From: Haliotis rubra
Lineage: Eukaryota
NCBI RefSeq assembly: GCF_003918875.1
Contig: NW_025764929.1
Coordinates: 186,001 to 250,000, forward strand
DNA: 64,000 nucleotides
Direction: 5' to 3'
In this document: in pieces, positions 1-64,000 of the stretch
How the letters are laid out: every line of letters starts with the position of its first letter
How positions within the stretch are numbered: position 1 is the first letter of the stretch
The notes under the pieces: model-generated
What the model saw: the letters and a program-made list of their open reading frames with translations, nothing else
The model's database searches: none
Told to the model about the DNA's origin: nothing
Position numbers and translations under genes: made by a program

Positions 1-79
1 CGTCCCGCTAGAACGTCAGTAAACTACTCGTAAACACATACGTAAATCTTCATTCAGTACAGAGCATTCAATATACGCC

Positions 80-665
80 TCAGTTTGGACTGTTTTTTCC
101 CAAGGCTATGTATTTCAATCTTTGAAAAAATAAATCTTTAGCGTATTCATAAAGTATTACATCAAATCTGTTCATATAGAATATTTTGTTGCGATCGCTG
201 TCAGTTAAGTTGTATTCATTGGATGTATAGTTAAACGGAAACGTCTTGAAATTGGTAGTAAATTTTAAATTAAACGTATTCTCGAACAGAATTTGTGTCA
301 GCTCCTGATATTCAGTTAAACCAAAGAACGCCATATTCTTAAGATTTTCTTTTGCGCTTGCCAGCATGCGATTCAGTCTCTCGTCGTAAGTCCAACCGGA
401 AGCGGAAGTGTTGTAGCAGTCCACAATGCTCAGGTTGGCCAACATCCGGGTCTGTCTGTTGATAGCAAGATTTGTTGGACAGTCCATGAACTCGTGCAGT
501 GTCACATTCTTCCAATCAGTTTCGAAGCACCGGATGAGTTCCTCTTTGGTCGGGGAACGGCCATTGCACAGAAGGGGGATATTCCATCTGGCACCCAGGG
601 AAACATGTTTCCACTCGCTAATGTAACGCTTGACGGGGTGCCTTAACATGGTAACGTACAGGTGT
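80..665 (-). CDS. HS6ST: Heparan-sulfate 6-O-sulfotransferase-like, last coding exon
   Basis: Acceptor ttttttgcag|A at 666/665, phase 2, joins exon 7115-7713 in frame. Motifs YVTMLRHPVKRYISEWKHV (3'-PB), EFMDCPTNLAINRQTRMLANLS and AKENLKNMAFFGLTEYQ are typical of HS6ST. Spliced CDS is 1185 nt (394 aa). Confidence 0.92.
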
Positions 666-961
666 CTGCAAAAAATGGTTAATTGTCATTAAATGAAACA
701 AAACAGGTTATCTTTTTTCAAACCATCGTATAAATTATGCTTCGATGCCAAGACAGTGTTTGTGAATGCAACTGTGCAGCTCAGTCTAATTATTAGATAA
801 TATGCAAAACAATGCGCCAAGTGTAATACTGTTGACATTCAGTAGGGAGGAAGTGGTATGCTATATCAAGACATAATTCTTGATGGCACCGCAGGCTACT
901 AACGACCTTACGTGTCCTTCCACTATATTCTGACTGCATCTTCCGTTGTCTTTTTCTGACA

Positions 962-1120
962 TATACTGAGGGAAACAAATAAGGGACTTTATTGCAGTGT
1001 TCATTTATTTATTTTTAGATTTCCTTCCACAGCGCTATTCAAAGCCGGTGATGAAAACTGGAAAATATTAAAGGAACGCTTGCAGTTTACTGTGTTCCTT
1101 TATTTGTTTCTCTCAGTATA
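962..1120. mobile_element. Tc1/mariner-type MITE (~160 bp)
   Basis: TIRs tatactgagggaaacaaataaggga / ttcctttatttgtttctctcagtata, TA at both ends. Confidence 0.75.
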
Positions 1121-2603
1121 CATCTGCAAGAATAAAGTAAATGTGCACTTTTTGGTCATTTTCATTGTGCCATTTTCCAATGCAAAAAGATAACAACATG
1201 ATTTGTGGTGTTTCCTTAATCACTGTTTAACTGTTGGCGGGATAATATCGAAATCTGTATGATTTGGCACTAGGCATCGTGACACGCCCTTGAAGAGATG
1301 TGGCGTCAAATGTTAGTTCACAAACTCACTATCGTGTGTGTCCACCATTGGCGTTGATGTCGGCCTGACAACGACGACACATAGACGACGACATTAAGCC
1401 ATTGAAGCTTGGGGAATGTTGTTCCATGTCTGAACCAACGCTTGTCCCAATTCAGCTGACATCAATGGCTGATTCTGGGCTTGACGTAAACGTCGCTCCA
1501 TGCCATCCCAAGCGTGCTCGATAGGGTACAGGTCCGGAGAGACAGCCGACCAGGAGAGTACCGGAATGTTCGGCTGTCTCTGGAAATCTGTCACAACACG
1601 AGTGACATGTGGACGGGCATTATCTTGCTGAAGCGTGAAGTTACGTCTCTGTCCTTGAATGAACGGCTGGATATGAGGCCCGGTGATCTCATCCCTGTAT
1701 CGCAGACCTGTCAGGTTGCCATTGTCATTGACAAGCCGTGTGTCCGACCATGAGATGTGATAACTTCCAATGTCATAACGCCCCGCCACCAAACTGTCGA
1801 CTTTGAACAACGCACACGTCTGCATACCGTTCACCTCGCCGTCTGTACACCCATGCTTTGCCATCTTAGCTGTCCAGATGAAATCTCGTTTCGTCAATGA
1901 AGTCTCGTCTCCTGTACCACAGATGATCTGCACCAGGCCAGTAGGTGCCTGTAGGTGACGTTGGAGCAAAAATGTACGTATTTCAGGCCGTCGGAGCCTG
2001 ATGTTGTGCTCCTTCAGTCGGTTCCGTTCAGTTCTGGAACTGATTGGACGTAAGCCAGGAATGTCCGAGGAGTCAAACTGGCAGTCTGGAATCGATTCCT
2101 TAGATGGGTCAACCGAATGTGGTTGTCTTGACGTGAAGTCAAGCATGGGCGGCCGTTCCGAGGCAAATCGCTCGTGCTTCCATAATGTTGAAAACGTCTC
2201 CATAAAGATGAGATGGTTTTTCAATGGACACCATCTTGTCTGGCCACTTCGTTTTGAGCAATTCCAGTCTCGAGCAAACACGGCGGAGACGCTGATTTTC
2301 TGTAAGCCGTGGCATGATGTATGCGCAGTTTTGGTTAAAAATAACGTGTTTTCCACAACATTCAGAGGCAAGAGAATAATCAACCTTTCTTCAATTTTCA
2401 GTATCAGGTGTGTGAACTTCAGGTGTCAAATAGCATGCATGACGTGAGAAAGTTCATAGCGCACAAAGTGCACGTGCCATCAAATTTCATGCAAAGTGCT
2501 TTGTTACATATTTTTATTTAGAGTTTGTTTATAACTTTTCAAATAACGTGTATTTTATGCAGGTCTAGATTATGCACAGTTATCTTTTTTCTGTTAGTAT
2601 GTA
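1119..2603 (-). mobile_element. Decayed Tc1 (DD34E) transposon
   Basis: ORF 1394-2383 ends with QQDNARPH...SPDLYPIEHAW (D-34-E). The upstream part is frameshifted. Degenerate TIRs at ~1119-1149 and ~2571-2603. Confidence 0.8.
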
Positions 2604-2678
2604 ATAAATACAACAATTGTATGGAGGTTATTCTTACTCTGGATACTTAGCCTGGGCCTATATATTTTGTAAATGAGA

Positions 2679-2849
2679 CTGACTGACTGACTGAGTTTGG
2701 TTTTACGCCGCTTTTAGCAATATTCCAGCAATATCACGGCGGGGGACACCCGAAATAGGCTTCACACATTGTACCCATGTTGGGATTCGAACCCAGGTCT
2801 TCGGCGTGACGAGCCAACGCTTTTAACCACTAGGCTACCCCACCGCCCC
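2679..2849 (-). mobile_element. tRNA-derived SINE, family A (~170 bp)
   Basis: A-box (tagcctagtggttaa), B-box (ggttcgaatcc), (CAGT)n tail, 12-bp TSD ttgtaaatgaga. Confidence 0.9.
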
Positions 2850-3062
2850 TTGTAAATGAGAACTTACCATTGTAGCAGTGGGAAGAATATCACCATATTA
2901 CCATAATCACTGCTTTTGTATTATACTGCATTTGAATTTGTACCCCTGCCTTAGTTTGTTCTGCCACTGTAATACCTTTGTAGTGATTTGTATTACTTTG
3001 TAAACTCAGTTGTTTATCATATCGCATTGCCTTCAAAACTTTCTTAAATTGTTGAAAGATAT

Positions 3063-3480
3063 TTGTGTTGTGATATCCCTAAGCATTTAAGAATTGCTAT
3101 ATCAAGGTTTAGATGCAGTAATTTTAATACGGCTGTTGAAAGTGGCAGGTATAATAGAATTGAATATAACGAAAGGCTATGTCCTTTTTGTAAAACCAGA
3201 CGCCAGCATTATATAGAAAATGAATATCATGTACTATTTATCTGTAATGCCTATGATAGACTTAGAAAGAAATATATAACACAGTTTATTAAAGAACCAC
3301 TTACTCATTACTCAGTCGTAAATCTTTTGCAAAGCAAAAATGATGCTGTCATATACAATGCTGGCCTATACATATACCATGTACAGAAATTGATAAACTC
3401 CAGCACATAGAGCTGCAAAGTTGTTTTGCGCACCCACTAAACACAATGTCAGTCTGATTGCATTATGGGCGAGGGCCTTT
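3063..3480 (+). mobile_element. 3' fragment of an RTE-X-like non-LTR retrotransposon (C-terminal CCHC region plus 3'UTR)
   Basis: ISRFRCS..ESGRY..ERLCPFC..IENEYHVLFICNAY..LRKKY. The 3'UTR resumes after the nested LINE at 5055 (ataaa + tail). Confidence 0.75.
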
Positions 3481-3486
3481 TACTGT

Positions 3487-5054
3487 CAAGTCAAGTCAAG
3501 TTTATTGTATTCAAGGCCTCCGGCCCATATACAAGGAGTTACATACATATACATAATTACAGTACATAATACAATGGCAATTATAATGGTTATTGCTTAG
3601 ATAACCTATCATTTCTCAAGACAACAGCATGTTTTACAAATAGAGAAAGGTTGCGGATAACAGTTTCATTTCTGGAAGTGAGAATTGAGACAAAGGCTAT
3701 TGTTGGATATTTTGATAGATAATTACTTGAAATATATTTTCTTCTAAGATCATCATAATATGGACATACAAATATAAAATGAATTTCATCTTCAATAGAT
3801 GAAGTGCATAATGGACAAATTCTCATATTTCTGTCTATAGACAATCTTCTACCTTTATTAATACTTAAATCTAATAAACCTAGTCGGAGCTGAACAAATG
3901 TGCGTCTGATATTTCTTGATGTCAATACAGATAAATATATTTCTGGTTGAATAAGGCTCTTAAAGGACCTATATAGATCATACCTTGAACTATTTTCGAG
4001 AGTCGAATGCCATTCTTGATAGAACATATTAATTGACTGTTCTCGGAAACGTTTAAGAAACAGAGTTACATTACCCGCTGTCTGATTTAACCATGCAAAT
4101 CCAAAGCCATGGGAAAATAAAAGATTTCTAATATGTGAAGCCCAAGTTGTCTTGCCCATGCTATCAAGATGAACAAGCATATTATAAGCTATTTTAGGTA
4201 TTCGTTGTTCATGCATTTCCAGAATCTTAAGCCAATACTTCAAACATCTGATTTGTGAATTTATATAAACTGGAAATCTCCCACATTCCCCATAAACCAT
4301 ACAATTTGGCGTTGCTTGTCCAACATTTAGAAATCTTTTACAAGCTAAGAGATGAAGTTTCTCAAGACATTCTTGACGCTGAAACCCCCAAACTTCTGAC
4401 CCATAAAGCATAATCGGTTGAATTTGTGAATCAAATAGTTTGAAAAATATGTTTGGAGTGAAGGCACCTATATTCTGAGAAACAGACATAACATTTATGA
4501 AAGCCTTCTTTGCACGTGATTGCAAATAAAGAACACTTTTTTTAAAATTCATCGTGTGAGAAAACATAAGACCAAGGTAGGTATAGTGATTAGCGATAGT
4601 CAGTAACTTGCCATTGAAAAACCATTTCTCTTTTGAAGCGACGGGACCGCCTCTTCTGAAGATTACAATATTTGTTTTCTCGAAATTAACAAAGAGTTTC
4701 CAGTCGTTTGTGTAACGTTCTAAGATATTGAGTTGATTTTGTAAGCCAATAATAGTATCGGACACCAAGATCACATCATCAGCAAAAAGTAGGATGAAAA
4801 TTTCAAGCATATCAGGAAACATTTGAACGCCGTGTTTACCAGAGATTGTAATATCGTAATACAGTTCACTTATAAAGAAAGAAAACAACATTGGACTTAA
4901 GATACAGCCCTGTCGTAACCCTATGGGACAATCAAAGAAGTCGGTTACATCATTACCACAACGTACACACGATTTTATGTTAGAATACATTGACTTTAGA
5001 ATATTATACATTTTTCCTTGTAAACCAGATTTTTTAAACAATACCACAATTTGG
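3487..5054 (-). mobile_element. 5'-truncated RTE-X-like LINE (RT C-half plus CCHC finger)
   Basis: ORF 3590-~5030 with GLRQGCILSPMLF, LLFADD, YTYLG and CPLC..EDEIHFIFVC. 3' end aataaa(cttga)n. TSD tactgt at 3481-3486 and 5055-5060. Confidence 0.88.
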
Positions 5055-5249
5055 TACTGTATAAATACTGTCTGCCTTGTCTTTGTTGGTTTCACACCGA
5101 GTTCTGTTACGGACTGATTCAACTACTGGATATGTTTCAGCTTGGGAATCACATGTAACAAAGCTTATCACGATTTGACCATTACTACAGCCACGTGTAT
5201 TGTTTCCACAATGATGATTAATACTTCTTTTAATATTCATTGAAATGTT

Positions 5250-5870
5250 GTTTATTGTTTACCGCCGCAATATTCCAGTTATATAGCGGCGGTCTGAAAA
5301 TATACAACTCACACTTTGCTAAGGATCACAAAACTTCACAACTTTACTTAAAGGTAGATTCAGAATTTAAAACTGTATCCATTTAAAGCTGGATAAATAA
5401 TGATATGGTAACCCCTCTTTAAACAGTCACTTTAATCTTGCCTTATACACTTGATACATGAGTACCCATAAAAATGGTTTTCATGGCACCAATCAACCAT
5501 TTTGCAAATCATGGAACGAGGCATTGACAAGTACACAACACCTGTCAGTAGCAGGTATGGGTTCCACAAGATAAAAAGACATACTGAAACCTAGGGTCCA
5601 TGAGTACAATAAGCTTAGACATTTAAACCGTATTTGACTCCACATCATAGGTTTCTGTTGAATCCATGATTTGATCCTTAGCAAAGTGTGAATAGTATAG
5701 TCGAGTCTGGACCAGACAATCCAGCAATTGACATCATGGGCAATCTACGCAATTGGTATACGATGACATGTGTTAACCAAGTCAGTGAATCTGACCACCT
5801 GATCCCGTTAGTCGCCCTTTACGACAAGCATGGGTTAGTAAAGACCAATTCTAACCCGGATCTTCACGGG
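5250..5870 (-). mobile_element. SINE-like family B copy interrupted by a MITE
   Basis: Matches the copies at 45853 and 55095 (gtcgtaagaggcgactaa core, ggtccagactcga). Split at a TA by 5301-5699. Confidence 0.8.
5301..5699. mobile_element. Tc1/mariner-type MITE (~400 bp)
   Basis: TIR tatac(a/t)a(c/t)tcacactttgctaaggatc, TA ends. Second copy at 44537-44836. Confidence 0.85.
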
Positions 5871-6339
5871 TTTCTTTTATTGCAATGACATAAGATGTCA
5901 TATTTGCACTTCAAATAAGAAGAAACAAATATAATGGTTGCTGCAAGTACGTAATACACAACACCCCATCCTACTCCCGAGTTTACTCCGAGAAGGTTAC
6001 GAAGGTATTGCCTTACTGAAAACACATCTTCACTTTTACACTATGACGAATAATATTCTTCTACAGACAGCAAAAGTGTCTTTGACATGAAGCTCCAATT
6101 ACAGAATCTTACAAACCTGAATTTTATCAAACAGTGATTTCGAAGTTTCATTTTGTGAAAATCAAAATCTTCAACAACAACGTAAATTTGTTAAAATGTT
6201 GTTGTTTTTTCAATCAGGAGGCGCACATTTAGATATTTCATACCGGCGACCTGTGAGTCCGTTGGTGATTGTGCAAATCAGGATTCCGGGAAGGATGTCG
6301 CGATTTGAAACCTAGAAAGGATGGTACAATTATGGATGG

Positions 6340-6480
6340 AGTGAGTGAGTGAGTTCAGTTTTACGCCGCTTTTAACCATATTCCAGCTATATCACGGCGG
6401 GGGACACCAGAAATGGGCTTCACACATTGTACCCATGTGGGGAATCGAACCCGGGTCTTCGGCGTGACGAGCGAACGCTT
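6340..6480 (-). mobile_element. SINE family A (5'-truncated)
   Basis: Same body and (CACT)n tail as other copies. Confidence 0.85.
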
Positions 6481-6723
6481 AGCATAAGTAAGCTTGCTGG
6501 TGAAGTTTTATGCTGCGGTCGCCCAGCATTTGAGGACTGGAGACACCATAAAGGTGCTTCATACATTTGTATTTCAGGTACCGGGAGTGCTGCAACCACT
6601 TGGCTACCTGTTCGTCTGGTACAGAAGACCCAGGAATGATCATTAGACCGAAATTGGGTTCGAACACAAACTCCTGTGCGCTTAGATAAGCTGGATAAAG
6701 TAAATAAGTGTTTTCTAGCTAGA

Positions 6724-7085
6724 GGGCTGGCTCAAATGATTGATAATCGGAAATATCGTTGATAGGAAAAAAACATTTAAAATTTTGTTATCGTTAATAT
6801 CGTACATTAACTTTTGTGAAAGAATAAAGGTTTGATTCATTTTCTCACACAATATGCGTTTTAGAACTTTATTCATGGTTGGCTTCTAAATTATGTTCAG
6901 GGCACTGTTTTGTTGATAATCCATGCAAAACATGGCACTACTCACCAGTGATGTGAAACATTTTCATTTCTTTCAGATATTTTTGGCATTTGTGCTCAAA
7001 GTTGCGTCAACGATATTTTTCGATAATCGATCGATATTTAGTATCGATTATCGATCTCTATGATCTATATCGATAGCCAGCCTTA
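6724..7085. mobile_element. Probable hAT-type MITE
   Basis: Termini gggctggct ... agccagcct with subterminal atcgat repeats. Related sequence at ~53560-53866. Confidence 0.45.
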
Positions 7086-7114
7086 GAGTTTTCATGATTC
7101 ATTTCACAACTTAC

Positions 7115-7713
7115 CTTTGTTTGATCTTCCGACCATGTCGTTTGTTGATCGCATCTTCAACACAGGCATGCAAGTGGGTCCAGTCGGCATGGCTTCGGCA
7201 GAGTTTATCACGCAGCCTTCGTTTGAACAAAATATTCGATTTCCACTTTTTATAACACGAGCACTTGTCTTTAGCTTTACCTTCACATCGACACCACGGT
7301 GTCGGGTTGAGGTCATCGACCATATGCATTGCAAATGTTGAACTTCCGGTCTTCTGGATTCGCACAAAGACAATGATGTCACTTCCGTTTGGACTAACAT
7401 TGTAGACATTGAGTAAGTCATTATGTGGCAAGTGGTCAGAAGATTGCAAGGTACGGTCAGAGGTATCACAGTCGGCCTTTGGATACATCGCACTTACAGC
7501 CTGTGGATACATCGCACTTACAGCCTGTGGATACATCGCACTTACAGCCTGTGGATACATCTCACTTACGGTTGGTACGTGTTCGTTTGTGTCCAGCTGC
7601 AGAAAACCCGGATAGTTTGAACCTATGTGATAAGTTGACCAAACAACAACCACCAGTACCATTGTACCAACTAAGAACAAACGGTTTTGTGGGACTAATT
7701 TCGACATCATCAT
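7115..7713 (-). CDS. HS6ST: Heparan-sulfate 6-O-sulfotransferase-like, first coding exon
   Basis: N-terminal signal anchor (LFLVGTMVLVVVVW), stem, then IVFVRIQKTGSSTF (5'-PSB), CRC...CSCY and HADWT. Donor CAAAG|gtaagt at 7115/7114. Confidence 0.9.
7480..7570 (-). repeat. Coding 24-bp tandem repeat (MYPQAVSA x3+) in the HS6ST stem
   Basis: tggatacatcgcacttacagcctg repeated in frame. Confidence 0.9.
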
Positions 7714-8116
7714 GCGTCTGTGATCACGAAGTAAAATGTTGACTTAGAATGTCTTTCTGTGATTTAAACTGGCATTTGATTCTTCGGGCAACGTAATATA
7801 TTATACGTACATTGAGATATCATATCACAAACGGGACGCCTGCTTTGTCACACACAAATATGGAAGTCGGAAAAAGCTTAATATAATAGTTCATACCTGT
7901 GTATGAACAAAAGATATGTGTATCTCCCCACGATCATGTGTTTGGCAATAAAAATGTAAATTTGAACTAAACTGAATACTTGAATCTAGTACATCTGTCA
8001 CATGAAGAACGAGTTCTAGGTGAAAGAAATGATCCGCGTTCAGTAAATTAAACATATTTGGGATCAGGTTACAGTGTGCGTAGATTGAGATTCCAGTGAT
8101 TTGTGCTTAAAAGCAC

Positions 8117-9236
8117 CTGAAAGGGTCTTAAGCCCATCCCCTGTGGTAAACTATGGTGGGTAACTGAAAGGGTCTTAAGCCCATCCCATGTTGTAAACTA
8201 TGGTGGGTAACTGAAAGGGTCTTAAGCCCATCCCCTGTGGTAAACTATGGTGGGTAACTGAAAGGGTCTTAAGCCCATCCCCTGTGGTAAACTATGGTGG
8301 GTAACTGAAAGGGTCTTAAGCCCATCCCATGTTGTAAAGTATGGTGGGTAACTGAAAGGGTCTTAAGCCCATCCCCTGTGGTAAACTATGGTGGGTAACT
8401 GAAAGGGTCTTAAGCCCATCCCATGTGGTAAAGTATGGTGGGTATGGTGGGTAACCATGAAAGGGTCTTAAGCCCATCCCTATGTGGTAAACTATGGTGG
8501 GTAACTGAAAGGGTCTTAAGCCCATCCCTGTGGTAAAGTATGGTGGGTAACTGAAAGGGTAAGCCCATCCATGTGGTAAACTATGGTGGGTAACTGAAAA
8601 AGCCCATATGTCTTAAGCCCATCCCATGTTGTAAAGTATGGTGGGTAACTGAAAGGGTCTTAAGCCCATTCCATGTTGTAAACTATGGTGGAAAGGGTAA
8701 TCTCATGTGGTAAAGTATGGTGGAAAGGGTCTGAAAGGGTCTTAAGCCCATCCCATGTGGTAAAGGGTCTTAAGCCCATATGGTGGGTAACTGAAAGGGT
8801 CTTAAGCCCATCCCATGTTGTAAAGTATGGTGGGTAACTGAAAGGGTCTTAAGCCCATCCCCTGTGGTAAACTATGGTGGGTAACTGAAAGGGTCTTAAG
8901 CCCATCTGTGGTAAAATGGGTGAAAGGGTCTTAAGCCCATCCCAGTATGGTGGGTAACTGAAAGGGTCTTAAGCCCATCCCATGTATGGTAAACTATGGT
9001 GGGTAACTGAAAAGGTCTTAAGCCCATCCCATGTTGTAAAGTATGGTGGGTAACTGAAAGGGTCTTAAGTGTGGTAAACTATGGTGGGTAACTGAAAGGG
9101 TCTTAAGCCCATCCCATGTGGTAAAGTATGGTGGGTAACTGAAAGGGTCTTAAGCCCATCCCATGTGGTAAACTATGGTGGGTAACTGAAAGGGTCTTAA
9201 GCCCATCCCATGTGGTAAAGTATGGTGGGTAACTGG
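8117..9236. repeat. 47-bp minisatellite
   Basis: Unit ctgaaagggtcttaagcccatcccctgtggtaaactatggtgggtaa, more than 20 copies, some degenerate. Confidence 0.95.
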
Positions 9237-9319
9237 TCAAGGTGCCAGAGGTTCGTGCAGGCAGATGAGCGCGTACCGTGTTATATCTTCATAAACATCA
9301 GGGACAACAGGGACAGGAA

Positions 9320-10445
9320 TGTGGGTATGTGGTGGTATGGGGACGTGGGTCTCTGGTGGTATGGGGATGTGTATCTTTGGTGCAATGTGGACGTGGGTAT
9401 GTGGTAGTATGAAAGACGTAGGTCTCTAGTGGTATGGGGATGTGGGTCTCTGGTGGTATGGGGACTTAGGTATGTGGTGGTATGAAAGACGTGGGTCTCT
9501 GGTGGTATGGGGATGTGGGCATCTGGTGGTATGGGGATGTGGGTCTCTGGTGGTATGGGGATGTGGGTCTCTGGTGGTATGGGGATGTGGGTCTCTGGTG
9601 GTATGGGGACGTGGGTCTGTGGTGGCATGGGGACGTGGGTATGTGGTGGTATGAAAGACGTGGGTCTCTAGTGGTATTGGGATGTGGGTCTCTGGTGGTA
9701 TGGGGACGTGGTTCTCTGGTGGTATGAAAGACGTGGGGATGTGGGCATCTGGTGGTATGGGGATGTGGGTCTCTGGTGGTGGTATGGGGATGTGGGTCTC
9801 TGGTGGTATGGGGATGTGGGTCTGTGGTGGTATGGGGATGTGGTATGGTGGATGGTCTGTGGTGGTATGAAAGACGTGGGTCTGTGGTGGTATGGAGATG
9901 TGGGTCTGTGGTGGTATGGAGATGTGGGTCTGTGGTGGTATGGAGACGTGGGTCTGTGGTGGTATGAAAGATGTGGGTCTGTGGTGGTATGGAGATGTGG
10001 GTCTGTGGTGGTATGGTGATGTGGGTCTGTGGTGGTATGGAGATGTGGGTCTGTGGTGGTATGGAGATGTGGGTCTGTGGTGGTATGGAAAGACGTGGGT
10101 CTGTGGTGGTATGAAGACGTGGGTCTGTGGTGGTATGGGGATGTTGGTCTGTGTGGTGGTATATGGAAAGACGTGGGTCTGTGGTGGTATGAAAGACGTG
10201 GGTCCGTGGTGGTATGGAGATGTGGGTCTGTGGTGGTATGGTGACGTGGGTCTGTGGTGGTATGGAGATGTGGGTCTGTGGTGGTATGGAGATGTGGGTC
10301 TGTGGTGGTATGGGGATGTGGGTCTGTGGTGGTATGGGAGATGTGGGTCTGTGGTGGTATGGAGATGTGGGTCTGTGGTGGTATGTGGATGTGGGTCTGG
10401 TGGTGGTATGGATGAAGACTTGGGTCTGTGGTGGTATGGATGGGA
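9320..10445. repeat. ~24-bp GT-rich minisatellite
   Basis: Unit gatgtgggtctgtggtggtatgg(a/g). Confidence 0.95.
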
Positions 10446-11721
10446 GAATCAGTAGGCTACTGACCACCAAGTAATTTTTTGACCTTTTCGATCTGTCCCA
10501 GTACGAAGTAATCACAGGTTACAGTGAACCAATATCACAGAGCTAGCGCCGTGATGTAGTGATATATATCACATACATGTAATCAACCCAGTGTCTCTGA
10601 GTTGTGTAGAACTCTGAAATCCGCAAAAATGTGGCATGAATTAACGCACTTTGACAAGAACCGATTGAAAGATGGCCAGCGAGACCGTTATTGTCGGTGA
10701 TTTATTCATAGGATGTAATATCAATATAGTACGTCAAATGGTATTTGTTTGGGATCGATAACCCGGACTGTTTATTCTTCTGGCTTCAAACATTTGCTCT
10801 ATTTTGTTGAAGTTCTTCCATTTGTTACCAAATATAATGGTTACCTGCAACTATCAGCACAATTCAACATATCGCCTACTTTAATATGAAACTTCACACG
10901 AGGAGAATTAATTATATTGGAAGCAGGTAGGACAAGGAAGTAAATCTGGGCGAATAACATTATGGCCAAGGCTAAACTGACCAATCCGCGGGTTCACATG
11001 ACCACAGTTTCATGTACTGTCCACCACCACGTGGTGGTGACTATGGCAACGTCATTTGCGTAATCGTTTTACGACCGCAACGTCAACTAATAACGTACTC
11101 TCCACTTCTTCGTACTCGACGTCCTAAGTTGGGTCAATTCTGGCACAGGTAAACCGTAATGAACGTGTACCTTGGTAAGTTTCCTGCAAAATGCGGATTT
11201 TGACGTCATGGAGTGGCCATCGAAATCACATGACCCCATACCCACGGATAGGATGCTCAAGGAAGAAGTCTTCGTGCATTAAGATGTCAACCCCAGAATG
11301 TTTAAGAGCTGGTTGCCATGTTGGTAGAACAATGCGCAGGTTGCTTTGTTCACGTATCAAGTCAGTCAATGAGAGACAACGTTCCCTTGCTGTTATGTGT
11401 GCGAAACGGGGGCTTACTTGGTAAAAGCTCCAATAAAGATGGCTAGACCCTGTGAAATCAACAAGTGACCCCAGCGTGCTACTGCGCACCTTAATGTTAA
11501 ACCATGATATAAAGTGTACGTTCATTACGTCCATTTCAACTATATAACCAGTATATTTGTCGTATTTTGCTACAGTTCTGTAATGTATTGTAATGTATCG
11601 CAGCTTATCCATATTTTATGTCAGTTATCGTAATAATTGTGTTATGATCGCGTAACATCCCTTGACTATAAAGTTAGTTATCTTCATCAGTCGAGGTGAA
11701 TACACAAAATGATAAAAGTGT

Positions 11722-11880
11722 ATGAGTGAGTTTGGCTCACAGCTATGCCGCGATGTGTCGGCTCGATGTGGAAGGATAACCCGAAGTCCCATTTCGGGAA
11801 AACACCACGAGTATTGTCCTGACAAATCTAGAAATATAATGGGGGCGAACTGAGATTAGAACCACGATCACTTGTGGCGT
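11722..11880 (-). mobile_element. tRNA-derived SINE-like repeat (family D), copy 1
   Basis: Near-identical to 12333-12515. Minus strand has a B-box-like ggtt(c)..atctcagttcgccccc and a (CACT)n tail. Confidence 0.55.
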
Positions 11881-11968
11881 GCCCAAGGACCACCAGCTCC
11901 ATTTAGCAAATTGCGGTGCCTTAATTGGACCTCCATGCCAATGACAATGGAATAACGTAATGCTAATA

Positions 11969-12331
11969 CCGTATTTCCTCTAATAAGCGCACCCGGCGCT
12001 TATTTTTTCAAAGGACCTCCAGACCCGGCGCTTATTAGAGGCCCGGCGCTTATTAAAATACCCTGTATTTTTAAAAGCGGGGGATGAGTACATGAAGTTA
12101 TGATTTAAGGACCATTCCTTAATATATTTATTTTTAGACCAAGGGAGAATACATTTGCGAAAATATGCAAAGGTCTATACCCGGCGCTTATTAGAGACCC
12201 GGCGCTTATTAGAGGCCCGGCGCTTATGTCTTAAAAAGCAGTGCTTTATCCCCGGCGGTTATTAGAGGCCCGGCGCGTTAATAGAGGCCCGACGCGTTAA
12301 TGGCGACCGGCGCTTTATAGAGGAAATACGG
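11969..12331. mobile_element. Tc1/mariner-pogo-type MITE with internal cccggcgcttattagagg repeats
   Basis: TIR ccgtatttcctcta / tagaggaaatacgg, TA on the left, repeated subterminal motif. Confidence 0.8.
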
Positions 12332-12332
12332 T

Positions 12333-12515
12333 GAGTGAGTGAGTTTGGCTAAACTTAGCTATCAGAGCAGTATTCCAGCTATGCCGCGGCGTGTCGGCTC
12401 GATGTCGAAGGATAACCCGAAGTCACATTTCGGTAAAACACCACGAGTATTGTCCTGACAAATCTAGAAATATAATGGGGGCGAACTGAGATTCGAACCA
12501 ACGTCACTTGTGGTG
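12333..12515 (-). mobile_element. tRNA-derived SINE-like repeat (family D), copy 2
   Basis: Direct repeat of 11722-11880, ggttcgaatctcag B-box on the minus strand. Confidence 0.55.
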
Positions 12516-12786
12516 GTCGCGTACCGATCCGTCGAATTTCTGATTTCTAAGTATTAAAATGCATTCGACGGATGAGCACTGTGATCTTAGCTATGAATTA
12601 GTTATCCAAACATTGGATCATACCAAGAAAAAGACGCAAGGAGTGTTGGATGGTTTGACTCTTTATTTTTTTTACTTTTGTACTTATCTTAGCCTACTCA
12701 TATGATACAATGAGAAATTGATGCAATAAATATATGTTTGGACTCTCTTTATTTTTGTACTTTTGTAGAAAATCGAAATTGATGCA

Positions 12787-13350
12787 TTAACCCTTGTCTT
12801 ATGGAGCTGGGTCCAAACGGGCCCCAAGGCTATAAATATCGTGAATATATAATATCTTTGACCAGCATTTAGAATTGCTCAGGGCAATCAGATTCATTAA
12901 CCTTTTTCGGGTCTTCTACCTTGTGTGACTAGAGCACATTTTAAATGGATTAACAAAACTTATTTGAACTTATGCAACGGGAGCTTGGTGGTTATCACTC
13001 TGATTGAAGTGATGGTGGATCTGATGAAGATTATCAACCATCTGAAGGATCTGAGAGCACAGAATCCGACTGTGACCCAGAGGATGACGCTACTTCCAAC
13101 TCTGACAATGAGACTGATGTACAAAGACAAGCTCCTGACAGGTATTACAGCCGTGATGGAGGACAGTGGTTCAAGGACCCAATGCCATTAGGTCGAACGC
13201 CTCAGAGAAATATATTATTCGCCAGCTGAATGGAAAAGTCACCAATCAAAATCCAAAATGTCTGTCCTGAAATTGTTGACGATATTGTCAAATGGACAAA
13301 TAAGTTTGCTGAAATTCAGTTTGGCACAGAGTGGAAGCGAAACTATTTAA
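12787..13350 (+). mobile_element. piggyBac 5' relic
   Basis: TTAA|CCCTT terminus, then a broken frame: acidic SDEDYQPSEGSES..., W..DP..GRTPQRNI, EIVDDIVKWTNKFAE (piggyBac transposase N-terminal pattern). Confidence 0.65.
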
Positions 13351-13692
13351 GAAAACTTGTAGTCTAATCCAATACAAGCCGACCCCTTAATTAATGAACT
13401 TAGGCTCTCCCAGTGTGTTAACACGGTCTGAAATTCGACCGATTATCACAGAACCACTCAAGCATGATTCGACAGATCGGCACTGCTGACTGTTCAAAAT
13501 TCGACGGATAAGGTAGTAACCCTTGTGGCGTGCCCAAGGACCGCAGCTCCATTTAGCACATTGCGGTGCCTTATTTCGAATAAAGCAGTGATAATGGCAA
13601 CTAGTTGTACTAATATACATAAGGAGTGGTTGAATCTTGTTTTACGTTGCAGTTTGCAATGTCACAAGAGATCGACACAAATCAAGCTTGGA

Positions 13693-13866
13693 GTGAGTGA
13701 GTGAGTGAGTGAGTTGGGTTTTACTCCGCTTTTAGGAATATCCCAGCAATATCACGGCGGGGGACACCAGAAATGGGCTTCACACTTTGTACCCATGTGG
13801 GGAATCGAACCCGGGTCTTCGGCGAGACGAGCGAACGCTTTAACCTCCATGCTACCCCACCGCCCC
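13693..13866 (-). mobile_element. SINE family A
   Basis: Full-length match to family A. Confidence 0.88.
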
Positions 13867-16800
13867 ATCTTCATACGAAATACACCAACCTCACAGGTTT
13901 TATACACTACGCCCCTTTATTACCTACGTGGTCAACGTATGGGTAGTTGCATACTAATCTCGTACGTCACACGAGTGTCGTATCGCGTTGGCCTGTGTCG
14001 TAACGACTTGACATGAGATTCTAACGGTTTGATTGGATAACCGATGACCTCCTGATATCGCCCGTGAAACCTTCGCTGCTTTGGTACGACTAGTGGCGCG
14101 TGGCTGTTTGGGGTGATTGTGGGGCGGTGGGGTAGCCTAGTGGTTCAACTTAAATCCAAACTCGGTCAGCTGTGACAATGTTTTTGAGACACCCTGACAT
14201 GACCATCGGAAATGACCTCCAGACTGGTAGTCAGCCTTTTGACCACAGCTTTAGGGGATTGACATATAGATCTTACCTAGTATGACGCCCACTGCAAGTA
14301 CTGCTCTCATTGTGCTGTAGTTGTAAATACTTTAAGTGTCTCTCAGCGAGCGTTATATATACACGAAAAATATTGACATGCGATATTCAATAATAATAAT
14401 TTAAAAAAATGAAATTTCGTGGAAAACCAGCAGCTGCCAATATGTTGAAGCTTACGGACACAGCGTGTAAGTTCCACGCTGTCGCAGACGCCGTGGCGTC
14501 ACATGTAACGCATTCACCACGTGTACGGAGAATATTGCTGGTAATTACCCGAGCTCAACGGGTTTATAACATTAAATCACGACGGCCGGAATCAATGGTG
14601 AAATTCTTTCCACATTGCCAACTTTTTCATAAGATGAAGAGTGGTAGGTCTGTGGTTCAGTCCCTGACAGCATCATTCCAAAGTATGTTAAACGATGGTA
14701 CTTGTTGTCGCCCTGCCTGACGCTCGGTGTTTCGAGACTCAGTTTACTGTGTCTGACTGGGGCATCTATGTTAAGCTTCAGCATGCGACATCAGGAAATA
14801 CGGAATTTACAAAGGGTCTTACAGTCCCGTACCCTTTCAAAACACCGTGTAACTAATACTATTACAATATTACTTCACCCGCACTGGTTTATTGCTGTTT
14901 ACATCATGTTAGCGTCATTCAATTCTTACTCCGACGTAAGATCAGACTGACGTCACATCTGACGTCATTCCGAAGATTGCGGGCACCATTCAACAATTCT
15001 ACCGGTAACACGCCGTTCGTGTCCACTGCATGTTTTTGAAACGGATATAAAAATAGTTTAGAAATAAGGGGCAACAAAGAAAATATTACACTGCATAATA
15101 AATAATATGAAAATCAGTAATGTGTTATACTGTTTCAGGAGAATTCACGTATTACTGTTGCTTTCGCGCGGGAAGTACGATAACACTGACTCTCGTTTTG
15201 TAAAATCAATATGACCCATAAATCAGTATAAACTGTTGATTATCACAATTATTGCGATGCTATTGAATATCACGTCAACAATGCTATAATGCATTACGTC
15301 ACAAGTGTCAGTCAGTCTTATGCATATACTTCGGACGGCTTTCAATATGCATGATAAATCGTAAAAATGCATATGGTTACGTCCCTCCTGGGACTCCATA
15401 ATAAAACGATTAAGTTAAACATTTTATCTGGTTTACGGGAAGTGTGGGTCTCACCGCCAAAACGGCGTGGTCCCTATAGTTTTGTCTTCCGTTTTCGCGG
15501 CCATCTTGGATATCAACACGGCGAAATGTCTTCGAGGGGTGCAGCTATTGGCTCTTTTCTCACATATAGATGACACTTCGAGATACAAATATTTCTGGAG
15601 ATAATGTTAATATGATATATGTCTCTTTCAGATTCGATAATTTACAGGATGCAGTGTGTGTGCGTGGGGTGGTAATTGGGGATTTTAAGGGGGGTCACCG
15701 ATTTTGGTCGGGGGAGAAGAGTCGTCATCAATTTTGTGCACATGTACTAGGGGTTCATCAATTACGTACTTAAGAGAATGTAAAAAAAATGCTTAACAAT
15801 TATGGGAATGGGATGGGGTGGGGTCATTGATTTTGCACATGACAGGCGCGGGTGGGGTGGGGGTGGGGGTGGTGTGTGTGTGTGTGTGTCCCTGTACATA
15901 CATTTAAGAGGGGGTCATTGACATGCTTCTCGATAAAAATCGTGAACAACACTTAGACACACCCCATCCCCCACCCCACACACACGCTCAATAAATTATA
16001 AACGCTCCCTAAATATCAAAATAGGCTAAAGAACCCTGGCCCACAGTCACTGCATCCCAGACAGATGTAGGTAGTGTTAAAATTCTTGAGTTAGCTGAAA
16101 GGTGTTTCACGAGTCCATTGTTATTGTCCTATTATTGTTCAGTTTGGAAGTAACTATTTTATGTTACCCCATCTTATCATATATCGATAAGTTGGAAACA
16201 TGGCTTGAAATCAGTTTGTGATTTCATATACTAAACATACCTACGAGTAGATGACAAGCTGTAAAAATACAGGGTTCATCGAGAAGTGGTGCTAGATTAT
16301 CATACGCTACCCATCACTAAATTATATTATGACCGTTCTGTAAATTATAACTTTCTATTCGCATTTACGAAATTTATATATCTATAGTGAAATATTTATA
16401 AATGGATATGATATGTTTCCGCGTTTAAAATCAAGCTCTATTCGTATATATGTTCTTCTGGGAAATGTTGAGGACAAAACATAGATGAAAATCGTTTTGT
16501 AGGGTGGGCCCATGCTCAATTGTACATAAATAAATATAGCCAAGATAGGGGATATTCCGTAATTCTCTGTACGTGACCACAAAGGGGTAAGGGGTATTGG
16601 CCATTTTGCATCAATAGTTGTAAGGCATCGCAGAACAATCGGCAGATTTCGGGCTTGGTCGTTATATCCGAGAACAATAACGTCGCATCTGTTGTTCCCA
16701 CCAAGTTCAGTGTGTGACCCGATCTGCACCGTTTACCTCCCGATTAAGCCCGAGATGTTCTCACTGTACGTGCCGATTGGAATTTCAGGCGTAGGGTTAC

Positions 16801-17365
16801 CCGAGCTGAGGTCAGGGTGGCCTTATAAGGAGCACAGAATCAAAGGGATTTTTTAGCGGAAAACTGTAGGTCAAATAAATACATTTCATCGGGCTTGTTA
16901 TTTATATTATCAAAGAAATCCAATCTTGATCGGCTTTAAGTTCAACAAATAGGAAACATGTTTTGTTCATGAAGAAATTATTTACATTGAAAATGACACA
17001 TTGAAATGTTGCTAAGTCTTCTTGGAAACTCGTTTTAAAAAATAAGATTAATTCAGTGCATGATCTCTTTGTTGTCGAGAAGATAGCATTCTTCTTTGTG
17101 AGATTTCAATGCTTCATAAACTGACTGGTATTTGCAGGTTTATGAGTGAGTAAGTTTAGTTAAACGCCGTTATGAACAGTTTTTCAGTCATATCACAGCG
17201 ATTCAGCTTTGTTTTAGAGTATAAAGATACCGGATTCGAACTTACGATCATTGATTGCAAACATACCAAAGGGATGCAACTCTGCAAAGCGGCGCTTTAG
17301 ACCATTGGGCCTTTTTGACTGTGAGGAAATTCTTATACTAAATATACGATCGTTACAAAATACTG

Positions 17366-17717
17366 ACCGCCTCCGTGGTGTAGTGGTTAGAGCGTCCGCC
17401 CGGAGAGCGGAAGGTCGCGGGTTCAATCCCCGACGGCGTCATACCAAAAGACGTTAAAATATGGTACTTGTTGGTCCCTGCCTGGCGCTCGGTATTAATG
17501 GGTACAACAAGGACTGGTCGGCTCGGAGTCAGTATAATGTGTCTGAGTGGGGTATTCATGCTTCACTGCGGCATGGTATCTCAGTGGGCTAGCACTATAA
17601 AACCAGCTTAAGTCTGGGCTAGTACAAGCAGCCGCAAATACACATACAGACGCATGCACGTCGTCATATGAGCGAAATATTCTCAAGCACGACGTTAAAC
17701 CCAATTTCATCTCACCT
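17366..17717 (+). mobile_element. Long tRNA-derived SINE, family C (~350 bp; central domain resembles Meta/MESC-type SINE cores)
   Basis: A-box tggtgtagtggtt, B-box ggttcaatcc, core agtataatgtg..gagtgggg..cagtgggctagcactataaa, tail gaaatattct..cgacgttaaac. Head fragments at ~14640-14730 and ~42410-42485. Confidence 0.75.
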
Positions 17718-17844
17718 ACAAAATACTATTGGTATAGGCAGACAATTGTCTACCATGAAAATATATAACAAGTGAAATACACATAACACACAAACACAAA
17801 ACAACAAAAAGAAGAAAGCCGTTGTCATCTATGCAGGTTATCGT

Positions 17845-17985
17845 AAGTGAGTATGGTTTTACGCCGCTTTTAGCAATATTCCAGCAATATCAAGGCATAG
17901 GGATACCAGAAATGGGCTTCACACACTGTACCCGTGTGGGGAATCGAACACGGGTCTTCGGCGCGACTAGGCTACCCTACCGCCC
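17845..17985 (-). mobile_element. SINE family A (internally deleted)
   Basis: Match to family A. Confidence 0.8.
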
Positions 17986-18659
17986 TACGCAGGGTATCGA
18001 AACCGGTATATGCTTTTCCCCAAGTAGTATATGGGTACCCGGTAGGATTAGACGGTAATGTGACTGTTACCCTCGTAGCGCCTAACAGGCAGGTTGGGTG
18101 GCGTGGTACTATAGCAGTTTAAATAGGTTATTGTTGTAAGTGCGTGTCTTGGCAGTCAGTCAAGCTATATGTTATTCCAGGTGTGGAGTGTATTACGCCA
18201 TGCCAACCGACATATGAGGTGGCACTGTTTATATAGCCCTGGTTTACCCACACACGGTCAATCAAAACACATCACAACGCTGCTGACGCAAGCAAGCGTG
18301 TTGTCTTTTCGAGACTATTATTTACAGTCCATACTATTCAAAGTGTACTTATTGTGAAAGGTGTTGGCATCGTTCAAATATTTTTCGAGAAATGACACAA
18401 ATCATAGTATTCATGTAGTTACCACAGAACATGTTAGCCAGGTATGCATACAATCACAACTACAAGGTTCGAGATGTCCATTTTCAGAGGAGTAAAATTA
18501 TATGACGGTTAGAGCTGCTACTGTCTTAAACTATAACGTCATTGAACAGTTGTTTTTATACGAGAACGAGGAAATAAACAATTTAATTGGAAACAAATTT
18601 TTTTGACTACTTTATCATGCCTCTTGATGAGTATTTTGCAATCCCTGATTGGCACATGT

Positions 18660-19125
18660 GTATCACAACCATTGGCTGGTCCGTCACAACCATTGGCGGG
18701 TACATCACAACCCTTGGCGGGTACATCACTACCCTTGGCGGGTACATCACTACCCTTGGCGGGTACATCACAACCATTGGCTTGGTACATCACTACCCTT
18801 GACGGGTACATCACAACCATTGGCGGGTACTATCACATCACCCTTGGCGGTACATCACATCACTCACCCTTACATCACAACCATTGGCTGGTACATCACT
18901 ACCCTTGGCGGGTACATCACTACCATTGGCTGGTACATCACTACCCTTGGCGGGTACATCACAACCATTGGCTGGGTACATCACTACCCTTGGGTGGTAC
19001 ATCACAACCATTGGCTGGTACATCACTACCCTTGGCAGGTACATCACTACCCTTGGCAGGTACATCACTACCCCTTGGCGGGTACATCACAACATCACTA
19101 CCCTTGGCGGGTACATCACAACTCT
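18660..19125. repeat. ~21-bp minisatellite
   Basis: Unit ggcgggtacatcactaccctt. Confidence 0.93.
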
Positions 19126-19164
19126 TGATTGGCACAACAGATGCTGCTATATTTTAGTTATATC

Positions 19165-20120
19165 ACTGTATGTCGGTGTCAGTTATATCACAGTATGTCG
19201 GTGTCAGTTATATATCAGCATGTCAGTGTCAGTTATAATTATCACAGTATGTCAGTGCCACTTATATCTCAGTATGTCATTGTCAGTTATATCACGGTAT
19301 GTCAGTGTCAGTCATATCTCAGTATGTCATTGTCAGTTATATCACAGTATGTTATTGTCAGTTATACCACAGTATGTCAGTGTCAGTTATACCACAGTAT
19401 GTTATTGTCAGTTATACCACAGTATGTCAGTTATATCACAGTATGTTATTGTCAGTTATACCACAGTATGTCAGTGTCAGTTATACCACAGTATGTCAGT
19501 CAGTTATACCACAGTATGTCATTGTCAGTTATACCACAGTATGTCATCGTCAGTTATACCACAGTATGTCATCGTCAGTTATACCACAGTATGTTATTGT
19601 CAGTTATACCACAGTATGTTATTGTCAGTTATACCACAGTATGTCATTGTCAGTTATACCACAGTATGTCATTGTCAGTTATACCACAGTATGTCATTGT
19701 CAGTTATACCACAGTATGTCAGTGTCAGTTATACCACAGTATGTCATTGTCAGTTATACCACAGTATGTCATTGTCAGTTATACCACAGTATGTCATCGT
19801 CAGTTATACCACAGTATGTCATTGTCAGTTATACCACAGTATGTTATTGTCAGTTATACCACAGTATGTTATTGTCAGTTATACCACAGTATGTCATTGT
19901 CAGTTATACCACAGTATGTTATTGTCAGTTATACCACAGTATGTTATTGTCAGTTATACCACAGTATGTTATTGTCAGTTATACCACAGCATGCCATTAT
20001 CAGTTATACCACAGTATGTTATTGTCAGTTATACCACAGTATGTTAATGTCAGTTATACCACAGTATGTCATTGTCAGCAATACCACAGTATGTTATTGT
20101 CAGCTATACCACAGTATGTA
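19165..20120. repeat. 25-bp minisatellite
   Basis: Unit cagttataccacagtatgtcattgt. Confidence 0.95.
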
Positions 20121-20591
20121 ATTATTGGCAAATGTCAGTGACTTCCATTATGGGTGAACCAAATATTTTATGACACTTCATGTAATTGTTGTTGCTCATA
20201 TATTCTGCCAAAACATCATAAAACGTACACAAAATTCATGAACACTTACTTTTCTTACTAAAAAAATGAAATGATGAGGATATGTTGTAGTTTAATTACT
20301 GTGAATAATGATCAGAATTGTCTTTCCATGTTCAAACACAACTGGCTGACACACACAAAACACATAGCCGATATCAACGAACTTCTATTTTAGGGATATT
20401 CAAACAGTAAATACATTTTCAAAAGGTATATTTCTTGTATTTCTTTACATTTTAACCTTTCCACATATCGTACAGATATGATTCAAATAAATATGCATTT
20501 GCAATTTCAGTCATATTTGAAAGCAAAAGGACTTTAATATTTTCAAAAAACGTAAGAAAATAAGGCAAGCCTAATTATGGGCTGTTATTGA

Positions 20592-20994
20592 TCACAATGC
20601 TTTGTAACTAGCAAGCACCTGTTCCAGTGCCACAAAACTGTCAATAAAGTCATCTTCTGCCAAACCATGTCTCTTGTACTGGTGCACATACGCTCGCGAT
20701 GAGAACATAGTCCATGCGCGACTGATCGTGTTTTCTAGTGCACCAATCGGAGACTGGCTATTGCTGACTAGGACAGCAGACTTTTCGTACTGGTTGAATA
20801 TCCGGGGTTGTTTCAAGACGTCCAGTGTAAACTCATGGGGCATCCAATCAGTGTACAACTTCTTGTCCTGAAATGCAGCACATCTGCCGTCATGGATTCT
20901 TTACCGCGGAGAATCAGGGTGTTGGCAAGAGACCGGTTTGACCTGTGTGACCCTCTGGGAGTCGCTGACCCAGTCGTGATGTCCCAATTGATGC
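20592..20994 (-). CDS. TUBD1: Delta-tubulin, last coding exon (apparent 1-nt deletion at ~20880)
   Basis: Acceptor cacacag|G. GINWD..NRSLANTLILRGK, then LYTDW..YEKSAVLVSNSQ..AWTMFSSRAYVHQY..DFIDSF..LEQVLASY, matching the TUBD1 C-terminus. Confidence 0.92.
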
Positions 20995-21522
20995 CTGTGT
21001 GAAGATGAAAAGAGAACAACGACTCGTCAGATGAAACTATGTCATGTGTTATGGTACTTGGGTTTGTATGATGGCTGAACGCATCCTTTAAAATCTCACA
21101 TCGGCACTAAAATATTATTATGCAAATGGAAGATACACCCTCATGTCTGGTAATAAAACATTGATGGCTCTGGAACAAACCGACAGGCATCTGTTAAGTT
21201 CTAGATGCTTTGCGAAACACTGACGTAAAGGCACATAGACGTTACCACCTTTATTATGTGTATCTTTTGTGAATTTATTTGTGCTTTAATGCCCCACTCA
21301 GGAATATTCCAGCTCTGTGCGGTGGCCTGTCATAATCTGAGTCTGGATCAGACAATCCAGTGATTTATACTGTAACAAATGGCATCAAGACAATCACCGA
21401 GTCAGACCACCTGATCCACTGCTCTTACGACCAGCAGGGAACCAATACCAACCCAGAATCTCCATGGACAATACAAATTCTATCTTCATGATTCATTTGC
21501 ATATTGGAGAATGCCAAGAAAC

Positions 21523-21635
21523 CAGGGCCTAGATTTTTGAAGCTCTCTTTGCGTTAAGATAGTCGTAAGTGCCATACATTAACATTAACTTACGACTATC
21601 ATAGTGCTAAGAGAGCTTCAAAAATCTAGGCCCTG
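21523..21635. mobile_element. Palindromic PIF/Harbinger-like MITE (~110 bp hairpin)
   Basis: cagggcctagatttttgaagctctct ... agagagcttcaaaaatctaggccctg, CWG flanks. Confidence 0.75.
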
Positions 21636-21895
21636 ACTCATAGTCAAGGGAAAATATAGGAGCATCATTTCACTTTCAAAGATTCAGTGTCCCAGAAGTC
21701 AGGGCACATTTGAGATCAGTTAGATTTGCTCCTAGAGCATTTGATTTAAGGTCTTAATCTTTATAGCCACCATATAGCTGGAATATTGCTGAGTGTGGCG
21801 TTAAACTAAACTAAACTCACTTAATCTTTATTATTCCACATTGGGACAAGGAACCCTTGACTTTCATGAATATAGTCAGTGCTTCATCAGCCTAC

Positions 21896-22061
21896 CTTCT
21901 TCCATAGCGGCATCAGCCACGAGCATCTGCCGCAGGTGCTTCAGCAAAGCCATGCCACTGGTAGGTGCTGAACTCCATGGCTCTCTCCGACATCTGGGGG
22001 ATGTTCTTCAGTGTGAGGAGCTTATACTCAGGGTGGGGGACAAGATGATGCAACATAGAAC
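21896..22061 (-). CDS. TUBD1: Delta-tubulin, internal exon (apparent 1-nt insertion at ~21947)
   Basis: ag|GT..HLVPHPEYKLLTLKNIPQMSE..W(H)G/LLKHLRQML..AAMEE G|gtagg. The exon is 166 nt where 165 is expected. Confidence 0.9.
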
Positions 22062-22344
22062 CTGGGGTGAAAAAAGGCAGTTGTCAGGGTAACAGATATA
22101 TATAAAAAAAAGAAAAAAAGAAAGATATAAAATAAGTGAATATGCTTAGAAGTCTGGAACAAATATAAACAAAATTTAGAGGCAGTTTTTGAAAAGGTGT
22201 TAATGGAGTGCTTGTGATCCAAGTCTGACTCCAAGACCATGGAGGTGAAGGTCAGGGTGTCCTCTGAGGAATGACTTCAGACCTTGCTTCACATATAAAA
22301 GTGTAGTGTAAAACAAGGCTGCCATAACATTACCTCATATGCGT

Positions 22345-22500
22345 GAGTGAGTGAGTTTAGTTTTATGCCACTGTTAGCAATGTTCCAGCAATATCATGGC
22401 GGGACATCAGAAATGGGCTTCACACATTGTACCCATGTGGGGAATCGAACCCGGGTGTTCAGCGAAATGAGCGAATGCTTTAACCACTAGGCTACCCCAC
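22345..22500 (-). mobile_element. SINE family A
   Basis: Match to family A. Confidence 0.85.
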
Positions 22501-22939
22501 CTCATATGAAGAACATATATTTTTTTTTATGCTATGCAAAGGGCTTCAACTATGTTGAAGATGAACTGAATAACCTGCTAATGTGCTAGATTGCCAGTCG
22601 AGACAAGACTGCTTTCCTAATTATGATTAACCCACCAACAGTTAGAAAAATGGCCATTTGCACTCATCATATGAATATCATGTATACAACTTAGTCAGAA
22701 GTCCTAAACTTGCATGGTTAAGAAGGAAGTGTGGTGAGATGTCCGTCATTTCTGACAAATTCTTCTAACTCATGCATTAAGAGCATCTTTGTGTCCTCAG
22801 CTCTGCCACTACATTACGCAAACGTAACGATGTTACAGAACGAATTGAGAATTTTATAAGTTCTTTTAGTATGACTTGAATCTTTGGATACCAATACTTC
22901 TCAAGACAGAGTTATGACCAAGAATATTTAATTTTTGTT

Positions 22940-23148
22940 GTTGCTTGTTTAAAGCCACACTGCAATATTCCTGCGGTCTGTAAGTAATGAGTCTGGACCA
23001 GACAATTGACAAATCAAGAGCATGAGCATCAATCTGAGCAACTTGAAACTTGATGATGTGTCAACCAAGTCAGCGAGTCTGACCACCCGATCGCGTTACT
23101 CGCCTCTTACGACAAGCATGGGTTGCTGAAGTCCAATTCTAACCCGGA
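22940..23148 (-). mobile_element. SINE-like family B
   Basis: Match to family B core. Confidence 0.75.
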
Positions 23149-23173
23149 GAGCTGATTTAAGCTAACCACGTAC

Positions 23174-23961
23174 CAAGATCATTTGAACAGGTGTAGCCAT
23201 CACTGTCACTATGAGCAGGCTGCAAGAAACTAGCCATCTTGTGGCTCACAACTTTGTTAATGGCTCGGAATGAGATCTTGTTGATGTTGAGCAGTTGTTG
23301 ACAGATTTTGTGTAGGCTGTCATTCTCCATGACGACAATAGCATCAGACGTGCTGTACAGATGTGAGAGAGTCAACATGGCGTTGTAGTTCTGCACAATT
23401 ACCTCCCCTGTCTGGTAGGGCCACACAACTTGATTCATGATGAATGAGTGGGGATATTCATCCCGCAGAGCCTCTGTCGTGTATGCACCAACGCCTGACC
23501 CGGTCCCACCAGCTAGACTCAAGTAGCAGATAAACCCAGACAAGTTGTCACACTTTTCTGCTTCACGCCTCAACATATTTAATACATCATCCCGAACACG
23601 TGGTCCATGTACGCAGAACCCATGAGCCCAATTATTCCCTGAACCTCGTTTCTGACAGAATTGTTGTTTATCAGGATACTTCCATTTCCCACTTCTCTTG
23701 GCCTCCAAACAAGTCTGTGCTATTGCCTTGGACTCCATATCCACCATCACTGCCCGAGCATCAACTGTATCCTCCTTGCCTAGAGTTGTCTCCCTTGGAG
23801 AAAAGAATCTGTCCAGGGTCTCGTTAATATACTCCTGGTTCTTGCTAGGGTTGACCCCCGACCTGTGACGGCTTGGAATAAGCATCGTCAATGATTGTAG
23901 AGAAGAACTGACCACCAATCTGATTGCCACACTGACCAAGCTGGACTGTTATCACTGACAT
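23174..23961 (-). CDS. TUBD1: Delta-tubulin, first coding exon (apparent +1 in C5 run 23855-23859)
   Basis: ATG at 23961: [16 protein letters not shown]. Also [18 protein letters not shown], tubulin signature [18 protein letters not shown]. Donor CTTG|gtacg. The exon acceptor is at 24066, so a 5'UTR intron lies upstream. Confidence 0.95.
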
Positions 23962-24142
23962 GGCAGTATCTGGATTTGGGGACAGAACCAGGGTCCTTGT
24001 TCTTCAATAATACATTTATAAAGATGAGAACTTTGTGTTTACATCACCAGTGTCCCTGCTTGTCACCTGTAACAGAAACAAGAGTCTGTGAGTGATGGAG
24101 TGATTGAATGTGTGAGTTAGGCTTATTGCCTCTTAGAACAGT

Positions 24143-24187
24143 GGGGCAGTGGGGTAGCCTAGTGGTTAAAGCAATCGCTCGTTACAC
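24143..24187 (+). mobile_element. SINE family A 5' head (A-box), split by the P element; continues 32323-32376
   Basis: ggggcagtggggtagcctagtggttaaagcaatcgctcgttacac | element | gttacaccaaagacccgggttcgattcc. Confidence 0.9.
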
Positions 24188-24250
24188 CAGGGAGACTCTA
24201 TAAGAGGGAGTGGTCACTCCTCGAAAAGCCCCGGAGCTGTGCCTCGGCTC

Positions 24251-24377
24251 GTCACGTGACCAGTGTAGCCAATATGGCGGCAGCTTAGTATATAAGATTG
24301 AGCCTGGTCTATTTTCAACAGCTGAATACATTCGCCGAGTGTTGTGACAACTGATAACCCACACGTAGAAGGTAAGT
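24251..24377 (+). promoter_or_regulatory. Putative internal promoter and 5'UTR exon of the transposase gene
   Basis: Palindromic E-box gtcacgtgac 24251-24260, CCAAT, YY1-like aatatggcggc, consensus donor GAAG|gtaagt at 24371/24372. The first coding ATG (27541) directly follows an acceptor, so an upstream exon is implied. Confidence 0.5.
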
Positions 24378-24564
24378 CACCTATTCTGTCACTTCATTTT
24401 AAGTCAAATAATTGTTATTAGTGTCAGTATTAGTACAATAGATTTGTAGTAAAGTTTCAAGTCGGAGTGTTGTAGCTCACTGGCTTCCATTCTCGGTACA
24501 CAGCGGAGAAAGACTAAATTATGTCGCTAAAAAGTTCTTTCACACAATCGATTAATTTTTAGAA

Positions 24565-25335
24565 GGGAAATATACCTTTAGTTGAAAGTTGTATGCAAGT
24601 AATAGTGATAGTTTTATCATTTAAAAAAATTTGTTAAGGTATATTTGAGGTGTGTGAAAAATGTGAAATATCGCCGATGTGTGCTGACCCGCCATTGAAA
24701 TACTACAGGGCGATGTTTGAGTGCTTCTAGTTATTGTTCTAAAGACTTCTTTCACATGCACCTTTAATATTTATGAGGGGAATATACCATCAGATGAAAG
24801 GTGTTTGCAGGTAATAGTGATAGTTTTAAAACTTTAAAAAAATTGTGAGGGTGTATTTGAGGTGTGTGAAAAATGTGAAATTTCGCCGATCTGTTCTGAC
24901 CCGCCATTGAAATACTACAGGGCGATGTTTGAGTGCTTCTAGTTATTGTTCTAAAGACTTCTTTCACATGCACCTTTAATTTTTATGAGGGGAATATACC
25001 ATCAGATGAAAGTTGTATGCAAGTAATAGTGATAGTTTCATTATTTAAAAAAAATTGTTAGGGTGTAGTTGAGGTGTGTGAAAAATGTGAAATATCGCCG
25101 ATGTGTTCTGACCCGCCATTGAAATACTACAGGGCGATGTTTGAGTGCTTCTAGTTATGGTTCTAAAGACTTCTTTCACATGCACCTTTAATATTTATGA
25201 GGGGAATATACCATCAGATGAAAGGTGTTTGCAGGTAATAGTGATAGTTTTATAACTTTAAAAAAATTGTTAGGGTGTAGTTGAGGTGTGTGAAAAATGT
25301 GACATATAGTGGATCTGTTTTGACCAGCCATGGAT
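24565..25335. repeat. 212-bp tandem repeat (~3.6 units, ABAB) inside the P element
   Basis: gaggtgtgtgaaaa at 24647, 24859, 25071, 25283. Confidence 0.93.
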
Positions 25336-26221
25336 GCCTTTGATGCTTGAGTGTTGTAGTTCTAAAACATGTTTCTTTCTTGTTTATCTTAGTATATGAA
25401 AACTGGAAAGGTCTTTACAACGCTTTGTGATAAAGTGTTAAAATTTCTGTATTTGAGGGGTGTGTGACAGTGTCAGTTAACATTCTGTCAATATCCATGC
25501 CATTCCACACATGCAGGAAGATATCTGGATATTCTTTCATTCATTCACATGTAATGTCTTCCTATAATTCATTCATTCATTCACACATTGTTAAATTGGG
25601 AAGATAATTTAGAAATTGAGAGAAAAGGGCATGGGGCACTCATAAGCATAACAAACAGAAAGGCAGAAACATAATGAGACATTTTAATTTGTAACATATC
25701 ATTTCAAGCATATATCAAAATAGCTGAATAGTCCCATACTTCTGTATGGCTCTGAGGTTTGGGGACTACAAACATTTGATACACTAGAAAAAGTACATTT
25801 ATATGCAATAAAAAAGATTCCTTGGTGTGAAAGTTACCACTGGATATATTGGAATAAAAAAAAGACGATAGAATATGTGAAATGTGTGACTTGAATCTAA
25901 TTGAAGATGATTATGATTTTCGTGTTTGTCCAGCCTACCACAATTTAAGAAATAAGTATATTAAGAACTATTACTTTGTACATCACTATTTATAAATTTA
26001 TATCTCTATTAACCTACCCTAGCAAGGAACACCTGGAAAAGTTGTCGATGTTCCTATACCATGCCTTTCTTCACAGGAGAAATGTACTCTCTACTGCCTA
26101 ATAACAATATAGTCAGTATACATGTACTACAGGCCTGTGGCCTCTTAAGTGCAAAATAAAGACTTGATGATCAAGCTGAATAGTCACATAAACAGAAAGT
26201 CACTGAACAAAGCAGTGTCTT

Positions 26222-27261
26222 TTAGTCCTTGATGGAACCACGAAGAGATCTAGACTTCTTCCTTGGCGCTCTCTTAGCTTTCAAAGCCCTGCTTGCCTCT
26301 CGCTCCAGTTTTCTTGCCATTGCATGTGACCTTACTTTAAGAAACCTTTGGACGATCTCTTCCAACAGTTGACTACTGTTGTGCGAGTCTCCGACAAGAG
26401 AGTTCCAATACTTAATCACCAAAACATTGGTTAGAATGGCCTCTCTTAAGGACTGGTTGCCCATTTTGCCAGTTTTAAGCACGGGTACAGCCTTCCTTGC
26501 TTCTGTCTCAAATAGTCTGACAATGAGAAAGAAGGAGTCACAGGGTTGCTGGAGACCACCTCTGTCAATTTTATGTGACCACTTCCTTACATCGATGAGA
26601 AAGTTTTCCTTCTTTGAATCTGATGTCTCCACTAACTTGCTTATTGCTGACAACTTCTCCTTGTCCTGTTTAGCACTTTTCTTGGCAGAATAGATAAAAA
26701 ATCCTGCAATCAGATGCAGCACACTCTGATCTTGTTGGCTCAGTTCAGAATTCTGCTTTTCTTGGTCTTCCTCACATTTCTCTAACAGCAGCCTTATCGT
26801 AGCACTGACAACACCATCAATGAAACTTGTAATGAAAACAGGAACAAAACTCTCACTATTTCCAAGATCACTGCTGTCACAAATATCCCCTTCAACAGAA
26901 TCTAGTACATCAAAGTTCATTTTCAGTTTGTGTAATTGTTTGAAAAAAGCCTCACGCTCAGAACTGTTGAATCCGGATTTGCCAAAGTCCCTGAATATTT
27001 CTTTAAGATGGGTCGACAGTGGCTCTGTGAGTACCCCACTTGATTGACCACTAATTTTTTTTGCAAGGAAAACAATATGATATCCATGGGCTGATTCTTG
27101 CATCGTGTGGTATAGGCTGTTTTCCATCTCGGTAAGGGTGACCGAAGTAGCTTCTCTAAGAACTTGTTCGAGATCATCTGGCAACCAACTTGTTTGCTGC
27201 TTTGTTGTGTCTTCTTTCAGCACGACACCATGGTCTACTGTCAGCTGTAGATGATCTGCTG
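26222..27261 (-). CDS. P-element accessory gene B, exon 2 (domain resembling the P-transposase C-terminal region)
   Basis: Acceptor ttttgtttttacag|C at 27262/27261, phase 1, in frame with exon 31679-31934. Motifs LSQQDQSVLHLIAGF, KWSHKIDRGGLQQP, FLKVR and a basic tail. Confidence 0.8.
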
Positions 27262-27540
27262 CTGTAAAAACAAAATTATGTACATTATTAAATCATCATC
27301 AGTATCAGTATCAGCAGCAGCAGCAGCAGCAGCAGCAGGGCACTGAATGAATTAAAAAAGCAATATGAATTCAGACTCGACATTCAACAATAAACTGAAC
27401 TGTTTATACACTTGTACCTACTGTCGAATGTTTATTATGTTTATTATGTTGTCAATATTCTGTTTGTTATTGCATGAAAGATGTTAAGTCCATTAACATT
27501 ACAAAACATGAAAAATATATCAGTCTGTTTCTGCTTACAG

Positions 27541-27665
27541 ATGCCACGGAAAGTCAGAAAGAAGATTGGTCGAAAACCAAAGAGAGACATAAATAAGACG
27601 CTGATAGCTCCTTGGGAAACTCATAATAAATACAACTACTGTCCACATCAAAGTTTTGATCCAGG
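27541..27665 (+). CDS. P-element transposase, first coding exon (basic, NLS-like MPRKVRKKIGRKPKR)
   Basis: ttacag|ATG ... CCAGG|gtaagt, phase 2. Splices in frame to 28324 (cttgcag|G) and ORF 28364. Confidence 0.75.
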
Positions 27666-28323
27666 GTAAGTATTTTGGCTTTGATTTACGGGAGAAGGCA
27701 CAGCAACTGCCATTTTGAAAATGTTTGGACATTGTTTGGTCATCTGTAGGTCATATCACAAACTACGGCACATTGCCACACTAGCTCATGCACAAAATGG
27801 ATAAAGCAAAAACATCCGAAGTAGGAATTACTGCAGGTGTAGTTTATTTACTGAAGCACTTCACTGCTAACATATGAAGAAACTGTCCATTTTTAAGTAA
27901 AGATGATTTGTAAAAGTGTTTAAGTGTCATTGCAAATGTCATCAGTGCTGCTGTTTCGGGGTTTCTAGATTGTGCTGCCAAGTTTAAGATGTCCTAGTTT
28001 GTGCATTATTTAATCGTTGAATAAATTAATTCACACTTTTTGATTAACGATTATACAATAAGAAGTATGTACATATTTTCAGAATAAATTAAATGGGAGC
28101 TGTCCTAAATGCTGATAAGATTCTATTATTGCGAGAAATGAATTATTAATTTTTGGGGTATGCCGATGTGCCTTTACTCCACACCAAATTAATACCTTGT
28201 TTTCAAGAATTTTTTAGGTTCGGAGGGAAGTAAATAAGTCATACTGATTAACTAAAATAATGATAAAACCGATTCAATAGTCACTCATAACTATGTTACT
28301 GAAATTAAACTGGTTTCTTGCAG

Positions 28324-30939
28324 GTCCAGAGATTATCATGATCATCAGGACTGGTCGACAGCAATGCTGAGATTCTTCAATACACACAGCCAATCTCAAG
28401 ATGAACAAGAGTCAGAGCTGACAGATTCAGATGGAGCTACTGCCAATGAGTTCTATGTCATACTAGAGAGGCCATATATGTATCATCCCGATGAAGATGT
28501 AGACAGGTTTGTCACAAGACTTTCTCAAGAGCGGCCCCAACAAAAGTTTGCGGCTTTAAGGAAGAGTGTAAATGACAGTTCCAGAATCTTTCAGAACTAT
28601 TCAATCATCAACACACAAGGGTCTATGAAACTACTTCAACTTTATCCATCAGAGATACCTGCAGTGAAATGGACTGTGTCTGTTAATTCAAACTGTGTTA
28701 TGTCTATTTCTGTGCATCGTAAGATCATACCATCTGACCAAGATTTCTGGCTAGGAATCCCTAACATTGCTCATGGAGCAGCTGACATTAAGAAAGTGAC
28801 AGATAAACTTGAAAGTTTCAATGTTTGTTGTGGTAACTGGGAAAATAAGTATGTTGACCTTATTCCACCTGGGGCAGTGATTACCAGTAGCAAGTTCACA
28901 ACCTCTGCATTCAGAGAAGATAACTGTGGTTCAACTCATTATTCAGCAACAATTCGAAGCACAAAATGTTCCTTTCTCGTCAGAAACTCAGAACGATGCC
29001 AACCGTGTGTTGTATACAGAGGATCTCTATGCAAGAAGATATATCGAAATGAACATTCACCCCCAAGTTGTCCGGAGGATGCTGTGAAGTGGAATCGTCC
29101 CCATGAAACAATGTCAAGGACTCAGTTAGTGGAAAAAATAGGACATTTGAAGAGTACCAATGAAGCTTTGGTGAAGGACAATACCAAACTGAGAAGGCAA
29201 ATCCAAAAACAGATTGCTGCAAATGGTCAAATATTCAGTGAATCAACCAGTAATGAACTTGTACAACTAGTTGAAAGCCACACAAAAGAAGTTCACCAGA
29301 ATTACCCTGATGAAAACACTCTCCATCGCCTGTTTTGGGATGAACAGCTGAAATACAATCAACTTAGGGATAAGAGGGGCATGAGATGGCATCCCATGAT
29401 TGTAAAATGGAGCCTGTATTTACAACATAAGAGTCGGAAGACGTATGAAGCCTTGAGAGATTCTGGATTTATAACCCTTCCGTCAAATAGAACTCTCTTT
29501 GATTACTCTCATGTGCTACCAAATCAACTTGGCCTCAATCCTGAAGTGACAAGACATCTCATCTCCGAAATTGCTGGTTACAACATAAAGTGTAATGAAC
29601 ATACAGCATTTGTTGGTCTATTACAAGATGAGATCAAGGTCAAAGAAGGTCTTGTTTATGACAGTGCTTCAGATGAACTTATTGGCTACACCGACTTTGA
29701 CAAAACATCAAATAGCCTAATTGACTTGGAAAATGTCTTCACAAATGAAACAAGAAAACTTGCAACCTCTATGCTTGTGGTAATGGTGCGTGGAATTACA
29801 ACAAGTTTGAAATATCCATTCGCAGCTTTTGCAACCCTTGGTGTGACAGCAGATTTACTGTACAATATTATCTGGAACTGTGTGAAAACTTTGGAAATTG
29901 ATTGTGGACTTAAAGTACTGTTTGTAACATCTGATGGTGCCTCTCCTAATCGGAAATTCTTTGGCATGCACAAAGAAGAAAATTGCAATTAACTACCAAC
30001 TTACTTCACATGGAATACATATGCAACTCCTAGGCGTGAATTATTTTTTATATCTGATGTTCCACATTTAATGAAAACTACACGCAACTGCTTTGCAAAT
30101 TCAAGTAGCCACAAACTATCCAGAAAATTGTGGAAGGATGGAAAGAACATTTCATGGATGCATATAGTGAACCTATTTGAAGACTACTGTGAAACCAATT
30201 TGTACAGGCTTGTGCCCAAAACTGACCAGAGCTCATGTGGACTTAACAGCATTCTCACAGATGAAAGTAAACTTGGCGCATTGGTGGTTTTGAGTAAAAC
30301 TGTTCGCGGATGCTTTGGAAGAATTATATGGCGATCAAGTGATAGAAACGGTGAAATTCATAAGTCATATGAATAAGTTCTTTGACTGCTTGAATGTCAG
30401 AAGTCTATCTGAAGGCAGAAAAACAAGAAATAGGGATCGTGATATATATTGTGAAGGAGATGATGACCGCCTCACTTATCTTATGAATGACTTTCTTGGG
30501 TACTTTGATTCATGGAGAGTAAGTGTGACCAATCGTCCTGGAGACTTTACAAAGGGACAAAGATCATCTATGATGCTTAGTCATCAAACTTTAGAGGGAC
30601 TCCAAATATCAGTACGATCTATAGTGGAATGTGTGAGGTTCATGCTCAACGAAGGGGCAGATTTTGTACTGACACATAGGTTTAACCAAGATCCCCTGGA
30701 AGAACATTTCACAAGCACTATAGACAAAAGGGTGGATCAAATGAAAATCCCTCGGTGTATCAAGTGCTAATACTTTGTGCACTATGAGAACTGTGGGATC
30801 TCAAGCTATTGCAACGGTTCGGGGCAATATTACCAATAAACGCCGCTCTGCTGGGACAGTAAACCAACAACCATTGCCCAAAAAAAGAGGAATGTATAAG
30901 TGTAACCTGAACTCAGTCAATATGACTCAGACAAAGTGA
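28324..30939 (+). CDS. THAP9/P-type DDE transposase, main exon (in-frame TAA at 29990 plus several indels 30220-30770)
   Basis: RWHPMIVKW..YEALR..ITLPSNRTL, LLQDEIKVKEGL (D1), VTSDGASPNR (D2), SDVPHLMKTTRN, QMKVNLA, RFNQDPLEEHF (E), GGSNENP, VRGNI..PLPKKR. Confidence 0.9.
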
Positions 30940-31678
30940 CTTTGAAACAATGCCCAATGTGACTTGGAAAACTATACGCAGTGTTTAGAACAAAATGTCA
31001 GACCATAGGACTTATTACTTTGAAAAATCTACAAGTCCTTTAGGAAACCTTCTTGCTTGATTTTTAAATAGAAAACTAAGAATTCATAATAGATTTTTCT
31101 GCATTTAAGTTATAGTTACTCACACATTGTCTAGTTGCCTTCCAAAAACTATCCAATTCTGAGTACATCCTGGCTATAAGTATGTCAGATTGTCTGAATA
31201 AAATCAGAAACAATTATACGTTGCCATGTCATTTGGTGTTATCTATTACCTATTAGATTGTATTGTACACAGGTCACCTGCAGTGAAATCCTACTTGTAC
31301 TCATGGTTACCAAGAATACCTATGTAATTATCATTTTTTATATTTTTTTTATCCAGATACCTACATATTGTACATATTTCTGTACATATCTCCACTTAGA
31401 AAACCAACTTGCTGTCTGTTTAATCCTATAAGACATTTTCTTCAGACCAAAATAATGTAAAGTATTCACAAAGGACAGTTGTTTACATTTTGTAGTCCAT
31501 GTTTGTAATATCAAATAATCATATGTATGTTTATGAAGACAAGATTATTACTAGAGGTCTTATCTATATTCTCACATGACTCATATTGTTTTCATTTCCT
31601 AAAATAAAAGGATTCAGGTTATTTTCCTTTCATGTTTCGTCTTGTTGTGTCTGTTTTTTAAATTGTAAGTAAATTTAC

Positions 31679-31934
31679 CTTTCAGATCCTTTCTGTTATG
31701 CTTCTTCAGAACATGACTTCTGAAACCTGACTGAGACTTGTAGGTCTTGACACATAGAGGGCACTTGAACAATGGGCCGGTCTGCTCACTGTCACAGGTA
31801 TGCTTTCTCTTAGCCGCGACTTCCACGTCTTCAACACCCTCGTCTTCTGATGAACTGTGGTCGCTCCTGAAATCGCCCAAAAAGTCTGCTAACTCCAAAT
31901 CTTCCCAATCGATAAAATCACTGTTCTTCGCCAT
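31679..31934 (-). CDS. P-element accessory gene B, exon 1 (acidic N-terminus plus C2H2 zinc finger)
   Basis: ATG 31934, FKCPLCVKTYKSQSGFRSHVLKKH, donor AAAG|gtaaat at 31679/31678 (256 nt, phase 1). 256+1040 = 1296 nt = 431 aa + stop. Confidence 0.8.
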
Positions 31935-33781
31935 AACGTTACGTTACGTTCATATGAATGTTTCTTAAATATATAGCAAAACATGAATGAACTTACCTTC
32001 TCAACTCATGCTAACTGCGTAAAAACATCCTCAAATCCTCCTGTAATCCACACATCTATCAGGCGGCGACAGGAAGTGTAACCAGGTTGTTGTGACAACA
32101 TTCAAGGGGGCCTACTCCAATTTACCGAGCATTATTCCGGCAGTTGCCGATAGTTTCCGACTGATACAATAAACTGGCTGAAGTACTGTTAAACGCAGCC
32201 GAAGTTGCGCTGGGAACGAACCAAGTCACTGTGTGCGTTGGAGCATGACGAGGCACACGTTAATTAGTACAAATGGTAAAGAAAGCAAGCGAGTGACCTA
32301 TCCCTGTTGTAGAGTATCCCTGGTTACACCAAAGACCCGGGTTCGATTCCCCATATGGGTACAATGTGTGAAGCCATCATCTGACAAAAAAAACAACTAA
32401 AATAATAATAATAATCAAAACCGTAATTTTAGGATTCTGGCACTTGTAAGGAATGTGACCCAGTGAGTAAATCACAAAGAAACTACCCCATGAAATGGAG
32501 GACATGAAATTGAATGAGGCATAATTATTACCTTGGACAATAGATCCGAAGGTTTTATATTCATATCTTCCTTGGGACAATACAACCAAAACTGCCTGTG
32601 AGGCTTTAGAAGGCTATCTCATGCTCATGTGTACCCATGCATTCCTTGTTGATAAGAGGCAAACATTAAAGTCACTTTGCACAAGTAGACACCATATGTG
32701 TTAAAAGTCCTTCAGTGTTGGACAGGACTGAAGTCCCATAAACACTCAAGAGCCATAATGCTCATGTCACCCACACCGTTAGCCATCCAAGGACTCTCTG
32801 TCACTCTGCTTCCAGTGTTGCTTAACTGCACCTGATTTGTCACCTGATTTCGCTTAACTCAGGACCATATACTACAACCTTTCTGATGCTGTATTTTGTT
32901 TTGTTTAACACATCATGATGTTACTCATGAGACAGAAATAGCACATAAAACTGGCGGCACTGATCCACCCTCATTAGTTATGTTGACACAATGATCTGTC
33001 AGAGGCATTAAATTGAAATGAAAACTGTTGAAAATAAATTTGTAACATACAACAGAGGCAGCAAATGTCTGATGTAATATTGAAATGCTGAATATCATCT
33101 GTGGAATTTAGATTTTACTGCCCTTCCCTAAACATGGGAAAAACAGTTTTGTCATACTCATAGGTTTTTTTTTTTAAAAGTTTCAGGATGGGACCGTTTA
33201 TACAAGGCTGGTTTTAACAATGTAAGAGTGACAAGATGATTTGAAACCTATAGTAAACAATTTACATTGTTCTGTATAGCTGTCATGGTCAGCAGATTTG
33301 GAAGGATATATCATATGGAAATGAAAGTTGGAGATGATTACCCATGACTGTTGGCTGAATAACCTGGTACAAGCAGACGAATCCATGTCAAATGTATTTC
33401 ACCGGAATAAATTGTGCATCGTCCTCCTAATATCAAGCTGTATCATAGACGTAAGCATATTGTTGACTGCAAGTGTGTCTGGGCGAAAATGTCTTTCGCC
33501 AATCTTCTCAGAATCCAACTTGCCCGGAATGTCTGTCTAGTAAGCCAACAAGAGTTCTTCCCCTTGAATTCTAAATGTTCAACGCAAGGAAACGAATGTT
33601 ACCTATACATTGAATGTCAAAACCTAGGGAATTGCTTAATATATTCAAGCAAACTTACAAATATGTTCATCAACTTGTTTGTATTGTAACTATATGTTAC
33701 AACAAAGCCAATGCCATATGCATTAACACATCATAAATCCGTATTTCAGTCAATGCGTTGTTTTTTATATAACCTTCAAAG

Positions 33782-33859
33782 ATGGCAGCCCCCATAGGAA
33801 TCATGCTGAGGTCTTATGCACCGAGCTATGGGCTATTGCTTTCGAAAAACATTTGTCCG
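33782..33859 (+). CDS. MRPL50: Mitochondrial ribosomal protein L50, exon 1 (transit peptide)
   Basis: aaagATGGCAGCC start, MAAPIGIMLRSY..., donor CCG|gtaag, phase 0. Confidence 0.7.
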
Positions 33860-34082
33860 GTAAGGTTTAATTATGCTTTCTGATACACTTTGCATTTCCT
33901 GTACCAAAACTTTACAACTTATACTGCCTCATCTTAGATCAACATGGTAACGTGTCTTGCATGTAACTGTTGTCGCACTAGCCGAGAGCGCTTGAGATAA
34001 ATTGATCATCACAGAGTCTCAATCTCTCTGACAGTGACAGAGGCTCGTTTCGCAAACACGAAGCAAAAACGTATAGGTAATA

Positions 34083-34246
34083 GTTCCGCCCGTATCCCCC
34101 GCTTGAAATGTATTCTATGTATTAGGATTATTTCGAGGGGTTAGGGGGCTAGGGTTAGGTTTAGGCTTTTATGAAAAACAAACAAACTTAGGCCTATATT
34201 CTTAGGCATGGAATGATTTTAAAATGCAGGGGTTACGGGCGGAACT
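34083..34246. mobile_element. Small inverted-repeat element with internal TTAGGG-like repeats
   Basis: gttccgcccgtatcccc ... ggggttacgggcggaac flanking ggggttagggggctagggttaggtttagg. Confidence 0.6.
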
Positions 34247-34744
34247 CTTTCCCAATAGATATTTAACTTCCTGCTATTATTTCCGTTATAAACCGATAGG
34301 ATGTTTTCAAAATCAAAACTGTTCCTCTGGGGTCTTGCTTCAAATATAAATTTTGATTTCATTTTAAAAATTCTTTAGTAGAACCAACAATTTGTTTTTT
34401 CACACTTATAAACGATATCAGTAACATAGGTGGGTCCATTGGTGTAGGTAAAAGCTCCTTTTAGCAAGCTGTACTTTTCGGCACCAATGAAATGCTTGTA
34501 TGCTAGTTGGGAATTCCCCCCAAATTAATGCTCTCGGCTTTTGCCATGTTATAGGCACTATTTGGACAGTATGAGAATATCTTTGAAAACTGTTGAATGT
34601 GTTTTTGGAAAAGGTATTGGGCCAAACATTTCCAAATGACTGTAATTAGCCAGAATGAGGTAGTAAGAAGTTTTCCACAAGCTTTTCATTTCTGATGCTT
34701 ATTGACATGTTCAGTCATACAATTTGTTATGCTATCTGTTTCAG

Positions 34745-34875
34745 GTCGTGACTCAAAGCAGGTCATTATTCTGGCGGAAGAAGAAGACAGAGGATGAGGA
34801 AGGAAAAGTTAGAAAACGAGTGAATTTGGATGGTCCAACTACCTCTGACCGAGTCCAGTCACTGAAAAAGAAAAC
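34745..34875 (+). CDS. MRPL50: MRPL50 exon 2
   Basis: tttcag|GTC ... AAAC|gtaatg, open and phase-compatible with neighbours. Confidence 0.75.
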
Positions 34876-35294
34876 GTAATGCAAGAGAGCTACAACCAAT
34901 ACAGGGTTCATAAGCCATATATACATTAGAAATTTAAGCATCAGGGGCATTTCCCCCCAACCTTTTTACTTCATGATTTATATGCATCCCCCTTCTTAAA
35001 TGCTGGATCAGCCCCTGTACATATCCAGCCATTGCCTTCCAGTGTACAAGGCAGACATCATCATGGCTGCAGTACATATCTTACACACATCATAAAGTGA
35101 GAAATAGTACTGTTTGTCTGATCACTTGTTAGCTGAATTGTTGCTTAAACCAAGTGTGTGCCTGATTTGTTGATTAAATAGTTAAAAACAGAGACCATTA
35201 TGCAAACATTTTCATGGTATTGCTGCAATGTAGGGTCTACAAGAGCTGAAGGATTGATGATGAAGATGTTGTCATTTTGACCTCTGTGTTGCAG

Positions 35295-35433
35295 GTCAGT
35301 GAGGACAAACAAAGCATACGACCCTCCCGCTGACCTGGAAGGGAGGTTGGAGCAACTTGTTACTCAGGTGTGTGGGGACAGTGTTGGAGAGTGGAGGCAG
35401 GTCGACCTGGCTGACAGGAGGGTCAAGTTCAAG
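35295..35433 (+). CDS. MRPL50: MRPL50 exon 3
   Basis: KAYDPPADLEGRL...WRQVDLADRRVKFK|gtgag, typical of mL50. Confidence 0.88.
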
Positions 35434-36329
35434 GTGAGCTCTAGTCACACAGTTGCATGATGCAAATGTAACTGTATTGATTCTTTGATGTTACTTACAG
35501 TCCAATGAAACGTTACTGCCTTAAGTTTTTGCTAGAATTTGACTGCAGGGACCACTTGTGAGGTTTACTGCTCAAAGTTTATGGCCATTAAGAGATTATT
35601 GTTCCCTCCCAATGGCCTCATCCTTTTGGCACATCCATTTTGGGTTTCTTTTGGAAAGTTCAGTGGTCTAGGGCTCAATATAAAACACAGTTATGATCAA
35701 AGTTGGTATATTTCTTCAACATGTAGCATGCACACTGCTTTGAAAATATTACCTCAAGATTAGTCAAAGGTCAATTTAGCATTAAGGTTATATCATTATC
35801 AGTTTTTGAGGCGTGTTTGCCTGAACAGGCATGGAACTATATATTTACATCATGTACATACTTACTTATAATTTCTGTCATATCAAACATCAAGTACTTT
35901 TATGTCAAAGGTGAAAGTAATATTTTAAGAAGTTGTTATCAGTGGTTGTATCATATGTTATCAGGAATATTTATTGCCATTAGAGGATAACCTGGTCTTT
36001 TCCTCCATGTACAGCAGTAAGACATGGGTAATTGTTGGATCTTGAGAAATTGTCTTGAATTTGGTTTACAGGTCTGTCCACTATTATGTTAGTGGACTGG
36101 AAGTATATGTTACATATTTAAGCATTGAGTAAATAGTGATGGGTGTCCCAGTGTTCTAAGGCAGCCATGCAGAGTTGCATCTCTAAGGCAGAAACAATTG
36201 ATTAGGATGATGACAAATGCCTTCTGAGGACCAGAGGAAGATCACGAGTCACATAATTGATTCACCCTGATTATAGTGTTTGGTTTGTCAGTCTCCCACT
36301 TCAAACCAACACATCATATCATAGCTCAA

Positions 36330-36975
36330 ATACTGTTCATAGTTGCTATATATTAAACCAGTGACTATGATAGGTATTATATGTAGGGGTGAAACGGTAT
36401 GGTACGTATTGTGGGACAAGGCCTTCAGTTCGAACCGAAGGCAAAATACCACAGTTCTACTAATATCGCGCTTTACCGTTTCAGCCCTAGTTATGTGGTC
36501 TCTGATCAAACTCAAAAGGAAAGTATGCTTATTCCCTAACACATCGTGTCATAGCTCCAATACTATTAAATATATTAAACCAGTGACTTTGATAGGTATT
36601 ATATGTAGGGTGAAACGGTACGGTACGGTACGTATTGTGGTACAAGGCCTTCAGTTCGAACCGAAGGCAAAATACCACAGTTCTACTAATATCGCGCTTT
36701 ACCGTTTCAGCCCTAGTTATGTGGTCTCTGATGAAACTCAAAAGGAAAGTATGCTTATTCCCTAACACATCGTGTCATAGCTCAAATACTATTAAATATA
36801 TTAAACCAGTGACTTTGATAGGTATTATATGTAGGGTGAAACGGGACGGTACGGTACGTATTGTGGTACAAGGCCTTCAGTTCGAACTGAAGGCAAAATA
36901 CCACAGTTCTACTAATATCGCGCTTTACCATTTCAGCCCTAGTTATGTGGTCTCTGTATGCTTATTCCCTAACAA
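36330..36975. repeat. ~226-bp tandem repeat (~2.8 units) in an MRPL50 intron
   Basis: tattaaaccagtgact at 36351, 36573, 36799. Confidence 0.92.
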
Positions 36976-37983
36976 AGGGACATAACTGTGGGTGATTTAC
37001 AGTGTCCTAGAATGATTGCTGATGACAGATATCACGTAACCATGGTAACAAGTACAGTGAGACTTTCTGAACATGTTGTTACTAAAAATATGTAGATGTT
37101 TGGAGACCATCTTGAAAATATGACAGCAGATCCTAGTGAAAGAAAAGGTCAAAGTTTCTTTCTTTATGAAGTGATACCATCAAAGTGATGGAATAAGAAT
37201 CGTGGTTTGCCTAAAGGATGTCTGACATAAAAATTCAAACCTCAATGCTTTTGACATCCAGCAAGTTTCTGATAAGACCAACAAGGTCTACTCTACAATA
37301 CAAAGCAACATTTTGTACCGTTGGTCTACTTATGTACAGTATGCCTTGAATGTCCGAATAATTCCTGCATCCATCGGTTGAATATGAGATGTGGTATTTG
37401 GTCACATTTCGCAAAGTTAGCGAAGCACACTTGTGACTTGCAACGTTGTTATGGTTCGTGAACATGACTTACAGCATCCGGACTGTGAAGCAGTTTACTG
37501 TTTATTTTACTGATTGGTTACAGCTACTTACCGTCCGGTTCCGGAAACCGAATTTCTGGATTATCGAGGCAAATTAAATAGGCATAGATTGGTAACAAGC
37601 TAAAATCGTCCGGGAGCAGGAGTCGGGACATCCGGATTATCGGAGTCCAGACTAACGGGGCTTCACTGTATTATGTAGTTATGCCTACTTATCGATATGT
37701 AATATCTGCAAAGAAAGAATGGTCAATGTAACACCGACTAAGGCCCTATGCCAAACCTGTAAATACTATCTATTTATGTATGCCTTGTATATGTGAACAT
37801 CTGTTCATAATTATAATGTCATGTAAACATGTACTGGGAAATAAAAACGTTAAAATAAAAAGAAAAAAAGATCTACTCTTTCGATATTATGTGAATCAAG
37901 ATCTGTCAGCACAGTTGAAGCGGTAATGATGATTTGTCTGGAGAAGCATGTACAGTGTGACTGACCCCTTCTAAAATTTATGT

Positions 37984-38148
37984 GGGTGGTGGGGTAGCCT
38001 AATGGTTAAAGCGTTGACTCGTCACGCCGAAGACCCGGGTTCGAATCCCCACATGGGTACAATGTGTGAAGCCCATTTCTGGTGTCCCCCGTCGTGATGT
38101 TGCTGGAATATTGCTAAAAGCGGCGTAAAACCAAACCCAGTCAGTCAG
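37984..38148 (+). mobile_element. SINE family A
   Basis: Full length, TSD ~tctaaaatttatgt. Confidence 0.9.
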
Positions 38149-38402
38149 TCTAAAATTTTATGTACAAAGTAAGTGAACCCCATGCATGTCATGTACAAAA
38201 TCAATGACCCCTCCTTAAAATCATCATCACCGCCCCTAGCCATAAATTGTGAACAGTCCCTAACCATCTTGCCTGATGGCACATCAGAATGGTAAATGTC
38301 TCAGTTCCACATCACTTTGGATTTTCTCCAACATGTTGCTGACTCCATTACTGAGTATGGCATTAAACAGACATAATAACAAGATGGCACCTGGTGTTGC
38401 AG

Positions 38403-38695
38403 CTGCTGACACGGCTGATGAGGGACCTGGATCACGACATCCCCAACCTGGCGCTGGATGGGATGAAGACGATGGACGATGTCCTCACCTACTTCTCCAC
38501 TCCTGTCAGAACACCGCTGCATATGACGACCTCGCGAAGCTCGACTTGCCCAAAAACTTGCACATTCAGATGGAACCTTTACGATTTGACAAAGACACAG
38601 ATACAATGTTTGGTGGAAAGACTGCCTTCCCCCATAGGCCAACGATTGTGTCCAGTTTACGATACAAGCACAAGTATGGGAAGGAGAAGAACTAG
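38403..38695 (+). CDS. MRPL50: MRPL50 last exon (apparent 1-nt deletion at ~38510)
   Basis: LLTRL..HDIPNLALDGMKTMDDVLTYFSTPV / AYDDLAKLDLPKNLHIQMEPLRF..TAFPHRPTIVSSLRYK. Confidence 0.9.
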
Positions 38696-40514
38696 TCATG
38701 TGATGTGTGTTGATTGTGTATTTTATTGTGTGATGTCAGAGAGGAAGATATTAGTGCTAGAAGGTCAAGGCCAGCTATTGGACGACATAAACACATTGGT
38801 ATCCAAGTTTTTCAGGATGGCTGAAATTCTGTGAAAGAGAACTGATCCTGCTCGCTTCTCAAAATTGCAACGATTTGTTGGCTACAGTTACTAGTGTTGG
38901 GAATTGGTTAATACCGGTATCTCATAATTGATGATTGGTTCATTACAACCGATCAATCATCGAAAATAGTTGGTTAGCGTCATTTATGAAATTTGTTAAT
39001 GCACATAAAAATAAGGAAAAAAAACCCATGTAGTTCTTTTGGGGCTTTTTGGCAAAATTTCACATCTTTAAAGGATGACTAGTACCGGTATGTTATGAAC
39101 ATAAACTTCTTGGAGCTTTTAAGATAAATTCAATCATGACTTGAAACGAGCTTGTAGTGCTTACAAAATGTAACAGACAAAACCAACCATGTGAAAAAAA
39201 TATTGTTAATGAAAACGTGTTCCAAAATTGGTTGTGTTCGATTATGAGAAATTATGATCGATTGCTTGGTCGTTTAGTCACTACGACAAATCTTCGATTA
39301 TTTCAATTAATCGGACCACCACTAACAGTTACACACCAATGCAAGAAACCTGTGTGAATATTAGGGCTAAAGAATTGATTGAATATGTGTTATATGGCTT
39401 ATATTTACTTTCAACCTTTTCAAAACGTATGGTTACTCACTTTTGTTTTGATGTGCATTCATTCAGTGTACATAAGGAATGTATCTCAGTCAATGATTGA
39501 CTGTCACTTGTCCTCTGGTTGGGACATGGGGCTTGCATAGTATTGAACTTCATTTTCACTAATCAAAGTTTCAGAAACAATTCAAATTTCAATTCACATA
39601 ACAATAACCTGATGAAATATGTTTATGACAGTGGTGTGATAGCAAGAGAGTGGGAAGTTATCTCCCTTGACTCTAGTTCCCCACAATGACATTGTTCTCT
39701 CAACAGGTTAGTGTGACCTGGGATCTCGGCCATCTTGTTGATTACTTGTTCAAGCCCTGGAGTTTTGTACCTCAACTATAAAATCTGACTTGGAAACAAA
39801 CGTTTTCTTTGTTCCTTTGTAATTATCAACAATAGTGTTGATATTGACGAATGTTTGGATATGTGCAAGTCAGACCTGATTTCTGTAGTTATATTTGGGA
39901 ATGTATTTGCTATAATTGATGACTAGTGACCAAATACACCAATGCCTTTAAAAATAAACAAAATAGCAATAATATATTTTTGTTTCACAGACTTAGCGTT
40001 ATTCAATAGATTAATATGTAGAAATAAACAAAACTGAAAACAATGTTAAGAATTGAAGTACCTAAAACATATTTTAATAATAATTATGAAACACATGGAA
40101 TATTGTCTCTGGCCACTGTACACCTGTTTCAGAGCGAGACTTTCTTAGAAGTACATACAGACATTTCAAAGTAAGATCAGCAGCGACCATGGTAAACAGT
40201 TTACAATTTTACATTGATTTTCTGACAAAGAACCAACAGACTTAGCCGAGAAATGCCAAGTTGTTTTTGTTTTAGTTTTAACAGCCCTATTTAATTATCT
40301 GTGATCTGTGAGGACGGTCGGTGGCTCAGTCCCCGTCCTCCTCAAGGCAAAAGGTGTTGAAAGATAGTATGTCTTGTTTCACTGATGTCGACACTTTATG
40401 TATTGACTGGTCTGCCTGGAGGCCGTACAGAGTGTCTGAGTTGGGGGTAGCCATGTTTAACTTCTGTGTCATACCCATGTGGGTTACATCTGTAAAACCA
40501 GTACTAATTATGTT

Positions 40515-40715
40515 GGTTGGTTGTTGTTTAACGCCACACTCAGCAATATTCCAGCTATATGGCTGTGGTCTGTAAATAATCGAGTCTGGACCAGACAATG
40601 CAGTGATCAACAGTATGAGCATCGATCTACACAACTGGGAACCCATGTCATGTGTCAACCAAGTCGGTGATCCTGACCACCTGATTCCTTCAGTCACCTC
40701 TTACGACAAGCATGG
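40515..40715 (-). mobile_element. SINE-like family B
   Basis: Match to family B. Confidence 0.8.
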
Positions 40716-41071
40716 TAATTATTTTGGACTCCTACAAGCAGCCACACGGCCCCACCCCAACCAATCCCCACTCCCACACACAATGCCATTCCCACACATG
40801 CATGCATGATGCTGTATGAAACATCCTGAAATTAACACTGTGCCCCCTCAACTCAACCACAGAATGTGACCTGTCTGATTGTGTATGGTTGTACCCAGAT
40901 GATAGGTATGCTGTTTTGACTATGGCTTCAAGTAATATCCAGTGGATAGTCGGGGTAGCCGAGCGGTTACAGCATAGGCGGATCCTTTTGTCCTGACAGT
41001 TTATTAAATGACCATTGAAAACAGGTGAAAATGAAGTGTGCATCCCCCTTTCTCTGCTGTATCCGGCCCTG

Positions 41072-41305
41072 TTAAAGTGGTCGCATGTCATGCGGAAGGT
41101 CTGGGTTCGATTCCCCACATGGGTACAATGTGTGAAGCCCATTTCTGGTATGCCCCGCTGTGATAATGCTGGAATATTGCTAAGTTGCTATAAAATCCAA
41201 CGCTCACTCACTCACCTCACCTCACCCACCTCACCTCACCCTCACCTCACCTCACCTCACCTCACCCCACCTACCTCACTCACTCACTCACCTCACTCAC
41301 TCACA
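41072..41305 (+). mobile_element. SINE family A with an expanded (CTCAC)n tail
   Basis: B-box, family A body, tail expanded into a microsatellite. Confidence 0.8.
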
Positions 41306-42233
41306 TCCAGTCTCTCCTGTCTGTTATTAGACCTGAAAGGAGTGCACAGCATGTTAGGGCAATACAAACCTAAAACAAGCTCAAATGATTTTTAATCAGT
41401 TTAATAGTAGATCTAATAATGGTCACAGCAGTTAATAAGGGATATTGTATGCAATACATGTTGGAACATTCATGCCAACACATTTACTCAATTATTTTAA
41501 AGTCTTGACTCTCAGGCCCTGGACCATGTTATTGACTCCTCCACCTTGTAACTTCCGCATTGCATAAACCCTAGATGAAGCAATTCCACGCATTATTTTG
41601 GTTCAGGTTCTGAATCTCCCGCTCTCTACCTCTTTTAAATAAAATAGGCATTTGCTTCTATCAGATACTACGCGTCTGTCTAATTATTCAGTTACAGGCG
41701 TGAATTATTAATGCTAAATCGACTTGGCATGTGGGCTATATATAGATCAAAACAAACGACCTCCAAAGAAAGTATTTCCAGTGATAGTGATAATTGATGA
41801 CGTGGATGTCTCAATTAGCGCGACACGCCAAAATGGTGGTAACTTTTTATCCCGTACCGGTGATTATGTAATACTGTGTACCTCGCCGACCAAGGCGAAG
41901 TGCAGGCGGGGGTCCCAGCAATTTGAGCATGTGTGTCATCTACCCTGCTATTTAGATAGACATTTTGGGACAAATAGTGCTTCGTTATCCTACTTTAAAT
42001 TCAGCTTGGAAGCAACGAAAGGAGGTACTCTCGAATTACAGGTTCTTGAAGAACCGGGCAAGAAGACATTTGGTGGTCTTCAGTCTGATGAGTGTGTTAC
42101 AGGTAAGATATATATTGGGAATCGCTACAAATGCATTGATACAGTATTTATGACCGGCAGTAACGTGGGGTGCTTTTCGGTGTTGTGATTCCTGTCAGCG
42201 TTATGCTGAGGTGAATTCCAACGGGGATTTCTG

Positions 42234-42391
42234 GGGCCTTGGGGTAGTCTAGTGGTTAAAGCGTTCGCTCGTCACGCCCAAGTGTTCGATTCCCTACATG
42301 GGTACAATGTGTGACGCCCATTTCCGGTGTCCCCGCCGTGATATTGCTGGAATATTGCTAAAGGCGGCGTAAAACTAAACTCACTCACTCA
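42234..42391 (+). mobile_element. SINE family A
   Basis: Match to family A. Confidence 0.85.
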
Positions 42392-42589
42392 TGGGGGTTT
42401 CGGGGCGGAACCCTTCCGTGGTCTCGTGGATAGAGTGTCTGCTTGGAGAGCGCAAGGTCAGTGGTTCGATTCTCGGCCGCGTAATATCAGTTAAATTTAA
42501 GCCTGAAGCATGGAACGTCACTTGATCTGGTCCGAACCTGTACAAACGAACGGGTGCATGTACTTCCTAATATAAATTTAATAAACGTA

Positions 42590-43105
42590 AACGCAGCCTT
42601 AAACCCCACGTCCCAGAACGCAACCTAACACCATGTCCCTGAACGCAACCTAAACCCCATGTCATTGAACGCAACCTTAACCCCATGTCCCTGAACGCAA
42701 GCTTAACCCCATGTCATTGAACGCAACCTTAACCCCAAGTCATTGAACGCAACCATAACCCCATGTCCCTGAACGCAACCATAACCCCATGTCCCTGAAC
42801 GCAATCTTAACCCCATGTCCCTGAAAGCAACCGTAATCCTCATGTCCCTGAACGCAACCTTAACTCCATGTCCCTGAACACAACCTTAACCCCATGTCAT
42901 TGAACACAACCTTAACCCCATGTCCCTGAACGCAACCTTAACCCCATGTCCCTGAACACAACCTTAACCCCATGTCGCTGAACACAACCTTAACCCCATG
43001 TCATTGAACACAACCTTAACCCCATGTCATTGAACACAACCTCAATCCCCATGTCCCTGAACGCAACCTCAACCCCCATGTCCCTGAACGCAACCTTAAC
43101 CCTCA
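42590..43105. repeat. 26-bp minisatellite
   Basis: Unit aaccccatgtccctgaacgcaacctt. Confidence 0.95.
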
Positions 43106-43267
43106 TATCACATAGGGCAATGGGTTAGCCCCGGCGAAGTAGGTTGTTGCTGTTACTGTTTACCAATTTTGTGCTGGGGCCGATTTGTCGTTGTACAACG
43201 CCCAGATGGAATTTTGATGTTTGCGTCTTTTTCACACACCCTCTCAACTTTTACTTGTCACTTAATA

Positions 43268-44534
43268 TAGTATGACCAGAAATTATTGAGAATTTTAGGA
43301 ATATGTTTAATTGGATTTCTAGTACAAACAACCTTGACCAGCTATCAAGTGCTTGGTTTCATTCAAGAGAGACAACTTCGTTAATCCTTTTTCATTATTT
43401 TGTGAAGAGTTATCCCCCTTTGTTTATTGCTAGCAGACGACATTTTCAGTGATCCTCAGTGTGGATGAATTAGAGAAGGGGAAGTTGATTTTAGAGTATT
43501 ATAACAAGGACATCAGTTCAGCTAAAGTGATTTCAAGTAGAACAGGCATCCCTTTGTCCACTGTTTATCGTGTTTTGAAAAATATTGCAAATGGATATGG
43601 CATTGAGCACCAGGGAGGCACAGGTAGGCCCAGAAAATGGACTGTCGGTGACAGGAGGCGGCTTGGTATTCTTGTTTCTAAAAGCAAACGAAGGAGTTTA
43701 GAAAACTTAAGGCTGGATATGATTGATAGAGGAACTGTGGCTGTCTGTAAGGAGACAATTAGAACTGAGCTGCATGCAATGGGTTGGCAGAAAAGTCGAG
43801 GAAGTTTATCACCGATCATGAAACCTGAACAAAAGGAGTGAAGGTTGAACTGGTGCTTACAGCATAGAAATTTTAACTAGGACAATGTGATTTTCTCAGA
43901 TGAAAGTTCTGTGTGGCTGTTTCCTAATACACTGAAATTCTGGACCAAACAAACTGAAAACCTTTGTATCAGCGCCCAAAGTACAGTCCGAAATTTAACG
44001 TGTGGGGTGGCATATCTGTGTTAGGGGCAACACCCCTCTTTGTATTTGAAGGGAATATGAACAGTGAGCGGTACACAGATATTTTCGAGGGACATTTACT
44101 TCCATCTGCTCACGTGTTCTATGGAAATTTTTGGATTTTCAAGCAGGACAACGACCCAAAACATCGTTCAAAGCATTCACAGGCCTGGTTTCGGACCCAA
44201 AATATGACATTATTAGATTGGCCAAGCTATAGCCCTGACCTAAATCCAATAGAAAATGTTTGGGGACTTATGCAGGAAAGTGTCAATAAGAAAAATCTGC
44301 CAAATATTGCTGAAATGACAGAAGAGGTGGTCCGATATTGGGACAGCATGGACCATGACAACTTTTTTGATCAGTAGTATGCCCCGCCGCGTTGAAGCCT
44401 GCATTGCTGCCCATGGTGACTTGACACCATCTGGAGTTATGTTCTGCTAATATTCACATTTAATACGTGAGTAATGAATGAAAAAAATACAAAATTTACA
44501 ATCTTTAAATTCTTAATAATTTCTGATTGTACTG
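43268..44534 (+). mobile_element. Tc1 (DD34E) transposon, full length but inactivated
   Basis: ~30-bp TIRs (t/c)agta..(c/t)cagaaattatt(g/a)agaattt with TA flanks. HTH plus GRPRK, FSDES, QDNDPKH..SPDLNPIENVW. Premature stops and a frameshift. Confidence 0.9.
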
Positions 44535-44536
44535 TA

Positions 44537-44836
44537 TATACTACTCACACTTTACCAAGGATCACAAAAATTCACAACTTTACTTAAACGTTGATTCATT
44601 ATTTGAAATTGTATCAATTTAAAACTTGAAAATAATAATATGGGAACCCCTCTTTAAGCAAACAGTCATTTTAATCTAACCTTATGCACTTGATACATGA
44701 GTAACCATAAAATGACATACTGAAACCTAGGATCCATGCTTACAATAAGCTTAGATATTTAAACCACATTTGACTCCACATCATAGTTTTCTGTTCAATC
44801 CATGATTTGATCCTTAGCGTACTGTGAATAGTATAG
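44537..44836. mobile_element. MITE, same family as 5301-5699 (internally deleted)
   Basis: Same TIRs and interior. Confidence 0.85.
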
Positions 44837-45363
44837 GTGGGTAACAGTAGTAGGCAAGGGCTAATTTGCTGATTTCAAAGCTATTTAAATGACGCGTTTT
44901 TCTCTTCAAGCATTGCATCATACGGTTATGCGCACACACTACGCTCAATATTTGAAAGGATAAGAAATATTACGGAACGTAAAGGGATAATCGTATTCAA
45001 CTTATGATTAATTTACTTAAAGCTGCTCTCGTTTAAGTTTCTTTGCAACATTGAGCACTATTAGTGTGACACATCTCAGCAATCGGCCAAACTAAACCCC
45101 GCCATGTACAGAACAAATGTCCCAATCAAAGTAACCCCCAGGCCTGGGTGATATCGGGATGTGTCCCTCGATAAAACCCTCACTTTAATGTCGAAAATAT
45201 AGTTCCACATACATCACCCACACAAACACACTTTATTGTTATGAATTTTGACGGCATTCCCTGGGGTTTTTTTTAAATAACCTATTTTAGGCAAAGCAAA
45301 ATGGTGAAAATGACCCGTCAAAATTAGTACATCGTAAATCTCGTCATTTTTGTAACGCTACGT

Positions 45364-45527
45364 GGGGAGGTGATGTAGCCTGGTTGTTAAGTGTTCGCTG
45401 GTCACGTTGAAGACCTGAGTTCGATTCCCCACATGAGTACAATGTGTAAAGCCCATTTCTGGTGTCCCCCGCCATGATATTGCTGGAATATTGCTATTTA
45501 AGCGGCGTAAAACTATACTCACTCACT
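45364..45527 (+). mobile_element. SINE family A
   Basis: TSD tgtaacgctacg. Confidence 0.88.
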
Positions 45528-45852
45528 GTAACGCTACGAATCTGTCATTTTAAGCGTTTTTAGAGTATTTATTAAAATGTAAAATCGGATATTTACTCGG
45601 AGGATTGAATTTAGAAAATAGCATAGTGGTCAGGTTTTTTTTTATACAATCACCAATAATTATTCTGCAACGTCGCCGATAAGCGTTAGATCTAGAATCG
45701 TTTTAAAATACACACACAAAAGCGCCGGGGTGGACTTTCCGCTCTATTGGATGGCCAATTTGTAATGGATATATATATATATTAGCATGCAGATCCATTT
45801 GATAGATATTATGTCGTTGAGATATTAGGCTGCATTTTACTTTTCGTAAAGA

Positions 45853-46092
45853 CCCGTGAAGGTCCGGGAGAATGAATATTCAGTAACCCATGCTTGTCGT
45901 AAGAGGCGACTAACGGGATCGGGTGGTCAGGCTCGCTGGCTTCGTTGACACTTGTCATCGGTTCCCAATTGCGCATATCGATGCTCATGATGTTGATCAC
46001 TGGATTGTCTGGTCCAGACTCGATTATTTACAAACCGCCGCCATATCGCTGAAATATTGCTGAGTGCGGCGTAAAACTAAACCCACTCACTC
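45853..46092 (+). mobile_element. SINE-like family B (~240 bp)
   Basis: cccgtgaag...gtcgtaagaggcgactaa...gaaatattgct..gcggcgtaaaac(CACT)n, TSD cttttcgtaaaga. Confidence 0.88.
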
Positions 46093-48114
46093 ACTTTTCG
46101 TAAAGATATCAAATAAAGATAATCGTCGTGGATCACTCTCTTCGGTGTACGATAAAAGTGGAGACATTTACTGTTTCAAACTGCCTTAAAACTTGTACTT
46201 GAATATAAATTATGAGATAGGAGATTGAATATTCTACATCCCTGGGTAACTGGTGCCGTAGTTAGATCCAGTGCTCCGCGAGGAGCTTTCACGTTTCAGA
46301 TCTTACGAAAATGTGCGTCAGAAAGAAACTCCTCTTTATTCAGCGGAGCAAGCAGTACATTAAGTAACAATAACACGTTAACCTATTTTGTCGACACTTA
46401 TGAACAAGCATGTGCAACCACGTGTACTCACGTGATCTGAATTATGGTATCAAATCAGTCACCCGGTTTATATTTCATAGCTACCATTGTGCTTTGAATA
46501 ACATCAGTATTCTTTTAGAATTATCATTTATCAACTCCATCTCTTGAAGACCCTTCTCAACATCAAGTACTCAGGTTATAAGCAAGATGTGTTCATTTCG
46601 CCTGCGCAACAAAACACCTTCCTTGGCTGAAAGAAAGTGATGTCGCCAGACAATGATTTGTTCAAATATTGATAATTTTTTACCAAATTTGGATGTGGAC
46701 AGTTAAAATACAGACATGTTCGATTGCCCCAAGAATCGGTCAATAGTCTGAAGTGACAGCTACAGGACGGGGGGACCATGAGACCGGAGCCCGACTGCGG
46801 GACGCTGGTGGAAATGTTTGTCTCCCTCGCAAGTTCTGTATCAGCCTATCAAAAATCTCTCGGAGCTAATTCATTCCCCCTGGGTCGTGTGGTAACATTT
46901 AGCGTGACACAAGGAGTCCAGGTAGCCGGTAAGTTCATTTTACAGCTCTGCGAATTTGATTTTTAACTTGTGGTTTAGGAGAAAGGCTGTTTTGTAGAAA
47001 TTCAAGGTCAAACTGACCTGATGCATGGCATGTTGTTATTTTAATCACAGATTAACTGATGAAATTCACATACAATTGTAAGATTAGCAATTGTGTAGTA
47101 TGCGGTGTTGAGATTTTAGTCATAATTATCGCCATTATATCACACAAACTGGAACTTGACAAGATGTACTTTGTGTTTGCATACAGGCTATTCCCCAAAC
47201 TGTCATAAACCCACTCTACAGTTAACATGATCATATGAAATTAAGTAATATCATATTAATGTGATATATGTCTTAAAAATTAACCACAATATCCTCTGTG
47301 TATTTTTACAATTCAGATGAATAGGACAAACAGTGTCTAATATAAGCTGAATTTGTTTATACATTTCCCCTTGTTTGATTGGACTTGGGGTATGCTAATT
47401 AAATTAATGCTGAGAATATTGTGCTATAAGTTACGTACCTATTGACACAATAAGGACCTCGCAGAAAATATCCCAAATTCTTCTCTACATACACTGACAT
47501 AACGGGACGGTTGGACAATATTTGATCTCTGCTGTTTTAGACAGAAAACAAGTCTGTTATATTTTTTGGTATTCTGGATGTGAGGCGTCCTTTGATTTGA
47601 GTGCAGCAGAGTATGTAACTGTCTGTGTTGCCGCCCGTTGGACATATAGGCTCTCATTCTGTAAGAAGCGATTCAGCGCGTTTGAGCATCTTAACAAAAT
47701 AGGTAGGGGTCTCTGGAGGAGGGGGGCCCAGTGGGGAGGGGACCACCTGAGCGGGATCACACAATGTCCTTTCTCTTGTGTTTACATGGTTTTGTTGTCT
47801 GTGTAAAACAAGACGTGAAGTCACTGAGAGGAGGCATTGAGTTCACACGTAGCTGTGGATACTGGAGAATCGCGGTGCAGTTCTCTTCACGTCGGCATCT
47901 TGTCTGGGTGACAGGTTCGCTCGCCAGATGCGGGGGACTCACAGTGAGTAAAGGGTACGTTATACACAGGGCGAGTTTGGGACTGGCTTGGACAAGGTAA
48001 ACCTTGTTAGTTGGTCGTGTGTACAGTGTGATCTAATTGAGGTCGGATATTCAGGTAGTTGTCAGCGCAGAGTGAGTGAGTGAGTTTAGCTTTACGCCGC
48101 CCTCAGCAATATTT

Positions 48115-51100
48115 GTCGGTGCAGATATTACCTGTGTTATGATCAATGTAGATGTTACCTGTGTCAAGATCAAGATCAAGGCAGATGTTACCTCTGTTCT
48201 GATTAAAGTGGCTATTAATGCAGATGTTACCTGTGTTCTGATCGAGTTGGCTATCAATGCAGATGTTACCTGTGTTACCTGTGTTATCAATGCAGATGTT
48301 ACCTGTGTTCTGATCGAGGTGGTTATCAATGCAGATGTTACCTGTGTCCAGATCGAGGTGCTTACCAGTGTAGATGTTACCTGTGTTCTGATCGAGGTGG
48401 TTACCAATGTAGATGTTACCTGTGTTCTGATCGAGGTGGTTACCAATGTAGATGTTACCTGTGTTCTGATCGAGGTGGTTATCAATGTAGATGTTACCTG
48501 TGTTCTGATCGAGGTGGTTACCAATGCAGATGTTACCTGTGTCCAGATCGAGGTGCTTACCAGTGTAGATGTTACCTGTGTTCTGATCGAGGTGGTTACC
48601 AATGTAGATGTTACCTGTGTTCTGATCGAGGTGGTTATCAATGTAGATGTTACCTGTGTTCTGATCGAGGTGGTTATCAATGCAGATGTTACCTGTGTCC
48701 AGATCGAGGTGCTTACCAGTGTAGATGTTACCTGTGTTCTGATCGAGGTGGTTACCAATGTAGATGTTACCTGTGTTCTGATCGAGTTGGTTATCAATAC
48801 AGATGTCACCTGTGTCCAGATCGAGGTGGTTATCAATACAGATGTCACCTGTGTCCAGATCGCGGTGGTTATCAATACAGTTTTCACCTGTGTCCAGATC
48901 GAGGTGGTTATCAATACAGATGTCACCTGTGTCCAGATCGCGGTGGTTATCAATACAGTTTTCACCTGTGTCCAGATTGCGGTGGTTATCAATACAGATG
49001 TCACCTGTGTCCAGATCGCGGTGGTTATCAATACAGATGTCACCTGTGTCCAGATCGCGGTGGTTATCAATACAGATGTCACCTGTGTCCAGATCGAGGT
49101 GGTTATCAATACAGATGTCACCTGTGTCCAGATCGAGGTGGTTATCAATACAGATGTCACCTGTGTCCAGATCGTGGTGGTTATCAGTGTAGATGTCACC
49201 TGTGTCCAGATCGAGGTGGTTATCAATACAGATGTCACCTGTGTCCAGATCGAGGTGGTTATCAATGCAGATGTTACCTGTGTTCTGATCGAGGTGGTTA
49301 TCAATGCAGATGTTACCTGTGTCCAGATCGAGGTGCTTACCAGTGTAGATGTTACCTGTGTTCTGATCGAGGTAGTTACCAATGTAAATGTTACCTGTGT
49401 TCTGATCGAGTTGGTTATCAATACAGATGTCACCTGTGTTCTGATCAAGGTGGTTATCAATACAGATGTCACCTGTGTCCAGATCGAGGTGGTTATCAAT
49501 ACAGACGTCACCTGTGTCCAGATCGCGGTGGTTATCAATACAGATGTCACCTGTGTCCAGATCGCGGTGGTTATCAATACAGATGTCACCTGTGGCCAGA
49601 TCGAGGTGGTTATCAATACAGATGTCACCTGTGTCCAGATCGTGGTGGTTATCAGTGTAGATGTCACCTGTGTCCTGATCGCGGTGGTTATCAATACAGA
49701 TGTCACCTGTGTCCAGATCGCGGTGGTTATCAATACAGATGTCACCTGTGTTTCTGATCGCGGTGGTTATCAATACAGATGTCACCTGTGTTTCTGATCG
49801 CGGTGGTTATCAATACAGATGTCACCTGTGTCCAGATCGAGGTGGTTATCAATACAGATGTCACCTGTGTCCAGATCGAGGTGGTTATCAATACAGATGT
49901 CACCTGTGTCCAGATCGTGGTGGTTATCAGTGTAGATGTCACCTGTGTCCAGATCGAGGTGGTTATCAATACAGATGTCACCTGTGTCCAGATCGAGGTG
50001 GTTATCAATGCAGATGTTACCTGTGTTGTGATCGAGGTGGTTATCAATGCAGATGTTACCTGTGTCCAGATCGAGGTGCTTACCAGTGTAGATGTTACCT
50101 GTGTTCTGATCGAGGTGGTTACCAATGTAAATGTTACCTGTGTTCTGATCGAGTTGGTTATCAATACAGATGTCACCTGTGTTCTGATCAAGGTGGTTAT
50201 CAATACAGATGTCACCTGTGTCCAGATCGAGGTGGTTATCAATACAGACGTCACCTGTGTCCAGATCGCGGTGGTTATCAATACAGATGTCACCTGTGTC
50301 CAGATCGCGATGGTTATCAATACAGATGTCACCTGTGGCCAGATCGAGGTGGTTATCAATACAGATGTCACCTGTGTCCAGATCGTGGTGGTTATCAGTG
50401 TAGATGTCACCTGTGTCCTGATCGCGGTGGTTATCAATACAGATGTCACCTGTGTCCAGATCAAGGTGGTTATCAATACAGATGTCACCTGTGTCCAGAT
50501 CGAGGTGGTTATCAATACAGATGTCACCTGTGTTTCTGATCGCGGTGGTTATCAATACAGATATCACCTGTGTTTCTGATCGCGGTGGTTATCAATACAG
50601 ATGTCACTTGTGTCCAGATCGCGGTGGTTATCAATACAGATGTCACCTGTGGCCAGATCGAGGTGGTTATCAGTGTAGATGTCACCTGTGTCCAGATTGC
50701 GGTGGTTATCAATACAGATGTCACCTGTGTCCAGATCGCGGTGGTTATCAATACAGATGTCACCTGTGTCCAGATCGTGGTGGTTATCAGTGTAGATGTC
50801 ACCTGTGTCCAGATCGCGTTGGTTATCAATACAGATGTCACCTGTGTCCAGATCAAGGTGGTTATCAGTGTAGATGTCACCTGTGTCCAGATCGAGGTGG
50901 TTATCAATGCAGTTTTCACCTGTGTCCAGTTCGAGGTGGTTATCAATACAAATGCCACCTGTCTTCTGATCGCGGTGGTTATCAATACAGATGTCACCTG
51001 TGTCCAGATCAAGGTGGTTATCAATACAGTTTTCACCTGTGTCCAGTTCGAGGTGGTTATCAATACAAATGCCACCAGTCTTCTGATCAAGGTGGTTATC

Positions 51101-52325
51101 AATACAGATGTCACCTGTGTCCAGATCGCGGTGGTTATCAATACAGTTTTCACCTGTGTCCAGATTGCGGTGGTTATCAATACAGATGTCACCTGTGTCC
51201 AGATCGCGGTGGTTATCAATACAGATGTCACCTGTGTCCAGATCGCGGTGGTTATCAATACAGATGTCACCTGTGTCCAGATCGAGGTGGTTATCAATAC
51301 AGATGTCACCTGTGTCCAGATCGAGGTGGTTATCAATACAGATGTCACCTGTGTTCTGATCGCGGTGGTTATCAATACAGATGTCACCTGTCTCCAGATC
51401 GCAGTGGTTATCAGTGCAGATGTCACCTGTGTCCAGATCGAGGTGGTTATCAGTACAGATGTCACCTGTGTCCAGATCAAGGTGGTTATCAATAGGGTTT
51501 TCACCTGTGTTCTGATCGCGATGGTTATCAATACAAATGCCACTTGTCTTCTGATCGCGGTGGTTATCAATACAGATGTCACCTGTCTCCAGATCGCGGT
51601 GGTTATCAGTGCAGATGTCACCTGTGTCCAGATCGCGGTGGTTATCAGTACATATGTCACCTGTGTCGAGATCAAGGTGGTTATCAATACAGTTTTCACC
51701 TGTGTTCTGATCGCGGCGGTTATCAATACAAATGCCACCTGTCTTCTGATCAAGGTGGTTATCAATACAGATGTCACCTATGTCCAGATCGCGGTGGTTA
51801 TCAATACAAATGCCACCTGTCTTCTGATCAAGGTGGTTATCAATACAGTTTTCACCTGTGTTCTGATCGCGGTGGTTATCAATACAAATGCCACCTGTCT
51901 TCTGATCAAGGTGGTTATCAATACAGATGTCACCTATGTCCAGATCGCGGTGGTTATCAATACAGATGTCACCTGTGTCCAGATCGCGGTGGTTATCAAT
52001 ACAGATGTCACCTGTGTCCAGATCGCGGTGGTTATCAATACAGATGTCACCTGTGGCCAGATCGAGGTGGTTATCAATACAGATGTCACCTGTGTCCAGA
52101 TCGCGGTGGTTATCAATACAGATGTCACCTGTGTCCAGATCGCGGTGGTTATCAATACAGATGTCACCTGTGTCCAGATCGCGGTGGTTATCAATACAGA
52201 TGTCACCTGTGTCCGGATCGCGGTGGTTATCAATACAGATGTCACCTGTGTCCAGATCGCGGTGGTTATCAATACAGATGTTACCTGTGTCCAGATCGCG
52301 GTGGTTATCAGTGCAGATGTTACCG
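48115..52325. repeat. 39-bp minisatellite, ~4.2 kb (~108 units)
   Basis: Unit gatgtcacctgtgtccagatcgcggtggttatcaataca. Confidence 0.97.
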
Positions 52326-54285
52326 GAATGGACATTGAAGATGTAAAATGCTCATGTCGTCTGTGTTGTGGTCGAGGCAGTATGTCTGTAAAGTTTTCTA
52401 TTTCTGTGACCTGTCTCCAAATCGTTGAGATATACTGAAGTGGATGTCATGGCGGATCCAGTTTGTTTTCTGAGCGGATGTGACCTGCACTGCGGAAGGA
52501 ATTTTGAACGGAAGATATCGGTCGTTTATCTCAACTGAGATTACCCAAAGTAATCTTAAGGAATGTTTCGTGCTGCCGTGGTTAATATTTTATTTATTTA
52601 AATCCGGATCCAGCTTCCCGACCACTTAATTACCAAGTAACATCTTTTTGCTTATGAAAATTGTTTAGTGACAGATTTATTGTTTGTCATATGTTCCAAG
52701 GCACTGATTTTATAGGTATGGATAACGGATCTTTATATAATCACTTCCTTTGTTTGGGTTGAAATATGTAATATATCTGAAGCCTAATATGTTGTCTTAT
52801 TGGCCGTACTTGTTAAGCATCGGCAATATTAAAGAGAAGGGTATTAAATTTGTAAACAGATTATGTACAATTAAATATAGAAGGGCCGAAAGTGCTCTCC
52901 TTTAAAACTTCTATTATATATTTTACTTTTCATTCATTAGGGACATACTTTTCATTACGACTTTGTGTCCAGTCTGTCAAATCTGTTATCTTAACACAAT
53001 GTCGCCTTTGTAACGGAAAATTTGTTGCTCGTTTGTTTTCTCAATATCTATCAGCTGCTGTATTTAGAAGGATAGATTTTATTCCGTTTCTATTCGCTTT
53101 TTGTTGTTCCCGTAGTCGACAAATGCCTGGAGCTATTTTCCTAAAAACATAAAAAATAGTCCAGTATTTACATTCTGATCATGTGTTGTCAGTGACAACA
53201 TTATTTTCACCTGTGTAAATACTTAGAACAAGGCTGTCAAACATTCATTGGAATAGTTCCAATATATTTCATTCTAAATTTTTTCTTGATTAAAGAAAAT
53301 CATGAATATATGTGAATATTGCCCAAGGCTAGACACCTGTATTGTCGCTATGGCGACTACAGTAATTAGTAAATATGTACTTGATTCCGTTGCTATGATT
53401 GATGAACAACGGTGTAGGTTGATGAGGCCATGTGGTGCAATTCTGTGCCGGCAGTAGGAGTTATACAACTTGTAACATTATATCAACATGTTATAACATG
53501 TGTGTCATGAAATATAGATTACGGTGTTTAGGTGCCAAGTCCAAAAGATATGTGCCCTGGGGCTAGCACTGGATATCGGTATATATAGACCATAGACATC
53601 GAAAATCAATTATCAATAAATATCGGAGACGTACTTTTTAGCAAAAATTCCAAAACTCCCGAAAGAAATGACTATATTTGACATAACTTACAAGCAGGCC
53701 ATGAATTAACTGGCATATTAAGTGAGAAAGTGAAAACTTTTTTCTGTCACAAAAGTTGATGTAGGATATTTTCATATTTTCGATAATGCAATTTTCATAT
53801 CGATAATCATTGATGATTTTTCCAATCAACGATGTTTCTTATTATCGATCATTTTATCCAGCCCTACCAGGAACCTGGTTTTAACTCAAATTTGAGGAAA
53901 TATTGTAGAGTAATTCGCATTTTGGTGAATCCGCATGATCAACAGAATATACATGTACGTTGGTTTAAACATTGCCCACGGGCTTGTCCAGCCAGCCTCT
54001 CTAACTCGTTTCTACCATCTTGATCGCTCTGAAGGGTCATTCACGTGATGGGGGTTGGCAGTAGTCATCTAGAGTCGTTACAAAGAATATAGTTGTTGTC
54101 ATCCTGAAACAATTGTCTTTTGTTCGAGTCGTTTCTAATTAAACATATACTTCATGTCGATAACAGAGCCGATTATCGATAAGACCAAAAATGAAAGGAA
54201 TGGACGTGTTTTTCATCATCTTGAGGGTCATTTTAATACTAGCGGAAGATGATTTTTGTCCAAATTCAGGCATTCCTAACATTCC

Positions 54286-54456
54286 GGGGCGGTGGGGTAG
54301 CCTAGTGGTTAAAGCGTTGGCTCGTCACGCCGAAGATCCGTGTTCGAATCCCCACAAGGGTACAATGTGTGAAGCCCATTTCTGGTGTTCCCCGCCGTGA
54401 TGTTGCTGGAATATTGCTAAAAGCGGCGTAAAACCAAACTCAGTCAGTCAGTCAGT
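54286..54456 (+). mobile_element. SINE family A
   Basis: Full length, TSD cctaacattcc. Confidence 0.9.
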
Positions 54457-55094
54457 CCTAACATTCCGCATTTTATATGTTACTCTTCAATAAGAGTTAT
54501 CTTTCCTTTGCTATGAGAAGACCACGTCCACTACGTAAAATTATTACCGTTTGTTAGTTTCCAAGTTCATGGAATAAGTTTCAAAACATTCCTTCTTGGA
54601 ATTAAATACTCACTCGTATTTCGGTGTCACTGGTTGTCCCCTGTCGCTGTTTGAAAGCAGAGACTATACCATTTATTATATGGTTTCTGCTGAAAGCAAG
54701 ACCATATATTCACAAAGTGGTGTTAACATAATAACAAAGAAAAGCTTGTGACCTCGCCATTTTATATATCGGAAAGATTTAGTTTGAATTTAAGATTGTA
54801 AGATAATGTGAAGCAACTATTTTCACGTTATCAGAAAGGAGATACAGATTTAGATAAATTACAAACATAAAAAATATATCAAGTTGAATGTTTTTGATCA
54901 TTAAATCGATATCTTCTAGCATGGTTGGCGCAGTGACGTCACGCTCTTGGTCGACGCCTACCAGTGTCCACTAAACAAAGGCACTACTTAGATTTCTACT
55001 CATGTTCGATCCCGAATGCCTTAAGTGACATACGATCCAAATCGGTGAATATGGAACAGTAGTTCCACGTATAATGTCATTTCTTCTTTAAGCA

Positions 55095-55330
55095 CCCGTG
55101 AAGATCCGGGTTAGAATTGGTCTTCAGTAACCCATGCTTGTTGTAAGAGACGAGTAACGGGGTCGGGTGGTCAGGCTCGCTGACTTGATTTACACATGTC
55201 ATCGGATCCCAATTGCGTAGATCGATGCTCATGCTGTTGATCACTGGATTGTCTGGTCCAGACTCGATTATTTACAGACGCCGCCATATAGCTGGAATAT
55301 TGCTGATTGCGGCGTTAAACAACAAACCAT
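55095..55330 (+). mobile_element. SINE-like family B
   Basis: Full length, TSD ~ctttaagca. Confidence 0.88.
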
Positions 55331-56699
55331 AATCTTCTCTTTAAGCATATGTTGGGTCAACAGATATAACAAAGCTGATTAGATATGAAGATTATATATA
55401 ACGAGGAGTGGTAGAAGCAGTTAAAAACCATAGGAAACATTCGAAAACATTCCCAGTTCCGGCCTCACGTGGTGGCGATATTGGACGATAGATGGGTCAG
55501 TTATTCTGTCCGGAGCACAAGGTAACAACGCCGTATCTGATATATCGTTTGTTGTTTAACACCACACTCAGCACTATTCCAGATATTTGGCGGCGGTCTG
55601 TAAATAATCCAGCATGGACTAGATAATCCAGTGATCAACGAGTTCATGCAGTTCCAGTCAGCTACCCAGTATGATTGCTGAGGACCCATAATGGTTCTTG
55701 TTATACTGTCTCCTGGTTCACTGTGTGTGTTGAGGGTAGGGGTGGGATGTGGTGGCGGTGGCGAATAGGAGTTGGGGGTAGGGCGGGGTAGCGTAGATGG
55801 TAAAACCTTCACGCTTCATTGTTTGACATCTGTTTGACATAAGTCACTGCGGGTCTTACATGGCAGCCAATGTGCGTGTGAAACTCATTTGCTAAATAGT
55901 GTCCCCTGCTGTTATTGCTGAATGTTTGCTGAATGCTGCGTAAAACAATGCTCACTCACTCCAGGTCCAGTGACTGTTAGTCTCTCTGTCACTGACTGAA
56001 GTTGCATGCGGTCTTGGAGTGCTCAAAATGGGGAAACACTTCTGGTATTCTTGCGTCATCCCCAACCGTTTAACCAGAAGCGTGTCTCATTTGACCAGGA
56101 GAGGGTTGACATTGCGTCAGCAGCATGTGTCTGTTCCCAGTCAGAGCGGCGCACTGTGTAATATCCCATCTGTGCAATGTGTGGTAAACTTACTCGACAT
56201 GGGCGTTATCTAACTGGTTTTATAGGTCGTAACGCATCCGCACCTCTCAGGGGCGATACATCATCCCTGACAACTATTCACAGCTCGACCTAGATCAATC
56301 ACCCATATGTATTTCAAGGCAGTAGAACGATTCTTTCAATCAATATTGAATGGCACCTTATTTTCAAATGTATTTTAATGGATAGGCGGTTTTTGTTTGT
56401 TTGTAGAAACTTAATGTGAAGAAATGACTGAATATAGCTTACGGGAGTACAATTTCCAGTTATTGATTAAGTACAACATTCGTGTACCAAACGTTGCTAG
56501 GTGTGGTTTAACGTTGTTGTATATATACACGCAACAGACCATGGCAGTTCGTCAAAGTCTGGCTCATGTTTCAACTGTCACTAAATTGACAACTGAACTC
56601 ATAAATCTCATCAGCAATTGTTTCGAGTACACTTTTTAATATACGATCTATAAGATGTACAGACATGACGTCCACAGTTGGTTTAGTCCCTGTCGAAAA

Positions 56700-56895
56700 G
56701 AGAGTGAACGAGAGAGAGAGAGAGTGAGAGAGAATAGAGTGAGAGAGAGAGAAAAGAGTGAGAGAGTTAGAGAGAAGAGAGAGTGTGAGTTAGAGAGAAG
56801 AGAGTGAGAGAGAAGTGAGAGAGAGAGAGAAGAGAGAGTGAGAGTTAAAGAGAAGAGAGAGAGTTAGAGAGAGAAGAGAGTGAGAGAGAGAGAGA
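56700..56895. repeat. (GA)n purine-rich microsatellite
   Basis: Imperfect AG repeat. Confidence 0.9.
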
Positions 56896-57599
56896 TGCAT
56901 TGCTTTCTCCCTTGACTTTGAGAAATCGTTTTATCAAATTCCCAAAATGGCGATCCGTTAGAACCGTTGTACCGAACGTTTCGCCTTATACCCCATGTCT
57001 TCCATCCTGGCGGTACCTTCGACCACGGATAGCGGCAGACCTCGGACCAAATCCTCAAATCCATAAGACTCTTACAGTTGTGTACTTTTTCAGCGACGGG
57101 TGTCCATTGTAGACTACTCAAACAAATGAGATTATAGTAAGCTGTTTAAATCTCATATTTATCCAGGAAACTGTTTTTACGAATGTTGGTGTGAGGAGAC
57201 GGAGAAGATCTTTCGCGCAGATTAGATACGACCAGATTAATAACTGACGTTGTCAGACGCAGAAATATATGTACTCAGTGTTCTTTGGGTTTGGTTGCAC
57301 GCTTTTAACAAGATAACAGGTTTAAAGAATATTTTGTTTTGAAATATGATCAAAATGAATGGTATGTTGGCAGTGATAAAAGATGAAAAGGCATTTCTTT
57401 TTGAGAATACTCACATATCAATAGTTTGTGTTAACTAGGAATTAAAGACTTTATTTGATAGTGCTCAGTAAATGAATAGTTTGTTGGATGCTTCTGAAAG
57501 TTATATGGATCCGAAGTTATATGATTTTATTCACCTTATCATCTCCACACATCTATCTACTCACAGCAACGATTTAACACCAATGCCCTAAACGCCCTT

Positions 57600-57930
57600 A
57601 GGGGTCGGTGGGGTACCCTAGTGGTCAAAGCGTTCGCTCGTCACGCCATTGGCCCGGCTTCGATTCCCCACATGTGTACAATATGTGAAGCCCATTTCTG
57701 GTGTCCCCCGCCATGATATTGCTGGTATATTGCTAACAGCGGCGTAAAAACTCCCTCCCTCCCTCACGCACTCTTTAAGCACCCGTGAAGATCTGGATTA
57801 GAACTGGTCTTCAGTAACCCATGCTTACCCAAGAGGCGACTAACGGTTTCCCCCCACATAGGTACAATGTGTGAAGCCCATGTGTGGTGGTCTATTACTA
57901 GAAGCGGCGTAAAATCCCACTCCCTCACTT
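57600..57930 (+). mobile_element. SINE family A followed by a B/A chimeric SINE
   Basis: A copy 57600-57770, B 5' part 57782-57846, joined to an A 3' part to ~57930. Confidence 0.75.
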
Positions 57931-57962
57931 ACGGATTATATTTACATATGAACATACATCTG

Positions 57963-58244
57963 GCCCCGATTTCTCGAAACAAACTTAAGTCTGAGTTTTG
58001 ACTTAAGTCTGAGTTTTTACTCAAATTTGAGAAAACGCAGGAAAATGCATTTCCCAGAATAAACTGAAATCAATATTGAACTCAAACTTAGCAGACAATT
58101 TGAGTTTGGTGGATAGATTACTTAAGTTGTTTGGGCTTTTTTTAGTTAAAAAATGCAGTTGAGTTAAAAATTCAGCTGTTTCAAATTGTCAAACTCAGTT
58201 TGAAATTTGAGTAAAAACTTAAGTTTGTTTCGAGAAATCGGGGC
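57963..58244. mobile_element. PIF/Harbinger-type MITE
   Basis: TIR gccccgatttctcgaaacaaacttaagt, 3-bp TSD ctg. Confidence 0.85.
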
Positions 58245-59464
58245 CTGTACTATCGGAATACGTTCAAGGCTTCACACAAAACTGGCACTCAACATTCAAA
58301 ATCAGAACCCCTTCTTTGACTGTAACTGACTTCAGCATTGTGCTCTTAATGCTGCTGTATTCGTGGTGACTTGCGTGTACCTTCAGTGTTAACTTAGCGG
58401 ATCAACACTGTTAGCCGGGAGTCAAGGCGTTACATGAACATCTTACCGCAAACCGGTTGTGGCGGGATTGTCGCGTGTGTGATAACACTTCATTATACTC
58501 CAATCGGACATAATCGGGTTAAGGTATTTTGTAAGATCTGTATTATGCATCCCTTATTGCAACATTTACCTGTGGCAGCAATATGTTTGTAATCTTGTAA
58601 CGCTAACAACCGAAGCTGTGCTCAGTAGGTTCAGTAAATTCAGTTGTCAGAGTTGTCATTGAACGAGCAACACGCGTGAGTACTGCCTTTCTTAGACATG
58701 ATTGAAGCAGAATTGTTAATAACTACGGATTATTGTACCAGCGGAAAGTAACTTTGCTTCAAACACGCAGTGATACCTGGCTGATGACTATAAGGCTGAC
58801 GAGGGACTGGGGAGAAGTGAAGATGGTTCACATCTCAATCAAAACCGTAACAAGCGTAAGAAGCCAACGTCAACCCATACAAACCCACGTTGTTTGGGTA
58901 TTTGTAGGGAACAGGGTGAGGGCTAATATGTAATATGGTAGAAACGCACCAGCCACTTTGTTAAGATTAATATAGAAGTATTGAACCAGGCAATTAAGAT
59001 GATAAAAGTTTATACCCATGTTTGATTGCAGTCATTCTCCTAGTTTGTCTGGAAGACTTACTTATGCGTTTATATATTTCTGACGTGTTCTGTATATTGT
59101 CTTGTTTCCATTCAACGTAATGTATGCTTATCCCAAAGTCATTCTTATAGTAATCTTGTCCTTGCGTTTATTTAACATTTTTGTAATTATTTTTTCACAT
59201 AAGCTGGTTAACGCTTAAACTATATGCATTGCATATATACACGTATGTGCAAAAAAGGTGGACATGTATGGATATCAAATACTGTATGATGAAGAATACG
59301 ACATTTCGGGGGGTATATTCTTACTCTTTTATCAGGTAAATGTTACAGAAACTGACATCCATACATTTTCCCGTTACTATTAATGCCATTGACATTTTTA
59401 ATTATTTGCGTTATTCCGTAGATTAATCTGTGATTTGTAGATGTACCGCTTCTGACTGTGTGGT

Positions 59465-59648
59465 GTATGCATATGATACGTATGATGTATGCATATGATA
59501 CGTATGATGTATGCATATGATACGTATGATGTATGCATATGCTACGTATGATGTATGCATATGATACGTATGATGTATGCATATGATACGTATGATGTAT
59601 GCATATGATACGTATGATGTATGCATATGATACGTATGATGTATGCAT
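59465..59648. repeat. 22-bp minisatellite (~8 units)
   Basis: Unit atgcatatgatacgtatgatgt. Confidence 0.93.
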
Positions 59649-61217
59649 GTTTTTCAGGGATTTTGTACTGTATAATCATGTTCATGACACGTATAGTGTA
59701 TACACGTGTGTGTACAGCATGCTGTGCATGGTATATGTATGCATATACGTATTTGTGTATCATATATATCTGCCGGGCAGGAGAAAGTATCTCAGTCTGA
59801 CGTGAGGTACCGAGAGGGACAGTTTATAAATAGAATACGCATAACTGTAATAGCTGTAAAGTCTCGGTAGATTTCACACATCGTTACGAAACTGATGATA
59901 GATATCTGTGCTGTTGCAGATATCAGAATATATATTGAGAAAACTAAATCTCTGACTAAACGGAGCTTAAAAATCTAATAGAATCAGTTGCTGTTCGCGA
60001 ATAAATTATGAATCATGATATTCACTTTCGCAGTGAACATTGAGTTCATACACCGCTCCAAGTCAATCAAACTCAAATGGCCATTAGCGTCACACCCTAC
60101 TGGGGTTTGATATGAACGTAAATGTCAAGATCACAACATGTTTTTGTCGGAAAGACAGGAAGGCGATATCGTAAATATGATTATGAGTTATTAGGGATAT
60201 AAGTTTGCGTAGCTCGAGGCGATATGTCCTAAATATGTTGATTGATGATAAGAAAAAAGAAGTAAAAGTCGAGACAAACCAATGATCAAACCACCTGAAC
60301 AATTTAAAAGTCACATTTACCCGATGACAGTGAAATCTGTCGCCAGGGAGAAAAGCAATGGAGCGAACACATCGCCCTGCAGCGACCCTTGCAGCAACGC
60401 AATTTACTAGGCCAGATGTACCATTACGCTACTTTACTTACTGTGATTACGAACTCGATGGAGCATAGCCAATGGAAAAGGCCCTGCAAGGGTGAACAAA
60501 TGGAGTGGCAATTTCTATAATGATATATACCACATTAAGCGAGATATATACTACACACGGATCGATGATAATGGTTGATATTAAGTATATAGCTGTTGTT
60601 ACTACGTATTTATATAATTATAAAATATTTTGACAGATACTTACCAGCGAATATGTATTATTTTATAGAATATAATTATATATTTTTATGGTTTATAATT
60701 TTTATGTAGCCTCACATTAACTGAATAATTATCTCAAAAGTCAAAACATAGCTATTATAAGCATACTCTTTAATATATATGTTTGTATTTACTATGGTGT
60801 GATCTGTAATACTCATAAAATATTTTGATAGTTATATACTGATTGAATAAAACCCATTAAAGGCCCCTTCATATTTCATATTTGTTTTGATAGATGATTG
60901 GTGATCACGCATGGTTGGCAACCATATCTCGGTCCCTGTCTCCCTCTGACACCATTACAGACACAAGCGGGCTGGAGATAAGTCCTGTATCGCCTGACCA
61001 GGATATAACTGTCAATACACCTGTAAGCTTGCACCAGCCAGTGACTGCAGTTATGATAGGAGGACCGAGCATGGTGGAGGAAAGGTGTATGTAATATTGA
61101 ACTCACACTGCCTTTAGATATGGAGCATTTGTGAAGGAAATCTAGGTGTTCTTTGTGTCTTCGGTGGAAGGACTAGTATTTCAAAGAGAGAGAGAGAAGG
61201 TTTTTAACTTTGGGAAG

Positions 61218-62339
61218 ATGGAGTGGTCGGGAGATGCAGATTTGAATTTGGGTTCAATTCCGAGTGATGTTGGATCTGGAAAGGTTGTCAGTGACGTAGG
61301 ATGTGATCTAAACCAAAATGAGGAACGTTGTGATGGTGAAAAGAAAACTTGTCCGGAGGAAGACATGTCGTCCAGTGTTGATATTGAGGTCATTAACAAG
61401 AAAGATGACATTAACCCTAGTCATAAAGAGGATGAAGTTAGTTCCGGAGCATCTGTGAATGGAAACGGCAATCTTTCGAGGAATGAAGGCATGGACGTTG
61501 TCGCCAACGTCGTTTCAATACCAGAGCAACACTGTGAACAAAATGACGCGAAACACGATGTAGAGGTGGATGCCAAACCTGAGTTGACGGAAGCCCCACT
61601 TGAGACCAACAACGACACCGAGAAACAATGTGATCAAGATATTAACGGGAATTCAGCCACAGAACAAGACAATAACCTCTCTCTCAACGCAGCTCCAACA
61701 TCTCTCGCTAAACAAGAATCTAACGGCGTTAAGAAAACCCCAATCAAGAGAACTGCCTCTATACCTACAAAGCTCCCTCTCTCTCGCAATAGCTCCCGAA
61801 CGTCAAGCGGTAACTCTTCCCCAGCGAGCCCTGGTGCAAAACCTCTGTCCAAGAATACCAAAGGGAAACAGGAATCTTTGCTCAATGGGAATAAATCGAC
61901 TGACGCTTCAACGTCAGACAAAGCGAACGGCAATGCTTCACCAGACACCAGCAAACGTGTTCTCAAAAGAAAACCGTCGAAGTCGAAACTGCCTGTAAGC
62001 AGTGGAACGCCATCTGATGTACCAAACACGTCTCCGTTCACAACACAACCCCCTGTACCCGGGAAACAAGCGCCACTTGAGAAATGTCCACCATCACCTG
62101 TAGATGTTAACTCAGGTCCGATCCGGAAAAAGTCAACATCCAAGCTTCCTATCGCAGAATCCCCTCAACCAGCCCCTCCTGCTACATCCACACCGGACCC
62201 AAAGGGGGGTCCAAGTGCTCCTTCAGCACCAGACATACCCCCCATCACTCCCAAGAACGTTACCCAGGCACCGAAGAACGCCATGACCCCAAGAAGGATC
62301 ATTGAGGAAAACGAGGCTTGGAAGGAACAAGTCAAACAG
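61218..62339 (+). CDS. Large Ser/Pro/Lys-rich (disordered) coding exon of an unidentified gene continuing beyond the window
   Basis: 1.2-kb non-repetitive ORF, aagATGG Kozak at 61218, ends at a consensus donor CAG|gtaggt in phase 0 (374 codons). No recognisable domain. Confidence 0.7.
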
Positions 62340-62647
62340 GTAGGTGTTTAACGTTACTTTCATATATATATATATATATAATGTATAAATCCACATACAC
62401 TAGAACCAGATGCACATGTCGATTTTGAACGTTTACATTTTTACGTATACCGCACTGCACAAACTCCTGTTCGTATGAATTAATGACATGCAGATGTTGT
62501 ATCGGCATACAAAGAAACATCATATACGCAGTTGCTTTGACAAACGTTTTGGAATATGACATCATAGCTCAAAGAGAATTAGTCGGGCCAACATTGTTTT
62601 GATTTAAGGACTTATTGTATGATAGTAATGCCCTTGAGCTTTTTAAA

Positions 62648-62890
62648 CCCGTGAAGATCCTGGCTAGAATTTGTCTTCAGCAACCAATGCTTAGCGTAAG
62701 AGGCGACTAAGGGGATCGGGTGGTCAGACTCGCTGACTTGGTTGACGCATGTTATCGCATCCCAATTGCGAAGATCGATGTTCATGATGTCAATCACAGC
62801 ATTGTCTGGTCCAGAATCAGTTACTTACAGACCGCCTTCATATAGCTGGGAAATTGCCAAATGCGGCGTTAAACACCAAATAAACAAACA
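62648..62890 (+). mobile_element. SINE-like family B
   Basis: Match to family B. Confidence 0.82.
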
Positions 62891-63841
62891 AATTTGTGTT
62901 TTTGTAAAGATTCTACAAACAGTTACTTGGGATGAGGGAAGTGAAACAATTCTTCAAATTCAGTAGATAGTACGCGTAAAATATTTGTCAGAATGAGCGA
63001 CCACCAGGGAACATACGTCCAGTGCCGTAACAATACGTTTGTTCAGTGCTCACACTATCAACCACTGGTTTGCTTACATGCACAACTTGTTTTACAGACC
63101 GCCACAACATAGCTTTAATCTGTCTAAAACTGCTATGTAAAACCCTTGAATACTTGTGTGTGTCGACAGGGACAGAGTTTGTCACAAGAAGAACTAGAGA
63201 TAAAGCTACAATATTTTCAAAGTGTAGCTCAGTTACCTCAACACTTATCCTTGATATATTGAATTTTTAATCCAAACGCGAGCAACAACTATATAACTGT
63301 ATACACCATCATGTCCAAATAGCTACAGGCAAAGATTAAGATTAAAGTAGCTCTACATGTGGCCTTAAACTTATTCTTTCTGTTAGAGATCAGATTTTAA
63401 TGAGATTTGAAACCTCAAATTCATCAATCAGAATGGATCGTTTTTCCACATTCTTATCGAACACAGTGCTGGGTGTTTGAACCAGAAAGCGTCCTGGTTC
63501 ACGATCCGTGTTCATGAACTACGATTAAGTGCATCGTGCAGCTCAGTGCGAGATGTGACTGCTATTGTTAACATATCCCTATCACGAAGCTCCACTGATG
63601 GTACAAACACAGTTAATGTAAGAATAACTGTGCGTACCACGAATACATTAGATAACAGTATGTGATAATGGCACATGTACAGGCGGCAGGGTGCACACTA
63701 CTGGTGATAACCTGAAACCCAGGTAGAGTTTGGCCCTCTCCATCACCTCGTCATGACACCTGTGTCTACTAATAACAATCACAGACTTATCTGAAGTATT
63801 TATACACTACACTGTGTATATAACAAACAACCTTATAACTA

Positions 63842-64000
63842 CTGACTGACTGACTAAATTTGGTTTTACGCCGCTTTTACCAATATTCCGGCAACATCAC
63901 GGCGGGGGACACCAGAAATGGGCTTCACCGTGGTATTTTTCTGTGGGGATTCGAACCCGGGTCTTCGGCGTGACGAGCCAACGCTTTAACCACTAGGCTA
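63842..64000 (-). mobile_element. SINE family A (runs off the window)
   Basis: Match to family A. Confidence 0.85.

Follow-up and report, generated by a model that had tools for sequence, protein, structure and literature searches.

The 64,000-nucleotide stretch of Haliotis rubra DNA analysed here (the window) contains a genuine insertion of an 8.1-kb transposon of the P superfamily. We consider it likely that this is a two-gene element of the autonomous type, lodged within a SINE, in which the transposase is split: gene A, which encodes the transposase proper, is nested in an intron of gene B on the opposite strand, and the product of gene B would supply the P-transposase CTD in trans. The reading as a split enzyme follows from the linkage of gene B to a clade of transposases that lack the CTD, and from the match of its product to the CTD in structural searches.

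That the element is bounded by inverted repeats and a target duplication, as noted in a first-pass annotation of the window, is confirmed by its ends and by the site into which it inserted (Table 1). The terminal inverted repeats (TIRs) are 31 nt in length with 26 matching bases and, together with the 8-bp target-site duplication (TSD), they conform to the P superfamily. When the flanks of the element are joined, they form a SINE of tRNA origin; the copy of it at 13770-13880 (minus strand) is uninterrupted and represents the empty site, and the duplicated 8-mer GTTACACC occurs once in the intact SINE. A deletion derivative that is represented among RNA contigs has the same terminus as the left TIR. 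When the subterminal regions were aligned to each other, nothing in common was found beyond the TIR and an 11-mer. The 212-bp unit that is tandemly repeated within the window element is single in a second H. rubra copy, described below. No match to the element was obtained in an Rfam search, and a scan for bacterial-type promoters was set aside as irrelevant to a eukaryotic host.

Table 1. Features of the transposon and its insertion site (window coordinates)
Feature	Position	Strand	Remarks
Left TSD, GTTACACC	24181-24188		identical 8-mer at 32323-32330
Left TIR, AGGGAGACTCTATAAGAGGGAGTGGTCACTC	24189-24219	+	26/31 complementary to 32321-32291
Putative transposase promoter and non-coding first exon	24253-24371	+	sequence signals
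Putative promoter elements	24253-58 (CACGTG); 24269-73 (CCAAT); 24289-96 (TATATAAG)	+	
Tandem repeat, 212 bp	24552-25331		3.7 copies, within element
Gene B last exon, stop included	26222-27261	-	helical region, P-transposase CTD-like domain, basic tail
Gene B intron	27262-31678	-	4417 nt, phase 1; all of the transposase coding sequence lies inside it, on the plus strand
Transposase first coding exon, MPRKVRKKIGRKPKR...	27541-27665	+	ATG directly after acceptor ttctgcttacag
Transposase main exon	28324-30939	+	open as far as 29989; encodes HTH region and RNase H, the latter with GTP-binding insertion
Gene B first coding exon	31679-31934	-	acidic DFIDWED motif and one C2H2 zinc finger
Right TIR	32291-32321	-	pairs with 24189-24219
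Right TSD, GTTACACC	32323-32330		one additional G before, at 32322

The two coding exons of gene B (31934-31679 and 27261-26222) join in frame to give 1296 nt, corresponding to 431 amino acids and a stop codon, and this frame is completely open at the window locus. Both splice sites are canonical (donor AAG/gtaaat, acceptor ttttacag/). The encoded protein is identical to RefSeq XP_046564295.1 (LOC124273115 isoform X1), with 100% identity of the last exon to LOC124273115, and isoform X2 utilises a donor located 48 nt upstream, which is the only difference between the isoforms. The splice from 31679 to 27261 that had been proposed from the sequence is that of isoform X1, and the 4.4-kb intron that it removes does span the entire transposase coding sequence, both here and in the second H. 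rubra copy.

On the plus strand, the first coding exon of the transposase joins in frame to the main exon at 28324, again as originally suggested, and the predicted start (MPRKVRKK) agrees with the N-termini of homologues. The main exon had been presented as coding over its full length (28324-30939), and this we cannot uphold for the window copy: after 29989 it is interrupted by one stop codon (TAA, 29990-29992) and five frameshifts (near 30210, 30276, 30305, 30713 and 30767), and tblastn of homologues across the exon revealed frame shifts in the order 2>3>2>1. Small additional introns were considered as the source of these breaks, but this explanation was dropped because homologues run through the region without interruption and each break is an indel of 1-2 nt. 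As assembled, the window copy has a broken transposase and an intact gene B. Contigs from an H. rubra DNA run have an open reading frame at every position at which the window transposase is disrupted.

This combination of a disrupted gene A and an intact gene B, the latter annotated as protein-coding with two isoforms, is what would be expected if the transposon were dead and gene B at this locus had been retained as a domesticated host gene. We regard this as very improbable. Both TIRs and the TSD are still present inside the SINE, and the insertion is therefore young and lineage-specific; no close orthologue of gene B was found among the annotated proteins of other Haliotis species, the nearest relative being 31% identical, and the gene B family is multi-copy in several genomes.

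The transposase ORF in the window matches Pfam family PF21787 (E 3e-22) and, more weakly and in pieces, PF21788. Homologues carry PF21787, PF21788 and PF21789 (Pfam), which are the only domains in transposases of this clade, and one of the homologous clade transposases matches 6p5a_A (E 6e-14). These polypeptides terminate approximately 50 amino acids past PF21789, and the CTD is absent from them. A THAP domain was detected neither in three clade transposases at E<=1 nor in the window ORFs at E<=0.1, and the N-termini of the clade transposases are basic (MPRKKK...). The candidate catalytic motifs LLQDE, FVTSDG and NQDPLEEHF are readable in the transposase frames, and in a homologue they align, at the level of motifs, with those of the Drosophila enzyme, whose catalytic residues are D230, D303 and E531.

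The CTD fold is found instead in the gene B product. An exhaustive structural search of 48,161 chains with a model of the H. rubra protein gave as the sole top match 6p5a_B (Z 10.9, 115/118 residues; next best 7.4), which comprises residues 617-734 of Drosophila P transposase and corresponds to residues 255-411 of the model. The model of a Ptychodera homologue, which is 26% identical, likewise retrieved 6p5a_B first (Z 9.8, 118/118 residues; next best 6.6), and the P-transposase CTD is the only strong structural match for these two independent gene B protein models. At the level of sequence, Pfam THAP9_C matches are on record for the gene B proteins of Pecten, Ptychodera and Mytilus, Tnp_P_element_C is the sole recurring family other than the zinc finger (5 of 20 gene B members), and the CTD hits of a local Pfam search were weak (E about 0.05). 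Several other searches did not recover this relationship. Comparison of the gene B model with the PDB and the Swiss-Prot AlphaFold models using Foldseek returned neither P transposase nor THAP9 but noise (TM <0.2), a gene B family profile reached C2H2 fingers alone among PDB sequences, and protein-atlas searches gave zinc-finger or unrelated clusters. A search of proteins by word index, for which the alignment of the family was the query, recovered no more than two of its members, and we suspect that zinc-finger words crowding the candidate list explain this poor return. In Drosophila the CTD is all-helical, is attached by a disordered linker, lies against another subunit, contacts both DNAs and has a basic tail (PMC7776569). 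As judged from the structural models, gene B is the P-transposase CTD that is missing from gene A, fused to a C2H2 finger.

The gene B family is represented by 325 cluster representatives at E<=1e-3, 12 of which are retained at E<=1e-30, and full-length homologues, of which a genome often has more than one, occur in gastropods, bivalves and a hemichordate. In Haliotis cracherodii, gene B is convergent with the transposase inside TIRs of 402 nt that are 97% alike, and this element and that in the window both carry the two genes between a single pair of TIRs. Gene B is similarly convergent (tail-to-tail) with a transposase of the clade in Batillaria, Pecten, Mytilus and Mercenaria, at loci where the TIRs are unmapped. 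Ptychodera has gene B and a clade transposase in the same orientation and 8.5 kb apart, a distance at which they may or may not belong to one element. Since gene B adjoins this transposase clade in other species, its one-off capture by the H. rubra element, an eventuality raised in the first-pass annotation, is rejected. The same annotation took the transposon to carry two oppositely oriented genes, with promoters expected at both ends. This is borne out, and strengthened by the presence of the linkage in several taxa; what requires revision is the status of gene B, which is not an unrelated second gene. The transposase may not always be accompanied by gene B, as Amphiura encodes an intact clade transposase with just a remnant of the gene B N-terminal motif nearby.

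Gene A, on the plus strand, encodes the catalytic core, which combines a basic N-terminus with a Cys-rich, HTH-containing region and an RNase H domain that bears the GTP-binding insertion. It has neither THAP domain nor CTD, and its product ends about 50 residues past the last catalytic motif, where in Drosophila the disordered linker to the CTD starts. Gene B, on the minus strand, encodes an acidic N-terminal motif and a C2H2 finger, together with a helical region, a CTD-fold domain and a basic tail. Its product would join the gene A dimer in trans and there make contacts with transposon and target DNA, as does the fused CTD of Drosophila, and the zinc finger may contribute to recognition of the ends. 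It is unlikely that gene B has a regulatory role in place of that of an essential subunit. It would then be a repressor or titrating factor, comparable in role to the 66-kDa and KP proteins of Drosophila, that restricts transposition and binds either the DNA of the element or the transposase. Such a role would be consistent with a zinc finger of the DNA-binding type combined with a domain through which gene B would dock to the transposase, with a convergent or antisense layout suited to negative control, and with the intact Amphiura transposase that lacks an intact gene B in its vicinity. However, every transposase of the clade is devoid of a CTD, and in the Drosophila strand-transfer complex the CTD is in contact with transposon DNA as well as with target DNA. 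Moreover, the linkage between genes A and B has been kept across phyla, whereas a dispensable repressor would be more easily lost. If gene B is indeed a subunit, a wider interpretation, which we advance tentatively and rate somewhat below an even chance, is that an obligate two-subunit P transposase defines an ancient lineage present in molluscs, a hemichordate and possibly echinoderms. The core enzyme of this lineage would have lost both THAP domain and CTD, a C2H2 protein would bring the CTD in trans, and the nesting seen in abalone would couple transcription of the subunits.

In most lineages A and B lie tail to tail between inverted ends. The interleaved layout is seen only in H. rubra, whereas elsewhere the two genes are simply convergent or, in Ptychodera, in the same orientation; as to the earlier question whether the nested arrangement recurs, the gene pair recurs across species and the interleaving does not. 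The second H. rubra copy, located on another contig, has the same layout, is collinear with the window element and is approximately 90% identical to it over 24569-32198, with damage to gene B and to the ends. These two copies have only element DNA in common, and since the shared sequence is element-internal, the rearranged form has spread. The phase-1 intron of gene B is conserved in four taxa inside an Ala codon following 'LK', and the homologous introns in Ptychodera, Pecten and H. cracherodii are 256-813 nt in length, in comparison with 4417 nt in H. rubra. On comparison of these genes, the interleaving in H. rubra is a derived condition, in which the conserved phase-1 intron of gene B came to hold the transposase gene. 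As this intron holds all of gene A, the gene B pre-mRNA would therefore be antisense to the entire gene.

The nesting may also operate in the other direction. A donor (AG/GTAAGT) is located after 24371, downstream of CCAAT and TATA signals, and the interval from the left end to the transposase ATG has no second consensus donor. An acceptor abuts the ATG in three elements, namely those of the window, the second H. rubra copy and H. cracherodii. From these signals it is plausible that the transposase has a 5' intron (24372-27540) that encloses the last exon of gene B, such that transcription from a promoter by the left end would traverse this exon before reaching the acceptor. We infer that nesting of the two genes may be mutual and that there may be antisense control.

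The RNA data are from three small runs of low depth, whose content falls mainly within 31312-31976. RNA contigs with 0-1 mismatch are present across 31673-31976, which covers gene B exon 1. A single contig breaks exactly at the donor (31679); this originates from a paralogue that is 94.5% identical, and its continuation past 31679 has no match in the window. Neither do the loose ends of contigs match the window or the comparison loci. Spliced reads were found for neither gene among the reads of these three RNA runs and one DNA run, and the three RNA runs gave no contig on gene B exon 2. One genome-study run, transcriptome-sized and of unrecorded kind, holds 42% of the exon-2 words. The lack of exon-2 contigs in the RNA runs would be compatible with the interleaved layout being a dead rearrangement, in which the last exon of gene B was relocated across the transposase in a single defective ancestor, the 4.4-kb splice is no more than a gene prediction and the form was never functional. 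Both copies examined are damaged (gene A in the window, gene B and the ends in the second copy), and confinement of the layout to H. rubra is in keeping with this view. Nevertheless we consider it improbable, given that the rearranged form has spread to two contigs sharing only element-internal sequence, that the splice sites are canonical and the intron retains its ancestral position and phase, and that the 431-codon frame of gene B is fully open in the window. The existence of two RefSeq isoforms differing only in the donor, the open-frame versions of each transposase break carried by DNA contigs of this species and the exon-2 words in the transcriptome-sized run also argue against it.

Both the P element, a transposon of the textbooks, and THAP9, its domesticated relative in humans, are treated as single-protein systems. 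If a split transposase operates as proposed, the occurrence of the CTD as a separate protein would show that this domain can work in trans, in accordance with the Drosophila strand-transfer complex, where a disordered linker leads to the CTD and the latter is placed against a neighbouring subunit. The P superfamily would then join those cut-and-paste families that need a second protein, and a natural two-component system would be available for separating the roles of the CTD and the DNA-binding module. A practical consequence is that entries listed in their hundreds as 'uncharacterized C2H2 proteins' in mollusc and hemichordate gene sets probably derive from transposons. The split P lineage is widespread and apparently undescribed; no account of a two-gene or split P element was found in the literature that we searched.

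The H. rubra element resembles Drosophila P, human and zebrafish THAP9 and Pdre2 in its TIRs, 8-bp target duplication and CTD fold. In contrast to these canonical representatives, in which one gene encodes one polypeptide, it possesses two genes, lacks a THAP domain and carries the CTD, fused to a C2H2 finger, in a second protein whose gene is on the other strand. Galileo and 1360 are P-like elements with long TIRs, and Galileo encodes a single THAP-bearing transposase. The TIRs of the H. cracherodii element, which are built from short repeats, resemble the long structured ends of Galileo, whereas those of the H. rubra element are short (approximately 31 nt). Cut-and-paste elements of the PIF/Harbinger and ISL2EU types also carry two genes between their TIRs, one for the catalytic transposase and one for a DNA-binding protein that probably cooperates with it, and in this respect the pairing of a catalytic gene with a partner gene is similar. 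However, they belong to an unrelated superfamily and the partner is of the Myb/SANT type rather than a detached transposase domain. Nested antisense genes in general likewise have one gene wholly within an intron of another on the opposite strand. Unlike these, the H. rubra genes both reside in a single mobile element, and their products are probably two parts of the same enzyme, a rare case of such parts being derived from interleaved antisense genes. Their nesting may also be reciprocal.

In the first-pass annotation, window 24188-32322 was described as a P-superfamily transposon with two antisense genes, each lying within an intron of the other, and this proved largely right except that the transposase is not intact; the reciprocal nesting and any antisense control are putative. 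The element is a true insertion of 8.13 kb with a P-type 8-bp duplication, bounded by a target site duplication (TSD) and terminal inverted repeats (TIRs) as had been proposed: the TIRs match at 26 of 31 positions (reverse complement of 32291-32321 against the left repeat), and the flanks are the two halves of one tRNA-derived SINE, which is uninterrupted in the minus-strand copy and there reads straight across the insertion site. Duplications of 8 bp are typical of P elements. In the intact SINE the 8-mer has diverged (core CTCGCC versus TACACC), and a SINE copy in H. cracherodii has CGTCACACCAAAGAC at this position; related SINE copies lie at 13085-13243 and 17757-17916 of the H. cracherodii locus (L002). 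Each end of the element has nearby a copy of one inward-facing 11-mer, AGAAGGTAAGT, which is a consensus splice donor (24361-24371 (+) and 32001-31991 (-)); the right-hand copy lies 63 nt upstream of the gene B ATG. Immediately left of the element, ORF 23157-23939 (-) contains tubulin-type motifs (GGTGSG) and probably belongs, as one exon, to the 451-aa gene annotated beside gene B (17974-21343 of the annotated locus, L001). Elsewhere, ARAGORN predicts a tRNA-Leu(TAA) at 37976-38060 (+), and in 8001-12000 G strongly outnumbers C (skew 0.42 and 0.21) and the GC content is above that of the rest of the window.

Features of the element, its target and related elements (window coordinates unless a locus is named)
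Feature	Coordinates	Strand	Remarks
Left TIR	24189-24219	+	AGGGAGACTCTATAAGAGGGAGTGGTCACTC; read in the sequence and aligned to the right end
TSD	24181-24188 and 32323-32330		GTTACACC; 8 bp, identical in both; one extra G at 32322
SINE, uninterrupted copy	13770-13880	-	tRNA-derived (GGGGTAGC...GGTTCGATTCCCC)
SINE, interrupted copy	24130-24188 + 32331-32400		tRNA-derived (GGGGTAGC...GGTTCGATTCCCC); insertion target of the element
212-bp tandem repeat	24552-25331		left part of the element; 3.7 units, 91% alike
Gene B exon 1	31934-31679	-	donor AAG/gtaaat
Gene B exon 2	27261-26222	-	acceptor ttgtttttacag/
Gene B intron			H. rubra 4417 nt; H. cracherodii 813; Pecten 601; Ptychodera 256
H. cracherodii TIRs	L002 7545-7946 and 17016-17417		402 nt, 97% alike; enclose both genes

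Gene B had been modelled as a spliced minus-strand gene, correctly: its joined exons give a 1296-nt frame whose sole stop is terminal, and a scripted search for GT-AG joins, with the RefSeq protein as target, returned exactly the 31679>27261 structure with a phase-1 intron. The same model is RefSeq LOC124273115 (contig QXJH01001032.1, GCA_003918875.1), to part of which the 333-codon ORF 26225-27223 (-) is 100% identical; the cluster comprises two isoforms, X1 of 431 aa and X2 of 415 aa, the latter using a donor 48 nt upstream of the former. Gene B is thus not new to public annotation, being already present there as an uncharacterized protein. Between its acceptor and the transposase ATG lies a (CAG)9 microsatellite (27312-27338) at which DNA contigs break. 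Only three RNA runs, all small, contain any part of the stretch; their contigs cover 31312-31976, including exon 1 with 0-1 mismatch, and contain nothing of exon 2. One contig breaks exactly at donor 31679, its source being a 94.5% identical paralogue whose continuation is absent from the window. Contigs of runs X1, X2 and X6 (~31312-31780) join a left-type TIR (…TTTACATTC AGGGAGACTCTAT…) to sequence from ~31312, showing that the RNA contigs include an internally deleted derivative of the H. rubra family, which has greater depth there than the full element. When exon 2 alone was searched, 42% of its words were found in a transcriptome-sized run of unrecorded kind from the genome study.

An exhaustive HMMER search recovered 325 cluster representatives of the gene B family at E<=1e-3 (12 at E<=1e-30), with full-length proteins (410-480 aa) common among the top matches. 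Named matches come from Haliotis, Batillaria, Patella, Pecten, Mytilus and the hemichordate Ptychodera, frequently as several near-identical copies per genome, and align over an acidic DFLxWD, one C2H2 finger, LxYIAGxII, W...DRGGLxxPS, FLxVRG and a basic SLRxxLK end, in that order. The DNA around six gene B-family proteins or their transposases identifies gene B as a conserved partner of this transposase clade. In H. cracherodii a tail-to-tail pair is formed by a transposase (L002 10001-13042 (+)), 45% identical to that of the window, and a gene B homologue (15976-13721 (-)); both genes look intact, so this element may have been active recently. Its TIRs are made of many short repeats with ACGTAAATTGTAATA, which are candidate protein-binding sites. 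The same convergent pairing is found in Batillaria, where the two genes have adjacent locus tags, Pecten, Mytilus and Mercenaria, with a truncated member in some. The Ptychodera genes have the same relative orientation and are 8.5 kb apart, a spacing at which they cannot be assigned to one element. The brittle star Amphiura filiformis encodes an intronless, intact transposase of the clade with no finger or C-terminal domain (CTD) exon within 10 kb of it; an ORF piece on the opposite strand, 1 kb past the transposase (L008 13679-13909 (-)), has only the N-terminal motif of gene B (MESNFVKWDDMDLDFLFGE) and is a remnant.

What recurs in other species is gene B beside the transposase; among the taxa compared the nested layout is found only in H. 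rubra. Four taxa share the gene B intron, in phase 1 within an Ala codon after 'LK', and Mytilus has lost it; among the taxa compared it holds the transposase only in H. rubra. The intron is ancient and the interleaving derived, and by parsimony the convergent layout is ancestral, interleaving being a lineage-specific variant. In the H. rubra family either the transposase gene would have moved into the gene B intron or the last exon of gene B across the transposase. A second H. rubra copy (L003), reached via the H. rubra protein P0034 and located on a separate contig, is collinear with window 24569-32198 at ~90% identity, with two extra insertions and the same order of gene B exon 2 (-), transposase (+) and gene B exon 1 (-). 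Segmental duplication is disfavoured as its source, since the sequence common to both is confined to the element interior, which points instead to an element that was already interleaved when it transposed. Both termini are absent from this copy, its gene B is frameshifted, and it has only one unit of the 212-bp repeat (L003 2006-2331).

In three elements, those of the window and L003 and the distant one of H. cracherodii, the transposase ATG comes immediately after a strong acceptor, which implies a conserved non-coding first exon. From the left end to the ATG the sequence has a single consensus donor, AG/GTAAGT after 24371. It is preceded by TATATAAG (24289-96) at a distance of ~75 nt and by CCAAT (24269-73) at ~100 nt, and it is reasonable to infer from the sequence that a putative intron 24372-27540 would enclose the last exon of gene B. 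ORF 28364-29989 matches PF21787, the N-terminal RNase H part of P-type transposases (Pfam, E 3e-22), and later ORF pieces include fragments of the GTP-binding insertion domain. Of the two in-frame coding exons claimed, the join of 27541-27665 to 28324 stands, and the start MPRKVRKKIGRKPKR matches the basic N-termini of homologues (MPRRKKMPGIGQKKK, MPRKKKSRLRV, MPRLKRGKKSIGKPKR), but 28324-30939 is not open: a TAA (29990-29992) falls within a conserved stretch and the homology shifts frame five times, near 30210, 30276, 30305, 30713 and 30767. Introns are rejected as the cause because homologues are contiguous across this region, and the breaks are taken as defects. Contigs from one H. rubra DNA run, a single contig per position, have small indels relative to the window at exactly the broken positions, mostly in non-homopolymer contexts. 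Two readings follow: other copies have open frames at the positions that are broken in this copy, or the breaks are errors of the assembly. A Cys-rich stretch (CCGNWENK…CGSTHY…CSFLVRNSERCQPCVVYRGSLC) at 28800-29100, ~residues 150-240 of the 542-aa ORF and before the HTH and RNase H, has no Pfam match and may be a DNA-binding module in place of THAP.

Transposases of the clade contain only PF21787, PF21788 and PF21789 and end ~50 residues past the last motif, the point at which their alignment to the Drosophila protein also ends. When an AlphaFold model of H. rubra gene B (pLDDT 75.7) was compared, without prefilter, with 48,161 solved chains, the sole match above Z 8 was 6p5a_B, the CTD of the Drosophila P transposase at residues 617-734 (Z 10.9, rmsd 2.4 Å, 115 of 118 residues onto model residues 255-411; next Z 7.4). 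The Ptychodera model (26% identical, pLDDT 78.5) gave the same lone top match (Z 9.8, 118 of 118; next Z 6.6). Helical folds can attain such Z by chance, an explanation countered here because the same chain stands alone on top twice, the whole resolved domain is covered and the protein was expected beforehand. Pfam THAP9_C matches are recorded for Pecten, Ptychodera and Mytilus proteins, and Tnp_P_element_C is the only recurring non-finger family among gene B relatives (5 of 20 members, at the LxYIAG motif). These results support the suggestion of a bipartite P element and sharpen it to a split P transposase. In the literature on P and THAP9 elements, Repbase and Dfam being outside its scope, we found no second ORF, two ORFs, split transposase or accessory protein, and likewise no two-gene or split P element in a bivalve transposon survey. 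The Drosophila CTD is all-helical, is tethered by a flexible disordered linker and ends in a basic tail, its last 17 residues being unmodelled (PMC7776569), in agreement with the end of 6p5a chain B at 734. Gene B likewise terminates in a basic tail, and the split between the transposase and gene B therefore coincides with a natural hinge of the Drosophila P transposase.

Follow-up and report, generated by a model that had tools for sequence, protein, structure and literature searches.

A two-gene P-superfamily transposon in Haliotis rubra that probably encodes its transposase C-terminal domain in a second protein

Two genes within one element

We analyzed a 64-kb stretch of the Haliotis rubra genome (contig NW_025764929.1; hereafter the window), in which a plus-strand transposase gene lies antisense to, and wholly within the 4.4-kb intron of, a minus-strand gene annotated in RefSeq as LOC124273115 (gene B). 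Both genes are enclosed by the terminal inverted repeats (TIRs) and target site duplication (TSD) of a single P-superfamily transposon of 8.1 kb at 24188-32322, a complete but decayed copy with the following features:

24142..24187, plus strand: left half of a SINE, closing with the left TSD copy (7 nt, GTTACAC, 24181-24187)
24188..24219, plus strand: left TIR, 32 bp, imperfect, starting CAGGGA; 27/32 positions match the reverse complement of the right TIR
24552..25331, no strand: subterminal tandem array inside the element, 3.7 copies of a 212-bp unit
26222..27261, minus strand: gene B exon 2; all-helical, with the C-terminal domain (CTD) homologue at about residues 239-395, then a basic tail; stop codon 26222-26224
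27541..27665, plus strand: transposase coding exon 1, MPRKVRKK..., a basic N-terminus as in relatives; donor CCAGG/GTAAGT
28324..30939, plus strand: transposase main exon; Cys-rich module, RNase H N-part, GTP-binding insertion domain (GBD), RNase H C-part, basic tail
31679..31934, minus strand: coding part of gene B exon 1; acidic N-terminus and one C2H2 finger
32291..32322, minus strand: right TIR, pairing with the left TIR at 24188-24219
32323..32384, plus strand: right half of the SINE, opening with the right TSD copy (7 nt, GTTACAC, 32323-32329)

Generic inverted-repeat scans of the element did not detect the TIRs; we located them by recognizing the flanks as two halves of one SINE. This tRNA-derived SINE was the insertion target: when rejoined, the two flanks correspond to uninterrupted SINE copies at 22407-22500, 37975-38090, and 54290-54390. 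TSDs in the P superfamily range from 7 to 8 bp, and both the window element and a second element, from Haliotis cracherodii (L007), have TIRs and a TSD of this kind. The TIRs of about 31-32 bp and the target duplication of 7-8 bp are shared with Drosophila P and THAP9. Unlike the Drosophila P element, with its TSD of 8 bp (PMC7776569), both copies that could be delimited have a TSD of 7 bp. Another H. rubra copy, on a different scaffold (L002), is collinear with window positions 24569-32198 at 91-95% identity; it contains the transposase and both gene B exons, and its tandem array has 1.5 units of 212 bp.

A transposase that ends shortly after its catalytic core

The plus-strand gene encodes a P-type transposase. 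Pfam identifies TNP-like RNaseH_N (PF21787, E 3e-22) in the window ORFs, where GBD matches are weak, and intact relatives contain PF21787, PF21788, and PF21789; a GTP-binding insertion domain splits the DDE RNase H-like domain, as expected of the P superfamily. The scallop transposase, when modeled, has 6pe2_A and 6p5a_A as matches (E 5.6e-21, TM by target 0.74-0.75), and the chain A that this intact relative matches comprises the HTH, RNase H, and GBD domains. A phmmer search of the transposase ORF against PDB sequences gave no relevant match. Judging from the sequence, the exon at 27541-27665 is likely spliced to the one at 28324-30939, yielding an N-terminus comparable to those of the scallop and brittle-star proteins. 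The N-terminal module of the transposase model is beta-rich with four nearly invariant Cys. Unlike in Drosophila P and THAP9, the N-terminus of this transposase has a different Cys-rich module; a search of the window ORF and six intact relatives at E<=0.01 found neither THAP nor PF12017. The first-pass annotation had called this gene a transposase, and its P-type domains agree, with one correction: the copy in the window is a pseudogene, with a stop codon at 29990-29992 and frameshifts near 30211-30219, 30713, and 30767, and it cannot be active.

The same annotation described a short transposase, with a stop at 30939 about 75 residues after the catalytic Glu, and these features are indeed present: the catalytic motif FNQDPLEEHF lies at about 30681-30710 and the gene ends at 30939. 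The truncated C-terminus is real, but it is a trait of the whole family and not a peculiarity of this locus. Intact relatives (830-930 aa; single ORFs or RefSeq models) uniformly terminate about 75 residues past the catalytic Glu; they stop 40-50 residues beyond Pfam RNaseH_C at the same basic tail, and PF12596 occurs in none of them. We found no CTD within the transposase polypeptide, either in the intact relatives, in the window, or by profile comparison; an hhalign comparison of the two families, gene B and transposase, yields a probability of 0.75%. A hidden downstream transposase exon can be rejected. The gene B family HMM, run over the whole 64-kb window, matches gene B alone, with no CTD on the plus strand, and the relatives stop alike, in agreement with the earlier claim that no further transposase coding sequence follows.

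Gene B and the P transposase CTD

The main exon of gene B contains a minus-strand ORF of 333 aa (26222-27223) that is open up to the acceptor at 27261; it carries the motifs LSQQDQSVLHLIAGFFIYSAKK, KWSHKIDRGGLQQPCDSFF, and FLKVR and the basic tail that had been attributed to it. The C2H2 finger, also noted previously, is in exon 1: the minus-strand ORF 31614-31934 contains one finger (zf-C2H2, E 6e-4; zf-C2H2_4, E 2e-4), with both Pfam scores below the gathering cut-off. Joining 31679 to 27261 is in frame (donor AAAG/GTAAAT, acceptor tttttacag/CA) and yields a protein of 431 aa, laid out as an acidic N-terminus, the C2H2 finger, a helical region of ~140 aa, the CTD homologue, and a basic tail. 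Use of an alternative donor at 31727 yields 415 aa, exactly isoform X2 of LOC124273115, in which both of the finger's His residues are missing. Homologues of exon 1 are present in loci L001, L002, L003, L005, and L007. By profile search, the gene B family has 267 cluster representatives at E<=1e-3, and every one of the 150 listed is a stand-alone protein, with lengths of 120-480 aa.

Resemblance of gene B to the P transposase CTD, as first proposed, is upheld by the family profile and by structure, but not by gene B on its own in Pfam, where a scan gave no real match. Searched against 177,635 PDB sequences, the family profile matches 6p5a_B, the CTD of Drosophila P transposase, with E 0.007 in two collinear motifs. 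The HMMER alignment prints YIAGYVIKKL and VSHGGLIKPSEKF of 6p5a_B opposite the motifs of the gene B family; the Drosophila motifs that the first-pass annotation had named are therefore real. An AF2 model of gene B (pLDDT 82.7, pTM 0.75), compared by VIA-align with 48,161 PDB representatives, has 6p5a_B as its top match (Z 11.1, rmsd 2.3 A, 116/118 residues), with model residues 239-395 superposed on residues 617-734; the runner-up has Z 7.4. Because a Z of 11.1 lies, by the aligner's own note, within the chance range for helical models, the case for homology rests on the agreement of this structural match with the independent sequence match. Given that the profile and the structure both point to the same chain, the likeness of gene B to the CTD is more than chance.

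Several other searches were negative or marginal. Foldseek gave no meaningful match for the gene B model in the PDB or among Swiss-Prot models, and the match to 6p5a_B surfaced only with the Foldseek-independent aligner. The ESM Atlas returned scores below 0.8 only, to unrelated bacterial and viral clusters; phmmer of gene B against PDB sequences found no relevant match; and a word-index search with gene B retrieved only itself, its 150-sequence profile version almost nothing. Pfam Tnp_P_element_C (PF12596) matches 5 of 50 gene B family members (best E 2.3e-4), and a precomputed label, THAP9_C (PF22824), is attached to P0084, P0086, and P0099. Between the gene B family and these two Pfam families, the match is weak in sequence but clear in fold; unlike them, named as they are for the C-terminus of full-length transposases, the gene B family has its domain in stand-alone proteins of about 300-480 aa. 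A fold similar to that of gene B is also found in proteins annotated as helicases.

As in Drosophila P and THAP9, the system includes a helical CTD that bears YI.GY and GGL..P motifs and is basic at its end. Unlike in these proteins, it is encoded on a separate polypeptide from the opposite strand, together with a C2H2 finger and an extra helical region; gene B residues before ~240 (the acidic N-terminus, the finger, and the helical half at 100-238) have no counterpart in the Drosophila CTD.

Recurrence of the gene pair and a putative two-protein transposase

The pair recurs in at least six other loci or species, where the two genes are convergent, unlike the nested arrangement in H. rubra, and it is conserved across Mollusca and one hemichordate. 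The H. cracherodii element L007, which represents a second family, carries an intact 909-aa transposase and an intact gene B paralogue inside its TIRs, flanked by a 7-bp TSD (ATACCAA). In a scallop (L005), both genes are intact and convergent; they are also linked in a mussel (L003), in the acorn worm Ptychodera (L006, 8.5 kb apart), and on ENA metagenome contigs. Amphiura, a brittle star, has an intact transposase ORF of 902 aa (P0017, annotated as 889 aa) with no gene B within 10 kb, and the locus of this ORF holds only a weak remnant resembling gene B exon 1. A tblastn match of P0142 to the C-terminus of the brittle-star transposase was weak, and we judged it to be chance given 150 queries. 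No transposase lies near P0086 at one of the two places carrying this family member. Across five paired loci, compared over aligned regions of unequal extent, the divergence of the transposase and that of gene B showed no correlation.

The original suggestion was that the domain missing from the transposase has moved to a second polypeptide that also has a finger. Homology and architecture largely support this: one element bounded by TIRs and a TSD holds both genes, the pair has been retained in Mollusca and in a hemichordate, and the model of the transposase corresponds to chain A of the P transpososome, that of gene B to chain B. We favor the reading that this is a two-gene P transposon in which gene B probably provides the CTD in trans within a heteromeric transpososome; we infer that the two proteins interact physically and that gene B is required for transposition. 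In the P element complex, the CTD follows a disordered linker, rests on the partner subunit, makes contacts with DNA, and terminates in a basic helix and tail (PMC7776569); given the disordered linker and the cross-subunit placement, a separate CTD polypeptide is mechanistically plausible. The gene B protein is predicted to bind the transposase and would take over the site that the tethered CTD fills in the strand-transfer complex of the P element. This site lies between one subunit's RNase H domain and the other subunit's GBD, and there the CTD touches both transposon and target DNA through the basic helix at its C-terminus. On this view, transposase and gene B would together form a heteromeric active transpososome, and the C2H2 finger may add recognition of the DNA ends or the target.

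Other DNA transposons also encode two proteins: PIF/Harbinger (transposase and Myb-like ORF1), Kolobok (Kol0 and KolX), CACTA, and MuDR. In PIF/Harbinger, transposition needs both proteins, and the second has a DNA-binding domain (PMC2836001). Gene B has no homology to the accessory proteins of these elements; unlike them, it is a detached domain of its own superfamily's transposase. KolX was considered as a relative of gene B and rejected, having a Cys-rich cytoplasmic-ballast fold and not the helical fold of gene B.

Could the two genes be together by coincidence, an ordinary one-gene P element having inserted into an intron of an unrelated host gene? The transposase does lie wholly inside a gene B intron, and the annotation treats gene B like any ordinary gene. 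We consider this highly improbable and reject it: the TIRs and TSD enclose both genes, the second H. rubra copy carries both, L007 holds both inside its own TIRs, the pair recurs in convergent orientation elsewhere, and gene B is homologous to exactly the domain that the transposase lacks. It is unlikely, though worth more weight, that gene B is an element-encoded regulator or repressor and not an essential subunit, binding the ends or the transposase to damp or time transposition. Such a protein would be loosely comparable to the truncated repressors that P elements encode (PMC7776569); gene B has its own DNA-binding finger, the splice form that removes half of this finger hints at regulation, and Amphiura has an intact transposase without a neighboring gene B. 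However, the known repressors of the P element are fragments from the N-terminal side and not from the C-terminal side, and the retention of intact gene B inside TIRs in distant phyla fits a required function better than a brake. Moreover, the entire transposase lineage lacks a CTD, yet in the solved complex this domain contacts transposon and target DNA (PMC7776569), so some protein must provide these contacts.

We regard as quite improbable the idea that gene B serves as an accessory factor for targeting or chromatin tethering, with a CTD-like fold that is only a handle (for the transposase or another partner) and does not stand in for the CTD. About 240 residues of gene B have no Drosophila CTD counterpart, and the similar fold in helicase-annotated proteins would also suit this idea; against it, the match spans the whole resolved CTD, with the terminal basic helix and tail kept, and the transposase has nothing else for the CTD role.

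More tentatively, and with rather less confidence than an even chance, we suggest that provision of the CTD by gene B reflects an ancient P lineage in molluscs, annelids, and hemichordates with an obligate two-protein transposase, its CTD supplied in trans by a C2H2-finger protein, the split and fused forms being related by a single fission or fusion. This event may have been an inversion of the 3' end of an ancestral element.

P elements are textbook transposons with a human relative, THAP9, and the role of their CTD is poorly understood; the literature on THAP9 calls its C-terminal end uncharacterised. A full-text literature search, with a scope outside Repbase Reports, found no description of two-gene P elements. 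With this element, the P superfamily joins the DNA transposons that encode two proteins. A natural split lineage indicates that the CTD can be uncoupled from the catalytic core, consistent with the flexible linker and the cross-subunit position seen by cryo-EM, and the intact natural pairs in H. cracherodii and a scallop can be used for direct tests. For annotation, hundreds of mollusc, annelid, and hemichordate proteins labeled 'uncharacterized' or 'C2H2-type domain-containing' are transposon genes. If the obligate two-protein lineage is real, it would offer a natural system for dissecting CTD function and would be the source of many stand-alone 'C2H2-type domain-containing' genes in marine invertebrates.

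The two genes and their element

A P-type transposase on the plus strand and gene B on the minus strand had been described in the first-pass annotation; the list of ORFs and a direct read-through of the sequence confirm this.

27541-27665 plus 28324-30939, plus strand: transposase coding sequence, from sequence reading
28364-29992, plus strand: transposase ORF, 542 aa (Pfam TNP-like RNaseH_N, E 3e-22)
31614-31934, minus strand: gene B ORF, 106 aa, one C2H2 finger
26222-27223, minus strand: gene B ORF, 333 aa, with the motifs resembling the P transposase C-terminal domain (CTD) cited in the first-pass annotation
24552-25331: tandem array near the element's left end, 212-bp unit, 3.7 units, 91% matches
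2684-2746, 6341-6459, 13692-13819, 17843-17958, 22339-22500, 37975-38147, 42232-42391, 45410-45527, 54286-54450, 57653-57749 and 63847-63909, both orientations: tRNA-derived SINE copies

Three shorter ORFs in other frames, 3' of the 542-aa ORF, have weak Pfam matches to the GTP-binding insertion domain (GBD). The window transposase is a pseudogene: its reading frame is interrupted by a stop codon (29990-29992) and shifted near 30211-30219, 30713, and 30767. Its whole coding sequence lies within the 4.4-kb intron of gene B, antisense to that gene. The gene B exons join in frame at 31679/27261, with a good donor and acceptor; the proposed fusion to a C2H2 finger is supported. When donor 31727 is used instead, the product matches exactly the 415-aa RefSeq 'uncharacterized protein LOC124273115 isoform X2 [Haliotis rubra]', identifying gene B as the annotated gene; in isoform X2 the finger is without its two His residues. 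The intron also holds a perfect (CAG)9 microsatellite (27312-27338), ~50 bp upstream of the exon 2 acceptor.

The flanks outside 24188 and 32322 are the two halves of one tRNA-derived SINE (head GGGGTAGCCTAGTGGTTAAAGC..., box B GGTTCGATTCCC), which has many intact copies in the window; rejoining the halves restores the SINE with a single GTTACAC. Just inside these positions lie imperfect 32-bp terminal inverted repeats (TIRs) that match at 27/32 positions and start with CAGGGA. The interval 24188-32322 is therefore one mobile element of 8135 bp, with TIRs, a 7-bp target site duplication (TSD), and both genes inside, and a window SINE copy was the target of this P-like insertion. A second copy (L002), on another H. 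rubra scaffold, runs collinear with window 24569-32198 (91-95% identity). It contains the transposase and both gene B exons; its gene B has decayed, and additional insertions are present. A transposase nested in another gene's intron might be an ordinary P element that landed in a host gene; this is excluded because the TIRs and TSD enclose both genes and because L002 carries both too.

An insertion of the same SINE lies within L002 (11098-11171). The 212-bp array, which has only 1.5 units in L002, may represent subterminal transposase-binding repeats or a simple satellite expansion. Just inside the left TIR, window 24230-24378 contains CCAAT-like and TATA-like boxes (AGCCAATATGG, TATATAAG), with a consensus splice donor, GAAG|GTAAGT, 3' of them at ~24378; judging from these motifs, the transposase gene could begin here with a putative noncoding exon that would be spliced past exon 2 of gene B. 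Elsewhere, window 8001-12000 shows a strong skew of G over C (0.42 and 0.21 in 2-kb windows) and a GC content of 0.45-0.49, above its surroundings.

Gene B and the C-terminal domain of P transposase

An exhaustive HMMER search for the gene B family yielded 267 cluster representatives at E<=1e-3; all of the 150 listed are stand-alone proteins of ~120-480 aa. Named members come from molluscs (Haliotis, Patella, Batillaria, Mytilus, Pecten, Mya), the annelid Owenia, and the hemichordate Ptychodera; a genome often has several copies that are almost identical. The family consensus reads LS..DQ.VL.YI.GYI, W..K.DRGGL..P.D.FF, and LFLT.RG. C2H2 models are matched by 10 of 50 members; Pfam Tnp_P_element_C is matched singly by 5 of the 50 (best E 2.3e-4), and three members have a precomputed THAP9_C label.

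The claim that gene B carries the P C-terminal domain is supported by these matches and by two further lines of evidence, both leading to PDB chain 6p5a_B, the Drosophila P transposase CTD. The 50-member gene B profile matches this chain at E 0.007 in two collinear stretches, YIAGYVIKKL and VSHGGLIKPSEKF. The AlphaFold2 model of gene B (150 sequences; pLDDT 82.7, pTM 0.75) is confident, and all-helical over residues 100-400. Foldseek gave no useful match for this model among PDB and Swiss-Prot models; when an aligner independent of Foldseek was run against 48,161 PDB representatives, 6p5a_B ranked top (Z 11.1, rmsd 2.3 A), with model residues 239-395 aligned to 617-734 of the chain (116/118 residues). 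By the aligner's own warning, helical models can reach a Z of about 11.1 by chance; we trust the match because it spans the entire domain, is well separated from the others (the runner-up has Z 7.4), and recovers the chain found independently by sequence. Among AlphaFold DB clusters, the model also matches proteins named P transposase and THAP9. By profile and predicted fold, then, gene B contains the counterpart of the P transposase CTD that the window transposase lacks.

Four AlphaFold DB clusters of 820-1081 aa (A0A6J8CNV3, A0A6J8ABC3, A0A6S7K6B8, A0A8B6CHX7) are annotated 'ATP-dependent DNA helicase', and one region of these proteins aligns with most of the gene B model (Foldseek E 2.6e-5 to 4e-3). 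They are either fusions of the domain to a helicase or merged gene models of neighbouring transposon genes.

Transposases without a CTD and their pairing with gene B

The lack of a C-terminal domain in the window transposase is borne out by its relatives, of which we found 82; most are molluscan, with others from a brittle star, a hemichordate, and a cnidarian. Those of full length (830-930 aa) have only PF21787, PF21788, and PF21789; their C-termini align with that of the window transposase, and all end in a basic tail 40-50 residues past RNaseH_C. We looked for a downstream plus-strand exon that restores the domain, and the gene B family HMM found none in the 64-kb window, where its one match is gene B itself. 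A hidden CTD exon is ruled out by this single match and the relatives' shared ending. Together with a probability of 0.75% in the profile-profile comparison of the transposase and gene B families, these data indicate that the short end is a family trait.

No THAP or PF12017 domain was found in these CTD-less relatives. The N-terminus of the lineage (window 28364-29250; residues 140-300 of the relative P0023) contains a confidently modelled beta-rich module in which four Cys are almost invariant (C236, C288, C297, and C300 in P0023), preceded by disordered residues (about 140 in P0023). From the model, this module probably represents another type of zinc-binding DNA-binding domain.

The pairing of transposase with gene B is conserved.

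L005, scallop Ylistrum balloti: 3175-5979, plus strand, transposase, intact 934-aa ORF; exon 2 at 6965-8059 and finger exon at 10131-10469, minus strand, intact gene B; convergent
L003, mussel Mytilus coruscus: 10001-14772, plus strand, transposase; 15478-16601 and 18882-19157, minus strand, gene B; convergent
L007, Haliotis cracherodii, from another family: 12935-15976, minus strand, transposase, intact, 909 aa; 10001-12256, plus strand, gene B paralogue, intact, 480 aa; convergent, 680 bp apart
L006, Ptychodera flava: transposase and gene B both present; convergent, 8.5 kb apart
ENA contig: 973-aa transposase and gene B member P0086; convergent
ENA contig (61,880 bp): transposase P0012 and, 3.4 kb downstream, a 366-aa minus-strand gene matched by gene B relative P0130; convergent

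The scallop gene B shares the DLK|G splice point of H. rubra gene B, and the L007 pair is enclosed by an element (9715-17033) with TIRs starting CACGGA and a 7-bp duplication, ATACCAA. Convergence is the usual layout; that of H. rubra, with exon 2 moved across to the transposase's other side, looks derived.

The co-occurrence of short transposases with gene B holds at these six further loci; there are two exceptions. In Amphiura filiformis (L004, 9962-12670), an intact 902-aa CTD-less transposase ORF lies in an ion-channel gene intron with no gene B within 10 kb, where there is a weak ~35-aa match to the gene B N-terminus (13751-13855, minus strand); this transposase may rely on gene B from elsewhere or be heading for domestication. 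One of the two P0086 sites lacks a transposase within 10 kb.

A candidate two-protein transposition system

In the cryo-EM structure, as reviewed in PMC7776569, the CTD of P transposase consists of helices throughout, is linked to the RNase H domain via a disordered linker, touches both transposon and target DNA, and terminates in a basic helix and basic tail. Gene B likewise ends in a long helix of basic character (365-399) and a tail rich in Lys and Arg. The structure predicted for the intact scallop transposase (pLDDT 75) matches the chain of the P complex that comprises HTH, RNase H, and GBD, chain A (E 5.6e-21; TM 0.74-0.75 by target); given that gene B matches chain B, the two genes together reconstitute the resolved P transposase.

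No description of P elements with a split-off CTD gene was found in the full-text literature, with Repbase Reports outside this coverage. The element agrees with the P superfamily in its catalytic domain, TIRs, and TSD, and differs in that its transposase polypeptide lacks both a THAP domain and a CTD. Kolobok KolX, considered as a relative of gene B, is unrelated.

Because the CTD already works across subunits on a floppy tether, it is plausible as a separate protein. Gene B may instead be a regulatory or other accessory protein; the best reading is a heteromeric transpososome of gene B protein and transposase, in which gene B would provide the CTD contacts and its finger would perhaps add DNA recognition. 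Such an element would be functionally analogous to PIF/Harbinger, which requires an ORF1 protein that binds DNA as well as its transposase (PMC2836001). Unlike in PIF/Harbinger, the second protein is a detached domain of the P superfamily's own enzyme.
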